DNA from: Somniosus microcephalus
Taxonomy: Eukaryota
Assembly (NCBI GenBank): GCA_052327205.1
Contig: CM126230.1
Coordinates: 17,112,001 to 17,176,000, forward strand
Direction: 5' to 3'
Length of the DNA stretch: 64,000 bases
The notes under the pieces were generated by a model that saw only the letters and a program-made list of their open reading frames with translations, ran no database searches and was not told the DNA's origin. The position numbers were made by a program, and so were the translations under genes. Below, piece after piece: positions 1-64,000 of the stretch (within the stretch, counting starts at the first letter, position 1; each line of letters begins with the position of its first letter).

Positions 1-1407
1 TACATTGATGACTGTATCGGTGCCGTTTCCTGCTCTCGCCCCGAACTTGACAATTTCATTCACTTTGCCTCCAATTTCCACCCTTCCCTCACCTTCACAT
101 GGTCCATCTCTGACTCTTGCCTTCCCTTCCTCGACTTCTCCGTCTCCATCTCTGGGGATAGGTTATCGACCAATATTTACTACAAGCCCACTGACTCCCA
201 CAGCTACCTGGACTACACTTCCTCCCACCCCGCTTCCTGTAAGGACTCTATTCCATTCTCCCAGTTTCTCCGCCTCCGCCGTATCTGCTCCGACGATGCC
301 ACCTTCCACACCAGTGCTTCAGACATGTCTTCCTTTTTCCGCAACCGAGGATTCCCCTCTACCGTGGTTGACACTGCCCTCGACCGTGTCAGTTCTATCT
401 CCCGCACCTCTGCCCTCACCCCTGCCCCTCCCTCCCGGAACCACGATAGGGTTCCCCTTGTCCTCACCTTTCACCCCACCAGCCTCCACATTCAACGGAT
501 CATCCTCCGGCATTTCCGCTACCTCCAAAGTGATCCCACCACCAAACGTATCTTCCCCTCCCCTCCCCTTTCAGCATTCCGCAGGGACCGCTCTCTCCGA
601 GACACCCTAGTCCACTCCTCTATCACCCCTAACAGCCCTTCCCCTTCGCCTGGCACCTTCCCGTGCAAGCGGAGGAGATGTAACACCTGCCCCTATACCT
701 CCCCCCTCCCCACTGTCCAGGGCCCCAAACACCCCTTCCAGGTGAAACAGCGATTTACTTGTACTTCTCGCAATCTAGTATACTGTATTCGCTGCTCACG
801 ATGCGGTCTCCTCTACATTGGGGAGACCAAACGCAGATTGGGTGACCGCTTTGCGGAACACCTCCGTTCAGTCCGTAAGGGTGACCCCGAGCTTCCGGTC
901 GCCTGTCATTTCAATTCACCGCTCCATTCCCACTCGGACCTCACCGTCCTTGGCCTCTTGTACTGTTCCACGGAAGCTCAACGTAAACTCGAGGAACAGC
1001 ACCTCCTCTTCCGATTAGGCACTCTGCAGCCTTCCGGTCTCAATATCGAGTTCAACAATTTCAGATCATAACCTCGGCCCCCATTTCATTTTCACTTATA
1101 TTTTTCCACTCCTTCCTTTCCCCCCCCCCCCCTTTCCTTTTGTTTCTCTCTCACACCTGGCAGCTATCTTTTGCCCTGCCAGTACACTTTACACCTAATC
1201 ACAGCCTATTACCATCTCGTCTAGCTTCTAATCTCTTTTACTTCTTTTGGTTCTTTTATTCTTTTGTCCGATCGCAGCCCTGCCTTCGATCTAGTTCCTT
1301 TTCTCTCCAGTTTTGAAGAAGGGTCAAACCCGAAACGTCAACTCAAATTTCTCTCCACGGATGTTGCCTGACTTGCTGAGTTTTTCCAGCATTTTCTGTT
1401 GTTATTT
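1..1407 (+). mobile_element. Penelope-like retroelement, 3' part (RT C-terminus, GIY-YIG endonuclease, pseudo-LTR tail)
   Basis: Frame 1 is open from 1 to 1071: YIDD at 1-12, LPFLD, YKPTDSHSYL, CKRRRCNTC Zn knuckle, VYCIRC...LYIGET GIY-YIG. The tail contains a hammerhead-like motif. Confidence 0.93.
1309..1343 (+). ncRNA. Minimal type-I hammerhead ribozyme motif with C3U core change
   Basis: Stem I AGTT/AACT; core TTGAAGA; stem II GGGT/ACCC; GAAA; palindromic ACGT stem III; GUC triplet. Confidence 0.65.
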
Positions 1408-3796
1408 ATAATCTAGTGACAAGCCAAACTGAGAGTTTGGGGTGTGCCTGGCCTTCAGTACAGTGGAACCATCAGTGCAAAGTGGTTTTGCTTCTCAGTT
1501 CTGGATACAGAATATGATTCCTTTGATATGACCAACATAACAAAAACAGATTATCTGGTCATTTTCACATTGCTGTTTGTGGGAGCTTGCTGTGCGTAAA
1601 TTGGCTGCACGTTTCCCATATTACAACAGTGACTCCACTTCAGAAGGTACTTCATTGGCTGTAAAGCACTTTGAGACGTCCGGTGGTCGTGAAAGGCGCC
1701 ATATAAAATGCAACTCTTTCTTTTCTTTGATCTGTGCTGGTAACATCTTTCTACGTAACTAGAACCATCATATCTTACGAGTGCTAAGCTTTTAGCCACA
1801 AACTTGTACAGATACACAAATAAGCAAACCTTAACTTTGAAGTAGTTTAGTCATTTCAGTTTTTAGTGTTATTATTAGAATTCTAGAGGATTTTTCAACA
1901 TATTCAGAAATTTAGTCAAATCACTGAATGCTGGATTAAAGAGATAAAGCAACCGATGCTTCATAAAAATAATTTAATAGCACAAAAGTGGTCACATTGT
2001 AGACCAGGAAGCCTCACAGAGGCCTGGACCTGTGTCAAACAGGTCTTGGAGCTTTAATGTGGCTGAATCTTTTTTTGATAGCTTCCCCATCTATTCCAGT
2101 TGGTTGACCTATGTCATATCTGTCCCTAGTTGGTCCAGTCCCATATCAGTAGGAATAATGGAAGCTTTCTTAAACTTCTCTGCAGTATCCCTAGTTAACT
2201 GCATCGCCAGGCAATCTGATCTCAACTAGTAGGAGATGCACAAAGCATTCAAGCTCCAGTTATTCCCTCCCTGTGAGGAAGCGGCTAACCTCTGCTTGAC
2301 CGATCCTCATGGCAGGAACACTGATATTGGTAACTCACCAAAACAATCAATATACAATTTTCAAATCATCTCATTTCAATATGGGTGATGATTCATTACA
2401 CGAAAAGTGAATACTGCCCTATTTCCGTGCTTGAAGAGATTTAGGAGTTGGTTCCTGCAAGACTGATTGATGTTTTAAAGTTTGCTCATCCAGTTACCAT
2501 CCCCAAAATGGAGATGGATGTAGCCACATCACCTCCCATACCGTTGTAGATTTGAAAGGCCCAAGCTATCGTGATGTCTGATTAATTGGACCTTTTGCAT
2601 CAAAATTCTAACCTTTTCTTTGTCCTGCAAGACATTTTTAAATAATCTACCAGTGCAATCAAAGAGCCCAAGAGGAAGTGATTATTCTAAAATAGTTCCG
2701 ATTTAACAATGAAAGGAAGCAATTAGTTTGTGATTAACTTGTCCTATGTCCTGTCTCTCAATAGCCCAGAATGTTGAGACCACATATGTGTGGTTTTTAA
2801 ACTTAATGCAATCATTTCAAGGACTTCAGAAAGCACGGCTCTGATATGTTCCTTTGAATAAGTGCATTTTATTAGTGTGTGTGTCTGGTGCGTGTGTATA
2901 TAATATTTTGAAAGCTGCTTTGAAAACTTTGGAAAGTTAGTCATTGAAGTCTTAAACTTTCTTAAGCACGAGGATAATGTGCTTGTGTTTGGAAATTAGA
3001 GAAAGGCCTGATGCAATGGAAGCAATTGAACTTCCTTTATATTCTTGTCACTTGGCTTTTCTACATATTTGTTCTCTGGATGACACCAGTAGCATTTCTT
3101 GCCCATCCCTAATTGCCCCATGGGCATTAAGAGGCAAACACATAATGTGGGACTGAGTCACATAAGCCAGACCGCAAGAGAAGGCAGGTTCCAGTTTTGT
3201 TTTATTAAAACAGCAATCCAGCAACTTTCATGGTCATTTTCTCTGGTGTCAGCCCACAAATTACTGAATTCAATTTCCCAACTTGCCAAGGATTTGAACT
3301 CATGACCCCTGGGTTGCCAGTCCAGTTGCTGCCGAGGCTTATTTAGTGTATTGATACCAATGCATTATAGGAAAATGTGACGCCAACCTATACAATTTAA
3401 TGTTGTCTTCCATGTTTCTTGTGAGCTTACCCTTAATTCATAACCTTGAGTTACTACACCTCTAGTGACAGACCTGTAACCACCAGTACTCGAGCCTAGG
3501 ATATAAGTGGTAGTGTTATATAGGATGTAAGCAGCAATGAGCCTTTTGTTAATAACAACAACAGCTTCCATTTATTTAGCACCTTTTAACGTAGAAAAAA
3601 TGTCCAATGCGAATAGTATGGGTTGCAACAGTGACGACTTTGTTAGTTTATGCCATGCCACCTTGCCACTGAAAGAAAAGCATGGCAGTAATTGTGGGGG
3701 CATCTATAAATAAAGTGTAAAATTGATGTGCTAACTGATTTAACTTTTACAATATTACAATACCCTAATAACTATTTTTATTCTTTCTCTATAAAG

Positions 3797-3934
3797 GTCA
3801 GAATCCTGACAGCATGCTTATGGGAACAGGCATGAAGGCAAATGGTGCCACAGTAGCACCTGAAGATGCAGAGCCAAGGCTTCACTGTTACTGTTCTGGT
3901 CACTGTGCGACCGAGGAAGGAACAATACATGCAA
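3797..3934 (+). CDS. BMPR1A: BMPR1A coding exon, N-terminal ectodomain (GQNPDSMLMGTGMK...LHCYCSGHC...NNTC); 1 nt short, apparent frameshift
   Basis: Acceptor ttctctataaag|GT at 3796/3797 and donor aa|gtgagt at 3934/3935. Translation matches BMPR1A GQNLDSMLHGTGMK...CYCSGHC, but NNTC lies in a different frame. Confidence 0.9.
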
Positions 3935-4813
3935 GTGAGTTACTGCACTGTCTGTCAGTTGTGGGAGAAAAGCCACAGTTTTCACAATGCAAAAGCTGTA
4001 AAGTGAGGCAGTACGAAAGATGTATTGTCATGAGCATTAATAAAATGGACAAGTGCATTGCTCCTATTAAACTTTTATAATTTTGTTTTATAATTGATGT
4101 TTAGCCAGGGCAATTAATGTTAAAATATTGCAGTCCACCAGGACTAAGTCCATTGCTACATATGTTTAGAAGTGTAGTTGGAATATCTACCCTCTGTTTA
4201 TAGAGTAGTGAAAAGCTATGCAATGTTAACCAAGTGGGAAGAAAAGTGGAGCGATTACGCGTTAAGCTCATAGGTACGATCCTGGTAGCCACGCATTTTA
4301 ATGATTGGTGTAGCTCTGGTCTGTGGTTCAGTTATCGCAGCTTTTACTGAACTGAAAATGCACTCCTGCTACCTCACAACCTTCAGTAAATGGTTTTAAA
4401 TGTTTCTGTTGTTACTTGCCAGTTTTAGCCCTTTTTGTAGCACAGGTTTTTCAGTATGCTGTGATAGTGTCTTCTCTTATGGCAGTGAATTTCATTTAAG
4501 TAATGTCAAATGACGTTTATTATTTTAACTTAAAGCAGCAGCAAATCTAGTTTTAGATCCCTAACTTTTGTTTAATGTGCTTTTGTTTTGGTAGTTGCCT
4601 GCAGATAATGTTGAGACAGTGTTCCATATATAGCAGGCCAGCGACTGCATGTGTCATGGGGGTCACCTGGATGCTAACGCTGCTACACCTTTTAATTGTT
4701 TAGGTTTAGTAGAGAATGTTGTAGAGCAAAGGCTTAGTGTCTTGATTATATATCTCATCTTCATTCTACAACTCCTTAGTGTAACATATCCCACTTTCAT
4801 TATAACATTGTGG

Positions 4814-5014
4814 TGTGGAGATGCCGGTGTTGGACTGGGGTGGACAAATGTAAGAAATCACACAACACCAGGTTATAGTCCAACAGCTTTATTTGAAATC
4901 ACAAGCTTTCGGAGCGCTGCTCCTTCATCACCTGACGAAGGAGCAGCGCTCCGAAAGCTTGTGATTTCCAATAAAACTGTTGGACTATAACCTGGTGTTG
5001 TGTGACTTCTTACA
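4814..5014. mobile_element. Palindromic non-autonomous Penelope pseudo-LTR-derived element with target-site duplication
   Basis: Inverted arms 4847-4930 and 4933-5016; direct repeat CATTATAACATTGTGG at 4798-4813 and 5013-5028. Confidence 0.8.
4927..4965 (+). ncRNA. Minimal type-I hammerhead ribozyme
   Basis: Stem I ATCAC/GTGAT; core CTGACGA 4932-4938; stem II GGAGC/GCTCC; GAAA 4953-4956; palindromic AGCT stem III; CUU triplet ending at 4960. Confidence 0.78.
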
Positions 5015-5280
5015 TTATAACATTGTGGCACACACCTTCTGTTCTTCTGATTCTGACCATCTTCCATTCCACCATTGGTGACAGAGCTTTCCGTTGTTGG
5101 AGCCCTAAAATCTGGTATTGTCTCGCTAAGTTGCCCTCCTTGCTACATCACTTATCACCTTTGAAATCCTCCTCAAAACCTTCCTGTTTAACCACGCCTT
5201 CCCTCACCTCCCCTATTTCTTCTACTCCTGCCCGTTGTCCATTCTCTGTTCTTCGGATGGTTACTATGTTAAAGGCACTA

Positions 5281-5619
5281 CAGGAAACTCTTTGGTATCC
5301 GGCACCGATGGGACCAGGATGGTGCCGGTTGATTAAAAATTCCGGATGACGGAGAGGGTTATCTACCGAGGCTATTTTTAACAAACAAAAATTTTAAAAA
5401 TCAAGAAATGTGCAGTATACAGTAATTGGACTGCCGACAGCGCCAAGAAGCCGAGTAGTGGCAGTTTGAAGAACTACCCCCACTGACTAACTCGGCCACC
5501 GCGGGAGACTCGGACTCGGCAACATTTCTGGTTATTGAGGTGTTGTTTTCGGAGTATGAATTTTGCTGGTTAATGGAGAATTCCGGATATTTAGGTGCCG
5601 TTTAAACGAGAGTTTCCTG
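5281..5619 (+). mobile_element. Tc1/mariner-pogo-type MITE (family A, divergent interior)
   Basis: TIR CAGGAAACTC...GAGTTTCCTG, flanked by TA on both sides. Confidence 0.85.
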
Positions 5620-7453
5620 TACCTAGATACAAGTTTTTGTTAAGTTTAACTGTTATAAGACTAGTGTACCTTTGCTTGCTAAAATTGTCGTTCTACTACC
5701 AAAAGCTGATGATCAAAATTCTCCTTTTAAATTATATATTTACAAACAGAAATAATGTCAAATAAATTCAGAAAATGGTTTAAATTGATAGTATCATTAT
5801 TGAATATTGATGTCATGTTGGGCTTAAACTTAACCGTGGGCCATGAGATCACACGACCATGTCAATGTCCACAGGAGAAAAAAAACACCAAGCCGATTTT
5901 AAAAGGTTGCCAGACTGTCACCCCCTCTTGTCGATAGTCCCAGCACCCTCCATCATATTATAAAAATATCATATGTTCAAGTAAAAATAAGAGTGGATGC
6001 TTCATAGTTTTAAAATTAATTCCTTTCTATTGAAGCATTTACAGCATATTTTTGGTTCTTTCTCCCATTATTTATTTGCCTCAGAGATACAAGGCATTTT
6101 TCTGTCCTCTCATTTCTAGTTGGAATTAATTCCTTTATTTAAAATCTTTTTGGGAAATATTACTCTATCCCGAAACAACAACTTCCTTAATAGCATTTTT
6201 AAATAATCCGCAACGAAAACTCAGCAGTTGTGTCCAATGGTCCTTACCCCAGCCCACCTTTAGTCTGCAGCCATCTCTCCATAAATTCTCTGACTTTGCC
6301 TGACTTGTGGCGTGAAGGCAGGTTTTCTCCAATAATAATAATTTGTATTTAGTTGTATAGTTTTGATAATTCTATACAGCTGCACCAAATATAACATTTT
6401 GCATACCCCTGAGTTTTCAGTCCCGTTCTTGCTATGGTCAAGATTAAATCCAGTCAAAAAATGTAAATGAAACCACGCCACACTCCCTCCTGCTGTGTAC
6501 TGCGCTATGGGTAATATAGGTCTGTCTGATTGATTGATTGTTCGTTTACTGGATCAGTTTACCTATGGCTGTGAGCCTATGGTGAGGAGTAGAACTGTGT
6601 ATTTGTCCCACTGGCACTTAACGCAATGTCACATAAATAGCCTCACGATGTAGGCTGTTCAGGTGATTATACTAACATCCCAGTTACAGAATTTTTAGAG
6701 CTATGACATGCACATTTTGAAGCCGAGAGGGAGTATGCTTCACAATACTTGATGGTATGAGGTGTGGCTTACCTACTGAGCAGCGTAGGAGATGCTTACT
6801 TGCTTGGCATTTTACAACCATAATGAAACAGCTTTATGTTGCACTAAACTTGTTGCTTTGTAGTCATTTTTTGTTTCTACTAAAAAATTGAGGGGAAATG
6901 TCACAGAAGTTGGGACGGGATGAATACAAATGATGAATACAGTTGAATACTTGGATAGGTATATGGAAAAGCTTACACCTGAAAAAGGTGAAGTACGATT
7001 GTCTTATTGACATTTTTATTGCAGCTGTCAGTTTTTGAAATCTAATTTAAGTTCTTCAGCGGATTGAATCCTCCACATGCTGGTGGAGTTTTCTGCCCTG
7101 GGCCACACACTATGCTGAGAGGAGCGAACACACCGAGCTCTTTTGAGATGTGATGACACATTATGGGGCCTTGTACATGTGTTTTCCTCCCTGTCACAAG
7201 ACATTATAAAAGTCAAAATCCTGCCACCTCCGCCCTCGCCCCCAGCAAGGGTTTTAGACTGCTTTCCACCTCTGGCACTGTCAATATCTCGAACTGCTTG
7301 ACTGATTGATATCTCTTTTGTGACTATTTTGCATGACCATTAAATTGTTCTTTTAAGTAGATTTCTGTTTTTTTGTTATTTTCTTCATATTTACCTCTGT
7401 GTCCTTTCCAAAATGTCTTCTGCATGCATCAAATATCCTTGAAGGAGAGTCTT

Positions 7454-8300
7454 AAGTCTGGAACTTTCTCAACAGGGGCGGGGTGCCTCCGAGGCGGGCG
7501 GGAAACCTGGGAGGCCGGGTTTCCCACAGGCCCTGCCGACTTTAATGGCAGGGCCTGATTAGAATGTGAGGCCTCGGCATCCCGCCCGCAGCCAGCCAGA
7601 TTGAGCGGCTGGCTAGCTGCGGGTGGGTAGGCATCAGATGCGAGGGGTCGGTCCAAGGTGGGGATCGGGGGGGGGGGGGGTCAGACGGGTATCGGGAGGG
7701 GGTTGGAGGATCGGCAGGGGCTCGGGGATCGGAAGGGGAGTTTGATCGGGGATCGGCAAGGGCTAGGTCAGGGATTGGAGTCGGCCAGGAATCGGGAGGG
7801 GGGGTCGAGGATCACGGGTGGGGCGGGGGGCTTCGGCCGGGGATCGGCAGGGGGCTAGAGAGGATTGGGGCCAGCCACCGGAGGATTGTGGCCAGCCTCA
7901 GCATCATCGGTGGCGTGGTGGGAGAGTGCCTGGGGAGGCAATCAAGGCTGCGAGGGGTGGGTTAGGTCGGGACCCTGGATCCAGGAGGTAGATATTAAGC
8001 CACTTGCCTCCTGGATGCAGTAGTCCCCACTTTGGTTTAACTGCTGGGTTTTACGAACCCGTCCACAGGTAGTTAAATTCAAAATGGAGGTGAAAAAAAG
8101 AGGCTTCCAGCATCATTATATTTAAATTAAGGTACCGCCCCCTGGGAACGGGTTGGCTGCTCACCCCCATCCCACCTCCGTTAAAACCGGAAGTGGGCGG
8201 GTTGGAGGTGCAATCGGGTCGGGAATTCCATTTTTAACAATTTAACTACCGCCATGCTCCAAACCCACCCGCTTTTTTTTTAAGGGGAAAATTCCGGCCT
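7454..8300. mobile_element. GC-rich non-autonomous TIR element (family C)
   Basis: Degenerate TIR (AAGTCTGGAACTTTC / GAAAATTCCGGCCT); G-rich core; internal blocks shared with 13022-13700. Confidence 0.55.
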
Positions 8301-11167
8301 AATTTTCTCTGTGGCCGATAGGTATGATCTCTGTTAAAGTGCCTACCTGCGAGACATGACATAGTGAACTGTAATGTGTGCCTTAGCTTCTCTATGGGAA
8401 CGCACACAGTCCAATTCAGCAAGATAATTCAAGGCTACAAAGATTTGTAGGGCTCACCTGGCTTCCAGCAGTAGTGACCCAATGCCTGTCAGTAACTGCT
8501 TTATTAGGCACCACTGAACTGTTGTGCTCTTCAAATCTTTGTCTCATGACCTCATCCTGCTTAAACACAAACCTTTGAAAACTAGCAGCTCTTAAGAGGA
8601 ATCAGTGATCTGATTCTCCTGCAGACTGGCATTGGAGAATGCGACATTGAGAATGGAATCTTCTTCAACAACTATCTTTTCTGCCTTTTATATTGGGCCC
8701 ACTTTCAGCACTGGCCCCATCCTCAGCTCTGTTCCGACACCTGACTCCAACCCCGCCCTGGTACCGATTCCAACTTCTATGCCAAGTCTGTCCTTTGTAT
8801 CAATACAGCTCCCACTCCCCAAGTTCACCCAGCCAGCTTGCCTCTTAACTGTTGTATGGGGTAGTGATGTGGGGTTCCGTTCAGCACAATCCCATTGGTG
8901 CAGACCAAAGAACCGTATCAATGGCATTCGGTCCCAATTTAATTTCAAACTCTTAAGCCGTCAAAAGGAAATTCCATACATTACTAAACAATTTGAGAAC
9001 ACAACGCTGGGAGAGCTTCTTCGAGGGACACATTAGTTTCAAAGGGGAACTCCCTCACTTAGCTCTTCTGTATAGTCCATTCTCTCAGCTGGCATCTCTG
9101 TTTTATAGTTTCCAGCGTGTAAACATTCTCTTGCTACCAATTGAACTCAAGCATCTACTTGTACAGCTTCTACCTACCAGATCTTCATCTAGTTTACCTG
9201 CTACTACCCTAACCAATTCATCTTCATGGGCTAGAGATTTGTCTTCCTTTACTGATTTGTCTTCCCCTGAATAGTAACATAGTTTTATACCCCAACTGGT
9301 GGCAAGTGTGATGAATTTTAATGCTGCTCAGCCAGTATTGATTCCCCCTCCAGAAGTCACATCTCAAATTACATCCACTGGGAATCGGAATTAGAGTTGA
9401 GAGGAAAGGATGTTGTTGCAGTATCTTTCTGATCCAGTTCGACAGGACTAGAAGATAAGGAAGGATGCTGTTTGTTTTTATGCCAGGATTGTACAGAGTC
9501 CAGATGTATCCAGTACAGACACATCTCAATTGAGGATTGAGCCATTACTCCAAATAGACCAAGTTTGTCCTGCATCTTTCCTTGGGTGCTATCAACTGGA
9601 AACAGGAAGGGTGTGCAAAAGTTAGTCCTGGTGGCAGATAACTTCTATTGGGTCCATAGTGCCAGTAGAGCCTCCCTTGTTCTGCACCTCTTGAGCATTC
9701 ATTGTGGTTGCTTCAGTACTGCAGAAATTCAGGAAGCAAATTCTATTCCTCCAGAGCATAAACTGAGATGCTTAGACTTGGGGGCATCAGATGTTTGCAC
9801 AGGACACATCTCATTGAAAGTAGCCTTTCACTAGACTTACTGTGGTGATTTTTGCTACCAGAGAGCTTTTCAGCTGGAAGCCTTTGCTAAAGTCATCATG
9901 GAATACTTTAATGAACAAGTGGTGTGCTTGATTGAGGATCCAGTCAAATACGAAAACGGGTTGTCAAGTATCCTTATGTTGCCTGCTCCCCTGTACATCT
10001 GCTCCTAAGATTCTTGCCCCAAATGGTGCCTCATTTTCATTTAAATAAAAAAATTATCATTACTAATTTCTGTTCCACCCCCCTTTCTTCACCAGTCAGA
10101 ATTTGATGCGTTTTCTTATTGCCAACCGTACAGAATCCCTCTGCAAACCTAGTCAACTATTTGCCTCCTACCGCTGCAGGACATTGGGCAAACTGATTAC
10201 AAAATTGTGGTTTCCCAATGGCCTATAAGAATGCTTTTTGCACTGTTAACACTTTGCTTGCAGGCACTGTGAAAGCCATTCCACCCAATCCACAGTTACT
10301 TCTCGTACAGCTTTAAAGCAAGGTATTTGTTAAGCAGCTGCTTAATCACAACACCATAAAACACTTTTACCTGAGGCTTCACTGCCCAGTGAGTTTTATT
10401 GGCTGTAATTGCATCCTCTTCTCAAGGCCTCCCCTCCCTCTAGTCTTGTATGACTTTGATCGTCTCCAGTGATATGCAGAGACTGTGATCTTCCAAAGAC
10501 AGTTTACCTACCATTGGTAGTCATCTTCTGGAAAGTATCTTTCAAGTACAGTATCAGGTGCCTTCTCAACCAGCTCCTTTGGCTTTGATGGTCATCAGCC
10601 CCATTATGGGCACTAGTGGGCAAAATAGATAGCAAGCAAGGGATAAGGGCTTTCCATTTTATAATATGTAGGGTGGGGGGAAAAAATACATGGATACAAC
10701 CCCACACTGTGACATCATTACCTCTCAAAACATTGAGGTGATCTCTATGTATGCCGCTTTACCAGGAAAGCATGATCTGGTGTGGATCATTCCAGCCACA
10801 TGAAGGATACCTCTTGGAGGAAGGTTCAACTGAAGAGAGGTAATCTCTTTGTGACATGCATGCGCATATGAAGGTTGACCTCCCAGTTCTCAGCCTGTGC
10901 ATGCTTGACTTTCTTTCCTTCTCCCCATCTCCCACCACCCCCCCCCCCCCCAAAATACTTCTACATACTGAAGCTGTCATCCTTGTCCTCAGCATACATT
11001 TGGCTCTGATTCTCTAACTGTGTCTCCAGGCACATGGTATATGTCTATATTTTTCAATGTGTTCAATTAGTACCAAAAGCTAACTGATAAAACTGACACA
11101 TCCACTTAATTTTGCTTACCTAAATATCACATCAAGTCTTACTAATTTATTTATTTTTATAATGCAG

Positions 11168-11270
11168 AACAAATGGAAACTGTTTTGCCATTATTGAAGA
11201 GGACGAAAATGGAGAAATTGGCTTCAGCTCTGGCTGCATGAGGTTAGAAGGAGCAGATTTCCAGTGCAAG
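11168..11270 (+). CDS. BMPR1A: BMPR1A exon, ectodomain ([34 protein letters not shown])
   Basis: atgcag|A ... AAG|gtaag; 103 nt; activin-receptor-type Cys pattern and DFQC ligand-binding motif. Confidence 0.96.
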
Positions 11271-13021
11271 GTAAGACCAACACTGTAAAGTAAGGATCTC
11301 AATCTCTACTATAGCATTGTATTATAATATGTACCACTCTTCATGAATAGCCAGCCTGATGACTCAATTATGGAACTATAGGCATATCTGCAAAAAAATA
11401 GTCCTGTATGCCTTATTGTTTTCAGTTTTACTTTTTTAAGTTAATGCAAGATTTAAAATGTTCTGACCTGCCCCATATTTTAGGGAACATGAATGTTTGT
11501 ATTGAGTTGGCATAACCTAACACAGGTCACTATTTAGTCTCTTCATTGTTTTCTTTTGCATCGAGTCTGTTATCTACATTATGTCACTTTTTTACTTTTC
11601 ACAGCACTTCCAATTGAAAAGCATACAGATTAGTCATAGAGTTAGAGTTATACAGCACAGAAAGAGGCCCTTCGGCCCATCGCGTCCGCGCCGGCCATCA
11701 AGCCTTATCTAATCTAATCCCATTTTCCAGCATTTAGTCCGTAGCCTTGTATGCTATGGCATTTCAAGTGCTCATCCAAATGCTCTTGAATGTTGTGAGG
11801 GTTCCTGCCTCTACCACCCTTATCCTCTAATTGGTTGTCTACACATCATCCACTGCACTCTGATCACTAAATTGGACTAATCCATTCTTGCCACCTCATC
11901 TTCTCTTCAAATCTATAAGCAAGGTTTTGTATTCTGGCACCCGAGGATAAGAAATTTACCAACTCATTAATGATGGAAGATGCTCAATTCATTGCTGGTC
12001 CTCTTTGTCAGTACTAAAGCTTTACTCCTGTAATTTGTTCAAGGTACAGAACGCCCAGCAGGACTAGACTGAGATCCTATGCAGCAAGCCACTTAAATAT
12101 GATTCTCTCAGAAGCACACTTCCATAATTGGATATTTGTTTCTTCTGAATTGCACCTCCAAAATTGGTCAAAAACTACACTATGGTTCATCCAATCATAC
12201 CTATGGAGTAACTTTGTCCTGGATACAGTCATTTGGACCTAAACAATTGGAAACCCATTTAAGCTACCCAGTGAAGATCCTCTGAAAAAGAGAAACGGTA
12301 TAAACCCATTGTTTCAAAATGTGCCCCCCATCCTATATCCCTTCCTGTCCCTCACCCACTCATCCTCCCCTTCCCAAAATAAAAGCTCGATCCTGCGCAG
12401 AAGTACAGAATGTATCTCCCTATGGATTGCACTGTGAATTAACTATTCTAATAGTAGATGAAAACTGAGATGAAAAGCAAAAGTTAAAATTTCCTACAAA
12501 GTGCATATGATATGTATTGTACTAGGGAAGGACAGGCCTTTTATATAACTCAGACAACCTATCTATATTCTTCTCCCAGGTACTGTACAGCGGGCCTTCT
12601 TTATTTTTTAATTATACTTGGATATACTCTAGTTCATGTTTTTAAAACTTTTAGTTTTTGGTTTGCTAAATAGAAAGAAATCTTTGACTACTGTTAATCC
12701 AACACATTGTTCAGAAAGCTATCTAGCAGGTGAGTTCCATAACTGTATGAATTGTAATGGTTTGAGAGACTTCTATATTATCTTTATTTATGGCATATAT
12801 ACACGGTGAATCTGTTTTGGAAGAAGATTTGTTCTAGGTGTTAATTATACGTGGTCAAAGCATTAATAGATATGCAAGGTTTGAATGAGCTGTGAACATC
12901 TCATCTGTGAACAAAAATGATTCTTTGTGTTTTTGAACTTGATTGACAGCTCTTTGGAGTGGGAAATATACTGCAGACTTTTCTTTACCTTTAGTTCAGT
13001 TTAATTCCTGGAATTGACACT

Positions 13022-13700
13022 TGGGCCACGATATTTGTGAAGTGGGCGCAGTTTTGCGGTTGGGGCCTGCCGAATTTAATAGCAGGACCTGTTTACCATT
13101 TTTGGAATCCATTTCCCAGCCACAGCCAGGCAGATTGAGAGCTTAGTTGGCTGTCAGGTGGGTAGGCCCGCGGCACCAGGCCGCAGCCGGGGAGCGGAGA
13201 GGTCGGTGGGGACATCAATGGGGGGGTCTAGAGAGATTGTGGTTTCCCGGAAAGTTCATGGATTGGGGGGGGGTGGCCCAAAGAGATTGGGAGAGGAGGG
13301 GAGAAGATCGTGGAGGAGAGTGGGCAGGGGGTGTGGCGCGGGCAGTGGAGAGGACCATGGGGGGTGGGCATGGGAAGAGTGCAGGCTGGAGAGGACGTGG
13401 GTGGGGCGTGCAGGACGGAAATCGCAGGCCGGGGGAGACATGGTGGGGTGGAAGGGCAGGAAGGAGATTGTAGTCCGGGGACGACATGGGGTGGTGAGAA
13501 GATCACAGTCTGGGGAGGGCATCAGGGTGGGGGGCCCGATCGCTGAAGAGGTTAACAAGGTAGTTTGGTGGGCCGGGGCAAAGCACTCCTGCTCCTCCTG
13601 GCCCACAGGCAGCGCTGGAAAGGCACTTACCTGCTAGATCCTGCAGTACTCGTCTCCCTTCAGCTTCCGGATTTCCCGAGGCCCGGGAAATGTGGTCTCC
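13022..13700. mobile_element. Truncated copy of GC-rich family C
   Basis: CCTGCCGAATTTAATAGCAGG and CAGCCAGGCAGATTGA match 7532-7605; G-rich interior. Confidence 0.5.
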
Positions 13701-14095
13701 AGTGCAGTAGTTGAGAGGTAATCATTAGTTCCATGGCACACTATCCCACTCAGTTCAGAGGAGACTCGGCCTGCTTATAGAAACTACTATTTTTGCTGTG
13801 AATTAAAGTTTAAAATGTTGTGAGAAAGCCCATAATTGGAATACCAACCTTTCACCAGACTGAATAGGGGATACTGATGATTAAACATTCATCTGAAATG
13901 TTCATTATTTGAAGTTACTAATGATATGTATTTCAGCAGAATTTTTTTTTAATGACATTGTTTATTTATTGGGGGGAAATCTCATTGGTATTTTCTGTAG
14001 GTCAAAATGAGTCTTGTATTGTAAAGAAAACACTGTAATAATATAAATCATGCCACAATTAACTGTGATGCGCTTTGTGTACTGTAATACATATG

Positions 14096-14665
14096 GGCCC
14101 AGAAATTCGGGTTGGGGGCTTCCCGCGGGTGCAAGCCCCCGACCTGCACTTACCTTGCGCGCCGGCCGTTGAGCTGTGGGCCCCCGTGGAATTCCGATCC
14201 TGGGCCTGCTCCAACTGCCGGCGCGCAGTGCTTGCGTATCCCAGGGGCGCAGTTAGTTCGATGCGCCCCCTGGGATCACGTGGGCCATGGAGAGCCAATC
14301 GGAGCAGGGAATGCTCCATTCATAAGACTGACAGGAAGTGCTGTCAAACTTAGAAATACTACGGGCCCCTTCTTACAAAACATCACTAAATCTTCAAATA
14401 ATTTTTTTTTTAAATCACATTTTTTAAATAACTATAAATTAAATGAAATAACTATTTTAAACAATTTAAATTTTTGGAAAAAATAATTTTATTTTCTAAC
14501 GGGGCTAAAAATAAACTTACCTTGCTTTAAAGTATTTAAAAATAATAAACCTGTGGAAAAAATGTTTTAATTTTAATTAATTCACCACTTACCTTGTAAA
14601 AAGCAGGCCTTACGCCTGCTTTTTACATTTCTAACTTCTGCAGGCTTACCTTCCTGGGAAAACCT

Positions 14666-14705
<40 letters not shown>

Positions 14706-14893
14706 CATGAAGTTCGATGCGCACGTGCAGCCTCCCCCGCGCACGCGTTCCACCTCTGAACCCCTGCTTTCAGGGGAACGGAAGTGCCGGTTTCCCACGC
14801 ATGCGCAGTGCATGCAGGAAACCGGCACTTCCATTGGGCCTACGGGTGAGTACCCCGTGTGTACTCACCCGTGGAGACCCGAAGTTCTGGGCC
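14096..14893 (-). mobile_element. PIF/Harbinger-like non-autonomous element (family B); strand is only relative to the 25901 copy
   Basis: TIR GGCCCAGAAATTCGGGT / ACCCGAAGTTCTGGGCC; 3-bp TSD ATG; reverse complement of 25901-26647. Confidence 0.8.
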
Positions 14894-17261
14894 ATGGAGT
14901 TTGTGGTCCCCTGTTAAAAGTCTTGTATATTGTGATGCATATACGGTATGTAATTTCCCTATGATACTTGGTATCACTGTAGTGAGTCAGATGGTATAAT
15001 AGTGCTGGAGTTTCAGAGGAGTCTGTCATCTATTTGCAATTTAACTTTTCAGCCTGAATTAAAATATGTTTAAAAACAGCAACACAGATATATCGCAGAT
15101 GTTGTCACCTGAACCTTTCTGTTGTTTTGTAGCCAGCTCTCTGTTTTCTGTGTGATGCTTGCTCTGCTATTTACTACAATCCATGCAAGAGGGTTATAGC
15201 CCAGTAAAAGAGGTTTTTAATTTTTGTCTCGTCTCATACTATTAGAGCTTTAGCATCCTCATCTTGAAAAATAATATTGTGAATATTATTTTTAAGCAAG
15301 GTTACCATATAATGCGCAATCTGAAAGGAGATTTTGCCTAAAATAAGTGATTAAATATATGCATTTTGCCATCAAATTTTTCACAATTCGCTTTTCTTCA
15401 GTATCTGCACTAATCATCACATACGGAATTTGCTTACTATTGCGCACTATATTGCACACACTCAATGCACATGACATTCATAAAAATCTTGGAGGCTTGA
15501 ATGAAGTCAAACCACCTCAGGTTCTACACCCATAACCATCTGTTTTCCATCTAATTCTATACATTATATTGCAGTATAATGTTGTGTGCTGCTGTATAAA
15601 GTAGTACCACACTGCTGTATACTGTGCAGCAAACGATTGTAGTTTGCTTAGTACGGACACTTTATTGCAGCACTGAGGGAGTGCTGTATTATTGGAGGCG
15701 CTGTATTTCAGAAGAGGAATTAAATTGAGGCCCCATCTGCCTGTTGAGGTGGAAGAACCCGGAGCACTATTTGAGAAAGAGGAGGGGGGTTGTGCAGGTG
15801 TCCTGGCTGACACTCGCCTCTGGGCCAGTGCCACCAAAAACAGTTTAACTGATCATTTATCTCATTTGCTGTTTGAAGGATCTTGCTGTGCACAAATTGA
15901 CTGATGGGTTTGCCTTCATAACAACAGTAACTGCATTTCAGAATAATTCATTGCCATAATATAAATCCCAAGTTTGTTCTTCTCTCTGTGCTACACTGCT
16001 GTATAGTCTCTTCCCTCACCTGGTGCTGTTACAGCACTGCCATTCTATGCTCCATAGCACTTCTAAAATTATCACCTTTGTGTTGAGTCTTCCACATATG
16101 GACAGTTAAGTGTTCATTGGCACCTGTACAGCTGAATGGTAAATTACATTTTTGCATCTAGTTTGTGAGATGCCTCCTGCCTACCGTGCTAATAGTTGGA
16201 TATTTTTGTTTCACCTTTTCAACAATTGATTGGAATGCCCAATGTACAAGTTCTTGGTCTCTTTAATTTTTCTTTGATACCTCATCAAGAAAATTGCCTC
16301 CCTGTGTCTTTACAATAACATCTCTCATTAGTCTTCAATTTTAATTTCTGTTTATAAGTATGATCTCTTTCCTTGCTCTGAGTCAACAGAGAATCTCCCA
16401 GGTCTTCATTCTTCATGACTACTAAGCTCAAACCTCAAGACCATCAAGGCTAATGTATTGGAGGATTTGCTTTTTATTGGATAGACCAGGAGTGTCCGAA
16501 ACCTTTGTCTTTGTGGGCCGCTTGAGTGTTCACTATAAAGCCCCACAGAGCGTAAATTAAGTCCAAATAAATGCATCTATTAATTTGCATATATCTCAAA
16601 TTCCGTTAATTGATAACAGATCTAGGTGTTCAGATGTAGGACTAATGACAGAAAAGAGCTGAGAAAAACTTTCGCAAACCTCAGGCTTGTGAAATTCTAA
16701 CTGGAGTAACCAGTGGAGTGAGGAATATAAGTGCAAATAGGATTGAAGTGCTAGCGCTTCATGGACCAGACAGCTAGAGTTTATGAGCTGCACCTTTACT
16801 CTAGGCAGTAGTTTGGATGCCCCAAGGATTGACTTCTTGGTCTTCAATAAAAATACTTCGGTCACATTGAGTATCTACGAAATGTTTCCTCTAATGCTGG
16901 ACTTGTTTAAACACTCCAGCAAGAAACTACTTTTAATCCCAGCACTCAAATAGAAGTTTTTGATGACTTCCTTTTAGCAACTTGAGTAAAGACGGCTTGG
17001 CTAACTCAAGTGGCTCAGCAAAGTGTGTAGAAATTTTCAATATTGAGAGACCACAGGATTCTACCAGCCCACTACTTGCCCTATACATGATTCTGTCCAT
17101 TTGCATCACTACATCAGTTAGCTGAGATTCTTTAGTTTCTGGGAATCAGGTTTGCAGTGACAGGAATCTTTACATCATATGCACTTTTGATATACCAGGT
17201 GCTGGGCAGGTTTTTCATCATAAGAATATAGGAACGAGGAAAAGCCACCCAGTTTATTTTC

Positions 17262-17965
17262 CTCTCCCTGGCCACTGTCTGAGGCTGAATCAGACTGTTT
17301 GCAACTGTGGCACCCTATTTGATCCTGAGATGAGCTTCCAACCCCATATCCGCTCCAGCACCAACAACACCTACTTCCACCTCCGTAACACATGCCGTCT
17401 CCACCCCTGCCTCAGCTTATCCATGCCTTTATTACCTCTAGACTTGACTAATCCAATGCTGTCCTGGCTGGCTTCTCACCTTGCACCCTCCGTAAACTTG
17501 ACCTTGTCTGAAACTCCCTATCCTAACTCGCACTGTCCTGTTCACCCATCATCCCTGTGCTCGCTGACCTACATTGGCTCAGGTCCGCCGGCAACGCCTT
17601 AAATTTAAAATTCTCATCCTTGTTTTCAAATCCCTCCATGGCCTCGCCCCTCCCTATCTCTGTAATCTCCTCCAGCCCTACAACCCTCCGAGATCTCTGT
17701 GCTCCTCCAATTCTGGATGTTCATTGCTCCACCATTGGTGGCTGCGCCCTCAGCTGCCTGTGCCCCGAGCTCTGGAATTCCCTCCCCAAGCCCCTCTACC
17801 TCTCTCACCTCCTTTGAGACGTTGCTTAAAACCTACCTCTTTGACCATCTGTCCTAATATCTCCTTATGAGGCTCTGTGTCAAATTTTGTTTGATAACGC
17901 TCATGTGAAGCACCTTGGGATGTTTTGCTACGATAAAGGCACTATATAAATGCAAGTTGTTGTTA
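17262..17965 (+). mobile_element. L2-clade LINE 3' fragment
   Basis: Decayed RT C-terminus (LHWL...FKILILVFKSLHGLAPPYL); tail AAAGGCACTATATAAATGCAAGTTGTTGTT. Confidence 0.8.
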
Positions 17966-19650
17966 TCAGCCAAAGCCTCTTTCAGGATCCAATCTAACTA
18001 TTTCACAGTTTTGTTTTCAATCTCTCCACAGCATACTGAAGTAGGAATTTGTCCAGTTTCCCTCTGAACATCAACTGAGTCAGTATTTACTGTTGACAGT
18101 CTGTATCCTAAATCAATAACTACAATCGTGAAGAAATTACTCATTATATTAAGTTATTCGAGGCACAAAAATGTAGGGTTAAAGTACAGACATAGTTCAA
18201 GTACAGTTTCTCACACTCCTCATCAAGGGAAGGGATCTGATTACGAGGGAATGGAACACTTTTCCACCTTTATGACTCATTTTCAACATCAAGCGTTGGC
18301 AGTTTTAAAACTCGATACTGTGTGCTTAGTGGGATGCAATCAGTTCCAGGTACCAAGCTAAAGAGAAATTGCTTCTCACTGTTCCTCTAAACACCTTGTA
18401 ATTTTTCATTAGCCTGGTACTTAGAACTGATTGCATCCTATTGGAGTTTAGATCAGGAGGACCCTGCCTGCAAGCTGTGCAAAGGTTTAAGCCTCAAACT
18501 CTGTCCTTCAGAGAAATTGGAGTTACATTGGTAGGTGATGCTCACTTTCTGTTCAATTTCTTTTCATTAGTTTTTAAAAAGCACCAGCCACAGCTGAAAA
18601 TCCCACCTTCTGGCAATGAAAACAGTAACTGACAGTAATTTATATTTTATTAAAATCATCATGTTAGTGTTACATCATTCTAAAATATGGGGTTATTTTG
18701 AATAAATACATTCATATAACTAATTTTTTTCAATTCACTTTTTCTTCATGACCTGCACAACATTACATTGGAACCCAGGCAACGGTAAGCAATTTTTTTC
18801 TACTCATAGTGGACCCACTTTTTTTTTAAAGGATACTGGGTGACACAGCGGGTTCGATACTGGCCTTTCATCTGTGGGAGCCAGTCTGATGGGATTAAAG
18901 TCTCCTCTGTCTGTAGGCTGTAAGAGTCCTACATGAAATAGGTATGGCCAATGCCAGTCCCAGTGGACATGGGCCCATAGCACTAAACTGCTGTTAAATC
19001 TCAGGGAGGCCACAGGAAGCAGTTTTATTCTCTGTCTGACGACCTGAAAGCATATGATACTTACAATGAGTAACCAAGATACAAAGTGTTCCATTCCCTA
19101 TAACAAATAACCCTCATTTTGATGAACACAGTATTCACAAAAGTAAAGTCTGGGATCATGTGCAAGGGTGCACCCCAAGCATCTTGTATTCTCTTTACAA
19201 TGCTCATGTCCCATATTTTATATTATGGTCATTTTTAAAGATTGTATAGGTCATGAACATATATTGCCAGCACTGTACCACTACATGGGAGAGACCTCCC
19301 ACATAACAGCTGTTCACATCATTTCTTTGGGGTTTCCGCTGATCTGTTTGACGTTATGGTGGAGATGGGGAGAACCCTGTGGAAATTCTACCCCCTTAGC
19401 TCTACTGTACATCAGACGGTGAGACAAACTTACTAACAGCGGTGAAGCTGTTAAAGACAGCGCATTAATTTGTTTAGCAATGTGGTGTACATATACTGCA
19501 TATGGTACGGAACAGTAAATGTGAATCATTAGGAGGTGGCATTTACCCTATATGATGACTTTTAAAAATAGTGCGATACTCAGCTGTTCCCTCATTTACA
19601 TAGCTAGGATGCAGGTAGGTTCAATTCAAATAGTCCACTTTGATCACTTA

Positions 19651-20929
19651 TCTATATATATAAAGCAGCTCTTCTGTCTGTCCCGATGTCTGTCTGTCTG
19701 TCTGTCCGTTCTCTATACGTTTGAAAGTTACAGAGCGTACCGACGCGCGCGTCGCCTCAAAAGAAAGCTTGCGATTCCGGACCGGTCATAGGCGTATTTA
19801 CGTTTCGGCCGGACAAAAATCCCGCCCGCGGTATCCCAAAAACGTTCAGCGTTCCGCTCATTAGCATCTCATTAGCGACCGTGTGACGTCGAGGTCGACC
19901 AATCGGACGGCGGGTTCCTTCCTACAGTTGAGTGTCGAGTGACTCGATGATTGACCAATCCTACGCTTCGGCGACCTGACCGGTCGACCAATTGGTGCGT
20001 GTGTGGGCGGGCCTTATCCTTCTGAACCGAGGTGAGTGGCCGCCATCTTGATTTTTCACGATTTTTTTCCCCACACTTTCAGTGTGTTAGGGAAGTAAGG
20101 TAAATATTTGAATTATGTGTTAGGGAATTAATTAACAATTTATTTGAGTTTTATATTGTGTTTAGCAACCCCCCCCCCCCCCCCCCCCCCCCTCCTCCTC
20201 ACCCTCGCGCAGGGGGGACTCGGGGCCTGAAGCTCAAAAAATTTCTCTCTCTCTCTCTCTCTCTTTCTTCCCTCTCTCTCTCTCCTTCTCCTCTTCCCTC
20301 TCTCTCCTTCTCCTCTTCCCTCTCTCCTCTTCCCTCTCTCTCCTTCTCCTCTTCCCTCTCTGTCTCTCTCTACTTCCCCCTCTCAGGTTTCACGGTGTCG
20401 CGGGCGGGCCGCCCGAAGTTTCCCGCTCGCTAATGGCCGCCAAGCCGCCCTTGCCTGCTCCCCGCGGGCCGCCTCGCGCTGACCGCGCATGCGCCGCCCG
20501 CCCGCAGCGGCCGTCCATCAGCCGCGCGCTACCCGGGGGACCTCAGCTCCGGTCCGTCCCGGCTTCAGAACCCGACCGCGCCTTAAGCGCTAGGCCCCGC
20601 ACGGCCGCTATCGCAACGACACCGGACCTCAGGCGCTAGGCAGGGGGAGGGGCCGGAGAGAGGGACAGAGGGGGGAGGGGAGGGGGTGGGCGAGGGGAGG
20701 GGAGGGGGTGGGCGAGGGGAGGGGAGGGGGTGGGGGAGGGTAGGTGTGGGGGTGGGGGAGGGAGACGGGAGGGAGAGGAGGGGAGGGGAGGGAGAGGAGG
20801 GGAGGGAGAGAGGGGAGGGGAGGGAGGGATAGGACAGGGAGAGGACATGACAGGGAGAGGGGGCACACACAGGGGCAGGGAGACCAAGCGCCCCAAAATT
20901 GCCCTCGCAACGCGGGGCTCCCCAGCTAG
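19651..20929 (+). mobile_element. Non-autonomous Helitron
   Basis: Starts TCTATATATATAAAG after an A, followed by (CTGT)n. Subterminal hairpin GCCCTCGC-AAC-GCGGGGC at 20901-20918. Ends CTAG before a T. No TSD. Confidence 0.88.
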
Positions 20930-21076
20930 TAATTTATAATTTAAAATGATGTAACAAAGCCACAAAACTTTTGTATGTGCCTCTGCCCCTGCAGGTTCGG
21001 TATCCATGTTGTATTTTAATCACATTCACGTTGACGATCAAACAAACATTCTTTTGTCATTGAAGTAAAACTCTAG

Positions 21077-21639
21077 GGGGGAAAAATTGAGTCACGCCCC
21101 CTTTGGGGCACTAACTTCGCCAGGGTGCTACTTTTAGCGCCCCCGTGGCTGAAATTAATCGGTAGCGCCCCAAGATGGAAGTGGGGCACTACTGGAAGCA
21201 CTCCGCCTCCCTCTTGGGGCGCCGCGAGGCGCTGTGGCATGTCGTGTCGCATTATTGCAGGTTTTCCTCCCCTTCTTAAAGGGGAGGGGCCTTGCGCAGC
21301 GTGACCCAGGGCCCAGCTGGGCCAGCAGGATCGGAGTTCCAGCAAAAGAGCCCAGCACACAAGAGAAGTGCCGAGCTCATGGAGCGCAGCCGGCACTCCG
21401 CGGGGCGGGGGGGGCGGTGGTGCTGCAGAGGAGGCCGGGGACGACAACGGAGGCAGGTGCTGGCAGGCGGCCAGTAACAAAAATGGCCGCCCAGCACCTC
21501 GCCTTTAATTAGTGCCGCCCCGGCTGCAGGTAGGCCCCCCTGACCCCGTCGGACATAGCGTCCAGCGGTAAGTCAGAGGGCGCTGCCGAAGCTAGCGGGC
21601 GAGTTAACCGGAGGCGCAAAGCAACCGAATTTCTCCCCC
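21077..21639. mobile_element. GC-rich Harbinger-like MITE
   Basis: Imperfect TIR GGGGGAAAATT / AATTTCTCCCCC; 3-bp TSD TAG. Confidence 0.65.
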
Positions 21640-24219
21640 TAGGTTTCATTTTTAGAACCTAGCAGCGTGCCTTGTATAATACATTGAAAAAGCAGTATAG
21701 TGCCCAATCCACTTTAGGTAGAGATTCTTATTCCCATGTTGCCCCTCAGTAGAGATACAACGAACATCTTCCTTAAGTCTCCACATATGATTCCTTTGCT
21801 TGATGCAATGATACTGTTGACCCCTCACCTCTTCCGCACCCCCAAAAGTTTCCATTGACATCAGCACTAAATTCATATAGTCTCAAATAAATTAAAGAAT
21901 AAATGGCTTGCTCATGGACCATTTTTTATCTCTTTAGTTTTTGCTGGAGATATATTCAAACATTTATTTTAAAATGTTTTTTAAAAAATTTAATTAATTC
22001 ATGTGATAATTTAAAGAAGCATAATTTTACTGTAAATGCTTTAGTTCAGCAATTAATGCAAGCTGCTGTGTAAAACATAATTTTCAATAAAATTTATCCT
22101 TTTGAGTTTATATAACATGAATTGATTCTCACAACCCTTTTAAACGTGAGTAGCAAAAAAGAAAATTAAAATAATTTCAGAAATGAGCACTTCTCAATCA
22201 TCTTTATAATCCCCTTCAGTGCCCCAGTTTTTGTTTAGTTATGGTCGGAGTCCACTCTATAAATACCAGCACGGACACCAAGATTGAGGAGTATTTATCT
22301 GATTACATTTTTAGGGGGTAGGGGTGAGGGGGGCGGTAAATTCCCTTGAATTGCCATCACATTTCAGCTGGATGGTCATTGCGCTTAGCCTAGTAACCCA
22401 TGAGCTTTTAACTAGATTTATGGACATTCTTATGTCTCTACGTTCTAGATATGGTCTCCTTGCAGCATCCAGAATCATTCTGCTTGGGGAAAGTCATTTT
22501 GCTGTATCTAACTTGACTATTTTCTGTTATGTCAAAAGAAGGTTGTATGTGGGCTGTTTGCCCAGGCAGCTGTTGAACCCTCTGACATTGCCTCAGTATT
22601 GTTATGAACAGAGAAATATGCTCAGTCTGGTTTCACTGAGCTGCAGTTTCCAGGTATGGAAGCCAGGATACTGGATTCTTTTAGAAGAAGGTGATACTTT
22701 ACCAGAATGATTTGGAATAAAAATCAAGAAATACCAAGCTTACTTGATCAATACTTAGGATCATGTATAGGCATTCAAAATACGTTACCTAAATTTAGAA
22801 TTTTCATGGACAAATAAATCTGGATTTAACATGTGCAGGAAGGCTAAAGGTATCTTCCAATGCCAGCTAGTCAGTAGTGTGATGTAATCAACTCAGTTTT
22901 GTATATCTAGCAGTATAATCATCAGATGTTCAAGTTAGGCTATTAGATATGTCTAATGAAGGAATACACTTCATTAGTGCTTAGTTGTATAAGATTTTCT
23001 CTGAAGTGATGAATAAGACTATGCTCGTCACTCATTCAAGAGTTAGAGACTCGTTTTGTCCTCGGGGGTTATAAAAGGAAAAACTTGTGCGCTGTATCAT
23101 GTTGTGGCCAACAGTGGCACTCCAGTTTTCAAGGATAATTGGAACTGAGTTAGTTGTACATCTAATTCTGGTCTCCACTCCAGAAGTCTTCTGGCAGATT
23201 CAGTAATTCACCCAATGTCACATGCTGTGGACGAACACACTTTGCTAGATTTGCCACCACTTCTTTCAATCGAGTTTCTGTAGTGAGTTGCATCTGACAG
23301 TGCATTAATGTTACTGCAGGTACTTGGTTTGTGGAATATACTAAGATAGGTTATTCCACATAAGTTGGAAGACCATTTTCCTTATGCTTGTTATAGTGGC
23401 CAAAGTGATTGTTGCCAGTGCTGAGGAATCAGTCATGTCTGTGGCCTCTCTGAGTTTGTAAGATTAGTGTCAATTTGTGAGAAATTTAGTGCTGTAGATC
23501 CATATATGCTAGAAACTGGATATAGATTACCCCAATCCAATTTCTGTAAGACATTTTCACATCACACAGCAAGAGAGAGAGGAGAGCTTTATTCAGTCAT
23601 TCTGGACTGGGATCCAAGTAATCGAAGGACAGTGTTCTAGATCCATGCACCAAACATTTCCATGGAGGTTTATTGATAAGCTTAAACAATGTCCATACAT
23701 GGTACTTGATGTTATCCACTCTTCATCAACATGATTGTTTACAAATGCCTTTCCATGGCTGCTGCGCATTACTGGTAAGAGTATCTCAATCTGCTCTTAC
23801 CTTGGTCAAGGCTAGCCTTCCAAAGTTGGGGTTCATTTTAAAGTATTCAGAAAGTATTTTGAGAAGGTACATGTAACAGCAAAATTGTTTTCCTAAGATT
23901 GTCTATATAGTGCTCACCTCTTCTCAGCATATTGCGACTTCTGGCTGGCTCTTCCAATCTGCTTGTCTTTGTCAAAAAAGTTTCCCACGAATCTCTCAAT
24001 CATCTTTTCTCCACATTCTACAAAGGATTTCTGTTTTGTCCTGTGTGCCTGTTTGTATAATCTCTAAATTTGTAATGAATTAAATTCTTCAGATACATTG
24101 ACTTTTTGTATATGTAATGTACTCAATAATTGATCATAGTCCAGATTTTGATCATCTTCCCTCAGCACCTTACCGAGAAACTGTCATGAAGGAATCAATG
24201 AGGTATGAACGCGGAATGA

Positions 24220-25300
24220 CTCCATCCCTCTCCCTGCAACTGTCTGAGGCTGAACCAGACGGTTTGCAACTTGGCGTCCTGTTTGACCCTGAGCTGAGCT
24301 TCTGACCCCATATCCTCTGTATCAACAAGGTGGTTTACTTCCTCCTCCGTAACATCGCCCATCTCAGCCCCTGCCTCAGCTTATCTGCTGCTGAAACCCT
24401 CATTCATGCTTTTGTTATGACTAGACTTGACTATTCCAGTGGCCTCCTGGCCGGCCTCCCACCTAACACCCTCCATAAACTTGAGCTAATCCAAAATTCT
24501 GCGGCCCGTATCTGAACTTCCCACATCTCCCTTTCACCCATCACCCCCTGTGCTTGCTGACCTACATTGGTTCCCATTCCAGCAGAATCTCGATTTTGAA
24601 ATTCCCATCCTTGTTTTCCAATCCTCCATGGCCTCGCCACTCCTGATCTCTGTTACCTCCGACAACCTTCCGAGATCTCAGCGCTCCTTCAATTCTGGTC
24701 CTTGCCCATCCCCGATTTTCTTTGTTCCACCATTGGCGGTCGTGCCTTCAGCTGCTTAAGTCTTAAGCTCTGGAATTCCCTCCCTAAACCTCTCCGCCTC
24801 TCTTTCCTCCTTTAAGGCACTCCTGTAAACCTACCTCTTTGACCAAGCTTTTGGTCACCTGTCCTAATATCTCCTTATGTGCTCAGTGTCAAATTTTGTT
24901 GGATAATCGCTCCTGTGAAACGCCCTGGGATGTTTTACAATGATCAAGGTGCTATATACAGGAAACTTTTTTTTATCTGGCACGGACGGGACCGACGTGG
25001 TGCCGGTTCATCAAAAATTCCGGATAACCGAACGCTATAGTAAAAGATATGGAGCTGAGAGCTCCGTATAAAGCAACAAACCCTGTTGCTTAGCAACAGC
25101 TTCAGAACAATGGCCACAAGTTGCAAGCGTCTCTGTAGCTTAGCAACAGCTGCAGCCACACACTTGCACAGCAACAAATGGAGGGGAAGGCAAGTAATAA
25201 AAGTTACCTGAACCTACTCCTGCATTTTGCCGGTTAACCGAAATTTCCGGTTATTTAGGTGCCGGTAAATCGAAAGTATCCTGTAAGTACAAGTTGTTAT
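24220..25300 (+). mobile_element. L2-clade LINE 3' fragment, tail interrupted by a MITE
   Basis: AAETLIHAFVMTRLDYS...LHKLELIQNSAARI; the tail resumes after 25283. Confidence 0.8.
24959..25283 (+). mobile_element. MITE family A copy
   Basis: TA|CAGGAAACTT...AAGTATCCTG|TA; interior shared with the copies at 39565 and 41333. Confidence 0.88.
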
Positions 25301-25900
25301 TTAAAGGTGACCTAATTGAAAAGAATGGGAAGGCATTATAAGAAATTACCTCAGTCAGGCCTTCTGTAATTGGGTTTAAATGATCTCAGTTGTACGCAAG
25401 CCAGAATACATGGGCCTGATATAAGTGTTGACTGTTTAGCGAAAGTAGATGGGTTCTGTTTTATGTTGCAATGCCATTGATATCTGAAGGAGGAACTGTG
25501 TGGAGGTACACCCTCGAAGCTAGATTGGGATTCACTCAGGATGGAATAGGAGAATTTTGAAGTGTTAACCATTTTGATCTTTTAAAGAGACACTGACGTG
25601 ATAGTGTAGTGGTTATGTTGATGGACTATTAATCCAGAGAATTTGAGTTCAATTTCCTCCATAACAGAATTCAGTTTTTAAAAAATCTGGAAATAAAAAG
25701 CTGGTACCAATAAAGGTGACCTTTCACTGAAGCTGTCAGATTGCCGTAAAATCCCAACTGGTTCACTAATGTCCTTTAGGGAAGGAAACACCATCCCTAA
25801 ATGTGACTCCAATTCCACACCACCATGGTTGATTTTTAACTCACTTCTGAAGTGGCCTAGCAAGCCACCCAGCTGTACAAAGGCAACTATTGAAAACAAT

Positions 25901-26647
25901 GGCCCAGAAATTCGGGTCTCCACGGGTGAGTACGCATGGGGTACTCATGCGTAAGCCCAATGGAAGTGCCAGTTTCGTGCATGCACTGCGCATGCGCGGG
26001 AAACCGGCACTTCCGTTCCCCTGAAAGAAGGTGTTAAGAAGTGGAACGCGTGCACAGGAGAGGCAGCGCGTGCGCATTGAACTTACATTTTTTTTGCAGG
26101 TTTTCCCGGGAAGGTAAGTCTCCAGAAGTTAGACATGTAAAAAGCAGTCGCAGGGCCTGCTTTTTACAAGGTAAGTGGTGAATTAATTAAAATTAAAACT
26201 TTTTTTCCACAGGTTTATTATTTTTAAATACTTTAAAGCAAGGTAAGTTTATTTTTAGCCGCTAGAAAATAAAATTATTTTTTTCAAAAATTTAAATTAT
26301 TGTTTAAAAGTTATTTCATGTTATTTATAGTTTATTTTAAAAATGTGATTTAAAAAAAAAATTATTTGAAGATTTAGTGATGTTTTAGGGCTTATAGTAT
26401 TTATAGGTTTGACAGGCTTATGAATGAAGCATTCCCTGCTACCATTGGCTCTCCATGGCCCACGTGATCCCAGGGGACGCATCAAACTAACTGCGCCCCT
26501 GGGATACGCAAGCACTGCGCGCCGGCAGTTGGAGGAGGCCCAGGATCGCAATTCCACGGGGGCCCACAGCTCAACGGCTGGCGCGGTAGGTAAGTGCAGG
26601 TCGAGGGCTTACACCTGCGGGAAGCCCCCGACCCGAATTTCTGGGCC
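25901..26647 (+). mobile_element. PIF/Harbinger-like non-autonomous element (family B), nested in a tRNA-headed retroposon
   Basis: TIR GGCCCAGAAATTCGGGT / ACCCGAATTTCTGGGCC; 3-bp TSD AAT. Confidence 0.82.
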
Positions 26648-26977
26648 AATCAGTGCCAGCCTTGCCAGCGACTCCCACATGCCAAGAATGATTTTTTTTA
26701 AATACTGAAATTAATCTGAAGGATTTTTTATTGAAAATGTTGTATTCTTGAAAGATGTAATAGGAATTAATTTAAGTGGTGCGCTATTCTTACCAGGAAT
26801 GTCTTAACCAGGATGGTTAGATCTGACACTACTGCAGCTGTCAAACATTAATTCAAATCTTAGTTTTAAGCTTGAAATCTAAAAGAACCTCAGTTACTTA
26901 CCAAGATGTTTGTTATTTGGTACCAAGGTTTGGAAACACTTAAATCATTGATCTGGTACTTTATTTTTCCCCTGTAG

Positions 26978-27077
26978 GATTCAACAAAAGTGAGAAAACG
27001 GAGAACCATTGAGTGCTGCAAGACCGACTTCTGTAACAAGGATTTGCACCCAACGCTTACTCCAATTTCTAATTCAG
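26978..27077 (+). CDS. BMPR1A: BMPR1A exon, Cys box ([27 protein letters not shown])
   Basis: cctgtag|GAT ... TCAG|gtaag; CCx4CN cysteine box; phase compatible with neighbours. Confidence 0.96.
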
Positions 27078-28553
27078 GTAAGCTGTAGATAGAGCTTGCA
27101 GTTTCTGGATGTCTGAACTTTTCTGTCTCATTAAAATGACATAATTGACATTCTTAACTCGTACAGTATTTTAATTGGGAAAATGTGTAAGATTTCAAAT
27201 CTAACTTGGAAAATATTATTGATAACTTCCATTTGAAACTTGTGTTTCTGATGCCTTATGTTAATTTTATGGTTCAGGGTTTTTGGCAGTTTCAATTTCC
27301 TCACCTGTTAATTAGCCTGAAACGTTGGTATGTTTGCACTAGTGCAATTTATCACATCGGTTTTTAAAGCGGGGTGATGCCCATGATTTATACTGGCTTT
27401 GTCATAGTCTGCACTCAGCTGAAATATTGTGATACATGAATTGTATTGGCTCTGTGCTAATCTTTGCTGCAGTGAATCACTTTTGTTTTTCTGTGTTCGT
27501 CTGAACTATTGCGAAGTGTGTGGTCTGTGCTGCCCTTGCAGCATTTGTCTGAAGCACTGTGACATGGGCTTTGCAGTAGTGTGATAGGTAACATATGGCC
27601 AATCCTTACTTGAAGGGTGATGAGTGTAACATTTCTCTACATGTTTACTTGTCTTCAGTACAGGGTAGCTTGAAATTATATTGCTAATAAATTTTTGCAC
27701 AGCAATTCATATACTATTAACTGATTACCCATAGCATTGCACATGGAGAGTCAAGACCAAGAGTAGCCTTCAGATGAAGCAAAGTTAGAAATGGGGATAG
27801 TTGTACCAAGGTGCCCAGATGTAATTCAGCCCCACTTTTAAAGTCGTACTCTACCTTTATTGTGTGATCATTTGATTTTATATCATTTTTAACAGTTACA
27901 TAGCAAAACTTAACAGCAATTTGTGAAGCAGGGATGTAAGAGTTGTTGGGTCATAGGAGTTTCTCTGCGTTATAGGCCGCGGAGCTGGCCGATCCAAAAC
28001 TGGGATGTTACAGCTCCACCACTGGCAGGGCAGTGTAATTAAAGCAATAGAGGTTTACATAGGCAGTTTCCTTTGTAAACGTGAGCATAGGAATTTATAA
28101 TGCATAAAGTTGACATGCAAAACTTATATTGCAGATTTAACGTTTTTGGCATAAGCAACTAAATGACACAATTCTAGTATGAGAGCTATTCTGTAGTACG
28201 AGCTAAGAAAAAGAAAAATGATATATGTTTCCTCCAAGTAAAAAGTGCTAGTTATTAATTTTACTAGTAAAACTTCCTATATTTTAATGGAATTCATTTA
28301 TGTCATACACTTCTAGCCATTGATTTAAGTGTTCTGATCATGAGCCATTATGGACTTTTTTTGCTGAACACCCTCCTCACTATCAGAAGGTGTCTTGTAA
28401 TTAGTCAAATTAACTTGGGTAAATCTTTTGCATTTTGTGATGTGCATTTTGCCATTACAGCTGTGATTGTCATCAATGCATTGGTGATGTGCCCAGTGGC
28501 ATTTGATGCATTATTTTTTGATGTTTTTTAACATGACCTTTCCTTGCAAACAG

Positions 28554-28653
28554 ATGGGCTATTTGAGGGTGATGTCCACCGGTTAGGCCTGCTGATCTCA
28601 CTGATCGTCTGCATCTTTGTCCTGATTATAATCACAACTGCTTTCTACTTCAG
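28554..28653 (+). CDS. BMPR1A: BMPR1A exon, transmembrane helix (GLFEGDVHRLGLLISLIVCIFVLIIITTAFYF)
   Basis: aaacag|AT ... CAG|gtaag; 100 nt; hydrophobic segment; phases fit. Confidence 0.94.
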
Positions 28654-29194
28654 GTAAGAGCTGATTTGAGTGTATTTTAAGGGGAAAGTCGAGTCACACG
28701 TGTTTCACTTGTTCCAGCTATTGGCAGTTTCTTAAATTTTTACATTTTAAGTGCTGCATTAATACAAAATCTATAGTTTTAGTTGATGTTCCTAGGGTTT
28801 TAGCCTTTTATGTAGAAAAAGTTTCATTGGTCTAGGCAATTGGTTACTTTTAGATAAAGCCACTAATAAACAAAGGGTAGCAAATCAGCTAGTGCGGTGT
28901 AATTCCTTTTGGGACATTTTATTATGTTAAAGGTGCTATGTAAATATAAGAAGTTGTTCTGTAACAGGGTGGGACACCAAGGAAAGACAAGAACCTACCA
29001 TGCTTGTGAGGTGGCCATTTCTTAATTCATTAATTGCAGGGTTTTTCCTAATGCCATCCATGGAGCAACTGCCTGGAGCATTACTGTCTTCACTTGCAGC
29101 TCAGGATATGCGCCAAACTGGCCTGAAAATGCAAGTCATGAGAGTCCCGCTACCAGCTTGTACACTGCTTACTCTTGTTTGTACCTAGAGGTTG

Positions 29195-30140
29195 AACAAC
29201 AACAACAATTTGCATTTATATAGTGCCTTTAACATAGTAAAATGTCCCAAGGTGCTTCACAGGAGCGTTATGAAACAAAATTTGACCCCGAGCCACACAA
29301 GGAGATATTAGGACAGATGACAAAAAGCTTGATCAAAGAGGTAGGTTTTAAGGAGCATTTTAAAGGAGGAGAGGTTTAGGGAGGGAATTGCAGAGTTTAG
29401 GACCTAGATAGCTGAAAACACGGCTGCCATTGGTGGAGCAATTAAAATAGGGGCTGTGTAAGAGGCCAGAATTGGAGGAGGTTACAGAGATCGGGAGGGG
29501 CGAGGCCATGGAGGGATTTGAAAACAAGGATGAGAATTTTAAAATTGAGGCGTTGCCGGACTGGGAGCCAATGAAGGTCAGCGAGCACAGGTGATGGGTG
29601 AACGGGACTAGTGCGAGTTAGGAAATGGACAGCAGAGTTTTGGATGAGCTGAAGTTTATGGAGGGTGGAAGATGGGAGGCTGACCAGGGGAGTGTTGGAA
29701 TAGTCGAGTCTAAGGTAACAAAGGCATGGATGAGGGTTTCAGCAGCAGATGAGCTGAGGCAAGAGCGGAGACGGGCAATGTTACGGAGGTGGAAGTAGGC
29801 GGTCTTGGTGATGGCGCGGAAATGTGGTCGAAAGCTCATCTCGGTGTCAAATACAACACCAAGGTTGTGAACAATCTGGTTCAGCCTCAGACAGTTGCCA
29901 GGGAGAGGGATGGAGTCGGTGGCTAGGGAACGGAGTTTGTGGCGGGGACCGAAGACAATGGCTTCGGTTTGCCCAATATTTAGTTGGAGGAAATTTCTGC
30001 TCACCCAGTACTAGATGTCGGACAAGCAGTCTGACAATTTAGAGACAGTGGAGAGGTTGAAAGAGGTGGTGGTGAGGTAGAGCTGGGTGTCATCAGCGTA
30101 CATGTGGAAACTGACGTCGTGTTTTTGGATGATGTCGAAG
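29195..30140 (-). mobile_element. L2-clade LINE 3' fragment
   Basis: YADD-region to tail on the - strand (NFLQLNIGQTEAIVF...AAETLIHAFV); (AAC)n tail at about 29195-29208. Confidence 0.82.
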
Positions 30141-30918
30141 GAATGAAGAGGAATGTTACAATACCAGTCATAGGATTGGTCTTCCTCATTCGTTGGAAGA
30201 AATTAACCCTCTTTGTACAAATCTCCGTTCTCGCGTGTTTCAGTGCTCTTATGGTTAATTGGAGTCTGATTGATGCCCGATCTGGCAAAGAACTGAAAGT
30301 GTGGCCTGAATGAGGCCTCGGGTACAGCAGAGTAGTGGATGGTCATACAATCACAAACTTTCTAAAGAAACCATGTCACCCAGTGGTGATTAGCACATTG
30401 TATTTGTAGGCACTTTCTAATCTAGCATTTTTCACAGGCTTAATGGTAGCACCATTAGAAAGTAATGGGCTCAAGCCTCACTGCAGAAACTTGAGCACAT
30501 AATGTAGGCTGACACTTCAGTGCAGTTCTCGGGGAGTGCTGCACTGCCACAGGTGCCTTCTTTTGGATTAGATGTTAAACCGAAGCTTCATCTGCCTCCT
30601 TGCTTCTATTCTTTCTTACTTATTTCCACTTTAAAGCCACCCAGTTTGTGCGAGTCTCAGGAGATATAAGATCTGTGCAGCTCAAAATACCTCTCTTGTG
30701 ATTATATGTACTTCAATCTTGTTTCGGATATCTTGTTTCCTTTTTGTTGTTGCCATACAATGGAGAATGATGTTTATTTGTAAGCAGGTATTCCATTGTT
30801 TTCCTGAAAGCTGAACTTTATTCTATTGCCTGTGCAGTGTTTTTTCCCCCTTTCTTGGCTTGTGGCATACTAAAAGTGATTGAATAGCAAAGGATGCTGA
30901 ATACCAACTATTTTTTAG

Positions 30919-31057
30919 GTACAAGGGGCAGGCAGACAGACGGCGCTACAACCGGGATCTTGAACAGGACGTGGCCTTCATTCCGCCAGGCGAGTCACTG
31001 AAAGACTTGATTGACCAGTCACAGAGCTCAGGTAGTGGATCTGGGCTCCCTCTATTG
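30919..31057 (+). CDS. BMPR1A: BMPR1A exon, juxtamembrane region and GS box ([11 protein letters not shown]...[14 protein letters not shown])
   Basis: ttttag|G ... TTG|gtaag; [10 protein letters not shown] is BMPR1A-type; SGSGSG GS motif. Confidence 0.97.
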
Positions 31058-33757
31058 GTAAGAGCACAATTTACACACCTTCCCTTACCCTACCACATGC
31101 AAAATATCAAGGACTCCGACCCAGAATGGCTGAGCTGGCAGCTTGATGTCCAATGTTTTTGTTTTTGCCCTGTTTAATAAATAGCTTTTCCATCTGTATC
31201 TCCTACCAGACAAAAAGGTTTGCTTCTAGGCCTCTATCAATCTTGCCATTAGAATTTACATGAGGTTGGCCTCAGCTGCCTCACCCTTTTTACCTCCCAT
31301 TCCCTAGCTGGAGAAACACCAGCTCTCTATTTTTCCACTTCCCCCATTCCCCCGCTGTGTCTCCTCGCCCTCAGCTGCAATCGGGAACTTACCTGCTACC
31401 CCAGGACACAGCACCTTACCTGTAACTGTAAGGTATTTATTTTCCAAAGAGACAAACTAGCTGTCAGATATTTCCCCAGTTTTCACAAAAATATCTGAAG
31501 GAACAGAGAACTAAACTCCCAACACCTGAACAAGTTTATTATTTCCATTCTATTGTGAATCTGTATATAGTTACCAAAAAGATAGGTTTTAACTACACAA
31601 ATCAACATTCAGAGATCTTCAGTTACAGAAAGTATACAAGCCTCCCGCTGATGATCGCACAAATTACAAAGGCTCGTTATGGGATCAAAAATGGTTGCAT
31701 ATTGCCCACTTTATGATGTCATAATTATGGGTGAGGAAGGCAATTATTTCATTTAACAGAAATACCCTAAAGTCCTCCTCCCATTGCAGCATTCCATTGG
31801 TTCTTAAACGATTCCAGTGTTTTTGCCTCTACTTACTCTATCCCAAAGTTCATTCCATGCGTTGATCACTTTGTGTGTGAATATCAGTCCTAAATTTGCA
31901 TTTTACTAGTGGGCCTTTCCTACATTTGCAGCTAATTTTAATTTTCCTGATGTACCTTGACACACTTGTATCGCTCTCTAAGATCCCCTCTCGGATGTCT
32001 CCTTTCAAGACGAAAAAGCCCAAGTTGCTCCAGATTTCTCCCCCCATAACTCAGACCTCTAGGACTAGGGATCAGCTTTGTGACTTCCTCCACGTTTGAA
32101 TGTTTCCCTCAGGAAAAAAAGAAAAAGAATTTGCATTTATATATCGTGTTTCACATACTCAGAACAATGTGACAATTGTTTCGATAACGTCTGATAATTT
32201 GAAATGAGATTAAGTAAAACTAATAGATCAATTCATAAAGGACTAAGTGGGTCACCAACTGCAAAAGAGCAAAGGAAAATGTGAGCTCAGAGTGTGTTGG
32301 GGGAGATGGTATAACCAATATGGTGGGCATTATTCATATTGACATTCATCGTTAAACCATATAATCCAGTAGTTAATAAAAAAGCAAATTAGACCTTCAT
32401 ATTATTATAGATCCATCAAACAATCCTCCTTGTATGTTGTTGTCACTAGAATTTTATTAAAGCATACTGCCCCAGCAGTACAGTTAGATCAAAGATTTTG
32501 CACTTCCAAACTCGAGTTTCAAGTGCATCGGCCTGCTCTCCGAGCACAGTAGCACACTATTGTAGCAAATCAGTACACTATTGGAGCACAATGGTGCACT
32601 ATTAAAGCACGTTGGCATGCTATTAAAGTGCTTCGGTCAGCTGTTAAAGCGTATTGGAATTCTCCTAAAATATTGGTTCAAGTGAAATTTTTCCTGCAGT
32701 ATATTGGTGCCAATGTGCTAAATAAACCCAGTAACATTGTAAGAATATAGAGAACAGCAACTCAACACTGCATTGTCACATAGGTACACAATGAAATATT
32801 TATCAAATGAGCCTTTGCATAACTGTTAAAATTATTCAGACTAATATGCTCTTAACTACTCAATAAAATGGTTGAACATTTTTGTGTTGCTCTTGTGAGG
32901 CAAATTAGCGATAGCTGCAGCTTTTGTGTAATCTGGTGAGCCTTGCTTAGCGTAAAATTTGAGAGAGAGCAAAGAAGCGAGCAACAAAGGTGATTCTAGG
33001 TATCAGAAATTCAAGTTCTAAAGAAAGATGAAGGCAATTGGTTTTTTTTCTTTTGAAGCAAGGAGGCCTCATAATGACCCATTAGTGAACTTTTCAAGAT
33101 AATGAAGGAGCTCGAGCAAGATAAATTCACCATAGTGAAAAGTTCAAAGGGGAGTAAAGTTAAAAATCAAGCTGTTACTAGTAAAAAGGGAAGTCAGATT
33201 TCCCAGAGGATAACAGGCTTGTGGAATAAGATACCAGGGAAGGCCATTGAACTAGAGATTATCAATAGATTAGAGAAAAAATTAGATACGTTTGTGAAAA
33301 GAGAAGGGATTGAGGAGTCGTGAGAAGGCTCATAGCTGGGGTTTAATTATAGAAAGGTACAACTTTGTTGGGCCTATTGGCCTTTTCCTGATACTAAAAA
33401 TTCTAAATTCTAACCTGTTTATTAATCTAGGTCATTCATATTTTCTGTTTTTAAAGCAAGTATTAATTCCCCCCTGCACCATCACCCATCTTTCCTCAGC
33501 CGAGTGAACAGGCAGGAGAACTACTTTCAATCTTCTGCCAACTGCTTGTTAGCCAACCTTCAGAAGAGCAACCCAAGAACAATTGTTAACTTTTGGTTTT
33601 CCCTCCTTTGCTTGTGTGGAAGGGCTTAGCCTGGGCACCAACCAGTGGCATTGTTGAAATTAGAAACTGAATGGGTAACAAGTTCAAAATGTGAACTCTC
33701 ATCCTAAAGTGCCTTGAACCACAGCATTCTTTTCGATAAAGTTGAAGGCATAGATAC

Positions 33758-33909
33758 TCTATTGAAGACTGAGCTGACTTAAAAGCATAGACATTTTCAC
33801 TGATGTGAGTAAGGGACAGTGGTAGCTCCAGAATCTATTGAAGACTGAGCTGACTTAAAAGCATAGACATTTTCACTGATGTGAGTAAGGGACAGTGGTA
33901 GCTCCAGAA
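33758..33909. repeat. Perfect 76-bp tandem duplication
   Basis: 33758-33833 is identical to 33834-33909. Confidence 0.95.
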
Positions 33910-36093
33910 AGAATATTTGAAAGAAAACAATGTTTTCACATATATAACATTTGCTGCTATGTCAAGTCTCCCAGCTATGAAAGGCCTACTAAAATAACAC
34001 ATCTGGTAAATCCACCTTTGGTCAGCTGATATTCAGATGTGCAGGGATTGGTATCCTTTCCACTGCTGCATATAGGTTATGGCATTCAAATCCAATGGTC
34101 TCGGGTTTCCTGAAGGCAGAGACCCATGATGGAAAATGGGTTCCTACCTGCCATCAGCCTCTGGTATCTAGCCATGTAATGTGTGACAGTGACCATTGGT
34201 GGATTGTACAACCATGGGTGTCACATTTGAGCCCGATTCTGCTCTCAGCTAACCTACACACGTGTACACTCGCACACGCACGCTTTTGCAGCTGGGATTA
34301 CTGGATAGTGATGAGAAGCAGAATCTTGCTTATTTTTCTCTTGTCTAGCCTGGAGGTAATGAGGCCAATTATAGCGCCACCGCCCTGGCTGAGATGAACT
34401 ATTTCAGTACAGAGATTGAACCTATCGCCATACTGCTTTGTTTGACTAAATGATACACCGCAATAAACATACACCCTTTGAACCATTGAGGGAACTGGTG
34501 TAGCCAAGTTTAATGGCAGCTGACCAAAGAGGAAGCCACCAATAAATCATTTGAAAGGACCTTCCTAACAAGGAGGACCTAACTGACAGGTCTTCAAGGG
34601 ACTGCACTTGCACTAGAAAAACAGAAAACATCTTGAAATGAACAGAATTCAATTCCAAATTCTGACAGCAGTTTATCATTAGAATTTTGCTACTGCATTT
34701 GGAGAAGAACCAAACTGTTTGCAGGTGCAAGTCTCCACAGGATCCATTTTGTGAATGGATTATTGAGTATGAAGCTGCAGGCACTAAATGGAAAATGGGT
34801 CATGTTCTTCCTGGAATGTGGCTGCAATATTTGGTCTCTCTCTCTCAGCTGTTTGTGCTTTTTGGTGTGGAGTTGCAATCTCAGCTGTTGCTGTCAGCTT
34901 CAGAAATGCAGATATCACAAGTGTGCTGTTTTGTGGAACTGGGATGGACAGAATAGATCATTTCTCTTGTTGTATTCCTGAATGAACAAGAACTGTCGTT
35001 ACTTCAAATGAGAAATATTATATAGCATTTCTTATTTTACCAACTAATGGTACAGTGGTGACAGTTCAGAGATGCTACGTAGCCAGTTGTGAACATCAGA
35101 ATGCTGAGCTACTGGTATGGAAACTTTTATAAAACAATTTTTTTTACTGTACCAGGAATGAACATGCAGCAATATAATCCAAACTTAGATATGTACAAAC
35201 CAGTTAAGCTTTACTTTTGCAGTTTATCATGTTATCTGAAACTCCTTGATTAGATTACATCCAAGCAGTACCTGTCCAAATACCTACTCTATATCTAACC
35301 AGCTAGCTGGCTGATTGATGCATTGAAATGAAGATTTTCACAGCACTGTGGGAGGGCTTCCTCTGTAAATGTAACCCTCACACACTGCTGTGAAATGCAG
35401 CAATGTTTTCGGACCTCAGTCATGCATATACAGTAGTGTATATATCTGTTTAGGCACTTTTATAGTGACTACTCTGGTATTTTACTTCTAATTCTGGAAT
35501 GCCCCCCCCACTTCCCTTATTTTAACAGACGTGGGTAACAGTAGGAATGTTGTACTATAAATAAGGATCTTTAAAGTCAGTGTTTATTGCCAATTTAAAA
35601 ACTCAAAAGGCTCTTCAAATTTTATTTTTAGTGTTTTTTTTAAAAAAAGGTAACAGTGAGGACAAAATTGGATCCTAAAAACCCCAGGTAAATTCAGACA
35701 AAATCAGTTTAAAATATATATATATATATATATTGAACATCACTAAATCTCAAAACAAGCAAGATATTTAAAAAAGGTACAGTTTTTGGATACCACGTTC
35801 ATGGGGCTTTGCACTTGATCCCTAGATAGTTTTTTTTTATACCTTTAGTTATTTATAGTTTATGTAAAACATGTATGCAACTGAGTCTAAGATTGCACAC
35901 TGCTGTATACAGAACTCTGCTCCAGTCCAGTGCTACTGCTGCTTGCCAATAACTGGTACAGCCCTAGTATGTGCAGGGATTGAAAAGCCATTACCTTTGA
36001 ACATTAATTTGAGCACTTGTGTTTTGCCATTGTATTGTCGATAATGAACTCCTGTTTTCTTACTCTCTTTCTCTCCCCCCACCCCCCAACTAG

Positions 36094-36309
<216 letters not shown>

Positions 36310-37049
36310 TAGAATACGTCATACACAGGTTAACGTTATAGGAAAGCTGCAGAGGAGATCTGATTTCTGTGCCAGCATTTCTCACTGGCTGTTGTGCTTT
36401 CCTGAGAGATGTCATACAAATTCACTGTCTGGGTAGGAGTTGCTGCACAGAATGTGAAATACTTGGTTTGTTTTCTTGCTACATCTTCTCCCCACACCCC
36501 CCATTTTGTTTCCTATTATGTTCCCCCATCATTTTTATACTTGTTTTTCTTTACTTTGTCTCTTTCCAGCTACAGGTGAAAGAGATCAGCTTTTTATTTT
36601 TAAAGGCAAAAATGACCTGTAGTGCTCGAGAATGAAACGGCTTTAATCTACAGCAGCTGCAGCTTACTCTGTACCTGTGTCGGGGAAGTCATGGATCCAT
36701 GATTTTAATAATTGTTTGAAAAGGCATATAGGGCAGTGGTGAGGGTTTGTATAAATCATGTGAAACTCCTCCTTTCAGCAGAACAAATCTTGATGCTGCT
36801 GCCTGTTTGTACCTGCTGTGATCAGGGTTCCCAACCGGAATGGGTAGTTGGTCTCCCCAGCGCCGCTGCTGGCGATCCGGGAGGAACCTTCCTTGCAAGT
36901 GCAGTACCCCAGCTATCGTGGCTTGCAAACAAACTGCGTTGTCTGAGCCCTTCTGGTCTCCCAGTTAGTCAGAAACACTGCATCATTGCCCGTTGTGAGG
37001 ATGACAGCATTGGGGCCAACGTAAATCGGCTGGAAACTTTGAGAGTCCT

Positions 37050-38701
37050 GAGAGAGCAACCGAAGGAGGGAGGGAAAGAGCAACACAAACGAGAGGGAGA
37101 GGGAGCAGCACAAACGAGAGGGAGAGAGAGAGCAGCACAGACGAGCGGGAGAGAGAGAGCAGCACAGACGAGAGGGAGAGGGAGCAGCACAAACGAGAGG
37201 GAGAGAGAGAGCAGCACAGACGAGAGGGAGAGAGAGAGCAGCACAGACGAGAGGGAGAGAGAGCAGCACAAACGAGGAGAGAGAGAGAGCAGCACAAACG
37301 AGGAGAGAGAGAGAGCAGCACAAACGAGGAGAGAGAGAGAGAGCAGCACAAACGAGGAGAGAGAGAGAGAGCAGCACAAACGAGGAGAGAGAGAGAGCAG
37401 CACAAACGAGAGAGAGAGAGCAGCACAAACGAGGAGAGAGAGAGCAGCACAAACGAGAGGGAGAGAGAGAGCAGCACAAATGAGAGGGAGAGAGGGAGCA
37501 GCACAAACGAGAGGGAGAGAGAGCAACACAAACGAGAGGGAGAGAGAGAGCAACACAAACGAGGAGAGAGAGAGCAGCACAAACGAGAGGGAGAGAGAGC
37601 AACACAAACGAGAGGGAGAGAGAGAGCAGCACAAACGAGAGGGAGAGAGAGCAACACAAACGAAGAGAGAGAGAGAGAGCAGCACAAACGAGAGGGAGAG
37701 GGAGCAGCAAAAACGAGGAGAGAGCAACACAAACGAGAGGGAGAGAGAGAGCAGCAAAAATGAGAGAGCAGCACAAACGAGGAGAGAGAGAGCAGCACAA
37801 ACGAGGAGAGAGACAGCAGCACAAATGAGAGGGAGAGAGAGAGCAGCACAAACGAGGAGAGAGAGAGCGGCACAAACGAGAGGGAGAGAGAGAGCAGCAC
37901 AAACGAGGAGAGAGACAGCAGCACAAATGAGAGGGAGAGAGAGAGCAGCAAAAATGAGGAGAGAGAGAGCAGCACAAACGAGGAGAGAGAGCAGCACAAA
38001 CGAGAGGGAGAGAGAGAGCAGCACAAACGAGAAGGAGAGAGAGCAGCACAAACGAGAGGGAGAGAGAGAGCAGCACAAACGAGAGGGAGAGAGAGCAGCA
38101 CAAACGAGAGGGAGAGAGAGAGCAACACAAACGAGAGGGAGAGAGAGAGCAACACAAACGAGGAGAGAGAGAGCAGCACAAACGAGAGGGAGAGAGAGCA
38201 ACACAAGCGAGAGAGAGAGCAGCACGAACGAGAGGGAGAGAGAGCAGCACAAACGAGGAGAGAGACAGCAGCACAAATGAGAGGGAGAGAGAGCAGCAAA
38301 AACGAGGAGAGAGAGAGCAGCACAAACGAGGAGAGAGAGCAGCACAAACGAGAGGGAGAGAGAGCAGCACAAACGAGAGGGAGAGAGAGCAGCACAAACG
38401 AGAGGGAGAGAGAGAGCAGCACAAACGAGAGGGAGAGAGAGAGCAACACAAACGAGAGGGAGAGAGAGAGCAACACAAACGAGGAGAGAGAGAGCAGCAC
38501 AAACGAGAGGGAGAGAGAGCAGCACAAACGAGAGGGAGCAGCACAAATGAGAGGGAGAGAGAGAGAGCAGCACAAACGAGGAGAGAGAGAGCAGCACAAA
38601 CGAAGAGAGAGAGAGCAGCAAAAACGAGAAGGAGAGAGAGAGCAGCACAAACGAAGAGAGAGAGCAGCAAAAACGAGAAGGAGAGAGAGAGCAGCACAAA
38701 C
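37050..38701. repeat. Purine-rich minisatellite, unit about (GA)n-GCAGCACAAACGAG, 22-32 bp
   Basis: Dozens of units are directly visible; almost no T on the + strand. Confidence 0.97.
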
Positions 38702-39564
38702 TTAGAAACACAAACTGGGGAAGGAGAGTTCATATCGGCCTGTGATGTGCGCTGCTGTAAAATGTGTTTTGTTCCGGGAGTCAGGCAGCTCTGGTGTTTC
38801 TCTGAGGACTGAGCCGATTTACTTGGTGTTTCTCATTGCGGTCAGTACAGTAGAAACTTCACAGAAGTAGTTTTTATTTAAACATTACTTATCCGTAATC
38901 TTTCTGTTTTGTGTTCTTTCTTTGATTTATAAATTATGTTATTCATCTCACTATAAAACAAAAAGTCAAATGTTTTATTTGGTATTGGTGATATTAAGAC
39001 ACTCAACTAAGGTAAATGCAATAACATTTGCAAAAAATGGGCAAATGTCATGTGGTTAAGCATCACATAAGCCACGTCACATGATCAAATGCCATGCAAT
39101 CAAATCTCCAGGAATACGTCAAACCAGAGTTGGCAACCCTATCTGTGATTGCAGAGACAGACAGGTTTAAAAAAAAAGAAAATAACACTGGGGCAAGAGG
39201 AAACCGGGAAATAAAAAGAGACACACCCAGAAGTGGGCGTGCAGAGTGAGAAGAAAACTGAAGCGAAGGGGAGAGAGAAAAAGACAGGAGCAAAACAGAG
39301 GGGAAGCAGAAGAGAAAAACAGAAGTGGAGAAGGACAAAAAGCAAAAATAGAAAGGGCAAAACTGAAGTGAAGGGTGGAGAGAAAATGCAGGAGGGAGAG
39401 GGAAAGATAATGGTAGCGTGGTTATCATAAAATATGTCCATGACTTTGTAATTTTTACTAAGATATCCATTAGTCATTATTGTAACTAAACCGTGGTTTA
39501 CTCAAAACGTTATCACAAAGTTACAGCCCTACACATTCCATCAGGCCAAGTGCAATGTCAACTA

Positions 39565-39882
39565 CAGGAAACGTCTTTTTATCCGGCACGGACGGGACCG
39601 ACGTGGTGCCGGTTCATCAAAAATTCCAGATAACCGAAAGCTGTAGTAAAAGATACGGAGAGCTGAGAGCTCCGTATAAAGCAACAAACCCTGTTGCTTA
39701 CTTCAGAACAACGTCCACAAGTTGCAAGCATCTCTGTAGCTTAGCAACAGCTGCAGCCACACCCTTGCCTTCCTCCATTTGTTGCTGTGCAAGTAATAAA
39801 AGTTACCTGAACCGACTCCTGAATTTTGCCGGTTAACCGAGATTTCCGGTTATTTAGGTGCCGGTAAATCGAAAGTTTCCTG
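39565..39882 (+). mobile_element. MITE family A copy
   Basis: TA|CAGGAAAC...GTTTCCTG|TA. Confidence 0.88.
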
Positions 39883-40780
39883 TATATCTGGTTATTTCTA
39901 ATAGGTTTACTGAGTGACGACTATAATCAGTATTTTTTTTTCTGTATTAGTTTTAACAAATCCATAAAAAAAACTGGCACACAGTGGAAAATACTGGCGC
40001 ACGTTCCTTATTATTTAACTGAATTCAAATAAACTGAGACAAGTTTCAGTGACAATCCAGTATTCTGCGGCCCAATATTCAGTAACACAATGGTCAGCAA
40101 CAGCCAAGTCAAACCTTTTGTCTTAATTTACCTCGGGAGGCGGGTAGCAAGGAAGAATGAAAAATAATTGTATTTTTGATTGGTGTTAAAATAACTTGCC
40201 TCAGAAAACAAACTACCTAACACTTGTCATGCCATTTGCCTGTGTGATTTGGTAGTGTGCTGGAATTTGGTGGCCTATGATCAGTCCGCTTCAGCATGCA
40301 CATCAATGCCTCTAACCAGATGTGAAAGAATGGTGGGGCCAAGTGCACTGAAAGGACCCACGGCAATATTAATGTGTTTGAAATGTCTGTAATAGTTTGT
40401 GGTAATGAGTACTTGTGTGGAGTTTGATCACCATAGGCAGCTTTATTCATGCTATTGACTATTGTACAGGTAGCATGGTTAAAGTGAGTCATGTTGAGCT
40501 TTCCTTTTCCTGTACAGTTATGAAATATTTTTTTTAAATCAGTGTAAGTTATTTTGTTCCATTCCAGACGGTTTACTGTTCTTGTTTAAAAGCAGTGTAT
40601 TTACTCCTCTTGCCTGCTTCTCCCCATTTTTAATCATTTTTCTCCAAGATTTCTTCTTTACCATAAGTATGTAGCAGCTTGTATTTACTCTTCAACTTGA
40701 ACATGGTGACATACAGTTAGTTCTGTCACGCGAGAAGCCAAGTGCTAAACTTTGTCTCTTTCCATTTTATTTTTTACCAG

Positions 40781-41078
40781 GATTTATTGCTGCAGACATT
40801 GAAGGCAAAGGCTCGTCGACATGGCTGTACCTGATTACAGATTACCATGAGAATGGCTCGCTGTATGACTACCTGAAGTGCACTGTGCTTGATACCAAAG
40901 CCCTACTAAAGTTGGCCTATTCTGCTGCTAGCGGTCTCTGTCACCTCCACACAGAAATCTACGGCACCCAAGGCAAGCCTGCTATTGCGCATCGTGACCT
41001 AAAGAGCAAAAACATCCTGGTGAAAAAGAATGGAACCTGTAGCATTGCTGACTTGGGCCTAACTGTGAAATTCAACAG
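40781..41078 (+). CDS. BMPR1A: BMPR1A exon, L45 loop to DLG motif ([14 protein letters not shown]...HRDLKSKN...DLGLTVKFN)
   Basis: ttaccag|GA ... AACAG|gtaat; 298 nt; HRD and DLG motifs. Confidence 0.98.
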
Positions 41079-41332
41079 GTAATGTATGACCTCCTGATAC
41101 TAAAAGCAATGCCTTTGTTTATTGTGATTGTAACCTTAAGGGACTGGGTTGAAGTAATACAGGTATTATTTTACATAGAGACAAAATGCACAGCCCATAC
41201 AAAACGTCTGGCAGCATACAAGGAATTATAAAGTCTTCCCACCACCACTTTTGTTGGGAATAAGCAGAGTCCTACATTGGGTCTGTATGCAGCACTTTTA
41301 TCTTTGTGTAGCCCCATTTTGAATGGGAATTA

Positions 41333-41648
41333 CAGGAAACTTTCGATTTACCGGCACCTAAATAACCAGAAATCTCGGTTAACCGGCAAAATTCAGGAGT
41401 AGGTTCAGGTAACTTTTATTACTTGCCTTCCTCCATTTGTTGCTGTGCAAGGGTGTGGCTGCAGCTGTTGCTAAGCTACAGAGACGCTTGCAACTTGTGG
41501 CCATTGTTCTGAAGCAAGCAACAGGGTTTGTTGCTTTATACGGAGCTCTGAGCTCCATATCTTTTACTATAGCTTTCGGTTATCCGGAATTTTTGATGAA
41601 CCGGCACCACGTCGGTCCCGTCCGTGCCGGATAAAAAAAAGTTTCCTG
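41333..41648 (-). mobile_element. MITE family A copy, inverted
   Basis: TA|CAGGAAAC...GTTTCCTG|TA; interior is the reverse complement of 39565-39882. Confidence 0.88.
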
Positions 41649-42085
41649 TAGCATCCTTCCAAGTTCTGCACAACCCCCGTTCACAACTCCAATTAAAACT
41701 CTGAAAATGTTGAATTTCCTGATGCAAGAGTATTTTTAAATAATTCAAACTGCATCCACTGATCCAAAACCAACGCAGTGTCACCTGCACATCTATGGTA
41801 CAGACATGATTGTCCTCCTAAGACAGACACTTCTAAAAGTGCAGCACACTCAGTATTTCCTTATGGTGTCAGCCTGGATTATGCACTCAAGTCCGTAGTG
41901 GGGCTTGAACCCACAGTCCTACGACTCAGAGACACGAGTGCTACTAAGTGAGTCAAGCTAAGATGTGTAGGTGAAAATGACTGCTCTCCTTCATTCAGTA
42001 ATTCATCACACACTGTAGGAATTTCGCCAAGCCTGGTTGGATTGTATACCCATAAAAATGTTCACCATGACTGTTGGAATTTATA

Positions 42086-42428
42086 CAGGAAACTTTGTGC
42101 TATCCGGCACCGACGGGACCGAGCTGTTGCCGTTCCCTCAAAACTGCCGGACACACCAGCACTGATGTTGAAACATACGGAGATTTTCAGCTCCGTGTGA
42201 ATCAACAAACCCTGTTGCTTAGCAACAGCTTCTAAACAGTCGGCTAGCGTCTCTAGCTGAAGCTGTTGCTTAGCTACAGACCTTGAAGAGCTTGACTGTT
42301 GAGAAAAAAGCAACGAAAAGAGAAAAAAGCAACGAAAAGAAAAAAAAACCTAACGAAACGGCTCCTGATTTTTGCCAGTGGCTCGAGCTTGCCGGACATT
42401 TAGCCTCCGGATAACACAAAGTTTCCTG
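42086..42428 (+). mobile_element. MITE family A, related subfamily
   Basis: TA|CAGGAAACTTTGTG...CACAAAGTTTCCTG|TA. Confidence 0.85.
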
Positions 42429-42865
42429 TACTTCCTCCCACCACTTTTAACTCATGCTTGCAGCAAAAGTTGGTTTCTGTGCGCAGAGCTTCCTAAAAAT
42501 TACTTGGACCTGGATGACCTAGCTTTTTTTCTGGACACCAAAGTTTCTGTACTTGTTCCTTCATTTCCCCTTATCCCAAGATGCTTTGGAAATTTTACAC
42601 AGAACAGGTAAAAGTCATTGTGATTGGCTGCACTAACCATGGCTTTTGGCTATACTAGTTATGAGTGAGGCCAACATCACCATGGTCTGCAGGCAGATTT
42701 TGTTTTCGTAGTTTAGGAGAGGGGTCCAATTCTTAACCTGAAAGAAAGACTCTTTTTTTTCTTTAGAGCAATGGCATAGCATTGAACACCATTTTGCTAG
42801 AGCATGGTCATACGCCAACAATAGTTGGCACTTCTTAATTAACGGCATTAAAATGTCTAGTAATA

Positions 42866-43215
42866 GCACGGTGGCATAGTGGTTAGCACTGTTGCCTCAC
42901 AGCGCCAGGGACCCGGGTTCGAATCCGGCCTCGGGTGACTGTCTGTGTGGAGTTTGCACATTCTCCCCGTGTTTGCGTGGGTTTTCTCCGGGTGCTCCGG
43001 TTTCCTCCCACAGTCCAAAGATGTGCGGGTTAGGTTGATTGGCTATGATAAATTGACCCTTAGTGTTAGGGGGATTAAATACGTGGGGTTACGGGGATAG
43101 GGTGGGATATGTGTTGGTGTAGGGGTTACAGGGATCGGGTGGGATATGTGTCGGTGCAGGCTCGATGGGCCGAAATGGCCTCTATCTGCACTGTGGGGTT
43201 TCTGTGATTCTGTGA
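42866..43215 (+). mobile_element. HE1-like V-SINE
   Basis: tRNA-like head (A box TGGCATAGTGG, B box GGTTCGAATCC); V domain TGTGGAGTTTGCACATTCTCCCCGTG...GGTTTCCTCCCACAGTCCAAAGA; CR1-type tail. Confidence 0.85.
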
Positions 43216-43624
43216 AGGCTTATAATACTTGTTGGATGGTCAGCAACCAAGTCACCAAACCCTGTGCATCTTATTTTTGTGTAACTGGTTGAATTGGGAT
43301 CAACCCCAAGTTTCATCAGTTCCGTTCATGTGTATGTTGCTGTAATAGCCATCTATAAACTACTGATCTTAGGGCCGAAATGGGGATCCCTTTGGAATCT
43401 TGCTTCACACAGGTTACTTGAAAATTGTGCCCAGCGAGACCTCTCTTGGACCAATACGTAGTTCTTAAGTTAATGTGCCCACCATTCAAGCATTAAAAGT
43501 TTCTCGCAAGTGAATCCATGTTCTTGCTGGTGTTAGTTATGTCTCACAGGCCTCCGTTGTAGATCAGCCATATTTGATTTGAGCATGAAGCTAAGAATGG
43601 TTCTTAGGCTCCTTCGGGTTTCTT

Positions 43625-43930
43625 CCTAAGTTGCGAGAGTCCAGAACAAGGGGACATAACCTTAAAATTAGAGCTAGGCCATTCTGGGGTGGTGTCAGAA
43701 AGCACTTCCTCACACAAAGGGTCGTGGAGCTCTGGAACACTCTTCCCCCAAAAAGCTGTTGAGACTGGAGATCAATTTAAAATTTCAAAACTGAGATTGA
43801 TAGATTTTTGTTAGGCAAGGGTATTAAGAGTTACTGAACCAAGTTGGGTAGAGTTAAGATACAGAGCAGCAATAATCTAATTGAATGGCTCGAGGGGCTG
43901 AATGGCTGCCTCTTGTTCCAATGTTCTTTT
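43625..43930 (+). mobile_element. CR1 3'-end fragment
   Basis: Similar to the 3' end of 54975-56590. Other short CR1 ends at about 11635-11820, 46748-46865 and 62996-63490 (all - strand). Confidence 0.7.
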
Positions 43931-44523
43931 CCCAGTTTTATTTGAATCAGGACATTTTTCTCTCATTTTATATGACACTGCATTATTCAGAGACTGACAA
44001 AGTTGAGTTTTAGATCGTATCACTTGTTCCGTGGTCATTTCCTGGGGATTTCTTAGGGTTGAATTCGCATAATTTGTAAAACAACTGTATGGACTACTCC
44101 TGCATTTACCAAACATTTCTGTTTAAATTTCATTAATGCACAGGACTTGTCTTTGGCAGAACTATCTTGACTGCAGGGGCTGGAGCTCCTCAGCTCGGGT
44201 TTCCTCCTCCTAAATTTTCATTACTTTGGCAAGACACATGCATGTGTGATGATTGCCTAAGTGAAGAGGAAAGATGCATTTATCCACCTTGTAGGGTCTC
44301 TTTATTTCTACACACATCATAAACCACGAGCTGGTTGGCACTATCTGGCTAGACTCGCACATGAAGCATGACCACTTGGCTTAGGCTGAATGAGTCGGTG
44401 TCTTCAGGAGAAACGGAGAATTGTTTTTTTTCCCAAACTTCAAAATTTCCAAATGAATTCAAGATATTTTCATTAGCTTTGAGTGCTCCTTCCTAATTCC
44501 TGCTCATTGCCTTATCTTCACAG

Positions 44524-44699
44524 TGACACAAACGAGGTTGATATCCCACTGAATACACGAGTGGGCACCAAGCGATACATGGCACCAGAGGTACTAGATG
44601 AGAGCCTCAACAAGAACCAATTCCAGGCTTATTTGATGGCAGATATATACAGCTTTGGCCTAGTCATATGGGAGATGTCACGTCGCTGTCTTACAGGAG
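44524..44699 (+). CDS. BMPR1A: BMPR1A exon, activation segment ([22 protein letters not shown]...)
   Basis: cacag|T ... GGAG|gtatg; 176 nt; GTKRYMAPE motif. Confidence 0.98.
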
Positions 44700-45932
44700 G
44701 TATGTTACAGCATTCACCTGCAGATGGTGTATGACAGGAAATATTCAGATAGCACTCGCATTTCTCAGTTGGACTGATTGCAGACAGAATTTTCAAATGT
44801 AACTGGAGCTCCTGTGATGTTTCTCACTAAGGCAAATGATGAGCTGTTTCTATGTTCATGCAATGCATTATTCTGTTGTAAAGGTCAAACTATCCCCTAA
44901 GGCCTTAAAGTCTAATTATCAAGTAAACAGTGCCTCAGGTTAATCAGCGTTTAATTGTTTGGCAAGAGACTGTACAGATTGGAAAATGCTTAAAAGTTTC
45001 AGGCTCCAGGTTAGAAGCAGCTGGCATTAAATGACTGGCTTTCTTTCTCTCTTTTAAAATTGTTATTCATCTGTAACAATATGTGATATCTGGTATGTGA
45101 GTGACAAAACGTACACTAATGCAACACTTCCATTTCTCTAATTATACACAGAGACAAACTGAGATATGGACAGATGGATGAGTTAAGATGCTCTGAATGG
45201 TCTCCGCACCTATATCTATTTTGTCTCTTGTGAATAATATCTTTTGGCATTTGTCTTGGGGGTGAAACTTAATGGGACCTAGCACTTGTCAGTTTCCCTT
45301 AAAATATTTTTGTTAATTAAAGCACTTTGCCCAATTAGAACTAGCCTATATTTTGTATAAAGACACTTAAACTCCATGTCGTGAACCCATGAACGGCCTT
45401 GATCATTGAGTTGCTTGTTTAGTTATGTTGCACCACTTGTGTTTTCTATACCGTTTCCCATGAGTTTACTGTGCCAACCTCTCGATATTTCTTTCCCTTG
45501 TTGCTCCTTCCTCTCATGTTTCCACTTTGAATTCCCCCTTTTCTGCAGACACTAACTCTTGCTGGAGTGCAATCCCAAGGGTGCTGGCTACCCTATGATA
45601 CCTCGGTGAAATAGCCATTCTTCATATATTACTGAGTGACAGCAGGCAATTTGACTGTGGGAGGCATCACAAATTAGCAGCCTGTTATCTACATAACTGC
45701 TGTTTCCAACATAGGTCACTGGATAACAATCAAGAACTTGGCTACTTTTACACCCCACTAGCCTTGAGGCAATGGGGCAAATTATAGCACCATACTGCTG
45801 CCCTAATTTAGATTAGCTAACTCAGCACAGACCAGGAATCAAGCCTGGAACCTTGTGTGTAGTGTATTTACCCACTAAGTCATCAGGGAATTTCCCACTT
45901 CTGATTTTAATTTGATTTTTGTTTTCCTGCAG

Positions 45933-46063
45933 GTATTGTAGAAGACTACCAGTTGCCATATTATGACATGGTGCCAAACGATCCCTCCTATGAGGATATG
46001 AGGGAAGTGACGTGTGTTAAATGCCTCCGTCCGACAGTTTCTAACCGGTGGAACAGTGATGAG
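45933..46063 (+). CDS. BMPR1A: BMPR1A exon ([26 protein letters not shown]...NRWNSDE)
   Basis: cctgcag|GT ... GAG|gtgag; 131 nt. Confidence 0.97.
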
Positions 46064-47396
46064 GTGAGTGTTTCATGCTTTTTAGTGATTCCTGTAAGGA
46101 CACTGCAGTTCTTTTGACTGACCATGCAACTGACAGTCAACAGCTGAAATACATCACTCAATTCTTTGAATGGTATCATAAAGTTTGGTATGTAAGTTGG
46201 ACCCTATATTTAGAAGCTAAAGATGTGCATGAAGGTGCAATTTAATAAATCAAATTTTACAGCTCTGCACATGAAATCTGAAATTCATATTTTGATTTCT
46301 AGAGTGCTATAGTAAAACATAAAAATATCATACACTTAGATTTCATGATCATCAGGAGCTTGGATTTGTAAATAGGCAGGTTTAAAAGAGAGAGTAGGTG
46401 ATTATCATCTCATTGGTGTAACTAACATCGTGGCAACAAACCTGCCAATAGGCTGAGTGATCTAGCTTGTTAGTAGCTGAAGACTATTTTATGTTCCGGG
46501 CCCTGCAGTCATAGTATTCACCAACGCCTGGATGAGCTAATATCTAAATGAGATCTGTCTGAGTTTACAGTGAAGCCTGCCCCACCCCAGCTACTGGGCT
46601 GTGTTCAGGTGGAGTCCTGCTGACACTTCCTTTCTGCGCAAAAGGATAGCAGATTCTCACATCGGCCATCCATGCCGGTTTGATCTGAATCTCGTATTTC
46701 ATAGTTTGTAGCACCAGCTCAGATCTCAGAAGAGGGGCGATATTATGGAATCATAGAAACTTACATCCCAGAAGGAGGCCTTTCGGCCCATCGGGCCTGT
46801 ACTGACTCTTAGCAAGAGCAGTCGTATTTAGTCCCACACCCCTGCTTTTTGTCCGTAACCCTGTTTTACTGTGAAATGTGATTGGAATAACTAATTTACA
46901 GTATGACCAAACTGTTATGCATACACAAATTAACAGAAGAATACCCTAATCAGCAAGGGGTCGTAAAATAGAATACTAACTCCAAGTCATCATGCTTGTA
47001 TATGCTTATATATAGATTAGCAACCCAGACAGCAAGGGATCCTACCCGTGTCATTGTTTAGATTGATAAGCTAGTCACTGTGAAGTAGATTACTGACACA
47101 TTGCATCAGGGTGTGGGGCAGATTTGCTCATTGGCTGAGCGGGGCTGGAAAGGGCAGAGGTGAGAGCAAGTTCCATTTGGAGGCTCGGTAGTTCCTTGGA
47201 ACCTGCTAGATGAGTTACCTCGTGCTGCTTTCTTCCACCGCCAGCTGGTGAGTTAGACTGGCACAGAGGCTGAGAAGTTTGTAGCACCACAAAATCTTAA
47301 CAAAGTAGAGCACGCAATTAATTGGGGAGGAGTAAAAAAAAAATGATGAGCTTCAGTTAACTTGGAATTGAACCTGTATTTTTTTTTAGTTGTTAA

Positions 47397-47645
<249 letters not shown>

Positions 47646-50600
47646 TCAAGCCACTAAACAGATGACATTATTGCCCCAAAGAGGGGCATGGACTTCCGGT
47701 GTGTAGTTAGAGGGCCGGGCATTCACTCGCCCCAATCCCTTCTACACGCCACACTAGATAGGCTGCTAATAATGACCTTTTGAAGTCAGAACTGCTTCAT
47801 CCATGGCATAGAGTGGGAAGAATGGACTTCTGATAATGAGCCTCTATGCCATACTTCATAATGGACAGCAACATGCTGAAAAAAAAAGACTGCGTAAGTT
47901 AATGCTGTTGGAGTATCTTAAACTTCCTTGGGATTCCTATGTGTCGCTGTCTTTTTCGTGCTCTGTTTGCGGCCCATAGTGGAATGATGATAACTGGCAC
48001 CTTGGGAACTCTAGGAATGGTGTCTCACAGCCAGGAGATGGTGCTTTCTGTGAAAGCCTCAATTCTGAATGAATTTGAAAAGCTATTGCTGGGAGGTTAA
48101 TAGTCGCTTTTCCACCTGCTATCTGTAAATGGGGTCAGATGAACAAATCTGCCTTCACCTGTCTTCATGAGCCATGAGGGCATGACAGTTATTTCCCTCC
48201 CCCACCCCCCCAAAGTCTTGTTAAATTGGCTAGTTTTTTGGGCATTTGCAAGAACTTTGTGAACGCTCACTACACAGAGTGAGCTTCTGCTGGCGTCAGG
48301 TATGAAATGCAATGACAAGGTTTCGTCTCTTGAACCCTGAACTCTTTATGTTCACAGCTAGCTCCACTGCTCTGATTGCACATCGGCAGTCAAGGGATTC
48401 ATTCTTGTCTCTTTGAAACACAATGTTGCCGCCAAGGTTTACAGAACAGTATGTTTTCTAGGAACTAGAGAAACAGTCATTCTCACACTTTTGTTAATTA
48501 TGTTCTCCCAGTTTTCTATTCAGCAGTAATTATGTCCCTCTGGTTACAGCACTATCATAACTTAGTGTTTTCGATATTTGCTATTTGAAACCCTAGAGTA
48601 TTCGAGGAGTTCCATTTTAGGCCACAGGGTGTCTATTTGCTCTGGGGCAAAAGCGAGAGAGAATTTTTCTTGGTCCGTCTGGCTAAAGTCCTCACAGAAA
48701 GTCAGCCAGTGCTGAGACAGTGGTGTGGTAAGTGTCTGAATTGCAGCTAGGTTAATCTCCTCGGGGGGCAGAGGGACGGCGAGAGGGATTACTGCCCTTG
48801 TATTCTAACAATTCTCCCTACACAAATGCAAAGTGCTATTACTCACGCATACTGCAGGCACAAGTGAAATCCTGTATCTCTTCACTGACAGACTTTCAGC
48901 TGATGTAACATGTGTTGTGCTACCATGCCTTAGATTTGAGTGCCAGTATAGACTTGGTTTCATTTCTGTTCCATCAAGTTATCACTAACTACAACTTAAG
49001 TGGTATTGCACGTGTTTATTTTCATGGGGATGGAATATCACTGCCAAGGACTCTGAGCAATCCCACCAATCTCCATAATCCATAAAACCGCTCGAGGGTT
49101 TTTTTCCCTCCCTTCTTAAAGCTCATTTTTGTTGTTGTTGTTGCTCCACACTAATAGTGACTGTCGGGAGGTGAGTGTGAGCTTCACTGTGTTCCAGAAG
49201 AAAACAAGAAGCTATGATGGTGGTGCAAAGTGCTGGTTTATTTTAAACTATGTAATGCCAACTCTTGTGTATTTTATTTCATTTGAGTAATTCCAAACCA
49301 TATTCATGTATTGATCGATTAATAATTCTGTTAATAGGGGCTGTCTAACTTGTGCCAGGTTCCCAGATGCCACAGTCTTGTAAGATGTTATGTAACATAA
49401 TGTTTATATCTTGTGTAGTACAGCTGATGAAATCTTGCAAGCTTTTCTTGTAAATATGATAGCCAAAGTAGGGCTTGAGGCTTTTTTCCCCCGGGGGAGG
49501 AGGGAGGGGTGAGGAAGATACAGTATGGTCCATTCATATAAACAGGATTGTTTTAATTGCATACCATGCACAGTTGTATACAGTGACGGGCATCTGCACT
49601 CCTTGGTTGTCATGTTTACCTTGAATGTGAAAGATGCTGTACCAGTAAGCAAGCTTGTACCCTCGAGTATTTAGCAGTGATACGATTTTGTGACTCCTGC
49701 CCAATCAATAATACTGCTGTGCATTGCATTGTTAGCCTGTGTAGGCCATGAATTCTGACATATTGCACTGCAGGTGATGCATTTCAGATTTTTTTTCATG
49801 TCCCATATGAAAGAAAATGTGAAACACAATGTCATTGGAGCATTGTACTTTTATGTTTTGAAATCTGCGGTCTTATCGTTAAGTGTTCCTTTTCAAGAAC
49901 ATTCTTGTTGGGCCGGAACAGCTTTTATCATTTTGAACTTGCTGCAGGGAATTCACATCAAGAGTGCTGAATCTTTTTAATCACTATAGAATAATGAATG
50001 ATTGGTGTAAAGAATGCTTAATAACGCTGCCTGTCCCTGCATTCACCCAGCCCCCTCTGATCATCCATTGTTTTAGTACAATAGGTACAGGTAATCATTT
50101 TCACTCATTCCCTTTCTTAAAACATCACCTGCATCTCATTGAGGTGCATTCAGTACATAGAGGAGCAGGAGTCAGTACAGAGGAGAACAGCATTGTCGTG
50201 GTGGCGGTACAAAGAGGCCCTGTAAATCTGGGGGGGTGGGGAGAGAAATGAAGTGCCCTGTCCACATCTATTAAGAATGCTCTTGTCTTTCAAAGGAAAC
50301 CATGCGAGTCAGGGAGTTTGTTTTAAAGAAAGTGTTTTTAATGATTGTGCCTTTTTTCTCAAATCAGCCTGCCTTTATTTTATTTAAAGAAAAGGGAGGA
50401 AGACTTCCACCTGCCACCTGCCAGACCAGCATCACCCTATCAATGTGTCATTGTAGCATAGACAAAAGTATGAATCAGAATATTATGAAATCATTTAGTT
50501 AGCATATTTGTACATAGCAAATGGACAGACAACAAAGGTTTAAAGCAGTAATGTTACCCTAATGCTTATGTCATTGCAAGTAAACAAAATGATTACCATT

Positions 50601-50945
50601 AAACCAAGTGTAATGATTTATAAACCTATTTTGTACTGCATCTGATAAAAGGTGCCTTATTAAGTTTACCACAGATTACTTTGCAAGAGGTACATCGTGT
50701 ACACAGATTATGTCCTGTATCTGACTTTTAAGTAAATAACATTATTTTAGTACACAATTGCTCTGTCGGCTGTGCTTGTTTTTCTTCCCTTGTTCTTTAG
50801 GAGGGGTCATCGTACACAGCACTACGTAACTGCTGCCGGATCGGTGGTTATCGTAGGGACCCAAAGGATTTGCTGCAATACCCATAATATGACATATAAT
50901 TTGGTGAATTCAATACACAAATAAAAACATGTGCCAATTTAGAAA
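47646..50945 (+). other. BMPR1A: Probable long BMPR1A 3' UTR; end uncertain
   Basis: No recognisable interspersed repeats. Candidate poly(A) signals: ATTAAA 50598-50603, AGTAAA 50731-50736, AATAAA 50920-50925. Confidence 0.5.
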
Positions 50946-52082
50946 TCTGGGGAACAATCAAAATGATTTTACTGATTTTTTTTACACTGGCATACTTGCC
51001 GGCTCCTATGATATTTTTCAGGCCGTTCTCTACCCACGATTTGTTTAATTGCTGCAGCTTCGGAGTTCTTGTTCTTCTCTTTAAAAACAATGTCATTTAT
51101 AGTTGAATCCATGCAGGAAATCCTTCCCCACTCATTGATACTGCTGATTCACCTCACTGAGCCAATTATTCTTTCTTCAGATATAGAATCAACAAGTGTG
51201 CCTCTTCATATGAAAGGGAATGAGATAAAGCCACTCGGTTAATCGAAGCTCCTTTCATAAACTCTGTACAATCCGTTCAGTCCTGGATGGTGCATAACCC
51301 ATTTCCTCGCTAAACTTCCAAGGTATATCAAGCAAATCTAACGAACCGTATAATATTCGGGCAAAGAGCTGATTGAATTTGGAATAATTACATGCTGAGT
51401 ACATACACAAAATTATCATCCTTCCTGACCAACCCCCCGCCCCACCATGTGAATCTCCCCTCATTGTGGCCATTGCTTTGTAGTCTTATCCTCTCTGACT
51501 GCCACTCCCCCAAACTCCCAGCTCCCCCGTCTGCTCGCCACCTAACTGCTTTCACCCTTCCCATTCGTTACAGTTTCTCCCCTCTGTCCTCAGATTACTT
51601 CTCATCGAGGAAGCTTTTGATTTATGGTGTAACTTTGTTGGTCCAATCTTCTAGGCCAACACATTGATGGACCCAGCCAATGGTCACGTTTCTTAGTTGG
51701 ACAGTATGTCAAGAATTTCCTGCTTCAGTTTAAAAAAAAGTACAGCTGGGCTTTTGTTAGAATTTAATGTCTTGTTTTGTAAATGAATAGGGAGAAAAAT
51801 GTGTGTGTTGATCAGATTTGGAGCTGGCTTGTAAGTGGAAATGTACTTAAGTACAAAATAATGGTGTTTGCTGTGAGAGCAATAGGAGGAGGTCTCTCAG
51901 CGAGGTTCTCCCACTGTTGGACCAAGGGTTCTGGAAATGGAAGCTTAGCTAGATTCTCGTGTATAATTTTCCTGAGTGCAATGATGGATTAAGATAGTAA
52001 AATCAAAGCGCACGTTGGCGCAGTAGTGGTGTTCTGTGCTACTATTATGCTTACTGTAAATATTAGGCAATAGAGTTCAAAA

Positions 52083-52088
52083 TTTATT
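52083..52088 (-). terminator. Probable MMRN2 polyadenylation signal AATAAA
   Basis: TTTATT on the + strand about 270 nt past the MMRN2 stop codon. Confidence 0.55.
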
Positions 52089-52357
52089 ATTACTGTAATA
52101 GATTGTCCAAATTGGACAACATATTGGTGTAATTTCTGAATCAAATGTAATGCATCTACGGGATCGTGAATAGACACAACCTTGGGGTACTATGAGCTGT
52201 AAGACCCAGGGGCACTCTTTTTATAGTGAGTGAGCATAGTGTGACAATGGAAAGGGAGCTCTTCAGCAAGAGTGTAGTTCCTGGATGGAAACCTCCAAAA
52301 GTGAATCTGTTAAAATAGTCTTAAGGTTCTTCTATTTTCAGGACTGGTAATGAAACT

Positions 52358-52749
52358 TTAAGATGTTTTAAATAACAGAAATCCACCAAATGTTGTCTCC
52401 GGCGGAGTCCGTTGAACTACAGACCCTTGTGTCACTTCTACCCACACGTGCTGTCCTTTACTGAGCTCGAGGATGGCATAGCCCCAAACCAGGCTGCTGT
52501 GCTGCTGCTTTTTTCTGCTATTCTGAAGCGTGATTGTTTGGTTGCCATCAACCAAAAGATAACCAAGTCCAGGCCCATGGCCAAACTCCATGGTAACCAC
52601 AAACACATAGATGCCTTTGAGCGGAGCTTTGAAGTAATCTTTTTCCAGTGAATAGCCATCTCCGTAGTTCAGGAAGATCTGGTCGAACTTCAAAATCCTG
52701 TTTGTTTCTGAATTGTTGGAAAGTCCCACGAAAAATGCAGCCTGGAATT
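52358..52749 (-). CDS. MMRN2: Multimerin-2, last exon, globular C1q domain
   Basis: ttgtttag|AA acceptor, phase-compatible with the upstream exon. FDQIFLNYGDGY...YFKAPLKGIYVF...TTFGGFLLFKTS* is an EMILIN/multimerin-type C1q domain. Confidence 0.92.
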
Positions 52750-52794
52750 CTAAACAAAAAAAAGAGCAAAAGGAAATCAAGCCAAGCAACTGGT

Positions 52795-53030
52795 TACTGT
52801 TTTTTGTTAGTGCTGTTGGTTGAAGGATAAATATTGGCCAGGACACCAGAACTCCCTGCTCTTTTAATAGTGCCGTGGGATCTTTTACGGCTACCTGAGA
52901 GGGCAAATGGAGACTCAGTTTAACATCTCGTCCAAAAGACAGCGCCTCTGTCAGTGCTGCACTGAAGTGTCAGCCTGGATTATGTGCTCAAGTTTCTCGA
53001 ATGGGGCTCGAACCCACAACCATCTGACGG
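52795..53030 (-). mobile_element. SacSINE1-like DeuSINE fragment next to the MMRN2 last-exon acceptor
   Basis: Reverse complement of the head and core of 53880-54322. Confidence 0.7.
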
Positions 53031-53310
53031 AGCCATGGCCGACACCTTGAGAGAAACAACAAAAACAACCCAGCAGGTGACCGATGCTAAGAGCTTATCC
53101 GTTTCTATCACTTTCCTTGGTGCATTTATACTTATATGCCACCTGGAAAATACGAAGTAATGTTGAGGGAGGAAAAGTGCAGCTGAACAGAAAACTTCAA
53201 ACAAAAAATCCCAGAAGGTGTTAAAGGCCAACAGTTGCAGCTAGCACTCCGAAGGCAACGGCATAAGTACTGTCAGTGGTCCATACTTAGCCTTGATCTC
53301 CCCCTTATAA

Positions 53311-54570
53311 CCGCTAGTAACCCAGAGGTCATGAGTTTAAATTCCACCATGCCAAATTGTGACAATGAATTCAATAAATCTGGTCATTTGTGAGCTAGCA
53401 CCAGAAAGGTAAACGTGAAGCTGTAAAAAAAAAACACAACTGGTTCACTCATGTCCTTTGAAGGGAGCCTTCCAATCCTATCCAACCTGGCCGAGAGGTG
53501 ACTCCAGTCCCATATTACATGGTGACTTCTAATGCCTCTGAAGTAAGTAGTCTAGCAAACCTACCCATTGTAAACATTTTCTACAAGGTTCAATAAGAAG
53601 AAATTTAGACTTATCTATCAGCAACAACCCAGACGTCATATCAGGATAAGACTATGGCAAACTCATCCCAGTCAAATTCTTCTCACTAAGTGCTTGGGAC
53701 TGGTACCTAAGCTGCTGGAGCTGTTCCACAGACTAGTCGAGCAACAGTCGGACTTAGTCGTACTCACAGAATCCTATCTATCAGCCAACATCCTATACTC
53801 CTCCCTCACCATCCCCGGGTATGTCCTATCTCACGAGCAGGATAGACCCACCAGAGGTGAGGATACAGTCAGCTCAGGAGTGTCAGCTCAGTGGGTAGCA
53901 CTCTCGCCTCTGAGACAAAAGGTGGGTTCAAGACCCACTCCAGAGACTTGAGCACAAATCTAGGCTGACTCTCCAGTGCAGTACTAAGGGAGTGCTGCAC
54001 TGTCGGAGGTGCTGTCTTTCAGATGAGACGTTTAACAGTCGTCTTCCCTCTCAGTTAGACGTAAAAGATCCTATGGCACTATGTCGAAGAAGAGCAGGGG
54101 AGTTATCCTGGCCAATATTTATTGCTCAATCAACATCACTAAAAAACAGATTGTTTGGTCATTATCACATTGCTGTTTGTGGGAGCTTGCTGTGCGCAAA
54201 CTGGCTGCCGTGTTTCCGACATTACAACAGTGACTACACTTCAGAAGTACCTCATTGGCTGTAAAGTGCTTTTGGACGTCCGGTGGTCATGAAAGGCGCT
54301 ATAAAAATGCAAGTTTTTCTTTCAGCATTGACTGCAGACCAGAAATCTTGTAGCTTCTGGTCAAACAAGGGCAAGGAAACCATGTGTTGATCACCACCTA
54401 CTGCCCACCCCCAACTGATCAATCAGAATTCCTCGCTGTTGAACATCATTTGGAGGAAGCTCTGAGGGAACCGAGAGCACGGAATGTACTTGGGGTGGGG
54501 GGACTTCCATGTCTACTAGTAGCACAATCACTAACCGAGCTGGCTGAGTCCTGAAGACATTGCTGCATAG
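53311..54570 (+). mobile_element. Decayed LINE 5' part (5' UTR plus APE endonuclease), interrupted by a SINE
   Basis: GLVPKLLELFHRLVEQQSDLVVLTESYL...IPGYVLSHEQDRPTRG; a GDF-like motif near 54500. Confidence 0.65.
53880..54322 (+). mobile_element. SacSINE1-like DeuSINE, near full length
   Basis: tRNA head GCTCAGTGGGTAGCAC...GGTTCAAGACC, Deu-like core and L2-like tail. Partial copies at about 1540-1728, 15662-15975, 30475-30600, 41840-41960 and 54678-54790. Confidence 0.75.
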
Positions 54571-54974
54571 AAAAATGTCCCAAGGCACTTCAGAGGCATA
54601 AAATGATAAAAAAAATAGATGTCAAGACAAAGAAGCAGATATTAGGAGAGGTGACCAAAAACATGGTCAAAGAGGTAAAAGAAAATAAAGACTTGCATTT
54701 ATATAGTACCAATCATGACCACAGGATGTCCCAAAGTGGTTTACAGCCAATTAAGTACTTTTGAAGTGTAGTCACTGTTGTAATGTAGGTAGGTTTTAAA
54801 GGAGGAGAGGGAGGTGGAGAGGCAGAGGGGTTGAGGGAGGGAGTTCCACAGCGTGGATCCTAGACGGCTGACGGCTGCCAATGGTGGGCAATGGGAGGAG
54901 GATGCACCAAAGGCCAGAGAGGAACAGAGAATTTGGATGGATTGTAGAGCTAGAGGAGGTTAACGCGATAGGGG

Positions 54975-56590
54975 GGACAAGGCGGAAATGGTGTTAGGGA
55001 AATTGACGGGATTGAAGGCCGATAAATCCCCAGGGCCTGATAATCTACATCCTAGGGTACTTAAGGAAGTGGCTCTAGAAATAGTAGATGCATTGCTGGT
55101 CATCTTCCAAAATACTATAGACTCTGGAATAGTTCCCATGGATTGGAGGGTAGCTAATGTTACCCCACTATTCAAAAAAGGTGGTAGAGAGAAAACACGG
55201 AATTATAGACCGGTAAGCCTGACATCGGTAGTAGGGAAAATGCTAGAGTCCATTATAAAAGATGTAATAGCAGAGCACTTGGAAAACAGTGACAGGATCG
55301 GACAAAGTCAACATGGATTTACAAAAGGTAAATCATGCTTGACTAATCGACTGGAATTTTTTGAGGATGTAACTGGTAGAATAGATAAGGGAGAACCAGT
55401 GGATGTGGTGTATTTGGACTTTCAGAAGGCTTTTGATAAGGTCCTGCATAAGAGATTAGCGTGCAAAGTTAAAGCACATGGGATTGGGGGTAAGGTACTG
55501 TCTTGGACAGAGAACTGGTTGGCAGACAGGAAGCAAAGAGTTGGAATAAATGGGTCTTTTTCCGAGTGGCAGGCAATGACTAGTGAGGTACCGCAGGATC
55601 GGTGCTAGGACCCCAGTTATTCACAGTATATATAAATGATCTAGACGAGGGAACTAGATGTAATATCTCCAAGTTTGCAGACAACACAAAGCTGGGTGGG
55701 CGTGTGTGCTGTGAGGAGGATGCAGAGAAACTCCAGTATGATTTGGACAGGTTGGGTGATTGGGCAGATGCATGGCAAATGCAGTATAATGTGGATAAAT
55801 GCAAGGTTATCCACTTCGATGGCAAAAACAGGAAGACATTATTATCTGAACGGCAATAGATTGGGAGAAGGGGAAGTGCAACGAGACCTGGGTGTCCTTG
55901 TGCACCAGTTGCTGAAGGTAAGCATGCAGGTGCAGCAGGCGGTTAAGAAGGCAAATGGTATGTTGGCCTTCATAGCGAGAGGATTCGAGTACAGGAGCAA
56001 GGATGTCTTGCTGCAGTTGTACAGGGCCTTGGTGAGACCACATCTTGAGTATTGTGTGCAGTTTTGGTCGCCTTATCTGAGGAAGGATGTTCTTGCCATG
56101 GAGGGAGTGCAGCGAAGATTCACCAGACTGATAACCTGGGATGGCAGGAATGACGTATGAAGAGAGATTGGGTCAATTAGGCTTATATTCGCTGGAGTTT
56201 AGAAGAATGAGAAGGGATCTCATTGAAACTTATAAAATTCTAACAGGACTAGACAGACTAGATGCAGGAAGGATGTTCCTGATGGCCGGGGAGTCCAGAA
56301 GCAGGGGTCACAGTCTAAGGATAAGGGGTAGGCCATTTAGGACAGAAATGAGGAGGAATTTCTTCACCCAGAGAGTGGCGAACCTGTGGAATTCTCAACC
56401 ACAGAAGGCAGTAGAGGCCAATTCATTAAATATATTCAAGAAGGAGTTAGATATATTTCTAAAGGCTAAAGGGATATGGGGAGAAGGCAGGGACCGGGTA
56501 CTGAATTTGGATGATCAGCCATGATCTCATTGAATGGTGGAACAGGCTCGAGGGGCCGAATGGCCTACTCCTGCTCCTATCTTCTATGTC
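54975..56590 (+). mobile_element. CR1 LINE, 5'-truncated, frameshifted RT
   Basis: KSPGPDNLHPRVLKE, YLDFQKAFDKV, RPHLEYCVQFWSPY; CR1 3' UTR and tail. Confidence 0.95.
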
Positions 56591-56761
56591 CAAGGCCATG
56601 AAGGAATTTAAAAATGAGGGTGAGAATATTAAGGTACGGGCAGCAGAGTCTGGGTTGAACTGAAGTTTATGGAGGGTGGTAAATGGGAAGTCAGCCGGGA
56701 GAGTATTGGAATAATCAAGTATGGAGGTGACAAAGGCATGGATGAGGGTTTCAACAGCAGG

Positions 56762-59165
56762 TACATAAGAACATAAGAAGTAGGAGCAGGAGTAGGCCAT
56801 ACGGCCCCTCGGGCCTGCTCCACCATTCAATAGGATCATGGCTGATCCGAACCTAGACTCACGTCCACTTCCCTGCCCGCTCCCCGTAACCCCTAATTCC
56901 CTTATCAGCTAGGAAACTCTTATCTCCGTTTTAAATTTATTTAATGTCGCAGCTTCCACAGTTCTCTGAGGTAGCAAATTCCATAGATTTACTACCCTCT
57001 GAGTGAAGAAGTTTCTCCTCATCTCAGTTTTGAAAGGGCAGCCCCTTATTCTAAGATTATGCCCCCTAGTTCTAGTCTCACCCATCAGTGGAAACATCCT
57101 CACCGCATCCACCCGATCAAGCCCCCTCACAATCTTATATGTTTCGGTAAGATCGCCTCTCATTCTTCTGAATTCCAATGAGTAGAGGCCCAACCTACTC
57201 AACCTTTCCTCATAAGTCAACCCCCTCCGGAATCAACCGAGTGAACCTTCTCTGAACTGCCTCGAGAGCAAGTATATCTTTTCTTAAATATGGAAACCAA
57301 AACTGTACGCAGTATTCCAGGTGTGGCCTCACCAGTACCCTGTATAACTGAAGCAAGACTTCCTTGCTTTTATACTCCATCCCCCTTGCAATAAAAGCCA
57401 AGATTCCATTGGCCTTCCTGATCACCTGCTGTACCTGCATACTAACCTTCTGTGTTTCATACACCAGGACCCCCAGATCCCTTTGTACTGTAGCACTTTG
57501 CAGTTACTCTCCATTTAGATAATAACTTGCTCTTTGATTTTTTTCTGCCAAAGTGCATAACCTCACACTTTCCAACATTATATTCCATCTGCCAAATTTC
57601 TGCCCACTCACTTAGCCTGTCTATGTCCTTTTGCAGGCTTTTTATGTCCTCCTCACTCACTGCTTTCCCTCCCATCTTTGTATCGTCGGCAAACTTGGAT
57701 ACGTTGCACTCAGTCCCTTCCTCCAAATCGTTAATATAGACTGTAAAGAGTTGGGGTCCCAGCACTGACCCCTGCGGAACACCACTAGTCACTGATTGCC
57801 AACCCGAGAATGAACCATTTATCCCAACTCTCTGTTTTCTGTTAGATAGCCAATCTTCCACCCATGCCAGTATATTACTCTCAATCCTGTGATTTTTTAT
57901 CTTGTGCAGTAATCTTTTGTGTGGCACCTTGTCAAATGCCTTTTGGAAGTCCAAATACACCACATTCACTGGTTCCCCTTTATCCACCCTGTTTGTTATG
58001 TCCTCAAAGAATTCGAGCAAATTTGTCAAACATGACTTCCCCTTCATAAAACCATGCTGACTCTGTCCGATTAAATTATGCTTATCCAAATGTCCTGTTA
58101 CTGCTTCCTTAATAATGGACTCCAACATTTTACCAACCACAGATGTTAGGCTAACTGGTCTATAGTTTCCAGCCTTTTGTCTACTTCCCTTTTTAAATAA
58201 GGGCGTTACATTAGCAGTTTTCCAATCTGCTGGGACCTTGCCTGAATCCAGGGAGTTTTGGAAAATTACCACTAATGCATCCACAATCCCTACCGCTACT
58301 TCTCTCAAGACCCTAGGATGTAAGCCATCAGGTCCAGGGGATTTATCTGCCTTTAGTCCCATTATCTTACCAAGTACCACCTCCTTAGTGATTTTAATCG
58401 TGTTTAGCTCCTCCCCCCCCCTATAGCCCCCTGTTTGTCCAGTGTTGTGATATTTTTAGTGTCCTCTACTGTAAAGGCTGATACAAAATATTTGTTCAGC
58501 GTTTTTGCCATCTCCATGTTCCCCACCACTAATTTCCTGGTCTCGTCCTCTAAGGGACCAACATTCACTTTAGCCACCCTTTTTCTTTTTGTATAACTGT
58601 AGAAACTCTTGCTATCTGTTTTTATATTTTTTGCTAGTTTACTTTCATAATCTATCTTCCCTTTCTTAATTAATCTTTTAGTTATTCTTTGCTGTCTTTT
58701 AAATGCTTCCCAATCTTCTATCCTCCCACTAGATTTGGCTACTTTATATGCCCTTGTTTTCAGTCGGATACTATCCTTTATTACTTTACTTAGCCACGGA
58801 TGGCTGTCTTTTACGCCCCTTTTTCCTCAGTGGAATATATTTTTCTTGAAAGTTGTGAAATATCTCCTTGAATGTACACCACTGCTCATGTACCATCTTA
58901 CACTTTAATCTATTTTCCCAGTCCACTTTAGTCAACTCTGCTCTCATTCCTTCATAGTCTCCTTTATTTAAGCTTAGTACGCTGGTTTAAGATCCAACTC
59001 TCTCACCCTCCAACTGAATTTGGAATTTAACCATGTTGTGGTCACTCATTCCAAGGGGATCCTTTACTAGGACATTTTTTATTAATCCTGTCTCATTACA
59101 CAGGACCAGATCTAAGATTGCCTGCCCCCTGGTTGGTTCAGTAACATACTGCTCAAGGAACCCGT
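56762..59165 (-). mobile_element. CR1 LINE, 5'-truncated
   Basis: ORF 57457-58380 with GVPQGSVLGP and FADD; tail (TTCTTATG)n at about 56762-56780. Confidence 0.95.
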
Positions 59166-59790
59166 GGGCAGATGCGGGCGATGTTACGGAGATGGAAGTG
59201 ATACAGAGTACATAGGGCTGGAAGCTCAGCTCGGGGTCAAATAGGAGGCTGAGATTGCAAACAGTTTGGTTCAACCTGAGACAATGGCCAGAGGGAGGGG
59301 GGGGGATGGAATCTGTGTCGAGGGTACAAAGATTGGGTAGGGTCCAAAGACAATATCTTCCCAATGTTGAACTGGGGGAAATTGTGGCTCATCCAAGACT
59401 GAATATGGACAAGCAATCTGACAACAGAGAGGCAGTGGATGGGTCGAGGGAAGTGGTGGAGAGGTCGAGCTGGGTGTATGTGGAAGCTGACCACAAGTCT
59501 GCAGATGTTGTCGTGAAGGGGCAGAATGTAGATGAGGAAGAAGAGGGAACCAAGGATAGCTCATTGGAAGCCTCCAGAGGTAATGGTGCAAGAGTGTGAA
59601 GAGAAGCCATTTCTGGAAATGCTCTGGCTATGATCACATAGGTAAGAGTAGAACTAAGTGAGGGCAATCCCACCTGGAAAACAGAGGAAAGGCTTTGGAG
59701 AAGGAGGGTGAGCAATCGTGTCAAAGGCTGCAGAGGAGTTGAGGAGGAATAATGCACCACAGTTACATTCACAAAGAACGATGCACTTAC

Positions 59791-61815
59791 CCTGTACAGT
59801 TGGGATGCTATTTTTGTTGACTGCAGTTGAAGCATTACCATAAATCTCCAGCTGTTTGCCACCATGGTGACTTTGCCTGTGCTGTTTCCTCATTCGCTTT
59901 GAGCCAAAGCCTCCTCGTCCAATACGGAATGTCCCATTAGAAAGGCTGTCAACACTGCCAGTGAGCTTCTGAAACACAGAGATGTGACTTTCAAGAAACA
60001 GTTTCAAAGATGACACGTCTGACTGCAGAGTCTCCACTGACTTTGTAAACAGTTCCTTCATCTGTTCCAAGCTCCGATTGTAGTAAGGGTCTTTGTTATT
60101 ACAATGAGACTCCAGTTTAATTACTTTCAAGTTCAACATCTCAATATCTTTTTTAATGATTGATATTTCACTGGCGTCATACTTTGAATCATCCATCTGT
60201 TGTTCTTCTACTGCCTCATGGTTTGGTTCCATATCTTCAAGGGAACGCTGGTCTCTGTCATCTACTTCTGAAGAGCTTTCCTTCAAAAAGTTTTCTTCGT
60301 CATCAAAACCAATTAATTCCCTACTTTCATCATTTGACCTGTCTTCTTCAAGCACCTGCACCCTCTTGTTGAGGCTTTCCAAGATTATTTTATGGGTAGC
60401 AAGGCCTTTCTCTGTCTCATTAAGGTTTTGATACAAAGTGCTAACAGAAAGCTCCTGGAGCTCTATTGCACCCTCAGGTGTGATCTCCAATATGTCTTGT
60501 CCCAACAAACTCTCCAGAACGACTGTGTGCCTCAAAGCATCTTCCAAAAGGGAACTGAAGGAGCTATTGAGGTATTTGATGTGAGCGTCCATGGTAGTAT
60601 CCAACTTCTTCAAGTGGCTAATTTCTCTCATAACCATGGTGGAATTCTTCTTTAGTATTGTGATGTCTTCAGTTAAAGCGTTGTTTTCTTCTTGCTGCAA
60701 GTACTGGAGGTCCTGGGCTTGTTGACGAACTTGTTGCAAAGCCATGAACAGATCTTGAACAGAATCATTTAAGTTACTGCTCAGGTCCAGCTCTTGCTGT
60801 TTAACACCATTCAGATCAAAGTACATCTTGTCCATAAAGTTACTGGCATTCCTCAGGTTATCAACAACCAAGCCATAATCCACAAGTAACTTTTGACAGT
60901 CGCAAAGCTGGTCATCTTCTAGCGTGCTATACAACCGCCGACTCAGTTCTTGCACTTTATTGTCAAGGTTGTAAAAAAGTTCCTCGTGACCTGAACTTCG
61001 ATGGTTAAAGGAAACATTCAGTCCCAAAAGGTTCTCTGTAAAACCCACACTGGTCTCTTTCAGTTTTTGGTTCATCTCGCTCTTCAGGCCAGCCACCAGT
61101 TGTGTGCAACGTGATTCCTGCTTCTCCGTCTGTTGTTGGAAATCGGTCAGCTGATTTGATGCAGGATCACATAACCCGCAGATTCTCTTTAAATGTGTAA
61201 GATTCCTTGAATGGACCTCAACAGTTGCACTGAGTTGGTCAAAGTCCTGTTTTGACGTTCCCATGTCTTGGTGGACAGCTTTCGAGTTGCACGATGAACA
61301 TGGTTTTGGACCTTTGAGGTCAGCAATCTTTGCTAGACTTTGATTTAAAGTGTAGACTTCTTGCCATAGTCTGTCTTGGTCTTTCCTCATCTCAGCTGTT
61401 GTGTTATCTAGAAGATGCGATTTCATCTGAATCATCTTCTGGCTGCGCTTGACTTTTAGGTCTGTCTCTGTTTTAATCGTAGTTAGGTTGTGGTCAAGGT
61501 TAACCTTCTGAGCATGCAATTCTTCATTTATTTTCTGTTGTTGATCATTCAACATGTTCTCAATTTTCTGCAGTTGCTCTGTGTTTGCGTCCAGTTTTGA
61601 TTGTAACTTAGTGCTGAATTCCTCCAGTTCCCTTTGAGGCATTCGCTGTTTCGAGAGCTCATTAATATTCTTCCTATTGACCTCTATACCTTGCGATAGA
61701 TTGCGCACCATATCGGACAGGTCCTGCAGGCTTTTGTTGAAGCTTGTCCATAAGGAATGAAGGTGCTGTCTCAAGAAATTTTCAATATGAGGCTTTATAT
61801 GAAGCACTGGAAATT
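59791..61815 (-). CDS. MMRN2: Multimerin-2, large coiled-coil exon
   Basis: 2025-nt open exon with acceptor ttttacag| at 61816 and donor CAGG|gtaagt at 59790. Heptad-rich sequence with many N-glycosylation sequons and a basic cluster at the end. No EGF domain before C1q (unlike MMRN1), and adjacent to BMPR1A. Confidence 0.9.
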
Positions 61816-64000
61816 CTGTAAAACCAAAAAAGGTTGCATGTAATGTAAAATAAAAGACATTTTAGCTGACCATCCAACCCTCACAACCCTCCATGACATT
61901 CAACAACAGCCATGATTTGCATTTTTATAAAACCACCTGTGTGAGGAAACAGCTCAGAGCATAAGGAAGACTGCTAGATGCTGAGGAAAGCCAAACGCAC
62001 GATCAAAGTGATTTAAGAAGCCTTTAAGAGTAATAGCAAGCTGGTGTGGTTGAAGAGAGTTCCAAAGAGGATGACCTCAGATGGTGGAGCTGGACTGAGC
62101 AGTAACACAGAGGATGCAGAATGGAATATTCTCCCGGGGAACATCAGTTAGATAAGAGGGTTGGGTGTGCGTTAGAGACCAAGGAGAGATTTAAAATTGA
62201 AGACAAGGATTTTGTAGTCGTTGCCTTGGAGGTCAGGAAGCCATGATAGAACAGCGCCATCAGGGATAATGGGAGCATAGGCCTGGTGAGAGGCAGAACT
62301 CCAGAGATAACATTCTAGAATAAGTGGAGTTTGTGAAGGATGGATAAAGAGAGTTGGTGAGGATGGCATTTGAGGTGTTAACTGTAAAGCGATGAAGGTA
62401 TAGATTAGAATGTCGGCAGTGCAGGGAGAGAGGTGAGCAATGTTATGGAGCTGGGAAAATGCAATTTCTCCCAACTCCATAAAACTTGCATTTATCAACT
62501 AACCATGGGCAGCACTAGGGCCATTGACTAGTTTAAATCTACTTTTGTCATGTTTGTATTTATCTTGCGTTTCATCTCATGACGAGCATAAAAGTGCCTC
62601 CGACTGATTACAGTATTGATAGTGCAATAGTGTCGTCCAGTCACTTCGTTCAGTTCTGAATTTGCAGGATTGCTGTCAGACAGAACTGGAAATTTATCCC
62701 CTACTTTCTTGGATGTTCCTGTCCCTCACAACAGTTCTAGCATAAAAAGGTGACCTGAGAAATGAGCCTTCTCTTTTGGTGTTCTGAAACTAGCCACCAG
62801 GAGGTGCAGGAGAGCAGCCCTTGTCTCCCATTCAACTTTTTGATTAATTTTAATAGTTGCAGTGAACACCAAGTGCCTTTAGGTGTCACTGTTCTCAAGG
62901 ATAAAATCTAGTCATCAAAGCTGACAATATTCTCTGTGGAACGTGTCCAGCTCTTTTTTGAATGCAGTGAATTCGCACTCACTGAACTGCCAGCAACATA
63001 GAACCTTACAGAAGGTGGCTATTCGGCCCGTCGTGCCTGTGCCGGCCCTTTGAAAGAGCTTTCCAATTTAGTCCCATAACCCTGCAGATGTGTCCTCTTC
63101 AAGTCTGTGTCTTTTGAAAGTTCCAATGGAATCTGATTCCACCTCCCTTTCATGTTCCAGAGATCGACAACTCTCTGCAAACACGAGTACCTCCAAGCAG
63201 CTACAAACTTCTGTATTTGGGTAATTTGTATTTGGGTCCCCTCGAGTCCTCCCTGATCTATCTAGCTCAAATAGCCTTTGGATTAGACCCGATCTCGGTG
63301 TATTCATCATTTTAAAGACCTCAATCAAATCTGCTCGATGTCTATGTTCTTGAAGTAAAAAGGCCGCAGCTCGCTCAGCTTATTGTGGTAACTCGGAGCC
63401 CTTAAACTACATTTCCATCCAGTGCAGTGAATGAATCTTTTCCAGGACCTCTATTACCTCCCCACATGACTGGACCAAAACAGGACAAACCTTCCCACTA
63501 ATGCTTCCATACTCCGTTCCCAATGCTCCCACACCCCACACCCCAGCCTCCCTCCCACTCACACCCCAGCCTCCTCCACCGTTCTGCCCCACTGTGCTCT
63601 TGTACTCCAGGACCAGTCTACAAATACTATCAACCCCGGTGCCCCCTGTCCCTCCACCATGGCCAAGTACACAGTATCTGTAACCAATCTCCCAGCAACC
63701 TTCAGCCAGGAATGTCCTACCACCATTTTATTCTGTATCCTGGGCTTTAGACATATAATTAAAGGCATCGTTAAATGGACACACAGTAAATATCAGGGCC
63801 GCTTGATTTACAAGTTCCACGCATATATTGACAGTTGTAGAATTCAAAGCCGATAATACCACTTGCTGTCCTATAATACTGTGGTCTGTAACCCCTGAGA
63901 GTCAGTGGTGCTGATGATATACTGTATGTTGCCTGGGATAAAGCGGTCAGTTCAAATCCCACCATGGCATTTAGAAAATTTGAATTCAGTTTAACAAATA

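Follow-up and report, generated by a model that had tools for sequence, protein, structure and literature searches.

Apparent one-base frameshift in Somniosus microcephalus BMPR1A is most likely a run-length consensus error of the assembly

Introduction

Is the BMPR1A gene of Somniosus microcephalus broken in the animal, or only in its assembly? The window analyzed here, a 64,000-nucleotide stretch of assembly GCA_052327205.1 (contig CM126230.1, positions 17,112,001 to 17,176,000 of the forward strand), contains ten BMPR1A coding exons on the + strand, extending from 3797 to the stop codon at 47645 and separated by nine introns, all of them GT-AG. As assembled, the first of these exons is flanked by AG and GT and measures 138 nt. 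Its first two bases complete a Gly codon and its last two bases belong to a Lys codon, so its phases (1 and 2) demand a length of 3n+1. In the assembly, 14 nt follow the last Cys codon of CYCSGHC before AAC AAT ACA TGC begins, and the literal 3934-11168 splice runs into a TGA at 11239-11241, residue 70 of the model. Splicing instead at a GT at 3939 leaves an open frame reading CATEEGTIHASETNGNC, with the loss of one Cys. A sequence-only reading of this locus had made the same calculations, all of which proved right (on paper, this includes the reopened frame and the dropped disulfide Cys of the 3939 donor), and took a consensus error as its leading guess, with a heterozygous allele or early pseudogenisation as alternatives. 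Mouse Bmpr1a nulls die as embryos, and for this reason it would have been remarkable to find BMPR1A truly lost in a living shark.

Features of the window to which we refer are as follows.

3711..4380, no strand: local patch of six single-base indels relative to the X3 contig (3711 +A, 3918 +G, 3973 -1, 4024 +T, 4111 +A, 4380 -1)
3797..3934, + strand: first visible BMPR1A coding exon, ectodomain start (CYCSGHC...NNTC), 138 nt assembled, 139 nt in reads
3919..3920, + strand: missing-base site, GG assembled versus GGG in every covering run (codons GAA GGG AAC, E-G-N)
3935..3940, + strand: normal donor GTGAGT, used, and a weak GT overlapping it at 3939 for which use was not observed (consensus matches, X14, X22)
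11168..11270, + strand: BMPR1A exon, ectodomain (TNGNC...FQCK), with G-F-S at 11220-11228
26978..27077, + strand: BMPR1A exon, ectodomain Cys knot (CCKTDFCN)
28554..28653, + strand: BMPR1A exon, transmembrane helix
30919..31057, + strand: BMPR1A exon, juxtamembrane region and GS motif (SGSGSG)
36094..36286, + strand: BMPR1A kinase exon, with P-S-A at 36208-36216 and H-E-S toward its end, both common to chondrichthyans
40781..41078, + strand: BMPR1A kinase exon, with the L45 loop (40792-40824), HRDLKSKN and, toward its end, DLGLT; 100% identical to Heptranchias
44524..44699, + strand: BMPR1A kinase exon (GTKRYMAPE)
45933..46063, + strand: BMPR1A kinase exon
47520..47645, + strand: last BMPR1A coding exon, to the stop codon (SQDIKI*)

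Results

We modeled the gene with one G added to the first exon, which gives the codons GAA GGG AAC and the peptide CATEEGNNTC. The resulting model has 500 aa over ten exons, and the natural stop comes first. Exons 2-10 as assembled encode 454 aa with zero stops, bearing out the earlier statement that the other exons are open. A search with the largest kinase exon identified relatives in two clusters of chondrichthyan proteins that bear the name BMPR1A. The model is identical to Heptranchias perlo BMPR1A (XP_067828793.1) at 496/500 aa (99.2%) and to Cetorhinus maximus BMPR1A (XP_078386768.1) at 492/500 aa; identity is 93-98% to the remaining chondrichthyan BMPR1A and 76-82% to six bony-vertebrate BMPR1A. 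Heptranchias BMPR1A has the same CATEEGNNTC spacer and the same kinase motifs, and differs from the model by H30L, T87G, L88F and G89S. The Cys-to-NNTC spacer is 5 residues long in 18/18 chondrichthyan and 6/6 bony-vertebrate BMPR1A tested; the five codons that the sequence-only reading had ascribed to BMPR1A, and the orthologue comparison that it proposed, thus agree with these proteins. Bony-vertebrate BMPR1A (coelacanth, lungfish, mouse, frog, fishes) agrees with the model in how its domains are arranged (activin-receptor ectodomain, GS motif, kinase) and in its 5-residue spacer, and its catalytic HRDLKSKN and DLG are also kept in the shark model. Pfam families PF01064, PF08515 and PF07714 were matched on the 99.2% identical Heptranchias protein, and the matching exons are present in the window.

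In a midpoint-rooted tree of 22 rows, built from exons 2-10 as assembled and without an ACVR1 or TGFBR1 outgroup, the model fell in a chondrichthyan clade (100/100) within a 15-row BMPR1A clade (100/99), separate from a 6-row clade holding BMPR1B. The end branch of the shark gene was 0.011. Judged by these sequence comparisons, the gene is an ordinary, intact chondrichthyan BMPR1A (ALK3) orthologue. A search of window positions 1-3796 for the signal-peptide exon gave chance-level matches only, and this exon probably lies upstream of the window.

We compared the first exon with public sequencing runs. Matching against window positions 3300-4400 found 24 runs, three of them with 0.81 of its words, and 7 of the 24 were compared. 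The comparisons spanned 3600-11400 at a likeness of 90 (X1, X2, X21 and X22) or 3640-4420 at a likeness of 85 (X3, X4, X14 and again X22). An extra G behind 3918 was present in six of the six covering runs; the GG form appeared in none, bearing in mind that contigs lose rarer alleles and prove presence, never absence. The G was found at whole depth in a single contig in X1 (organism A; 14.9 of 14.9) and X2 (organism B; 6.67 of 6.67), and likewise in one contig each in X3 (22.2 of 22.2; sharing its sample with X2), X4 (10.2 of 10.2; organism C) and X14 (23 of 23; a spliced contig, also organism C). The library of X1-X3 is unrecorded, and their intron coverage is even, as for genomic DNA; X14 was typed as RNA by guess only, though its contig is without introns. 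RNA reads of X22 (organism B, from another study than X2 and X3) carried the G in 3/3 cases at a likeness of 85, all with one start and possibly from one molecule, compared with 0 reads with G at depth 3 at the stricter likeness of 90. The remaining run, the RNA run X21, of which about a quarter was read, did not cover 3919-3920. The G-carrying runs divide into four contig sets that look genomic, a spliced contig and RNA reads; they span three organism labels and four studies, and may or may not stem from the assembled individual. Organism C has two listed substitutions in this exon, at 3885 and 3912, and neither changes the protein.

Taken together, these findings indicate that the shortage of one G is confined to the assembly. 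Since every covering run carries the missing G, an assembly error is the most likely cause of the frameshift, in agreement with the leading guess of the sequence-only reading. That reading had named reads or cDNA with a 139-nt exon as the result that would mark an assembly error; we looked for it, and both the reads and the X14 spliced contig displayed such an exon. Of the two places where it suggested that one extra G would restore the frame, GAA-GGG (the run at 3919-3920) was correct and GCG-GAC was not.

The missing G is one of several differences in a short interval. Over 3640-4420 (781 bases), the window and X3, whose contig is the nearest to it, differ by 0 substitutions and six one-base gaps. 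All six alter the length of a short run; with 46.6% of the bases there sitting in runs of at least 2, the rough chance of six of six is 0.01. Were all six true differences, the chance that every one is an indel would be 1e-6 to 7e-4, given an assumed indel share of 0.1-0.3. Five of the six recur under a different organism label, X1 sharing those at 3711, 3918 and 4380 and X4 those at 3918, 4024, 4111 and 4380, and it is therefore the window that is the odd one out. The sixth, at 3973, may be a true polymorphism: here X4 matches the window and X1 carries other insertions. Outside the patch, X2 is gap-free in 4991-5290 and 5600-7508, and X1 is gap-free in 8221-10891 and 10931-11400. The errors are thus local to 3711-4380 rather than window-wide, as also follows from exons 2-10 and a 735-aa - strand frame both being open.

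Run-length (homopolymer) errors of long-read assemblies have been described as a source of false frameshifts (PMC12007338, PMC8812927). The present case resembles them in that a single-base change in a short run breaks a conserved gene, is not seen in the other sequence data and is clustered with similar errors; it is unlike them in that the errors are confined to 3711-4380.

These observations bear on the possibility that one of the two alleles of the assembled animal has a genuine 1-bp deletion and that the assembly kept the haplotype with this null allele, an allele of a kind likely removed by nonsense-mediated decay. Contigs cannot reveal the absence of a second allele, and the closest runs differ from the window at a few further positions, such that they may represent another animal or the other haplotype. 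Against this, the haplotype would have to carry, within 670 bp, at least 5 single-base indels of its own and not one substitution, the X3 contig (1586 bases) spans 3640-4420 in one piece with no second contig found at the site, and the short form occurs in no run. We consider heterozygosity very improbable, in keeping with which the allelic alternative of the sequence-only reading can be called unlikely; its other alternative, pseudogenisation, is rejected on the evidence given below.

Next to the patch, at 4811-5621, lies a very high-copy repeat with a summed contig depth of several hundred thousand and many RNA reads on both strands; it contains 84-nt inverted arms at 4847-4930 and 4933-5016. 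Two further repeats occupy BMPR1A introns. A perfect two-copy tandem duplication of 76 nt at 33758-33909 is either a recent duplication or an assembly fault, and a GA-rich minisatellite in a kinase intron (37070-38701; period about 27, some 65 copies) gives long spurious ORFs on both strands. Beyond the gene, - strand frames at 52358-52969 and 59654-61861 belong to a neighboring gene arranged tail to tail with BMPR1A. One frame has a C1q domain (Pfam PF00386), and the open 735-aa frame is without a Pfam match; by mammalian gene order, this neighbor is probably MMRN2. Two broken reverse-transcriptase fragments in opposite orientation (54964-56160 on the + strand and 57457-58455 on the - strand; Pfam RVT_1) are, we presume, CR1-type LINEs.

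We also asked which donor the exon uses. The X14 contig (4305 bases) covers 3794-3934 with 142 letters plus one gap; past 3934 it continues with 30 letters from the start of the exon at 11168, and upstream of 3794 the letters are different, as an upstream exon would give. X14 accordingly carries a 139-nt exon joined at the normal donor (3934-11168). By a simple count of consensus matches, used in place of a trained model, the normal donor scores 8/9, within the 6-8/9 range of the nine real donors of the gene, compared with 4/9 for the donor at 3939. X22 has depth in 3910-3936 and zero depth in 3937-3963, and therefore no X22 read extends to 3938. Use of the 3939 donor was seen in no read or contig over 3640-4420. 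The broader comparison (3600-11400) was swamped by high-copy repeats, and the exon junction was absent among the best 15 of its 257 joints.

On paper, a real and fixed deletion could be tolerated if splicing from the GT at 3939 reopened the frame, yielding a receptor minus one ectodomain disulfide. The poor match of this donor, the exit of X14 at 3934 and the zero depth of X22 beyond 3936 all speak against such a rescue; moreover, the Cys that it would lose (C97) is invariant in 27/27 aligned receptors, and the deletion itself is missing from the reads. We regard rescue through 3939 as extremely improbable; the one junction observed, in the X14 contig, was 3934-11168. A micro-intron inside the exon was also considered and rejected, the 11-nt GT...AG stretch being too short for splicing judging from the sequence and general knowledge.

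The kinase of the model differs from that of bony-vertebrate BMPR1A at four motifs: F-P-S-A replaces F-F-T-T and kin, H-E-S replaces H-E-N or H-D-N, the L45 loop reads IEGKGSSTW in place of IKGTGSWTQ and kin, and DLGLT stands for DLGLA. The sequence-only reading had taken these unusual residues as a hint of pseudogenisation. F-P-S-A, H-E-S, an IEGKGSSTW or IESKGSSTW loop and DLGLT were all found in 17/17 chondrichthyan BMPR1A proteins (14 named species, covering sharks, rays and a chimaera, plus two unnamed proteins, with Callorhinchus represented twice), and so they do not reflect decay. Among 120 proteins of other receptors, counting readable motifs, the same four were found in 0/98, 0/101, 0/116 and 0/105. 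The 17 proteins were chosen via similarity to this gene and cover at least 15 of the 51 main-cluster members, and a chondrichthyan with an ordinary loop could therefore be missed.

An early pseudogene or decaying duplicate, marked by both the frameshift and the unusual kinase residues, would be in keeping with the departures at these four motifs and with three adjacent ectodomain residues private to the lineage. Several properties of the gene speak against this view. Beyond the identity of the motifs across 17/17 proteins, exons 2-10 form 454 aa free of stops on an end branch of only 0.011, all nine introns keep GT-AG, the largest kinase exon is 100% identical to that of Heptranchias, the G-restored model is 99.2% identical to a named orthologue, and the disabling lesion is absent from the runs, all covering ones carrying the G. 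That those reads might stem from a second, intact copy is spoken against by the letter-for-letter match of the runs to the window introns. The probability that we assign to a pseudogene is negligible.

The private ectodomain residues are G-F-S at 11220-11228, where 18/18 chondrichthyan proteins have T-L-G or T-H-G; they account for 3 of the 4 differences from Heptranchias. A change from T-L-G to G-F-S takes at least 4 substitutions. Over 8858-11400, X2 shows 1 substitution; over 10931-11400, X1 shows no gap and at most 3 unlisted substitutions. The G-F-S stretch was absent among the 15 of 51 main-cluster members listed. It is probably real, and a compensated small indel pair is a possible origin.

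In an alignment, the shark L45 loop falls opposite ADNKDNGTW of TGFBR1, which has been named as the L45 loop responsible for Smad specificity (PMC3510168). The L45 loops of ALK3 and ALK6 are described as not differing, and may alone decide the Smad branch (PMC6953019). Human BMPR1B (3mdy) and Mustelus BMPR1B both have the loop IKGTGSWTQ, and the identity with BMPR1B described for mammalian ALK3/ALK6 (PMC6953019) does not extend to the shark loop. A paper on the ALK2 structure (PMC3481300) gives the packing context of the L45 and GS loops, in an account of that context that holds nothing on these residues. The loop also varies among the other receptors that we fetched (IKGTGAFTQ in 19, INGTGASTQ in 6), and cyprinid and Polypterus BMPR1A show such forms. 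Given that the loop change is clade-wide and that ray-finned fish BMPR1A is also divergent, the orthology assignment stands. Within the tree, a long chondrichthyan stem (0.25) leads to short tips (0.003-0.062), a shape that reads as a burst of change followed by strong constraint. A literature search of titles and abstract openings found no publication on shark BMPR1A kinase changes, which is weak evidence of absence.

Discussion

Findings discussed above indicate that the frameshift is almost certainly a run-length consensus error of the assembly within an intact shark BMPR1A, and not a property of the animal. Under this explanation, the patch at 3711-4380 would have been left unpolished in a long-read consensus. 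A fixed loss of BMPR1A is excluded by the data. From what is known of the family, the gene product would act as a normal type I receptor: it would bind BMP jointly with a type II receptor, be phosphorylated in its GS box and pass the signal to R-Smads. In practical terms, automatic annotation will break BMPR1A at the patch, and isolated frameshifts in this genome should be checked against reads before gene loss is called.

The kinase changes raise a separate question. It is conceivable that BMPR1A was remodeled once on the cartilaginous-fish stem and then frozen, the remodeled parts being the beta3-alphaC P-S-A, H-E-S, a recharged Smad-selecting L45 loop and DLGLT, and that Smad choice or basal activity was thereby altered, with a bearing on the skeleton. 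The variability of the loop in other receptors and the unchanged catalytic motifs are a counterpoint to a functional shift, and we view this proposal, drawn from sequence comparison, as unlikely. The clade-wide remodeling of L45 and the N-lobe touches on differences in BMP signaling in cartilaginous fishes. If the proposal is true, sharks, rays and chimaeras would possess an altered BMP receptor, which could be relevant to why bone does not replace their cartilage.

Follow-up and report, generated by a model that had tools for sequence, protein, structure and literature searches.

What becomes of a BMP receptor when the loop that matches it to its Smads is rebuilt? The accessible text of one review states that the L45 loop of type I receptors sets the choice of Smad branch and that the L45 loops of ALK3 and ALK6 are identical (PMC6953019). 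The window analysed here, a stretch of 64,000 nucleotides from Somniosus microcephalus (contig CM126230.1, positions 17,112,001 to 17,176,000), contains an ALK3 gene with a loop of another kind. A first-pass annotation had read this loop as four radical changes in an otherwise intact kinase and proposed a lineage-specific ALK3 with altered or lost Smad1/5/8 coupling, acting as a non-Smad, decoy or respecified receptor. We asked whether the bases are real, how far the loop extends across vertebrates, what else changed in the kinase and which Smad output would be expected.

Results

A single BMPR1A gene with a rebuilt L45 loop

The window holds the one BMPR1A (ALK3) gene of the Somniosus microcephalus genome; the second BMPR1 gene, BMPR1B, lies on another contig. 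BMPR1A spans 3797 to 47645 in ten coding exons, which are collinear with those of a shark BMPR1A and in order encode the domains that define BMPR1A/ALK3, namely an Activin_recp ectodomain, a transmembrane helix, a GS motif and a Ser/Thr kinase (Pfam assignments from the close orthologue P0128). No signal-peptide exon was found in the window or in the 20 kb upstream. The exons and the sites discussed below are as follows.

3797..3934, + strand: BMPR1A ectodomain exon, in which the assembly lacks one base at ~3918
11168..11270, + strand: ectodomain exon ending in DFQCK
26978..27077, + strand: ectodomain exon with the cysteine box
28554..28653, + strand: transmembrane exon
30919..31057, + strand: juxtamembrane and GS-box exon, with SGSGSG at 31028-31045
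36094..36286, + strand: kinase exon with Q233, the glycine loop, VAVK and αC
36133..36135, + strand: Q239L, adjoining R238, in 14/14 chondrichthyans; L or M also in 4/11 ray-finned BMPR1A
36208..36216, + strand: F264P, T265S and T266A (FFTT>FPSA) in the β3-αC loop, in 14/14 chondrichthyans
36277..36279, + strand: N287S (HEN>HES), in 14/14 chondrichthyans
40781..41078, + strand: kinase exon with L45, hinge, HRD and DLG, bounded by AG...GT
40795..40824, + strand: L45 loop, D295-W304 in mammalian numbering, with K297E, T299K, W302S and Q304W
40885..40887, + strand: T325V, in 14/14 chondrichthyans (position from the exon frame)
41062..41064, + strand: A384T in the activation segment (DLGLA>DLGLT), in 14/14 chondrichthyans
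44524..44699, + strand: kinase exon with APE
45933..46063, + strand: kinase C-lobe exon
47520..47645, + strand: last coding exon, stop included

The remodelled loop lies at 40792-40824 on the + strand, in the frame shared with HRD (40990), KSKN and DLG (41050). Compared with the Somniosus BMPR1B exon (L002), which retains canonical IKGTGSWTQ, and with PDB 3mdy, its translation carries K>E, T>K, W>S and Q>W, four changes in 8 codons (40801-40824), just as the first-pass annotation had it. Calling all of them radical overstated the case for W>S and T>K, which are ALK1/2-type states, while K>E and Q>W were found in no other loop compared. The description of the kinase as otherwise intact held for its landmarks (GS box, VAVK, HRD, KSKN, DLG, APE and the ectodomain DFQC), but further fixed changes lie nearby. 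The K>E and T>K codons are each one base from those of Somniosus BMPR1B; the new Ser codon, TCG, differs from TGG at a single base; Q>W requires two base changes. A place in the pseudokinase or decoy class (BAMBI-like, with the kinase domain or catalytic residues lost) was rejected, VAVK, the αC Glu, HRD, N, DLG and APE all being present.

Orthology was assessed in a kinase tree of 49 rows and 306 columns, from which the aberrant P0012 was excluded and in which P0161, P0018 and P0105 were included. Fourteen chondrichthyan sequences and bony-vertebrate BMPR1A grouped apart from BMPR1B and lamprey (support 100/99), the chondrichthyans forming one group (100/100) inside BMPR1A (100/99). As neighbours of BMPR1A we assumed MMRN2 and LDB3. 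No LDB3 was seen within 20 kb upstream of the window; downstream, on the - strand, lies a C1q-domain gene for which database leads were only weak (coiled-coil, EMILIN). Its C1q-domain exon is accompanied by a coiled-coil frame of 735 codons (52361-52969 and 59657-61861, - strand), and from synteny we presume it to be multimerin-2. The intron preceding the L45 exon holds ~2 kb of purine-rich minisatellite with long low-complexity open frames on both strands (36700-38830), and retrotransposon-like fragments, which by their motifs we take to be Penelope-like and CR1-like, occupy 1-1068, 54964-56521 and 56912-58826.

A search of the genome gave 14 matches: two BMPR1 genes, three genes with an ALK1/2 loop, three of ALK4/5/7 type, and type II receptors. 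Several pathway genes are present in more than one copy: alongside those three ALK1/2-type receptors, the genome has TGFBR2-like, Smad6-like and Smad4-like genes, two of each (L003-L005, L006/L009, L015-L017, L030/L031). Such extra copies in the TGF-β pathway are described as 2R duplicates in the accessible text of a pathway survey, whose list restricts SMAD6B to coelacanth, frog, python and gecko and has two SMAD4 genes in coelacanth, gar and frog (PMC5979292).

The loop is not an assembly artefact

An RNA run with the same species label (X22), of which ten reads aligned, covers the loop at a mean depth of only ~1-2 per bin and shows no listed difference; in a second RNA run, X21, 0 reads aligned, and run X3 yielded no part of the L45 exon, which counts neither for nor against the loop. 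In X9, a contig of another organism, the L45 exon differs at five positions, all of them synonymous (P ~7e-4 if neutral). The proviso that reads might not support these bases was thereby answered in their favour.

Local sequence quality is the one argument for an assembly error or a decaying pseudogene. Between 3650 and 4150 there are five single-base indels in 501 bases relative to a contig of run X1, one of which is the coding frameshift at 3918. This explanation has virtually no probability left, and for the loop it is already refuted by the same loop in 14 named species and by the agreeing RNA reads. The base that the assembly lacks at ~3918, which frameshifts the ectodomain exon, is present in 4/4 runs compared, and a contig of run X4 joins the 3797-3934 exon to the next. 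The apparent frameshift is therefore an assembly error, the BMPR1A gene is intact and a pseudogene is rejected. Findings of broken genes elsewhere in the Somniosus assembly warrant the same check against reads. At 11217-11234, just before the ligand-binding strand, the ectodomain has IGFSSG in place of the ITLGSG or ITHGSG of other sharks, which could be a true change in the species or the product of two assembly indels that compensate each other.

The loop characterises cartilaginous fishes

The rebuilt loop was present in 14/14 named cartilaginous fishes with the kinase region, the chimaera Callorhinchus included, and absent from every bony vertebrate and lamprey examined. Among 151 proteins compared, 17 carried IE(G/S)KGSSTW, 93 carried IKGTGSWTQ, 35 had other variants and 6 yielded no loop. 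The 17 comprise the 14 named sharks, rays and chimaera, one extra isoform and two unnamed transcripts, and they are all (17/17) of the kinase-region proteins among those listed from two clusters. Eight of nine loop positions are invariant across Chondrichthyes, the third being G or S. The Somniosus L45 exon is identical to a 51-member cluster of cartilaginous-fish BMPR1A (40 members compared, 15 listed); its representative, P0003, has the same L45 exon protein and no kinase difference, and the chondrichthyan proteins named bmpr1aa in RefSeq (Heptranchias, Leucoraja, Callorhinchus and others) share both the loop and FPSA. The claim of a lineage-specific ALK3 thus stands, for a lineage wider than Somniosus that takes in all Chondrichthyes sampled, and the suspicion that the loop might be common among vertebrate ALK3s did not materialise in the species examined.

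Mammals, birds, lungfish, coelacanth and lampreys have the canonical loop, as does shark BMPR1B; two lizards carry H at the last position. Ray-finned BMPR1A departs from it, with IKGTGAFTQ in bichir, IKGTGTFTQ in sturgeons and INGTGASTQ in zebrafish bmpr1aa. The L45 Trp (W302) is lost in 11/11 ray-finned sequences sampled, and in that sample, which includes P0103, P0046, P0161 and P0110, an ALK2-like R266 occurs in 11/11 and S265 in 3/11. Strong conservation of the loop in BMPR1A, on which the annotation had relied, is accordingly wrong for ray-finned fish. Their changes fall on sites overlapping those of Chondrichthyes and arose independently: both groups lost W302 (to F or S in ray-finned fish) and changed T266, and some ray-finned receptors also changed at T265, K297 and Q239. 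Unlike the shark receptor, they have R266 and A or T at 301 and keep Q304 and F264, and their loop still varies among teleosts. Judged by these alignments, the identity of ALK3 and ALK6 loops does not hold in cartilaginous and ray-finned fish.

No earlier description of the shark loop was found in the literature searched, which took in few subscription journals, and the accessible text of a pathway survey covering elephant shark has 0 mentions of L45 (PMC5979292). The BMPR1A gene and its sequences were already public; the loop is a real variant of a known receptor and spans the class.

The kinase N-lobe changed on the chondrichthyan stem

With mammalian and sarcopterygian ALK3 and with ALK6 (PDB 3mdy) the shark receptor has in common the order of its domains, the GS box, the catalytic motifs and, in L45, residues D, I, G, G, S and T; it differs from them by K297E, T299K, W302S, Q304W, F264P, T265S, T266A, Q239L, N287S and A384T. 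In chondrichthyan BMPR1A, 18 of the 306 kinase columns carry a fixed change, and at 13 of these the remaining sequences are at least 90% constant. Of these 13 strict changes, four fall inside the nine-residue L45 (P=2e-4 for the named window, P=0.027 after correction for scanning); for the looser set of 18, the corresponding P values rise to 9e-4 and 0.098. Clustering in L45 exceeds chance, with modest scan-corrected support. The N-lobe holds 9/13 strict changes (P=0.002), at Q239L, F264P, T265S, T266A, N287S, K297E, T299K, W302S and Q304W, and A384T lies outside it.

The stem branch carries 0.065 changes per column versus ~0.01-0.02 within the crown. Chimaera and elasmobranch BMPR1A kinases differ at 8-10 of 306 positions; shark BMPR1A differs from coelacanth at 30/306, and shark BMPR1B differs from bony BMPR1B at 16-17. 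The two splits concerned are dated to ~450 and 420 Mya (accessible text of PMC6238376). We infer from the long stem branch, the few crown differences and these dates that the N-lobe surface changed fast on a short chondrichthyan stem and then froze. An AlphaFold model from a 22-row full-length alignment (pLDDT 36, pTM 0.22) was too poor to place W302, Q304 and F264 in their packing.

Loop residues point to the Smad1/5/8-coupled classes

The reference loops are IKGTGSWTQ (ALK6), MTSRHSSTQ (ALK2) and NKDNGTWTQ (ALK5). Among 150 diverse type I receptors, 94 gave 32 distinct loops and 56 yielded no full loop. In these 32, I at position 1 and G or S at position 3 are BMP-class states, where the TGF-β class has N and D. 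K or R at position 4 is mostly an ALK1/2 state, R being usual and K present in an ALK1/2-type loop. Position 7 takes nine residues, with the ALK1/2 state S in five loops, and in other type I receptors position 9 can be H, E, C or K. E at position 2 (K297E) and W at position 9 (Q304W) occur in 0/32.

The shark loop is consequently not a member of any of the three types. It matches the ALK3/6-type loop at 5/9 positions. From the ALK1/2-type loop, MTSR(N/H)SSTQ, it has SST and, in five rays alone, the S at position 3, with K taking the place of R. Like ALK1 and ALK2, which are Smad1/5/8-coupled and weakly Smad6-sensitive, it is basic at position 4, has Ser-Ser-Thr at 6-8 and, in five ray sequences, Ser at 3, and the receptor has Ser at the T265 site. 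Unlike them, its ectodomain and kinase are BMPR1A by tree and I at 1 and G at 5 are BMPR1-type; E297 and W304 belong to neither the BMPR1 nor the ALK1/2 class. Two of the four L45 changes thus move toward ALK1/2, likewise coupled to Smad1/5/8, and the remaining two are unique.

With four of nine positions changed in the loop that sets branch choice (PMC6953019), a receptor respecified to Smad2/3, or one with both branches active, would be a natural suggestion, and it was one form of the altered coupling first proposed. We consider it very unlikely. The shark loop has 0/4 of N267, D269, N270 and T272 and no ALK4/5/7-class residue (N at 1, D at 3, N at 4), and mutation of D269/N270/T272 in ALK5 removes Smad2 phosphorylation (as reported in the accessible text of PMC9824381). 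The proposed respecification was not borne out, the loop moving instead toward the ALK1/2 receptors that use Smad1/5/8.

The critical L45 Asp is kept. Accessible reports give D263G in ALK1 as abolishing BRE activity, with complex models unchanged by ACVRL1 variants (PMC10419700), and D266A in ALK5 as abolishing signalling (as reported in PMC9824381). An ACVR1 variant at the site equivalent to Q304 was sought in the literature and not found. On the Smad side, all three Smad1/5/9-type L3 exons found in the Somniosus genome are canonical, and no co-evolution of L3 with the shark L45 was found among them. One of the three BMP-type R-Smads (L024/L037; G000 C10) is divergent in MH2, with several changes around the conserved core and a G-S change after its canonical L3 loop.

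Discussion

Our best reading, tentatively held, is that Smad1/5/9 coupling was kept and Smad6 feedback weakened. Coupling would be kept because L45 retains BMP-class residues and the critical Asp and the Smad L3 loops are canonical. The Smad-docking surface of the N-lobe (L45 and the β3-αC loop) would have been rebuilt before sharks and chimaeras split and then left nearly unchanged, giving an ALK3 ectodomain on a partly ALK2-like N-lobe that is still a Smad1/5/9 kinase; retained phosphorylation is what the class of each L45 residue would predict. The nearly frozen kinase and loop count for this reading, as does, on the sequences sampled, the parallel loss of W302 and gain of R266 in ray-finned fish.

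The Smad6 component rests on four residues, R238, F264, T265 and A269, which in work by Goto in 2007 reportedly determine the Smad6 sensitivity of ALK3. The four letters all match mouse ALK3 at those numbers. We take shark F264P and T265S to be changes at two of the four sites; R238 and A269 are unchanged, so that 2/4 sites differ, and by sequence comparison the receptor lacks the full set reported for Smad6-sensitive ALK3/6. T265S is the ALK2/ALK5 state, and the P of F264P is not the ALK2 residue (S). Shark BMPR1B (P0105) retains F and T at these sites, and Smad6-type genes are present in the Somniosus genome. The two changes may have lowered Smad6 sensitivity to a level more like that of ALK2. 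Nothing relevant to these four residues was found in the literature searched.

The main rival and our second choice, which we think improbable yet worth weighing, is that Smad docking was weakened or lost, or that the receptor is a decoy. With docking reduced, BMPR1A would serve as a high-affinity ligand-binding partner of ACVR1-class receptors, or signal without Smads, while BMPR1B and the three ALK1/2-type receptors, possible substitutes present in the genome, phosphorylate Smad1/5/9. K297E, a charge reversal, and Q304W, neither seen in the 32 distinct loops, could disrupt docking no matter which class the remaining residues belong to, and N287S and A384T, the latter in the activation segment, may affect kinase activity. 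The surface is altered in BMPR1A and not in BMPR1B in two fish lineages, and the accessible text of one zebrafish study reports that gastrulae need Acvr1l kinase and that Bmpr1 kinase is dispensable (PMC8054026). The zebrafish parallel is for this reason double-edged for the reading we prefer: in that study kinase-dead Bmpr1aa rescues dorsoventral patterning, acting in gastrulae as the partner of ACVR1 that binds ligand (PMC8054026). Set against lost docking are the intact GS box, catalytic motifs and critical Asp, a near-invariance of the loop across Chondrichthyes that is unexpected for an unused surface, the 5/5 silent exon differences to X9 (P ~7e-4 if neutral) and the ability of constitutively active Bmpr1, its receptor species not stated in the accessible text, to signal in zebrafish embryos (PMC8054026).

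A further alternative, which we regard as doubtful, is compensated structural repacking with unchanged output, in which an aromatic shifted along the hairpin by two positions and the adjacent loop adjusted. F264 and W302 were lost and W304 gained on the same branch, perhaps as one compensated repacking of neighbouring strands, a step that could also form part of the preferred scheme. The variability of positions 7 and 9 among type I receptors fits repacking, as do the lack of co-evolution in the Smad L3 loops and the partial disorder of the ALK2 L45 in a crystal (accessible text of PMC3481300). The concentration of strict changes in the N-lobe (9/13) speaks against it, and the burst then freeze (0.065 on the stem versus ~0.01-0.02 in the crown) suggests a functional shift.

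The loop matters beyond this locus. In the textbook view L45 determines the Smad branch, and here an entire vertebrate class has a third BMP-type loop, fixed along with changes at the proposed Smad6-sensitivity site and offering, with the ray-finned variants, natural, viable variants for mapping Smad1/5 and Smad6 docking on a type I receptor. If output proves unchanged, L45 simply tolerates more than reviews state. The ray-finned changes may bear on the dispensable Bmpr1 kinase of zebrafish patterning.

The receptor is also a concrete coding candidate for altered BMP signalling on the cartilaginous-fish stem. Palaeontology points to a loss of bone in the chondrichthyan lineage, and the stem timing of the changes is compatible with that loss, a link that would rest on a single event. 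An ALK3 rewired at its Smad face, either released from Smad6 or uncoupled from Smad1/5 to capture ligand as a partner of ACVR1, might have contributed to the cartilaginous skeleton of the class, a proposal we judge quite unlikely. Boned ray-finned fish also altered L45, boneless lampreys keep the canonical loop, and a canonical BMPR1B and three ALK1/2-type receptors remain in the Somniosus genome.
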